This document shows, in pieces, positions 1 through 21,834 of a stretch of 21,834 nt of DNA. The number at the start of each line of letters is the position of its first letter. Positions within the stretch are counted from its first letter, which is position 1. The position numbers and the translations under genes are program-made. Under the pieces are notes generated by a model. It made no database searches. It had not been told where the DNA came from and saw only the letters and a list, made by a program, of their open reading frames with translations. This DNA comes from an uncultured Acidobacteriota bacterium (GTDB lineage Bacteria; Acidobacteriota; Thermoanaerobaculia; UBA5066; DATFVB01), in NCBI GenBank assembly GCA_963813155.1, contig CAWEYG010000008.1, forward strand, positions 1-21,834, written 5' to 3'.

Positions 1-51
1 TGCCGGCCGACTCGCCGCGGCGATTCGCCAGGGCGTAGAAGCTCGTTTCAC

Positions 52-97
52 GCCTCTCCCCCTGTGGGAGAGGCCGACGCGAAGCGGCTGGTGAGGG
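52..97. repeat. REP-like palindromic element downstream of the DUF1015 gene
   Basis: Hairpin gcctctccc-cctgt-gggagaggc followed by gcgaagcggctggtgagggg. Resembles CCCTCTCCC-type intergenic REPs and could double as a terminator. Confidence 0.45.
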
Positions 98-102
98 GTA
101 GC

Positions 103-1377
103 TCAGACGATCGAGTCTTCCAGCGAAACCCCGAACAGGCCCGAGATCATCTTCGGCTCGAAGAGCGTCGACTTCTGCGGCAGCACGTCGCCCGCGGCGA
201 CGACTTCCTGCACGCTCGCGATCGGGGTCGGGCGCAGCAGCACGGCCATCTGGGCTTCGCCGGACTTCGCCAGCTCGATCGCCGCGCTCTCGTCTTTGGG
301 AAACGACACGAACTCGCCCCGCTCGATCTGCCCGGGGTCGATGCCCAGCACGGCCCGAAAGAAGGCGACCTCCAATGCGGCAGGGTCCAGTCGGCGCCAC
401 GCCGCGCCCTTCTCCGGCGGCCACGGAAGGTTCGCCGCGTCGGGCCGAAGCCGAAGAAGCGTCGGCGCTGCTCCGTTCGGGACGACGAGAAATCCCGTTT
501 CGCCGCGGGGAAGCTGCTCGAGGGCGCGCCGCGCGTCCTGCGCCGAGGGAAACTCCGTCGCGTCGAAAAACGCGGCGGCCTTCTTCATCGACTCCGCGAA
601 AGAGAAGTTCGGCAGATTCGAGACCGCGCGCGGAATCGCGAACGCCTCGAGACCCGGCGACGCGACATCGACGATCGCGCAGAGCTTGAACGCGGCCGTC
701 GGCAGCTTCTCGGCTTCCGGCAATTGGGAAAACTTCAGGGCCGTCTCGTAGCGGTGATGGCCGTCCGCGATCAGAGAGCCGGCCGTCGAGAGGAGCCGCT
801 GGAAACGAACGTGGTCCGCGGGGTCTTCGACGCGCCACGCGTCGTGGCGGTAGCCCGCGAGGTCACGGCAGGAGAGCTCGGGCGCGCGGCGCGTCTGGAG
901 CGCGTCTTCCAGCGGGGCGCGCGACAGCAGGAAGACCATCCCGAAATCCGCGTGCGAGGCGCGCAGGAGATTGAGCCGGTCCTCCTTCGCCTTCGCGAGC
1001 GTGCGCTCGTGGGGGCGGATCGATCCGCCTTCGTACGGCTCCACGCGAACGAGCCCGACGAGCGATCGCCGCGCCTTGACGTTCCCGTCCCGGCCCGGAA
1101 ACACGACCTGGTGGATCCAGAGAGCGGCGGAGCGCTCGTGGTAAATCACGCCGTCGGCGAGCCAGTCTTTCAGCTGCTGGGCCGCCTCGGCATAGACGTC
1201 GCCGCCGTCGTCTTTCCGCGCGTCGAAACGCACGATGTTCTCCGGCGACCGGGCATAGAGCTCCTCGCGGATCTTCGGCGTCACCCGGTCGTACGGCGGC
1301 GCCACGAGATTGTCGAGCCCGCGCTCTTCGATCGAGGCCGGGCTGTACCGCAGGGCGCGAAACGGATGCAGTTCCAT
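103..1377 (-). CDS. DUF1015 family protein
   Basis: N-terminus MELHPFRALRY..LVAPPYD, plus IRPHERT, LIADGHHRYETA and C-terminal LPQKSTLFEPK motifs. The ATG overlaps the upstream TAA (TAATG). Confidence 0.9.
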   Translation of the reverse strand: MELHPFRALRYSPASIEERGLDNLVAPPYDRVTPKIREELYARSPENIVRFDARKDDGGDVYAEAAQQLKDWLADGVIYHERSAALWIHQVVFPGRDGNVKARRSLVGLVRVEPYEGGSIRPHERTLAKAKEDRLNLLRASHADFGMVFLLSRAPLEDALQTRRAPELSCRDLAGYRHDAWRVEDPADHVRFQRLLSTAGSLIADGHHRYETALKFSQLPEAEKLPTAAFKLCAIVDVASPGLEAFAIPRAVSNLPNFSFAESMKKAAAFFDATEFPSAQDARRALEQLPRGETGFLVVPNGAAPTLLRLRPDAANLPWPPEKGAAWRRLDPAALEVAFFRAVLGIDPGQIERGEFVSFPKDESAAIELAKSGEAQMAVLLRPTPIASVQEVVAAGDVLPQKSTLFEPKMISGLFGVSLEDSIV

Positions 1378-2039
1378 TAAATCTTCACTCCCATCGCCAG
1401 TCCTTCCACGGTCGGCAGGAACGTCGCGACGAATTCTCCGCCGCCCGCGAGCTCGCGGTTGAAGAGATCGAGCGCCTCGACCGATTCCGCGCTCCAGTTC
1501 GCGTCCGTTCCGAAGGCCGCGCGAAAAACATTGTCCGCCAGGATCACGCCGCCCCGCCGCAGGTTCGCCGTCGACCATTGGAGGTAATCGGGATACCCGA
1601 TCTTGTCCGCGTCGATGAAAACGAGGTCGAACGGCCCGTGCTTTTCGATCGACGGCAGGTTCTCGACCGCCCGGCCGACGTGGACGTGAACGAGTTTTTC
1701 GACGCTCGCCCGCGCAAAGGATTCCGTCGCGACCTTCGCGTGCTTCGGATCGAATTCGAACGTGTCGAGCCGTCCGCCGTGGGGGAGAGCCCGGGCGAGG
1801 CAGACGCCGGAGTAGCCGGCGAGCGTGCCGATTTCGACGATCTTCTTCGCGCCGGCCGCGAGCGCGATCGCAGTCAAGTGGCGTCCGTCGAGGCGCGCGA
1901 CCGCGATGTCGGGAAGGCCTTCCCGCGAGGCGCGCTGGCGGATCTCGGCGAGCACGGCGTCTTCCGGCCCGAAGAGAGAATCCAGATAACTCGCGACCGC
2001 CGGGTCGCTCTGGCCTATGCCGGCCGGGTCGTTTCCCAT
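1377..2039 (-). CDS. O-methyltransferase (caffeoyl-CoA/YrrM-like, Methyltransf_3)
   Basis: IVEIGTLAGYSG SAM motif, FDLVFIDADK and GGVILADNV. The start is taken at MGNDPAG (2039). Confidence 0.9.
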   Translation of the reverse strand: MGNDPAGIGQSDPAVASYLDSLFGPEDAVLAEIRQRASREGLPDIAVARLDGRHLTAIALAAGAKKIVEIGTLAGYSGVCLARALPHGGRLDTFEFDPKHAKVATESFARASVEKLVHVHVGRAVENLPSIEKHGPFDLVFIDADKIGYPDYLQWSTANLRRGGVILADNVFRAAFGTDANWSAESVEALDLFNRELAGGGEFVATFLPTVEGLAMGVKI

Positions 2040-2049
2040 TCCGGCGAGT

Positions 2050-2970
2050 CTAACTTGATTCGGCGGGAGGAATCGAACGGCTCGCGCGCTCCTTTCGAGC
2101 AACGACGAACGTCGTCGAGGCAAGAACATGAGAATCGGCGCGATCGTTGAAAAGCCTGTCCATCGGGTGGATCGGTGCGGCGATCAGTGTCCAGAGCTTC
2201 CTCAGAGGCGAGCTCAGTCCGCGCGGCGACAGGCGGTTTGCGAAGGTCGAGATCAGATTCAAAATCGTGTAGACGGGGCCGACGCAGGTACCGGATTTCT
2301 CAACGTTGAACCCGGCATCTTCGAAAAGAGCGGCGTGCCCCGTGAGCGTGTAGTTTCGGTAGTGGTCCGGGTAGCCGTGATAGGCCTGCAGGAACGGCGT
2401 GATGGAGAGCACTTTCCCCCCGGGTTTGAGAACGCGCTCCATTTCCTTGACGGCGGCTTCCGGCCTGCGAACGTGTTCCAGGACCGCTTCGCAAAAGACG
2501 GCGTCGACGCAATTGTTGGCATACGGGAGCTGATGAGCGTCGCCGACCACATCGACGTTGAGAAACGCGCCGAGATTGAGATTGCAGAGCGCGGGGTGAG
2601 CCCGGCCCGGTCCGCCGCCGATCGAAAGCGCGAGCGCGGAAGAATCGAGCCCGCCGAGGACTTCCTCCATCGCCTCGAGCGAACCTCGGCTTCGATAGTC
2701 CCGGACGAGCCGCCGCTTCAGCGCCGGAAGCCAGCGCCCCTGTTGAAGGGAGGTCCTCGCGTATTCCTCGGACATCGGACCCGCACTCTCGCCCGCAAGT
2801 TCGGGATCCCTGGGCTTGGAAAGCAGAACCGGAACGCCCTGTCGAACCGAGTAACGGCGAGCGCCGTTTTCAGCGACGAGCTCTGATCCGTCGGAGCTCG
2901 GTATCAGTCTCTGCTTCGTTTCCGGACAGACGAGTTGTCCGGAGAGAATCTGATCGCCGATGGGTCTCAC
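2050..2970 (-). CDS. Class I SAM-dependent methyltransferase with N-terminal Trm112-like domain
   Basis: LVCPETKQRL..YSVRQGVPVLL (Trm112-like), then LSIGGG, VVGDAHQLPY, EAVLEHV, RVLKPGG and YHGYPDHY. GTG start at 2970 is inferred. Confidence 0.8.
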   Translation of the reverse strand: MRPIGDQILSGQLVCPETKQRLIPSSDGSELVAENGARRYSVRQGVPVLLSKPRDPELAGESAGPMSEEYARTSLQQGRWLPALKRRLVRDYRSRGSLEAMEEVLGGLDSSALALSIGGGPGRAHPALCNLNLGAFLNVDVVGDAHQLPYANNCVDAVFCEAVLEHVRRPEAAVKEMERVLKPGGKVLSITPFLQAYHGYPDHYRNYTLTGHAALFEDAGFNVEKSGTCVGPVYTILNLISTFANRLSPRGLSSPLRKLWTLIAAPIHPMDRLFNDRADSHVLASTTFVVARKERASRSIPPAESS

Positions 2971-2992
2971 GCGAGATCCGCGATGTCTCCGC

Positions 2993-3775
2993 TCAGGAAG
3001 CCGGCGGCCGCGAGACGAAATGTTTTTCCGGGATCTTGAGCGGCGCGAGGATCGGCCCGAGGACGCGCCACTGAACGTCAAAGATTTGAGCGAGGCCGAG
3101 CGACGCGAGAGAGAGCATCTCGTCAAGCTCCGGCTTGGAGAAAGGTTCCTGCTCCGCCGTCGTCTGGACTTCCACGAACTTGCCGGATGCCGTGCCGACG
3201 ATGTTGGAATCGACCTGGGCCGTGGAGTCCTCCTCGTAGCAAAGGTCGAGCAGCGCCGTTCCGTTGCCGCGCCCGACGGAGACCGCGGCGAGCGTTTCGC
3301 GCATCGGCCAGTTCCGGAAAAAATGGTTTCCCGCGACTTTTGCGAACGCGAGCGCCAGCGCGACGCAGGACCCGCTGATCGCCGCGCACCGCGTGCCGCC
3401 GTCCGCCTGGAGGACGTCGCAATCCAGCGTGAAAGTCCTCTCGCCAAAGGCCTTCAGGTCGACGACGCTTCGCAGGGCCCGGCCGATGAGGCGCTGGATC
3501 TCCAGGGTACGGCCTCCCTGCTTTCCGCGCGCGGCTTCGCGGGCGGAGCGGGTGTGGGTGGAGCGGGGGAGCATGCCGTATTCCGCCGTCACCCATCCGG
3601 TCCCGGAATTCTTCAGGAATGGGGGGACCCTGTCCTCGATCGAAGCCGTGCACAGGACCTTCGTCTGTCCCTGGGTGATCAACGCGGATCCCTCCGCGTA
3701 TCTGGACACGCCCGTCTCGATCGAGATCGGCCGCAGGTCCGCCGGCCCGCGGCCGTCGATCCGCGAGCCGCTCAA
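2993..3775 (-). CDS. rph: Ribonuclease PH
   Basis: [53 protein letters not shown] and LDLCYEEDS. The TTG start overlaps the murI stop. Confidence 0.97.
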
Positions 3776-4572
3776 CCGGTGATCTCCACGTGCTCGAGCC
3801 GGTCGAGGGGACGGCCGAGAAACCTCTCGGCGACGATCCGAAATCTTTCCGCGCTGTCGGTCACGCAGACATGGTATTCCGAATCGGCCTCGTTTCGATG
3901 CGCCGGCGTCAACAGCGCGCCGACCGCCATGCAGACGGCTTCCGCCGAGTCGACGAGAGGGACGCCGGGCAGCGTCGCCGCGATCGTCGCCTTCAGCAGC
4001 GGATAGTGCGTGCAGCCGAGCACGAGGGCGTCGACTTTCTCCTCGCGAAACGGGGCAAGGTAGATCTCGGCGGCCCTCTTCGCGACGTCGTTGTCGGTCC
4101 AGCCCTCTTCCGCGAGCGGGACGAACAGCGGGCACGCGCGCGAGATGACCTCGAGCCGCGGATTTCGCCGGCGGATCGCGTCCCTGTACGCGCCGGAAGC
4201 GATCGTCGCTTCTGTACCGATCACCCCGATGACGCCGCCGTGCCCCCGGCTCGCGCGTGCCGCCGCGTCCGCGCCCGGCTCGACGACGCCGACGACCGGC
4301 ACGGGCGAAAATTTCTCGATCGACGGCAGCGCGAGCGCGGAGGCCGTGTTGCAGGCGACGACGAGCATTTTGACGTCGCGCGACAGCAGAAAGCGGATGT
4401 TCGCGAGCGAGTACCGCTCGACGGTCTGCGGCGATTTCGTCCCGTACGGCAGGCGAGCCGTGTCCCCGAGGAAGAGAAACGACTCGCGCGGAAATTCCTC
4501 GGAGAGCTTGCGGGCGACCGTGAGCCCGCCGACCCCCGAATCGAAGATCCCGATCGGTCTCGAGTCGCTCAT
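3772..4572 (-). CDS. murI: Glutamate racemase
   Basis: [34 protein letters not shown] and LVLGCTHYP (both catalytic Cys present). Confidence 0.97.
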
Positions 4573-5246
4573 GGCGTCGCCGGTGGGGGTGCCGGTGTTG
4601 GTACGGGCGCTGGCGCTAGCGCTGGCGCCGGCGCCGGCACCGCGCCCACGACGTCGGGCATCGCGGGGAGCGGCCGGCTCACGTCGACGTGCCCGGCGAG
4701 CGTCTCGACCGGGTTGCCGTTGACGAGGATGCGGACGCGGTCGGTCTGGGCGAGGTTTTGCAGAAGCGTGTCGACGATCGCGCCGACGGCCGCGAGCTCG
4801 TCGCTGGATCCGGCGGACCGGGCCCACTCCGAATCGACGTTGAAGTCGACGACGATCTGCCCGTTTCCGGGCACGAAAACGTTGCGAACGGAAAATTTCC
4901 CCGGCAGCGCGGTCACGAGCAGCGGATCTTTCGGGCCCGCGATCTCCTCCCGCATGAGCTCCCGGGCGAACCCGACCGCGTCGGCGGGCTTCTCCACGTC
5001 GCGCTCCTCCGGGCGGAGCAGGCCGTCTTCCTGCAGCGGAAAGAAAAGCGTCACGCGGATCTTCTCCGCCGGCGGGGGAGTCGGGCTGCCGGGCCCGACC
5101 TTCAGGGGGGCCGATTCCCGCGGCCGCACGACGGGGCCTTCCCCCCGCCGCAGGCGGATCGAGCCCTCCCTCCGCGCAACCGCGAAGAGGAGAAAGACCG
5201 CCGCGGAGGCCGCGGCGATCACGCTCCAGGCCATTTTCTTCGTCAC
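4569..5246 (-). CDS. GerMN domain-containing membrane-anchored protein
   Basis: N-terminal TM segment, [28 protein letters not shown] and [18 protein letters not shown]. Lies between the amidase and murI with 4-nt overlaps. Confidence 0.85.
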
Positions 5247-6697
5247 GGCGAGGAGGTCGGCGCGGCCGGGTGAACTCTCAGGTACGAGGATACCGCCCGG
5301 GCGATCGCTTCCGCGACGCTCTGGCGAAACTCCGCCGTCGCGAGTTTCTTCGCCTCTTCCGGGTTGGACAGGAATCCGGCCTCGACCAGGACGGCCGGCA
5401 TCGAGGCTCCGACGAGAACGCGAAACGGCGCCTGCTTGATGCCGCGGTTCTCGGTGTGGAGAAGACTGTTCAATTCGTTCTGGATCGATTCGGCGAGCGC
5501 GGCGGATTCCTTCAGGTGGGCCGATTGCGCCATGTCCCACAGGATGAAATCGAGCTCCGGCGGGGCCGCGGACGGCGGGGCCGACGCCTTTCCGTCGGAC
5601 GCGTTTTCCTGGTTCGCGACGGCGTCGGCGAGCTTGTCGGAACCGGCCAGCGAAAGGTAGTACGTCTCCGAGCCGTGCGCTCCCGTCGCCCTCGACGAGT
5701 TTGCGTGGATCGAAAGGAAGACGGCCGCCTTCTCGTGGTTCGCAATCGCGGCCCGCTCGTCCAGCGCGACGAGCGTGTCGCTCGTGCGCGTGAGGACGGA
5801 GCGCACGCCGGCCTCCTTCGCGAGGAGCGCGGAGAGTCGCCCCGCGATGTCCAGCGTGATGTCTTTCTCGAAGACGTTTCCCGGCCCGATCGCCCCGGTC
5901 TCCTCGCCGCCGTGGCCGGCGTCGATCACGACCGTGCGCGTGGGCGGCGCGACGTTGGGCGCCGGCACGAGCGCGGCTTTCGTGGCGGCGCCGGCCTCCG
6001 CCTTCGTGATCTCCACGATCACCCGGTCGGGGGCCTTCAGCGCGTACGGGGAGAACGCGAGGTTCGATTCGCGCAGCGTCAGCGTCGCGGTATTGCCGGA
6101 AAAGCGGATCTTCGAGACGAACGGGTCGTCGAACGTCCGCTCGGCGAACGCGGCGGCGACGGACGACTTGAACGTGACCGTGTAGCCGTCCTTCGTGGGA
6201 AACGCCTCGAACGGAACCGGAGAGCTCTCCTGGAAGATGACCTGGGTCATCCGGTTCAGGTGGACGACGCCCGCGTCGACGTTTGCGGCCGCCGCGCTGC
6301 CGGTCCGCGTCCGGATCGACTTGCCGGCGCGGTCGTATTCGGCCGCGAGGCCCGCGGCGGAGAGCACCGTCTTCTCGAAGAATTCCCACGGGGCGTAGAG
6401 GATTCCGGCGAACACGCGCGTCGGGTGCGCGAGCATCACGACGCGGTCGTCGAAGGCGACCGTCGCGACGCCGTCCGCCGCGACGATGCGGTGGCCCGAC
6501 ATCTCGACGACGAGCGAAGCGCCCGGCTGGGGACGCGAGGTCCCGCCTAGCGCGGCGACGACGTCCGGAACGGCCAGAAGAGTCCCGTTTTCCGCGGCGG
6601 AAACCGGAACGGCGCGGCCCGCGACCGACAGCGTCACCGTGGAAGGCTCGGGGGCGACGACCGCGAGCAAAAACGCCAGAATTTGCGCGAGAGGCAC
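5243..6697 (-). CDS. N-acetylmuramoyl-L-alanine amidase (Amidase_3, AmiA/AmiC-like)
   Basis: Signal-like N-terminus, VVIDAGHGG, EKDITL, FLSIHAN and MPAVLVEAGFLSN. GTG start at 6697 is inferred. Confidence 0.93.
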   Translation of the reverse strand: MPLAQILAFLLAVVAPEPSTVTLSVAGRAVPVSAAENGTLLAVPDVVAALGGTSRPQPGASLVVEMSGHRIVAADGVATVAFDDRVVMLAHPTRVFAGILYAPWEFFEKTVLSAAGLAAEYDRAGKSIRTRTGSAAAANVDAGVVHLNRMTQVIFQESSPVPFEAFPTKDGYTVTFKSSVAAAFAERTFDDPFVSKIRFSGNTATLTLRESNLAFSPYALKAPDRVIVEITKAEAGAATKAALVPAPNVAPPTRTVVIDAGHGGEETGAIGPGNVFEKDITLDIAGRLSALLAKEAGVRSVLTRTSDTLVALDERAAIANHEKAAVFLSIHANSSRATGAHGSETYYLSLAGSDKLADAVANQENASDGKASAPPSAAPPELDFILWDMAQSAHLKESAALAESIQNELNSLLHTENRGIKQAPFRVLVGASMPAVLVEAGFLSNPEEAKKLATAEFRQSVAEAIARAVSSYLRVHPAAPTSSP

Positions 6698-6901
6698 AGC
6701 GCATTCTAGCGCAGCGGAGAGTCTCGCTCGCCCACAGTCGAGCCCCTTGGCCGCGGGACTCGGCACTCGCCCGCTGGCACGGCGCGGTCGATCAGAATGG
6801 AATCGGTCCCCCGCGCCTCTAGCGATCGGCGCGACATCTCGCCTCTCAACGGACAACGAGATTCCTCTTGCGCCTCACTCATGGCCTGCGGACGAGCGCC
6901 T

Positions 6902-6974
6902 GCGCCCCGCGTCCAGCCCCACGCTACTTATCCGGCCTTCGCTCGAGGGGTGGGGGCTCCAACCCCTGAGCGAG
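6902..6974 (-). repeat. Inverted partial copy (D) of the structured intergenic repeat family
   Basis: The reverse complement ctcgctcaggggttggagcccccacccctcgagcgaaggccgg...tggggctggacgcggggcgc aligns with about 11477-11550, and its first part with about 13130-13172. Confidence 0.75.
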
Positions 6975-7218
6975 ACGAGGAGCGGCCGGGGCTCACGGGT
7001 CCGCGAGCGACCCTTCGAGTAGCGGGCGTCGTTGTCTGAGCGACCGGATATGGCCGAGCCGCAGTCGGGAACCGCGGATGGCGAGGCCATCAAAACGCCG
7101 CGCGAGGGGAGTCGAGGGGAAACTTCCCCTCGGTTGGATGCCCGCCCGTAGCGAGAAGGCGTCGCGAGCGGACCCCTGGGGCTCAGCCGCGACGGCAACG
7201 AGCGAACTTTGCACCGCG

Positions 7219-7227
7219 TGATAAAAT
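7219..7227 (+). promoter_or_regulatory. Extended -10 promoter of ssrA
   Basis: TGaTAAAAT ends 16 nt upstream of the mature tmRNA 5' end. Confidence 0.6.
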
Positions 7228-7243
7228 GATCTTCGATCTTTGA

Positions 7244-7602
7244 GGGGGCGAAACGGTTTCGACGGGGATGCCTGGTCGGAACGTCGCATGCCGAGGTTCA
7301 CTCGCCTCGTAAAAAAGGGTGAAAAAAATAGTTGCGAACAGCAACCTCGCACTGGCTGCCTAATTTAGTTTAGCGTCAGCCACGTCCTTCCCGGAGCGCG
7401 CCCGCCGCGCTGGAAAAGGGCGCCGCAAATGTGGGCTCATCCGGTAGGGTCCCCCGGCCCTGCAGGAGACATCAATTCGGGGTAGGTTCGGCGCGTTTGG
7501 TTCCTCTTTGAGCGCCGGATCGAGATCAAAGAGGAACTGAGCATGGAGTGGCGCTTCGATTCACTTCTTCGGACGCGGGTTCGACTCCCGCCGCCTCCAC
7601 CA
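7244..7602 (+). ncRNA. ssrA: tmRNA
   Basis: 5' GGGGGCGAAACGGTTTCGACGGGG. The 3' T-arm and acceptor end read GCGGGTTCGACTCCCGCCGCCTCCACCA. The tag ORF at 7334-7363 encodes ANSNLALAA-stop. Length is 359 nt. Confidence 0.97.
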
Positions 7603-7769
7603 AATTTCGCTCCACTTGAAAATCCCCCAAGCCCCCTCGGGCTCCACAATCGTGGTAAGGCGAATGGCCAACGTATTGAATTCATTGCGTCGTTTGAGAC
7701 TTGCTTCCCGACCTCCACCTTCATCCTCCGTACATCTCGGTGTGGACAGAATCGGAGGATGGTTGGAGA

Positions 7770-9032
7770 GTGAGACCCGCTCGCGTCCTGCTGACTGCCG
7801 CGATCCTCCTCGCGGGGGCCGGGGTCGCCATCCTGCGTCATCGGACACTGCTCGCGGCCCGGGATCAGAAGCGCCTCGCCGCGGCAAGGGAAGGAGCAGC
7901 GAAATTCGAGCGCCGCCAACTGGTCGCCAGGGAACTTCGCAATGTCGGGTCTGCTGCGCGGCCGTTGGACTTTGCCCTGCGAACTCCGCCCTCGTCCGTC
8001 TTTCTTCCGAATGAAGAGAAACTCCACGCTCTGGCTGTTCCCGGAACGCGCGCCCTGCGCGTGGGTGACAAGGTCATTCAGCTCGTGGAGCTTCGCGGCT
8101 GGCTGCGATTCGTCGATTCCGCCTGCAAGGCGAGCGATCCCGCCTGGTATTACCTGCTCGAACCGGATCTGGCCTGGAGCGACACAGTGGGCTTGCGGCC
8201 GAGCGACATCCTGCGGGTCGGCAACATTGCCGGCCTCGGAGATCGCCGTGGGGGAACTTCGCCCTGGCAAATCGAAAGTCGACCCCTCATCCGGATCGAA
8301 TTCGGAGGCTGGGACGAACAGAAGCTTCGGGGTTCACCGCCCGACGACTGGCGAGCCCGGGGTGCCTTCGGATGTCCCAACGTCTCCTTTGCTTTTGATC
8401 CGCTTCATCCCGTTCCCGGGGGGCCGCGGCTTGCGCCGGGTCAGTACATCCGAGTTGTCGGATCGCTCGTTACCGACGCTCCCCACGCAACGAAGGCCAC
8501 CGCCGGCGTGTGGCTCGTCCGAAATCTCGGCCTCGCGGTAGACCCGGAACACGTCATTCATGCCTGCGAGAGCGCATGGAGCGAAGGGGGAGAGGAAAAC
8601 GCAGGCAACCCTGCCCGCTGGACGGAGATCCATCCTCCCGACCTGATCGAGCCTCTTCCGGCTCGGGAACCGTCGGAAACGGTGATCGGCGTGGCCCTCT
8701 CCAGACCGGACGCGGCCCTTTCCGGACCGGCAGAGCCGATGGAGTTCTCGCTCGCGCCCCCCGGACCGCGCCCGGCCTGGGCTCGAGGTATCCGAGTTGT
8801 GGAAACGATTCTCCATGCCTGCCGGGGATCCGCCTTCGCGCGTTGCCTCGCTGCGTTCCACCTCGAGGAATCCAAAGGCCTGATCTCTGTTCGAATCGAC
8901 CCGGAGTCGGTGAGTGCAGACAGGTTTGCGGCAATCTTTCGAGTCTCCTGGAGCCCCGAGGCGGATTCCTGGCGGGTCGAGAGGTCGGCAAACCCAGACC
9001 CGTTATCGCACGCCAAACTGCTCGGCCTATGA
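7770..9032 (+). CDS. Hypothetical exported/membrane-anchored protein (420 aa)
   Basis: GGAG RBS before the GTG, an N-terminal hydrophobic anchor, internal YIRVVGSLVTDAPH and RWTEIHPPD segments, and an ATGA overlap with the next gene. Confidence 0.7.
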   Translation: MRPARVLLTAAILLAGAGVAILRHRTLLAARDQKRLAAAREGAAKFERRQLVARELRNVGSAARPLDFALRTPPSSVFLPNEEKLHALAVPGTRALRVGDKVIQLVELRGWLRFVDSACKASDPAWYYLLEPDLAWSDTVGLRPSDILRVGNIAGLGDRRGGTSPWQIESRPLIRIEFGGWDEQKLRGSPPDDWRARGAFGCPNVSFAFDPLHPVPGGPRLAPGQYIRVVGSLVTDAPHATKATAGVWLVRNLGLAVDPEHVIHACESAWSEGGEENAGNPARWTEIHPPDLIEPLPAREPSETVIGVALSRPDAALSGPAEPMEFSLAPPGPRPAWARGIRVVETILHACRGSAFARCLAAFHLEESKGLISVRIDPESVSADRFAAIFRVSWSPEADSWRVERSANPDPLSHAKLLGL

Positions 9033-10281
9033 GCCGTGATCCGCCGCAGACTCGCCGCCCGACTACGACAAGCGCCTCTTTACTTTCAGTCCCGCCTCAT
9101 TCTTCGCGGATCTCGATTCGCGCGGCGAGAGCTCTCTGGGTCCTGCTCGGCATCGCCGCGAGCGTCCATGTGCTCGTATCTCCGGAACGACACAATCTGT
9201 GGCCGGTCTTTCGGAAGGGAGCGCTGGGTTGGTGGGGGGGCGGATTCTCTACGAGGGCCCGGATTACTTTCGTTATAGCCCCGTCTTCGCGGCGCTGCTC
9301 GCGCCTTTTGCGGCGCTCCCGGGGCCGCTCGGGAACATCCTCTTCGATGTCCTGGGCCTGGCGCTTCTGTTTCACGCAATCCGCCGGCTCGCGCGCACGG
9401 TATTTCCCGAACCCGTCCTGAGTCGGAACGAACCCGCGGTGCTCGTGCTGAGCCTTGTGGGCGTCGTTCGTTCAATATGGTCGTCGCAGGCGCACACGTG
9501 GACCGCGGCGGTCATTTTTCTCGCGGCCGTCGCCCTGGTGGAGCGACGATGGTGGTTGGCGGCCTTCCTCCTGGCGCTCAGCGTGCACCTCAAGCTCGCT
9601 CCGATCGTGCTGGCCGGTGTCGTCGCGGTCCTCTGGCCCAGGAAGATGAGCTGGCGATTTGCCATCGCTCTCGTCGCGCTCGCGCTGTTGCCATTTCTCA
9701 ACGGGCAACCCGGGCCGGTCGTCGGAATGTACCGGGATTGTCAGGCGCGGTTGCGGGAGTTGACGGCCCTGCGATTGCCCGGTGTGCGGGATGTCCTGCA
9801 TGTCTTCGAATCCCTCCACGTGGCGCTGCCGCCCGGGGCCTATCGGGCGATTCAAGCGCTCGGCGGACTCCTCGTCGTCGGATGGGCCTGGCGGCTGCAA
9901 CGGCGGGAGGTGCCTGCGGAATGGCTGGTGAGCGGCAGCTTCGCGGTAACGATCGCTTACATGCTCGCGTTGGGGCCGGCCGTCGAGTTCGTGCAGTTCC
10001 CGCTCCTCGCACCCTGGGTCAGCGCGGCGGTGCTCGCCGCAAGGCCTCGATCCCTCGAGCGCCGCGCCCTCGCCGTTCTCTACGCGATGACGATGGTCGC
10101 CGGATTTGGGGCGGTGGAAGATCTGCTCGGCGGGCTGATCCGGTCCAGGGCCCCGGAATCGTTGATCACGCTGGGTGCGATCGCGTTTGGCGTGTGGGTC
10201 GTTCTGAAATGGGGGCGTGCGGCGCCCTCCCGCGACGCGAAGGCCTTCGGAGAAATGGAAAGGGCTTTCGCGAAGACATGA
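9029..10281 (+). pseudogene. GT87/DUF2029 family membrane glycosyltransferase, frameshifted at G7 run 9234-9240
   Basis: The frame from ATG 9029 gives a TM helix and ..VFRKGALGWWG. A second frame continues RILYEGPDYFRYSPVFA, SSQ, HLKLAP and many TM helices. One extra G (G8) fuses the two frames. Confidence 0.75.
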
Positions 10282-10610
10282 AAACGAGGCTCGTGGTCGT
10301 CGTCGTGTTCGCTGTCCTGGCGGGGACATGGGCGTTCCTTCGAACTCGGGAAGCGCCCGTGCCGCGGAAAGAAACGCGCCCGGTGACGATTGCGACAGAT
10401 CTTTCCATCGTCGCGGGTTGCAGGATGGTGAGAAGAATCAATCTTTCCGGCAGAATTGGGACGGATGGAGTCGCGAAAGACGAGGCGGATCGCGACGCCA
10501 ACCTCGAAGCGATCGCCGCGGATGCCGGCGGCGACACCGTGCTGATTCTCGAGAGAACACCGAACTTCGTTCGAGGGACGATCTATCGATGCGGAGCCCC
10601 GGCGCATTGA
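10278..10610 (+). CDS. Small exported protein, DUF4156-like
   Basis: ATGA overlap, signal anchor, and the pattern VAGC..LEAIAADAGGDTVLI..GTIYRC with two Cys. Confidence 0.65.
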   Translation: MKTRLVVVVVFAVLAGTWAFLRTREAPVPRKETRPVTIATDLSIVAGCRMVRRINLSGRIGTDGVAKDEADRDANLEAIAADAGGDTVLILERTPNFVRGTIYRCGAPAH

Positions 10611-10618
10611 CCCGCCCG

Positions 10619-10637
10619 CGACCTCGCCGAGCGAGCC
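10619..10637 (+). repeat. 19-bp motif CGACCTCGCCGAGCGAGCC, copy 1 of 3
   Basis: Identical copies at 11780-11798 and 12584-12602. Confidence 0.9.
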
Positions 10638-10644
10638 AGCATTC

Positions 10645-10665
10645 CATGGCATAATTCATGGCATG
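10645..10665 (+). promoter_or_regulatory. Extended -10 promoter and putative RHH operator
   Basis: TGgCATAAT (10647-10655) lies 7 nt before the ATG, with no SD. CATGGCAT occurs twice across the promoter and start. Confidence 0.55.
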
Positions 10666-10923
10666 AAACGTGCCCTTCGGAATTTCCACCTGCCCCTTCC
10701 TGCCCCGATATACGACGAGCTGCGGGAAGAGGCCGAACGCGAGGGACGCCCCGCGACGAGCCTCGCCCGCGAGGCGATCGAAGCCTGGCTGGCGCTCCGC
10801 CGCAAGATGGAGCTCCAGGAAGAGATCGCCGCATACGCTGCGGATCGTCGAGGGACCGAGGCCGACCTCGATCGGCCGCTCGAGCGCGCGGCCGTCCGGC
10901 ACCTTCGAAAGGGGCGGCGGTGA
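10663..10923 (+). CDS. Ribbon-helix-helix (CopG-like) antitoxin
   Basis: NFHLPLPAPIYDELREEAEREGRPATSLAREAIEAWL fits the RHH pattern, followed by an acidic tail. It sits directly upstream of the MazF-like toxin. Confidence 0.8.
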   Translation: MKRALRNFHLPLPAPIYDELREEAEREGRPATSLAREAIEAWLALRRKMELQEEIAAYAADRRGTEADLDRPLERAAVRHLRKGRR

Positions 10924-10933
10924 GGCTGCGGGC

Positions 10934-11278
10934 TTGAAGCGGGGCGACGTTTTCTGGGCGGATCTCGAGCCGCGATCGGGATCGGAGCAGCGCGGCCGGC
11001 GTCCCGTCGTCGTCGTCTCGCATGACGCTTTCAACGAAACGTCCGGATGGCAGTCGGTGATCGTCGTTCCGCTCTCCACCTCGCCGGCTCAGGCCGGCCG
11101 CGGGCCGACGGCCGTTCCCGTTCCCGCGGGCGCCGGGGGGCTCAAACGGGCCGGCGTCGCGCTCTGCCACCAGGTGACAACCCTGGACCGGGCGAAGCTC
11201 ACGGAACGCGTCGGGACGCTTTCGGAGAATGCGCTCGAAGCCCTCAGCGCGGGCCTCGCGGCCGCGCTGTCGTTGTAG
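10934..11278 (+). CDS. mazF: PemK/MazF family toxin
   Basis: KRGDVFWADLEPRSGSEQRGRRPVVVVS, VIVVPLST and ALCHQVTTLDRAKL. TTG start is inferred. Confidence 0.92.
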   Translation: MKRGDVFWADLEPRSGSEQRGRRPVVVVSHDAFNETSGWQSVIVVPLSTSPAQAGRGPTAVPVPAGAGGLKRAGVALCHQVTTLDRAKLTERVGTLSENALEALSAGLAAALSL

Positions 11279-11280
11279 GG

Positions 11281-11608
11281 GCTTCGCTCGATCCGCCCGA
11301 GCCTAGCGCCATCGCAGGCGTGCGAGCGGGTCCTGTCGCGGGACTCGCTCCTCTTTTCCGCTCGCCGCGAGCCTGACGACTTTGCTACACCGGCGTTGCG
11401 AACGGCAAAAGGGAGTCTCGCCCCGCGCCACCCGCCCTTCTGGCGCCGGCGCCTTTGGCCCGGACTCGCGCGAACCTTCGCTCAGGGCTTGGGCCCCAAC
11501 ACCCGCGAGCGAGGCCGGGAGCTGCCCGATGGGGCTGGGCCGCGGGGCGCGGTCGCCTCCCGCTGCGGCGAGGGATGTGGTCGCGAGAGAGGGAATCGGT
11601 TGTCTGAG
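11281..11608 (+). repeat. Structured intergenic repeat, copy A
   Basis: Colinear blocks shared with 12850-13240: gcttcgctc..gagcctagc, ggtcctgtc, cttttccgctcgc, gactttgctac, cggcaaaaggg, ctttggcccggactc, accttcgctcaggg, acacccgcgagcga, gagggaatcgg and ttgtctgag. Confidence 0.9.
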
Positions 11609-11779
11609 GCGCCGTCTCGTGCGCCGACCCAAGGTGGAGGCTCGAAGACCGACGAGTGCGAAACCGCGAGGACCTACCCTGTTCACACCGCAGCGGTCGG
11701 CGCAAGGCGACGAGTTCCGATTCCCGATGGAGCGAGCCACATGCCGAAGCGTGAGGCAACCCGCGCGGGGCTTTCGCCT

Positions 11780-11798
11780 CGACCTCGCCGAGCGAGCC
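11780..11798 (+). repeat. 19-bp motif, copy 2 of 3
   Basis: CGACCTCGCCGAGCGAGCC exact match. Confidence 0.9.
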
Positions 11799-11812
11799 TC
11801 GCGCGATGGCTG

Positions 11813-11855
11813 GTGGGATATCCCACTTGACTCATATCCCACTCAGCGCGAGAAT
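11813..11855 (+). promoter_or_regulatory. Sigma70 promoter with palindromic operator
   Basis: TTGACT (11827-32), 17 nt, GAGAAT (11850-55), with the ATG 6 nt later. Perfect palindrome GTGGGATATCCCAC (11813-26) and a half-site ATATCCCAC (11834-42). Confidence 0.75.
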
Positions 11856-11861
11856 CGCTTC

Positions 11862-12158
11862 ATGAGCCAGGCCACTTCGTTCAAGTACGTCGCCCGGGTC
11901 CGCCCGGACTCGAAGGGACGCGTCACGCTCGGACGCCTGGGGAAAGACATCAGCAGTTATCGCGTGGCGGTGGATGGCGAGGGTCGAGTCCTTCTCGAGC
12001 CCTTCGTCGAAGTTCCCGCGCGCGAGCAATGGCTTTATGAAAACCCCGAGGCGTACTCGAGCGTCCGGCGGGGTCTTGCCCAGGCGGGGAAGGGTGAAAC
12101 GGCTTCGCTCGGCTCGTTCGCCAGGCCCGCACCGAAGGCGCGCAAGCCCCGCAAGTGA
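11862..12158 (+). CDS. AbrB/MazE-like antitoxin
   Basis: RPDSKGRVTL..DGEGRVLLEP swapped-hairpin pattern and EQWLYENPEAYSSVRRGLAQA tail. GTGA overlap with the toxin. Confidence 0.75.
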   Translation: MSQATSFKYVARVRPDSKGRVTLGRLGKDISSYRVAVDGEGRVLLEPFVEVPAREQWLYENPEAYSSVRRGLAQAGKGETASLGSFARPAPKARKPRK

Positions 12159-12451
12159 CCTTTCGCCTTCAGTTCACGAAGGAAGCGAAAGAGAACCTTC
12201 GCAAACTCGAGTCGGACGGCGGACTCTCCAAGCGCCTCAAGGCGGTGAGAAAGGCTCTCGGTCTCCTCGAATCGAACCCGCGCCACCCGGGGCTTCGGAC
12301 TCACGAGTTCACGTCGCTTCCCGGGCCCCGTGGAGAAAGGGTCTTCGAGGCCTACGCAGAGCAGGCGACTCCCGCTGCTTACAGGATCTTCTGGATTTAC
12401 GGCCCCGGAAAGGGTGAGATCACGATAGTCGCGATTACCCCGCACCCCTGA
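12155..12451 (+). CDS. RelE/ParE superfamily toxin
   Basis: FRLQFTKEAKENLRKL, NPRHPGLRTH, YRIFWIYG and ITIVAITPHP. 98 aa and basic. Confidence 0.75.
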   Translation: MTFRLQFTKEAKENLRKLESDGGLSKRLKAVRKALGLLESNPRHPGLRTHEFTSLPGPRGERVFEAYAEQATPAAYRIFWIYGPGKGEITIVAITPHP

Positions 12452-12602
12452 GAACCTGCTCCGGGGTCGGGCTCCAACACCCGCGAGCGAAGACCTGGGA
12501 GCGGCGTGGGTGTTCAGGCGGGGCGCCGGTGCCTCCCGCTCCTGCGGCGAGGGAGGTACTGGCGCCCCGCCTGGTTCCTCCCGCGACCTCGCCGAGCGAG
12601 CC
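12452..12602 (+). repeat. Partial structured repeat, copy C, ending in 19-bp motif copy 3
   Basis: gaacct..gctc..ccaacacccgcgagcga..gcggggcgc..gcctcccgct..gcggcgaggga aligns to about 11472-11575. It contains a 23-bp stem at 12515-12537/12551-12573. Confidence 0.8.
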
Positions 12603-12636
12603 TTACCGCCCCAACGCGCTCGGCTAAAATACTCCG

Positions 12637-12843
12637 ATGTCCTCCACCCCTCCTCCGACCTGCTCCGACTGCGCGAAAGGCGGAGTCGTGTACCTGTTCG
12701 AGGGCAACCCCTATTGCCCCTCGTGCCTCGCAAAGCGGCGCCCCCCTCTGTCGCACCAGGGCGTCGAGAGAAGGAAATCGCAGAAGGCCGGCCTGTGGCG
12801 GCGCCGCGAGACGGACTCCGTGAAAAAACCGGGCGGCGCGTAA
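12637..12843 (+). CDS. Putative CxxC-CxxC zinc-binding microprotein (68 aa)
   Basis: CSDC-x14-CPSC followed by a basic tail. TAAAAT lies 6 nt upstream of the ATG, and the ORF fits between repeat copies C and B. Confidence 0.55.
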   Translation: MSSTPPPTCSDCAKGGVVYLFEGNPYCPSCLAKRRPPLSHQGVERRKSQKAGLWRRRETDSVKKPGGA

Positions 12844-12849
12844 GGTTGA

Positions 12850-13240
12850 GCTTCGCTCAGTCCGCTCGAGCCTAGCCCCAGCGCCGGCGAGCGAGCGTTG
12901 ACGCCGTGCTTGAGCGCCGGAGAGATTGCTCGGGCGGCGAGGGTCCTGTCATGGGAGTCGCCCCGCTTTTCCGCTCGCTGCAAATTTGAGGACTTTGCTA
13001 CGACTCCGCGCCGCGAGCGGCAAAAGGGGGTCTCCTCCCATGCCACCCTCCGACCCTCGCACGTCGGCATCCGGGACCCCCCTCCGACGCTCGCACCAAG
13101 GCGTCTTTGGCCCGGACTCTCGCGGACCTTCGCTCAGGGGGTTGGGCCCCCACACCCGCGAGCGAAGGCCGGGAGCGGAGTGGGGCCTGCTCAGCGCGCG
13201 ACGCTGGCTGTCGCGAGTGAGGGAATCGGCCTTGTCTGAG
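12850..13240 (+). repeat. Structured intergenic repeat, copy B
   Basis: Colinear with copy A, with extra inserts near 12898-12940 and 13051-13098. Confidence 0.9.
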
Positions 13241-13249
13241 CTGGAGTTC

Positions 13250-13278
13250 TTGACTGTATGTATCCCATGAGATACAGT
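13250..13278 (+). promoter_or_regulatory. Sigma70 promoter with inverted-repeat operator
   Basis: TTGACT (13250-55), 17 nt, TACAGT (13273-78), with the GTG 5 nt later. Inverted repeats ACTGTAT/ATACAGT and TGTATC/GATACA. Confidence 0.75.
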
Positions 13279-13283
13279 ACGCC

Positions 13284-13574
13284 GTGATTGAGATCCGGCA
13301 GACGGATCTCTACGCCCGCTGGTTCGAAGGGCTTCGCGATGTCCGGGCGAAGGCAAGGATTCTGGTCCGAGTCCGTCGTCTCTCGCTCGGCAATCCCGGA
13401 GACGTCCGGCCGGTAGGCGAAGGGGTATCGGAGATGCGCATCGATTACGGTCCCGGCTACCGCGTGTACTTCACCTCGCGCGGCGAACGGATCGTCATTC
13501 TCCTCGCCGGAGGCGACAAGGCGAGTCAGACCAGCGACATTGAGACTGCTCGCGACCTGGCCCGATTCCTATAG
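13284..13574 (+). CDS. RelE/HigB-type addiction module killer protein (HI1419-like)
   Basis: RLSLGNPGDVRPVGEGVSEMRIDYGPGYRVYF and ILLAGGDKASQTSDI. Confidence 0.92.
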   Translation: MIEIRQTDLYARWFEGLRDVRAKARILVRVRRLSLGNPGDVRPVGEGVSEMRIDYGPGYRVYFTSRGERIVILLAGGDKASQTSDIETARDLARFL

Positions 13575-13583
13575 GGAGGCAGC

Positions 13584-13880
13584 ATGGCGAAGACAAAGAC
13601 GAGAGCGTGGGACGCCGCCGACCACCTGGGAAGCGAGGCGGAGATCACGGCGTACTTCGAGGCGGCGCTCGAAGACGGGGATCCCGCCGTCGTGACGGCC
13701 GCTCTGGGAGACATCGCCCGCGCCGTCGGTATGACGAAGATCGCCCACGACACCGGCCTCGGGCGCGAAAGCCTCTACAAGGCGCTGTCACCGGACGGAA
13801 ACCCTGAACTCGCCACAGTGCTCCGCGTCATCCGTGCCCTCGGCCTCCAGCTCCACGCAGCTCCGGCCAATAACCCCTGA
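13584..13880 (+). CDS. Addiction module antidote, HTH (HI1420-like)
   Basis: WDAADHL, ALGDIARAVGMTKIAHDTGLGRESLYKALSPDGNP and a GGAGG RBS. Confidence 0.92.
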   Translation: MAKTKTRAWDAADHLGSEAEITAYFEAALEDGDPAVVTAALGDIARAVGMTKIAHDTGLGRESLYKALSPDGNPELATVLRVIRALGLQLHAAPANNP

Positions 13881-13953
13881 GCGAAGCCCCGACGCGGCCG
13901 GGCCACCCTCGCCGGCACATGCTAAAATCGCCGGCAAAACAGAAGGAGCGAAA

Positions 13954-14421
13954 ATGGAAAAGCGTCTCGGAATCCTGCTTGGTACGGTTCTTCTGCTCGG
14001 CTTCTCCGCGACCGTGCTCGCGAAAGGCAAAGGGTCGAATCCTCAGTTCCCGGCGCCGGCTGCGGCGGGTTATTACGTCAACGGGTGCACGGGCGAGATC
14101 TTCATCGAATGGGAGCCGGTCGTCAGCAACGTCAACGGAAGCTCGCCGACGAAATACGCAATCCAGATTGTCCAGACACTCCGAAGCGGCTGCCCGGACG
14201 GCCCGATCGTCGGAACGAACGTCACGAATTTCACCGCTCCCGGCAACACCACGGAATTCGCCACGCCGCCCGGAACGCTCCAGATCTTCACGTTTCCCTT
14301 CGTCTGCGACCCGGATGACGTCGTCATCCTGGTCAAGGCCTTGAACCCGCCCAGCAAGTCGCAGAACAACCCGCAGGCGATCGCCGAATTCGAGGCGGTC
14401 GGCGGCGGGCCCTGCATCTGA
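13954..14421 (+). CDS. Secreted protein, possibly fibronectin type III-like (155 aa)
   Basis: GAAGGAG RBS, TGcTAAAAT at 13920-28, and a signal peptide ending VLA. IEWEP..KYAIQI..ILVKALN pattern with four Cys. Confidence 0.7.
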   Translation: MEKRLGILLGTVLLLGFSATVLAKGKGSNPQFPAPAAAGYYVNGCTGEIFIEWEPVVSNVNGSSPTKYAIQIVQTLRSGCPDGPIVGTNVTNFTAPGNTTEFATPPGTLQIFTFPFVCDPDDVVILVKALNPPSKSQNNPQAIAEFEAVGGGPCI

Positions 14422-14450
14422 CCGAACGACTCCCGGACCCGGTTTGACCT

Positions 14451-14483
14451 GCCCCCTTCGGCCCGCGCCGGAGGGGGCTTTTT
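14451..14483 (+). terminator. Rho-independent terminator
   Basis: Stem GCCCCCTTCGGC-ccgc-GCCGGAGGGGGC followed by TTTTT. Confidence 0.85.
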
Positions 14484-14550
14484 CGTGCCGGGCTTCTCCG
14501 CGTTTTCTCTGAGCGCTTCTCTCGCCAGCAGCGGCTGGCGGCGGGTGAGG

Positions 14551-14640
14551 GCATAGCGAAGGCGGATGCTTGCCGCGCCGTAGCCTGGGAATGAAGCGAC
14601 ATGTCGCGCCGAAGCTCGGGGAGCGAAGGCGGAAGGCGGG
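14551..14640. repeat. REP-like cluster (GCC G(A/T)AGC ... AGCGAAGGCGG type)
   Basis: AGCGAAGGCGGA occurs twice, alongside cgcgccgtagc and cgcgccgaagc. Confidence 0.45.
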
Positions 14641-14706
14641 TCCCCAAAGCTCCGGGGGCGCGATGGGTATGCCGAGGAGTTAGACTCGGCCATCAACCCA
14701 CGACGA

Positions 14707-14949
14707 ATGCTCTCGCGGCTGTTGGAAGGCCACAACCGGAATGTCGATTTCGCCGACTTTACGCGGCTGGTGGAGGCTTTTGGATTCCGGCTCGATCGAA
14801 CCCGCGGAAGCCATCACTTCTACGTTCACGTGAATGCACCGGAGGTGATGAACCTCCAATCGGTACAGGGTGAAGCGAAGCCGTACCAGATTCGCCAATT
14901 TCTAAAGCTCGTTGAGCGTTACAATCTCGCCTTGGAGGACCGGGAATGA
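14707..14949 (+). CDS. hicA: HicA family toxin
   Basis: FGFRLDRTRGSHHFYVH (GSH motif) and GEAKPYQIRQF. The start could be an in-frame ATC at 14692. Confidence 0.88.
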   Translation: MLSRLLEGHNRNVDFADFTRLVEAFGFRLDRTRGSHHFYVHVNAPEVMNLQSVQGEAKPYQIRQFLKLVERYNLALEDRE

Positions 14950-15167
14950 AGGACTACCACGTAAACGTGTTCTGGAGCGACGAAGACGGGTGCTACGTCG
15001 CGGACATTCCCGATCTCGTCGCTTGCTCGGCTTTTGGAGGCACTGCCCAGGAGGCCCTCGCGGAAGTGGAAAAAGCAAAGGAAGGTTGGCTCGAGACGGC
15101 GAAGGCCAACGGCAAACCGATTCCTGAGCCTCGCTACCGGCCGGCGATCTACCAGGTCGGGCGGTAG
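14946..15167 (+). CDS. hicB: HicB family antitoxin (short, no DNA-binding domain)
   Basis: YHVNVFWSDEDGCYVADIPDL..CSAFG..EAL..WLETAKANGKPIPEP, with an ATGA overlap. Confidence 0.9.
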   Translation: MKDYHVNVFWSDEDGCYVADIPDLVACSAFGGTAQEALAEVEKAKEGWLETAKANGKPIPEPRYRPAIYQVGR

Positions 15168-15182
15168 GAGTCGCTTCGCTCC

Positions 15183-15253
15183 TTCACGGCTTCACGAGTT
15201 TCACGTCTTCACGCCGGTGCCCCTCACGTCTTCACGCACTTCACGTCTTCACG
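15183..15253 (+). repeat. Array of eight (T/C)TCACG units, mostly 8-9 nt period
   Basis: Units at 15183, 15191, 15200, 15208, 15223, 15231, 15240 and 15248. Confidence 0.85.
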
Positions 15254-15494
15254 CCCGGAAATTCGCGCAATCGAGCAATCGCAAATCGAGCAATGTCTTC
15301 CATGTCCCCAAACCCCCGGAGGCGCGATGGGAAGAGGTCACGCCGAAGCACGACGGCGAGGCGGGGGCGGATGGGAAGGGATGGGAACCGTGGCTAAAAG
15401 GCTACCGGCTCGCGTCTGGTAGGATTTCGGCAACCGCAATGGAAACGATGCGACGGCGTTAATGGAATGAACGTCTCAGGGGCGCGGTGCTCGC

Positions 15495-16957
15495 ATGTTT
15501 GAACAGGCCTTCAGGAACATCGACGACGTCCTCCGGAAGGAGGCCGGGTGCACCACCGAGCTCGATTACACCGAGCAGACCTCGTGGCTGCTGTTCCTGA
15601 AATATCTCGACGGGCTCGAGCAGGACAAGGCCGACGAAGCCGAGCTTGACGGCAAGAAATACGCCTACATTCTCGACAAGCCCTATCGCTGGGAAACGTG
15701 GGCCGCGCCAAAGGGCAAGGACGGCAAGCTCGACCACAACAAGGCGCTGACCGGCGACGACCTCCGCGATTTCGTCAACCAGCAAGCTCTTTCCCTACCT
15801 GCACGGCTTCAAGCAGCGCGCCACCGGACCGAACACCATCGAATACAAGATCGGCGAGATCTTTGGCGAGATCAAGAACAAGATTCAGAGCGGCTACAAC
15901 CTGCGCGAGATCATCGACCACATCGACGAACTGCGCTTCCGCTCGCAGACCGAAAAGCACGAGCTCTCGCACCTCTACGAAGCCAAGATCAAGAACATGG
16001 GCAACGCCGGCCGCAACGGCGGCGAGTATTACACGCCGCGCCCGCTCATCCGCGCCATCATCCAGGTGGTCCAGCCGAAGATCGGCGAGCGCATCTACGA
16101 CGGTGCGTGCGGCTCGGCGGGCTTCTTGTGCGAATCGTTCGATTATCTTGAAGAGCCAAGCGGCAAGCTCACGACCAAGGACCTGACGACGCTTCAGACG
16201 CGCACCTTCTACGGCAAGGAAAAGAAGTCCCTCGCCTACGTCATCGCGATCATGAACATGATTCTGCATGGCATCGAAGCGCCGAACATCATCCACACCA
16301 ACACGCTCACGGAGAACCTCGCCGACATTCAGGAGAAGGACCGCTATGACGTCGTGCTGGCCAATCCGCCCTTCGGCGGCAAGGAGCGGCACCGAGGTGC
16401 AGCAGAACTTCCCCATCCGCACCGGCGAGACCGCGTTCCTGTTCCTCCAGCACTTCATCAAGATCCTGAAGGCCGGAGGGCGCGGCGGCATCGTCATCAA
16501 GAACACGTTTCTCTCGAACACCGACAACGCCTCCGTGAGCCTGCGCAAGCTGCTGCTGGAGAGCTGCAACCTGCACACCGTGCTCGACTGCCCCGGCGGC
16601 ACATTCCAGGGCGCGGGCGTGAAGACCGTGGTGCTCTTCTTCGAGAAGGGCACGCAAACGCGCAAGAGTCTGGTACTACCAGCTCGACCCCGGCCGCAAT
16701 CTGGGCAAGACCAATCCACTCAACGACGACGACCTCGCCGAGTTCGTGAAACTGCAAGAAGACCTTTGCCGACTCGCCCAAGAGCTGGAGCGTGGACGCC
16801 AAGAGCGATTGACCCGGCGACCTTCGATCTTTCCGTGAAGAACCCGAACGGCGGCGAGGAAGTCGCGCACCGCAGCCCGGAGGACATCATGGACGAGATC
16901 GCCGCGCTGGACGCCGAGAGCGCGGAAGTGCTGGGGAACATAAAGGCGTTGCTATGA
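15495..16957 (+). pseudogene. hsdM: Type I R-M N6-adenine methyltransferase subunit, five +1 frameshifts as sequenced
   Basis: GEYYTPR, IYDGACGSAGFL and LANPPFGG motifs. The frame shifts by +1 near 15783, 16390, 16667, 16757 and 16807. Confidence 0.88.
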
Positions 16958-18258
16958 CAACAGCTTCGGCGCAAGTAACCGAGACCGGGGGAAGGCGCGC
17001 GACGACACGGCACATTCCGCCGAAACTTGCGCTTGCTGTGGGAATGCCAGCAGATCGCCCTCGGGAGGGTTGGCAATGGGCGCCGTTGGTTTCGTTGGCG
17101 AGGCTTGAATCGGGTCACACCCCGAGCAGACGGCATCCCGAGTATTGGGGAGGAAGCATCCCGTGGATCGGCATCGCTGACGCGAAGGCGAACCATGGGA
17201 AGCGCATCGACGATACGCTGGAGACGACCAACGAACTCGGCATCAAGAACTCGTCAGCGCGTGTCCTACCGAAAGACACCGTTTGCCTCTCGCGGACCGC
17301 TTCGGTTGGGTACGTCGTCGTAATGGGGCGACCAATGGCAACTAGCCAGGATTTTGTGAATTGGGTTCCTTCGGGGGAGCTCGATCCGAGGTTCTTGAAG
17401 TACCTCTTTATTGCGGAGGGTGACGATTTACTTCGCTTTGCGAGCGGCGCAATTCACCAAACGATCTATTTTCCCGAAGCGAAAGCATTTCATATTTGCC
17501 TACCCTCGCTCGCCGAACAGCGGCGGATCGTCGGCCTCCTCGACGAAGCTTTCGCCGGCGTCGCCGCCGCGAAGGCTAACGCCGAAAAGAACCTCCACAA
17601 TGCCAGCGCCCTCTTCGAGAGCCGTCTGCAAAGCGCCTTTACGCAGCGCGGCAAGGGGTGGGTCGAGAAGACGTTGGGAGAGCTTGCAACGTTCCGAAAC
17701 GGAGTCAATTACACGAAGGACAGCAGGGGCGACCGTATCAAGATCGTCGGTGTGGGGAATTTTCAGAAGCACTTTTCCGCTCCGCTGGACGACCTCGCCA
17801 CGGTCACAATTGACGGCAAGCTAAGCGAGCGTGACTCGTTGAAGCGGGGCGACATTCTCGCGGTCCGCTCAAACGGTAACGTTGACCTGATTGGTCGATG
17901 CGTTCTCGTGGGAGAAGTGACAGAGAGGATTTCCCATTCAGGGTTTACGATCCGCATTAGGCTGTCTAACGCCAGCGTCCTTCCGAAGTACGTCTGCTAT
18001 TTCATGAAATCTGCTGGTTCGAGAAAACTGCTCACCGAAGGCGGCGTAGGAACAAACATCAAGAGCCTAAACCAGGGGATGCTTTCGGCCTTGTCGATTC
18101 CGTTCCCACCTATTGCGGCGCAGAGCGTGTTGATAGAGCAACTAGAAAGCCTCTCGGAAGAGACTCAGCGCCTCGTTAGGATTTATGAGCGGAAGAGTGC
18201 CGGACTCGAGGCACTGAGGAAATCGCTGCTGCACCAAGCTTTCACCGGAGAGCTGTAA
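16954..18258 (+). CDS. hsdS: Type I R-M specificity subunit
   Basis: Two TRDs, SGHTPS..YWGGSIPW, LPSLAEQRRIV, PFPPIAAQ and C-terminal LRKSLLHQAFTGEL. ATGA overlap with hsdM. Confidence 0.93.
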   Translation: MTTASAQVTETGGRRATTRHIPPKLALAVGMPADRPREGWQWAPLVSLARLESGHTPSRRHPEYWGGSIPWIGIADAKANHGKRIDDTLETTNELGIKNSSARVLPKDTVCLSRTASVGYVVVMGRPMATSQDFVNWVPSGELDPRFLKYLFIAEGDDLLRFASGAIHQTIYFPEAKAFHICLPSLAEQRRIVGLLDEAFAGVAAAKANAEKNLHNASALFESRLQSAFTQRGKGWVEKTLGELATFRNGVNYTKDSRGDRIKIVGVGNFQKHFSAPLDDLATVTIDGKLSERDSLKRGDILAVRSNGNVDLIGRCVLVGEVTERISHSGFTIRIRLSNASVLPKYVCYFMKSAGSRKLLTEGGVGTNIKSLNQGMLSALSIPFPPIAAQSVLIEQLESLSEETQRLVRIYERKSAGLEALRKSLLHQAFTGEL

Positions 18259-18262
18259 TCTT

Positions 18263-18489
18263 GTGAGGAACTACTACCGCGTCATGCTGGGCCCGAAGAG
18301 TGTCCACGCCGAGGAGTGTTTCGCCGGCAACTTCATCGGCACAGACTTCGGCATCAACCAGGACCTCACCAGGAAACTGCCAGAGGAATGGCGGGCGTTC
18401 AACAAGGAGTTCATCCCGATCTTTCTGGCCGCACACCCTGACAAGACCAAGATCGGTGCGGGGCTGGCATGCGCGGCTTTGTGGACGGT
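18263..18489 (+). pseudogene. 5' fragment of an R-M-associated NucS/DUF91-domain endonuclease gene
   Basis: MRNYYRVMLG..NFIGTDFGINQDL..FNKEFIP..AGLACAALWTV matches my recollection of the N-terminus of this family. Similarity and high-GC3 codon usage stop after LWTV. Confidence 0.6.
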
Positions 18490-18560
18490 AAGAGATAGCC
18501 TGATAATGGCACATGGACTGTCGCTCCGCGGGTCCCGAGTTCGCGGTTCGGTAGAGTGTC

Positions 18561-19367
18561 ATGATCAAGCCAGAGTCTGGAAACCTCTTCGGGATGCTCG
18601 CAACGCCCGCGGTCACTGTGACCCTTGACGTGGCTCGGCGTCAAGTCGCCTCCGTCATCGGAGCGGATGTCAAGCCTGAGGGCGTGATCCTTTCCGATCT
18701 CGAGATGTTCGGCCTTCCAGCGTGGGTGGAATTCGATAACCTGAGACTATTTCCAACCAGCTATGAATTCCACGCTACGGGCTCTGTTGTTTACCATGCG
18801 CACTGGCCTCCAAACAAAGGGATTGAGATCGATCGGCGGCTTGGCCTGCTGTCAGAGCGCTCTCGGATAATTCGGGCAAGGCTTTCGCCCGGGACTCTCA
18901 GTGCGACAAGGGGGCAACACCGGAAACCGACTCAAAACCAGGTAATGGGAGAATCGGCGAGCGTCTCCGCTGCTAGGATCCAGACCTCCGGTGCGCTGCG
19001 CATCCCCGAGGGTCTACCTGTAACGTGGCATTGGTGCCACCTTGTGGCGGTGTCACTCTGGCCTGCGAAACGCGCCCAACAGCGCCGAAATATCTTACTT
19101 GGGACAGCGGCCGTCAACGGTCAGATGATCTGCATTGAGCGCGCACTTAGGTGGTACGTTCGTCGATATGAGGCCACGGTCTCACTTGAAGTGACCTGTA
19201 CATTTCTTGCGGAGACTCCGCTCGGCCTGCGCCTACGCTACCAACTTCATGACAGGCGAACGGGTGGGCTCCACCGTGAGTACTTCGATCTCTTCGGACA
19301 CAATCCTGCAGCCGTATCGGAGGGTGAGGAGCTGGCAAGGCGAGTCGAGTGCGCTCTCCGAAAGTGA
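18561..19367 (+). CDS. Putative His-Me finger (DNA/RNA non-specific type) endonuclease
   Basis: WHWCHLVAVSL..Q..NILLGTAAVNGQMICIE resembles the H..N..N..E pattern of beta-beta-alpha nucleases. Confidence 0.55.
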   Translation: MIKPESGNLFGMLATPAVTVTLDVARRQVASVIGADVKPEGVILSDLEMFGLPAWVEFDNLRLFPTSYEFHATGSVVYHAHWPPNKGIEIDRRLGLLSERSRIIRARLSPGTLSATRGQHRKPTQNQVMGESASVSAARIQTSGALRIPEGLPVTWHWCHLVAVSLWPAKRAQQRRNILLGTAAVNGQMICIERALRWYVRRYEATVSLEVTCTFLAETPLGLRLRYQLHDRRTGGLHREYFDLFGHNPAAVSEGEELARRVECALRK

Positions 19368-19405
19368 AGAGTCCTCTGACCCTGATTGGCTACTGGAATC
19401 GGTCC

Positions 19406-19480
19406 CTGGGGACGGTCTTGTTTTCGTGTATTACGGAGCGTGAAGACGTGAACACGTGAAGGCGCGAGTGCGTGAAACTC
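19406..19480. repeat. 39-bp direct repeat copy 1 followed by CGTGAA array
   Basis: CTGGGGACGGTCTTGTTTTCGTGTATTACGGAGCGTGAA (19406-19444) has one mismatch to 21286-21324. CGTGAA units occur at 19439, 19447, 19455 and 19471. Confidence 0.88.
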
Positions 19481-19481
19481 C

Positions 19482-20180
19482 CTACCCCAATCCCGCCGCC
19501 AGGCTGAGGACCATCCACTCCTCCTCTGCCGCGGCTCGAAGGATCTCGAGATTTGGAGCGGAACGAAGAGTCCACACGAGCCAGTTGAGGCGGCCACCCG
19601 TCGATCGGCGAACCGCTCGGGTGAATCGAAACATTCTCTTTTTGAGTGAGAAGCTCGTCGCGAGTCCGGCAAACGGGCCGGAAATGTCGGTAAACGCCGT
19701 CGCCAGCGCCGGACGGATCCCCGGGACAGCGAAGGTTCGCTCCAGCAGGAACGGGTCATCGGCCCATGCGCGAAACGTTTCCGCATCTTCGACGTTCGGA
19801 AGACGGACTTCGGGCGGACCGAACGGTCGCAGCGCGTGCGTCAGCAGCCCTCCGCCCTCGGCTCGCCTCTGAATCACGAAACGTCCCGGCAAGAGCGTCG
19901 CGACGGAGATCGTCAGAACGGGAATGTTTCCCGTAGCCACATATCTCAACCGCGTCTCGCGCCCGCGCCACTCGCCGACGATACCGGTTTCCATGGTCAA
20001 CCAGCGTCTCGGTTTCAGGATCCAGCCGAGGGAGCGCGCGATCTCCTCGAGGTCCCGGCGACTTTTTCGGGACGATCGAAAGCTGCGAATGGTGCTCCAG
20101 ATTTTGAACGCGAGGATCAAGAGGACGACCCAGTAGCGTTCCAGGGCTCGGGCGAGTCCGTGAAGGGTTTCGATTCGCAA
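19482..20180 (-). CDS. Hypothetical membrane-anchored protein
   Basis: 232-aa ORF with a TM segment YWVVLLILAFKIW followed by a basic stretch. The start is uncertain. Confidence 0.6.
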   Translation of the reverse strand: MRIETLHGLARALERYWVVLLILAFKIWSTIRSFRSSRKSRRDLEEIARSLGWILKPRRWLTMETGIVGEWRGRETRLRYVATGNIPVLTISVATLLPGRFVIQRRAEGGGLLTHALRPFGPPEVRLPNVEDAETFRAWADDPFLLERTFAVPGIRPALATAFTDISGPFAGLATSFSLKKRMFRFTRAVRRSTGGRLNWLVWTLRSAPNLEILRAAAEEEWMVLSLAAGLG

Positions 20181-20214
20181 AGTTTCTCACATCAAAGGGT
20201 GACGAGGGCGATTC

Positions 20215-21251
20215 TTTGATTTCACAAACGAAGTGCAACACCTTCTGATGGGGGTGCTGCGATGGGGCGCCAATACGGGCAGCTTGGGATCCAGGAACGG
20301 TGTGAGATTGCCCGGCGTCGCTGCGCCGGGCAATCGATCCGGCAAATCGCGGCAGGTCTGGATCGCGCGCCATCGAGCGTTGCTCGGGAGCTGAAGCGCA
20401 ACAGCACGACGTCGGGCGGGTATCAGCCCGTTTACGCCGGTCAACAGGCCAAGGCACGGCGCTGGACCGGCAGCAAACTGTTGCGTCGGCCCGACCTCCA
20501 GGCTCTGGTCTTGGACCGCCTCAGTCAGGGATGGTCGCCGCAGGAGGTCGCCGGCAGGCTCGCGCGCGAAGAAGGCCGGCCGGTTGTCAGTCATGAAACC
20601 ATTTATCGCTTCATCGCCGCTCAGATCGCTCGCACCAAGGATTACTCCTGGCGGCTCTACCTCCCCCGCGGCAAGAGCAAGCGCGGCCGACGCTCCCCAA
20701 AACACGGCAACTCGACCGTGCACATCCAAAACCGTGTCCCCATTGCTCTGCGACCCCCAGAAGCCAGTGACCGAACCAACCCTGGCCATTGGGAGGCCGA
20801 TCTCATGCTCTTTGCCACCTATGGGCAGGCCGTCTTGGCCCTTCACGAACGTACTTCTCGACTGACGGTTATCCTGCGTCAACAAAGCAAGGCCGCCGCA
20901 CCTCTTGTCTCTACCATCGAAAATCTTCTGCGACCTCTTCCCCCGTCCCTGCGCCGCACCGTGACCTTCGACAACGGAACCGAGTTCGCTTTCCATCACC
21001 GCCTGGGGAAAACCCTCGGAGTCGAAACATTCTTTTGCGATCCACGGTCTCCTTGGCAGAAGGGCGGAGTCGAAAATGCCATCGGCCGGCTTCGTCGCTT
21101 CCTCCCCCGAAAAACCGACCTGGCAGTCCTTCCCACGAGCCAAATCCTCCGCCTTGCCCAACTCTACAATCACACACCTAGGAAATGCCTTGACTTCCAA
21201 ACCCCGGCCGAGGTCTTCTCTCATCTGTTGCACTTCAAATGTGAATCCACC
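20215..21251 (+). mobile_element. IS30 family insertion sequence
   Basis: Imperfect 26-bp terminal IRs (19/26): tttgatttcacaaacGAAGTGCAACA at 20215-20240 and TGTTGCACTTCaaatgtgaatccacc at 21226-21251. The exact tips are uncertain and no TSD is seen. Confidence 0.8.
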
Positions 21252-21272
21252 TCCCCGCGTTCGCGGGAATGA
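20262..21272 (+). CDS. IS30 family transposase
   Basis: HTH SIRQIAAGLDRAPSSVARELKRN, WSPQEV, VSHETIY, and the DDE motifs GHWEAD, TFDNGTEF and SPWQKGGVEN. Confidence 0.96.
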   Translation: MGRQYGQLGIQERCEIARRRCAGQSIRQIAAGLDRAPSSVARELKRNSTTSGGYQPVYAGQQAKARRWTGSKLLRRPDLQALVLDRLSQGWSPQEVAGRLAREEGRPVVSHETIYRFIAAQIARTKDYSWRLYLPRGKSKRGRRSPKHGNSTVHIQNRVPIALRPPEASDRTNPGHWEADLMLFATYGQAVLALHERTSRLTVILRQQSKAAAPLVSTIENLLRPLPPSLRRTVTFDNGTEFAFHHRLGKTLGVETFFCDPRSPWQKGGVENAIGRLRRFLPRKTDLAVLPTSQILRLAQLYNHTPRKCLDFQTPAEVFSHLLHFKCESTSPRSRE

Positions 21273-21273
21273 C
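21252..21273 (-). repeat. REP-like palindrome GTCATTCCCGCGAACGCGGGGA
   Basis: Hairpin CCCGCG-tt-CGCGGG with a GTCAT foot, abutting the IS30 right end. Confidence 0.65.
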
Positions 21274-21285
21274 GGGGAAGGGGAT

Positions 21286-21324
21286 CTGGGGACGGTCTTG
21301 TTTTTGTGTATTACGGAGCGTGAA
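21286..21324. repeat. 39-bp direct repeat copy 2
   Basis: 38/39 identical to 19406-19444. Confidence 0.88.
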
Positions 21325-21378
21325 CACGCGAGCAGATCGCCACGGCCTTTCCGGCCTCGCGATGATGGAGCCGTCGTC

Positions 21379-21465
21379 TAGCTTGAGTTGGTAGAGATCG
21401 TCCGCGGTGATCTTTCGATCGCGAAGGCGGTCAAACAGGTGGTTGCGAAGCGCCGGTGGAAGGCC
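21379..21465 (-). pseudogene. Remnant of a small partner gene downstream of the RHH gene
   Basis: Protein-like GLPPALRNHLFDRLRDRKITADDLYQLKL with no start codon, decaying thereafter. Confidence 0.4.
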
Positions 21466-21471
21466 GGGACT

Positions 21472-21729
21472 CTACCGACCGAACGTCAGCCGGGCGAGCT
21501 CTTCCTTCAGGCGCTTCTGTTCGCCGGTATCCGAGGTCCGGGAGAGTCGGTCCGCCACTTCGAAAAAGTGCTTCTTCTCCTGCTCTCGCGCTTCGAGGCC
21601 CGTCTCGATCAGTTCGACGATGACCCGGTTTGCGCTTACGCGCTGGCGTTTGGCGAGGGCTTGGACACGGCGGGCGACGGGCGCTGGCAGGCTCACGCTC
21701 TGGCGGTTGGAAGGCTTGGATGCGTTCAT
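21472..21729 (-). CDS. Ribbon-helix-helix protein, putative antitoxin
   Basis: RQSVSLPAPVARRVQALAKRQRVSANRVIVELIETGL. TACTAT (21741-21736) lies 6 nt before the ATG, with three TGGTKYA-like repeats at roughly 10-nt spacing upstream. Confidence 0.75.
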   Translation of the reverse strand: MNASKPSNRQSVSLPAPVARRVQALAKRQRVSANRVIVELIETGLEAREQEKKHFFEVADRLSRTSDTGEQKRLKEELARLTFGR

Positions 21730-21834
21730 TGTGGGATAGTACACCATAGTGAACCAAGTTGCACCATCAAGCGAGAAGTCGCGAGCCGGAGGTTGAAAGT
21801 CGAAAGGCGAGAGTCACGAGTCACTTCTTCGGAA

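Follow-up and report, generated by a model that had tools for sequence, protein, structure and literature searches.

The window analysed here, the whole stretch of 21,834 nucleotides, contains two long imperfect hairpins, A and B, each enclosed by the arms of a larger palindromic module. The features at and around the two hairpins are as follows.

6931..6973, minus strand: small TCGCTCAGGG...GAGCGAAGG hairpin module as an inverted copy, located upstream of the gene for tmRNA
10934..11278, plus strand: MazF/PemK-type toxin gene (PF02452, 1.7e-29), with its stop codon 47 nt upstream of A
11281..11325, plus strand: left arm of the outer palindromic module enclosing A, GCTTCGCTCG...GCCTAGCGCC..., 85% identical to 12850-12897
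11326..11435, plus strand: hairpin copy A, 110 nt, with the base module GCGGGT-CCTGTC ... GCC-ACCCGC and the loop motif GACTTTGCTAC
11436..11520, plus strand: right-hand arm of the module around A, together with a small hairpin TCGCTCAGGG...CCCGCGAGCGA (11478-11520; hairpin fold -16.4 kcal/mol)
12463..12498, plus strand: incomplete third copy of the small ...ACACCCGCGAGCGAAG module, situated between two gene units resembling cassettes
12637..12843, plus strand: small ORF without a family match, ending 95 nt upstream of B
12850..12938, plus strand: left arm of the outer module around B and a 41-nt extra stretch (12898-12938), from repeat comparison and fold
12939..13050, plus strand: hairpin copy B, 112 nt, belonging to a second subfamily with GAGGGT...ACCCTC and, on the loop side, GCTACGACTCCGCGCC
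13051..13172, plus strand: right side of B, with a 49-nt extra stretch, the right arm of the module (13100-13129) and a small hairpin TCGCTCAGGGGG...CGCGAGCGAAGG (13130-13172; fold -21.0 kcal/mol)

The same kind of outer module encloses about 12 further copies of the hairpin in the genome, and the 41-nt extra stretch at 12898-12938 is also present with a copy on contig C7.

The stems, bulge and loop that the preliminary description had listed for A and B were all verified at their coordinates. In A the outer stem consists of GCGGGT/ACCCGC and in B of GAGGGT/ACCCTC; the second stem is CGCGGG/CCCGCG versus CATGGG/CCCATG, and the third is CTCC/GGAG versus CCCC/GGGG. In the inner stem, CTTTTCCGCTCGC is paired to GCGA(A/G)CGG-C-AAAAG, leaving an identical bulged C in both copies, and the loop motif GACTTTGCTAC lies at 11378-11388 in A and at 12991-13001 in B. 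The two copies are distinguished by four two-sided differences that preserve pairing. With RNA folding parameters, the minimum free energy of the plus strand was -47.7 kcal/mol for A (z -1.9; 10 of 200 shuffles as stable) and -56.6 kcal/mol for B (z -4.5; 0 of 200 shuffles as stable), and that of the minus strand was -61.9 kcal/mol for A (z -4.6) and -60.9 kcal/mol for B (z -5.5).

A and B do not form a special local pair but are just two of 56 copies of the hairpin that blastn located on 14 contigs of the window's own 3.8-Mb genome (G000), which belongs to a soil bacterium, and copies of this family are present or absent at matching sites between species. A covariance model found 54 copies in G000 and 46 in the sister species G001. 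Near-identical copies occur at unrelated loci in G000. Contigs from four soil metagenome runs provided data on copy number and borders: the summed depth over hairpin bins was 427-764, compared to approximately 7-9 on the flanks. These contigs part from the window exactly at 11325/11326 and 11435/11437, marking the unit ends of copy A, and at copy B their loose ends fall at 12941 and 13048. Their joints were found only between the two repeat copies or to other loci, and among the contigs of the four runs there was no clean empty allele or transposition intermediate.

Fifty of the 56 copies are intergenic, without overlap to gene calls, and copies stand singly next to housekeeping genes such as ClpP and MsrA. 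Twenty-one lie between convergent, 30 between tandem and 5 between divergent genes, compared to expectations of approximately 8-10, 32-35 and 13-14, respectively; this excess between convergent genes and downstream of genes (p 8e-7 by count, 2e-4 by length) was obtained with crude gene calls, made by a caller seeded with Pfam-verified genes. Both orientations are used, unrelated to GC skew (Fisher p 0.51) and random with respect to the neighbouring genes (12 in the same direction, 14 opposite). Contig C3 (1.05 Mb) carries just 2 copies where approximately 15 were expected.

Close relatives do not have the same set of copies. In G001, 21 copies were examined: 7 were shared at the matching G000 site, 12 were absent there and 2 were unresolved; as the two genomes diverge by approximately 10%, these differences could partly reflect deletions rather than insertions. 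Short empty sites were seen in this comparison, and some of the inserted stretches exceed the 110-nt unit. Five orthologous pairs of copies are 93.6-98.2% identical, compared to 77-93% in the flanking DNA, a pattern that would also fit a host function or gene conversion among copies. No target-site duplication was detected: direct repeats of 3 bp were found at 0 of 56 copies and of 4 bp at 1 of 56, not above flank-swapped controls. The hairpin copies are often placed inside other palindromes, and the flanks of 44 'solo' copies were more complementary to each other than flank-swapped controls (-15.9 versus -11.5 kcal/mol, p 6e-7).

The proposal that the structure is under selection was supported once more copies were aligned, with compensatory change seen in the genus, in the sister genus and across phyla. 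Two copies alone are weak evidence, and the changes that separate A from B are common to relatives of B (C5:135474, C7:6071 and C6:47931), so that they represent few independent events. Only modest covariation was seen within the genus. Given the genus alignment, RNAalifold favoured a local hairpin of 9 bp at the 5' end, and the long-hairpin structure was therefore supplied by hand for the statistics on alignment A2 (51 copies from two species). For this structure 88.6% of the cells were paired, compared to 86.1% in shuffles, and 15 pairs showed two-sided change, compared to 8.9 in shuffles; none of 500 shuffles reached the observed values. The signal stems largely from a few events at the level of subfamilies (pair 36-105 is UA in 26 sequences and CG in 14), and uncompensated changes occur at several stem positions, with pair 25-117 broken in 10 of the 51 copies.

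The decisive covariation came from more distant relatives. In the sister genus (16 copies) two-sided changes were found in 13 of 30 predicted pairs, and among 65 distinct cross-phylum sequences in 35 of 44 pairs. In the cross-phylum alignment, which was fitted to the structure of the model and had its ends fixed by the search pattern, 87.7% of the cells pair, compared to 69.7% in shuffled and at most 48.8% in slid alignments, and 388 two-sided changes were counted, compared to 131 when shuffled (0 of 500 shuffles reached that number).

These relatives also revealed the plan of the family. In the sister genus the ends GCGGGTCCTGTC...GCGCCACCCGC are kept while the stems have been rewritten and yet still pair, and other families of the class likewise combine the same ends with different stems. 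The exact ends (12+11 nt) enclose hairpins in at least 119 stretches from metagenome-assembled genomes, some of which may be chance matches to the pattern. The genomes with the base module are labelled as more than 10 phyla, from Acidobacteriota to genomes of the candidate phyla radiation. Among 78 cross-phylum loci the covariance model gave 66 matches, and 12 fell below a match at E 0.01. Inner motifs that lie outside the search pattern were present in 52 and 42 of 82 sequences, compared to 4.4 and 3.8 in shuffles, these motifs having been picked after inspection of the sequences. Members are hairpins of 95-150 nt in which GCGGGT paired to ACCCGC is nearly invariant. Above this outer helix lies a nearly invariant, asymmetric loop whose 5' strand reads CCTGTC and whose 3' strand reads GCC-A. 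The upper part is a long interrupted stem, free in sequence if paired, and the loop is variable; several internal loops are conserved across phyla. The conserved bulged base and loop motif had been said to recall recognition features of attC and IS200/REP hairpins. The loop motif is present in its own genus, partial in the sister genus and absent from other phyla. What is deeply conserved is the hairpin's base, not its loop.

Other hosts have 3-8 copies per genome of 0.7-1.4 Mb. In a Saccharibacteria genome two copies lie in frame inside the Obg and peptidase M1 genes. In another phylum (locus L173) a 590-nt stretch between two inverted copies held broken reading frames only.

We searched for an enzyme that could mobilise the hairpin. 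The RAYT domain PF01797 gave 0 matches in G000 (90.8% complete), G001 (78%) and G002 (99%, unpublished), each of which has approximately 50 copies of the hairpin. Y1 transposases are found in 246 of 301 genomes of the class; the Y1 genes of G003, G004, G016, G028, G303 and G305-G307 had no hairpin of the family within 1.5 kb, and that of G004 is flanked by terminal inverted repeats unrelated to the hairpin. Genome G304 has 8 near-identical copies and no Y1 match. No small GIY-YIG (Ssn-like) gene was found in G000, its single PF01541 match lying in a 727-aa frame of the size of UvrC, and the GIY-YIG match of G304 is likewise UvrC-sized. Small GIY-YIG genes are present in G001 (one), G003 (two) and G004 (six), none with the hairpin alongside; in G004 a canonical TGTCATTCCCGCGAAAGCGGGAATCCAG system surrounds one such gene. 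The genes between close pairs of copies (MazE/Doc, DUF72, MsrA, ClpP, MOSC, TPR and unnamed ORFs) included none resembling a nuclease or transposase. A search for a parent insertion sequence with matching ends returned 6 short orphan matches to the arms, none of them paired at the distance expected of an insertion sequence. The IS30-like element in the window was rejected as a parent, its ends being unrelated. The IS110-like gene of G000 was rejected as a partner: its ends are unrelated, and what looked like matches to the loop motif proved spurious (GACTTTGCTAC was counted 43 times within copies and a single time elsewhere).

Consistent with the first view that the hairpins match no known RNA family, a scan with the Rfam 15 covariance models left the hairpins of the window without a match at E up to 1. 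The cross-phylum relatives (E up to 0.01 and up to 10) gave only sub-threshold matches to generic hairpins, namely microRNA precursors and four others, including a small SRP model of Bacteroidales at 15.8 bits (gathering score 55.2). The SRP RNA of the class itself begins with the sequence found on the 5' side of the base module (CGGGTCCTGT), a shared 10-mer. Identity with SRP RNA itself, suspected because of the similar 5' end, was rejected: the real gene is present elsewhere in single copy, and the hairpins are without the conserved GGAA/AGCA domain.

We consider it likely that A and B are copies of a non-autonomous foldback repeat of approximately 110 nt, of the REP, REPIN or tagged-REP type, that is handled as ssDNA by an enzyme reading its base. 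A trans-acting enzyme, specific for both structure and sequence, would copy or move the element in the form of a single-stranded DNA hairpin. It would recognise the base module, much as RAYTs recognise REPs, and Ssn nucleases the hairpins tagged with CGTC/TGTC. As for the stems, pairing alone would have to be kept, which would account for the compensatory changes between A and B. In G000, no detectable Y1 (RAYT) transposase and no small GIY-YIG protein would correspond to this enzyme. Since a mobilising enzyme was not found, the mechanism is put forward as an analogy.

Several more specific or different readings have to be weighed against this foldback repeat. The hairpin could be a long variant of the CGTC/TGTC-tagged REPs, with a small GIY-YIG Ssn protein reading the 5' TGTC and the 3' C (CCA) on ssDNA. 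In nearly all copies the long stem is immediately preceded by TGTC and followed by GCCA, the base after TGTC is the A that the published motif demands in 23 of 56 copies, and the relative G004 has its canonical system around a small GIY-YIG gene. Published descriptions point the same way: CGTC often appears as TGTC in tagged REPs, which end in an unpaired CCA tail, are described there as having no dedicated transposase and lie in some cases inside palindromes or genes (Di Nocera et al. 2013, PMC3733652); and in the related NTS/Ssn motifs, which Ssn GIY-YIG ssDNA nucleases cut, the C after the palindrome is most crucial for binding, three upstream bases matter for cutting, and the loop can be replaced by a longer paired extension (Chenal et al. 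2025, PMC11893778). However, the published SRM pattern HGTCWY...RNCYNB matches 0 of 56 copies and is not enriched in G000 (38 versus 29 on the reversed genome). The bases after TGTC are GC in 31 copies, AC in 17, AT in 6 and GG in 1, with one copy without a match, so G follows in 32 of 56 where the pattern needs A or T. The tag and tail are moreover enclosed by the conserved outer helix, conservation extends upstream of the tag, and the cut in Neisseria falls in variable flank. With only UvrC-sized GIY-YIG genes in G000 and G304 and no hairpin adjoining the small ones of G001, G003 and G004, this variant seems unlikely. A REPIN whose RAYT is missing from the assemblies or acts from elsewhere would agree with the architecture described for REPINs by Bertels and Rainey (2011, PMC3116915), with the lack of target duplication, and with the frequency of Y1 genes in the class and the incompleteness of G000 and G001. 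We nevertheless hold it to be very unlikely, given three genomes of the genus rich in copies and without PF01797, G304 with its near-identical copies and no Y1, Y1 genes elsewhere that have no family hairpin nearby, hairpin ends that are free of GTAG, and an orientation without bias relative to GC skew.

The hairpin might instead be a family of cis-acting structured RNAs (a terminator, an mRNA stabiliser or a protein-binding site), selected locus by locus rather than as selfish DNA. The enrichment downstream of genes and between convergent genes, the conservation of orthologous copies beyond that of their flanks, the internal loops conserved across phyla and the strong covariation all speak for such a function. 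Against it, orientation relative to genes is random, no U-tract follows the stem and Rfam gave no match. Wobble pairs are biased to the minus strand in the genus (133 versus 45 cells) and to the plus strand across phyla (94 versus 60), which we read as showing no consistent RNA strand. Copies are also gained and lost between sister species, recur nearly identical at unrelated loci and lie in frame inside essential genes, and we regard a cis-acting RNA as quite improbable. It is extremely unlikely that the hairpin is an attC-like site marking gene cassettes, as might be imagined from A and B flanking small toxin-antitoxin units downstream of the tmRNA gene. The two share one orientation among same-strand units (MazEF, an unnamed pair, a small ORF and a HigBA-like unit) and their general plan recalls attC, but the units resembling cassettes number at least 5 and have just 2 hairpins among them, the remaining 54 copies are single, in both orientations and beside housekeeping genes, and in other hosts the element lies inside genes. 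Finally, there is a small chance that this is a bacteria-wide foldback family whose base is the recognition site of an activity that is neither RAYT nor Ssn, either a new ssDNA enzyme or a universal host function. With the 5' side of its base identical to the start of the class's SRP RNA, the element might on this reading mimic or descend from the closing helix of that RNA.

Small hairpin repeats shape bacterial intergenic space, and the known hairpin families point to dedicated ssDNA enzymes, the RAYTs and the Ssn nucleases, the latter being useful as tools. In the foldback repeat proposed here, a base module of 23 nt is the same in many phyla, whereas the hairpin above it can vary freely, and the family multiplies even in genomes of 0.7 Mb, there also in frame in essential genes. 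A new partner, if there is one, would represent a further ssDNA activity specific for both site and structure; if there is none, the family would show how such elements persist on host functions alone. For annotation, the model can be used to mask these repeats, which cause breaks in assemblies and can be mistaken for structured RNAs.

No description of this family came up in the openly searchable journal texts, where searches by motif led to unrelated papers only. Among known elements, the classical bacterial MITEs (Correia, ERIC and others) are small non-coding palindromes, multi-copy and intergenic, that are present or absent between relatives. The hairpin is also small, non-coding, palindromic, multi-copy, intergenic and variable between relatives, and it differs in having no target-site duplication and no insertion sequence with matching ends. 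attC sites act as folded single strands, and the hairpin is similar to them in being imperfect, with paired conserved ends, an unpaired spacer, bulges and a variable top. The recall of attC in the preliminary description nonetheless did not hold: one strand has the ends GCGGGTCC.../...CCACCCGC and the opposite strand GCGGGTGG.../...GGACCCGC, neither with the RYYYAAC/GTTRRRY core boxes, and the copies are dispersed genome-wide in both orientations, not in arrays of fixed orientation. Rickettsia palindromic elements (RPE), repeats of 100-150 bp that are also mentioned in PMC3733652, are able to occupy in-frame positions within protein-coding genes. In palindromic form, length and in-frame occurrence the hairpin resembles the RPE, but its copies in the window's genome are almost all intergenic.

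The likeness to REP hairpins drawn earlier was apt; hairpins of that type have an asymmetric loop and a bulge near the base that are conserved. As described in PMC3116915, REPINs have conserved ends and a less conserved spacer that pairs, with compensatory changes common, and form a hairpin in ssDNA or mRNA. The present element is similarly a dispersed, mostly extragenic hairpin of approximately 100 nt with conserved ends and a middle that pairs through compensatory change, and as for REPINs it persists vertically within a lineage while copies differ between close relatives (PMC3116915). Unlike REPINs, it has GTAG only in the loop, on the minus strand and in its own genus, lost in other lineages; its two ends are not simple inverted copies of one REP, the base being asymmetric; its genus has no RAYT in three genomes; and its base module is the same across many phyla. 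With the tagged REPs, whose tail is CCA or CYRG, it shares the tag TGTC before the palindrome and the C (CCA) that comes directly after it (PMC3733652 and PMC11893778), CCTGTC being nearly invariant at element positions 7-12 and GCCA standing directly before the outer helix in nearly all copies. It also shares with them a spread over phyla, the absence of a dedicated transposase (PMC3733652), and copies in palindromes and sometimes in frame in genes. It differs in a stem of approximately 45 bp, some 5 times longer than the 8-9 bp of tagged REPs (which start with A/T pairs and have a loop of 4-5) and with conserved internal loops, and in a first stem pair that is mostly G-C; in the predicted folds the tag takes part in pairing with its G and its last C, and tag and tail are closed by the outer helix. 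On the reading preferred here, the hairpin is a familiar kind of small mobile DNA, but its conserved base recurs in many phyla and no partner enzyme was found.

The stems, bulged C and loop motif that the preliminary description reported for copies A and B were all found where it had placed them. Both copies lie downstream of a tmRNA gene, within a tract that carries toxin-antitoxin and restriction genes, A 47 nt past a MazF-type toxin gene and B 95 nt past a small ORF. The features concerned are as follows.

Features of the window around hairpin copies A and B
7244-7602, + strand: tmRNA gene (195 bits, tag ANSNLALAA)
7600-21834: island-like tract after the tmRNA gene (MazEF, an unnamed gene pair, HigBA-like and HicAB modules, type I restriction-modification genes, IS30-like transposase)
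11326-11435: hairpin copy A, with stems, bulged C and loop motif
12939-13050: hairpin copy B, with stems, bulged C and loop motif

Folding predicted a single long hairpin on either strand for A (+ strand, -47.7 kcal/mol, z -1.9; - strand, -61.9 kcal/mol, z -4.6) and for B (+ strand, -56.6 kcal/mol, z -4.5; - strand, -60.9 kcal/mol, z -5.5). The copies are distinguished by four two-sided changes, all pair-preserving, and their likeness reaches past the hairpins (~11281-11612 versus ~12850-13245, mean column identity 78%, several insertions). The upper stem and loop separate two subfamilies, and B belongs to a small group sharing the same compensatory changes and flanks.

Several other elements occur in the tract. 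The type I methylase gene (15495-16957) comprises an HsdM N-terminal domain and two N6_Mtase pieces; it is distributed over three reading frames that overlap one another and appears frameshifted. Two 35-nt direct repeats of TTCACG-type octamers (CCTTCACGGCTTCACGAGTTTCACGTCTTCACGCC) lie at 15181-15255, just past the HicB gene, with related words at 19417-19452. Direct repeats of 49 nt (19406-19454 and 21286-21334, 92% identical) bracket the segment with the IS30-like transposase (20262-21272). These repeats open with GGGGACGGTCTT...ATTACGGAGCG, similar to sequence upstream of a RAYT-like gene in the sister-genus genome G004 (locus L111, ~1310-1340). A separate near-perfect hairpin with 28-bp arms (12513-12575, -58.9 kcal/mol) stands between two gene units and gave only a sub-threshold microRNA-model match in Rfam. 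Another repeat family, at 11613-11760, recurs at C2:869242, C2:742382 and C1:490277, the first and last of these 120-700 nt from hairpin copies, and is also matched by soil metagenome contigs.

The 110-nt unit gave 56 blastn matches in the window's own genome, G000 (3.81 Mb, 23 contigs). A covariance model drawn from 51 copies of two species matched 54 times in G000, 46 times in the sister species G001 and at least 55 times in G002, a third genome of the genus (G002 and G008 are unpublished; only their own counts, and no conclusion, rest on them). In soil metagenome contigs from four runs, the depth summed across hairpin bins reached 427-764 in two of the runs, compared with ~7-9 on unique flanks. 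These contigs part from the window exactly at 11325/6, 11435/7, 12941 and 13048, thus fixing the borders of the hairpin unit.

Covariation within the genus is real yet modest. Pairing was kept in 88.6% of alignment cells compared with 86.1% after shuffling, and 15 pairs had two-sided changes compared with 8.9 (0 of 500 shuffles as high in either case), while some positions were uncompensated. Relatives of 109-115 nt occur in the sister genus (G003, G004): their ends are identical, their loop related (GAGGA...GTTAC), and their stems wholly different yet paired (-58 to -81 kcal/mol). Across 16 such copies, 13 of 30 predicted pairs showed two-sided changes. Hairpins with identical ends also occur in other families of the class.

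The exact pattern of the base module, GCGGGTCCTGTC-N75-105-GCGCCACCCGC, matched at least 119 stretches. Among the 80 matches listed, MAG labels included Acidobacteriota/Vicinamibacterales, Nitrospirota, Solirubrobacterales, Acidimicrobiia, Krumholzibacteriia, Elusimicrobiota, Latescibacteria, Aminicenantes, Rokuibacteriota, Methylomirabilis, Omnitrophota, Gammaproteobacteria, Levybacteria, Uhrbacteria and Saccharibacteria. At an E-value cutoff of 0.01, 66 matches in the 78 loci fit the genus model. In a cross-phylum alignment fitted to this model, with ends fixed by the search pattern, 87.7% of cells were paired compared with 69.7% when shuffled and at most 48.8% when slid, and two-sided changes affected 35 of 44 pairs (388 cells versus 131 shuffled); 0 of 500 shuffles were as high on either measure. 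Two inner motifs outside the search pattern, picked after inspection, recurred in 52 (G[TC][GC]CTC[GA]) and 42 ([CT]TGCG[CG][GT]) of 82 elements, compared with 4.4 and 3.8 in shuffles. Taken together, the pair changes within the genus, in the sister genus and across phyla bear out the proposal that structure is kept by compensatory change. Copy number is 3-8 in genomes of 0.7-1.4 Mb, apart from one that has none. Two copies in a Saccharibacteria genome (G304) lie in frame within the Obg GTPase and peptidase M1 genes (L303, L287), on the same strand and in the same frame, encoding ...AWGTP...AVGE.A..GP...; compared with the Obg protein of G000, the copy adds ~20 residues.

Copies were placed against gene calls from a caller seeded with Pfam-verified genes. 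Fifty of the 56 are clear of genes and six overlap gene ends; by these crude calls, convergent gaps hold 21 copies (~8-10 expected), tandem gaps 30 (~32-35) and divergent gaps 5 (~13-14). Orientation showed no relation to neighbouring genes (12 same, 14 opposite), GC skew (p 0.51) or gene-strand bias (p 1.0). Immediately beyond GCGGGT...ACCCGC, the flanks are in many cases complementary, in a sequence differing by locus (gagactg/cagtctc, cgcccga/tcgggcg): at least four contiguous flank pairs occur at 15 of 56 copies compared with 3.5% of random places, and among the 44 copies not enclosed by the common outer module the flanks pair at -15.9 kcal/mol versus -11.5 in flank-swapped controls (p 6e-7). 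About 12 copies, including A, are centred in a second, larger palindromic module, and small TTCGCTC...GAGCGAA hairpins often lie nearby. For other families, REP units nested in other palindromes have been described (PMC3733652).

The sister species differ in their copies. Their flanking DNA is ~77-93% identical. For 21 G001 copies examined, the matching G000 site was occupied in 7 cases, empty in 12 and unresolved in 2. At two of four short clean empty sites the extra piece is the whole outer module plus hairpin (~210-250 nt). Contig C3 of G000 (1.05 Mb) carries 2 of the 56 copies, compared with ~15 expected from its length, and at least four G001 copies have empty matching sites there. Five orthologous pairs are 93.6-98.2% identical, more conserved than their own flanks, and copies of both species intermingle by similarity.

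The invariant asymmetric base, paired stems of free sequence, lack of duplication, palindromic surroundings and presence/absence between species point to a foldback element. By analogy with RAYT/REP and Ssn/SRM, this anatomy fits an element that would be handled as single-stranded DNA, its invariant base read by a putative enzyme. Selection in ssDNA or RNA had been suggested previously; since wobble bias picks no consistent strand, a role as RNA of a single strand is possible but not the preferred reading. No Rfam family matches the hairpin, as anticipated. The 5' half of the base, the 10-mer CGGGTCCTGT, is identical to the 5' end of SRP RNA in this class, where these RNAs begin GTTCGGGTCCTGTGCG (G000, L280 1501-1600; also L279, L281-L283, L323); an SRP RNA gene was rejected as the hairpin's identity. 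The likeness to attC sites noted previously does not amount to membership, because the core boxes are absent. A DDE-type MITE was likewise rejected, there being neither target duplication nor parent element; flanking direct repeats of at least 3 bp were found at none of the 56 copies.

For the foldback element, a partner enzyme was sought among known types. Y1 transposases (PF01797) occur in 246 of 301 genomes of the class, with none in G000, G001 or G002, and in carrier genomes no hairpin lies within 1.5 kb of a Y1 gene. In G004 the Y1 gene resembles those of RAYTs, carries a DnaA-C-like tail and has terminal inverted repeats of its own. These repeats, GGGGTCAGATCTGT.TTATA, flank the fusion (L111 1420-1470, 2400-2490), the downstream one being duplicated; this is a TIRYT-type arrangement. 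The only GIY-YIG match in G000 is UvrC-sized, and in G001, G003 and G004 the small GIY-YIG genes have other repeats, not the hairpin, next to them. Five of these loci (L310, L311, L317, L319, L321) place the gene directly after a tRNA or tmRNA gene, bracketed by foldback repeats (...ATCCTCCTTCGCC.../...GGCGAAGGAGGAT...). At L314 (G004:C1:3306191-3309412) several TGTCATTCCCGCGAAAGCGGGAATCCAG copies lie on both sides of the gene; as TGTCATTCCCGCGAAAGCGGGAATCCAG is nearly the Neisseria NTS sequence, L314 shows that a Thermoanaerobaculia relative has a canonical Ssn/SRM system. The Ssn system combines a CGTC tag with a C that follows the palindrome; its cutting of ssDNA is strand-specific, and the loop is extensible (PMC11893778). 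The hairpin has TGTC and GCCA where the CGTC tag and the C stand, but 0 of its 56 copies match the published pattern.
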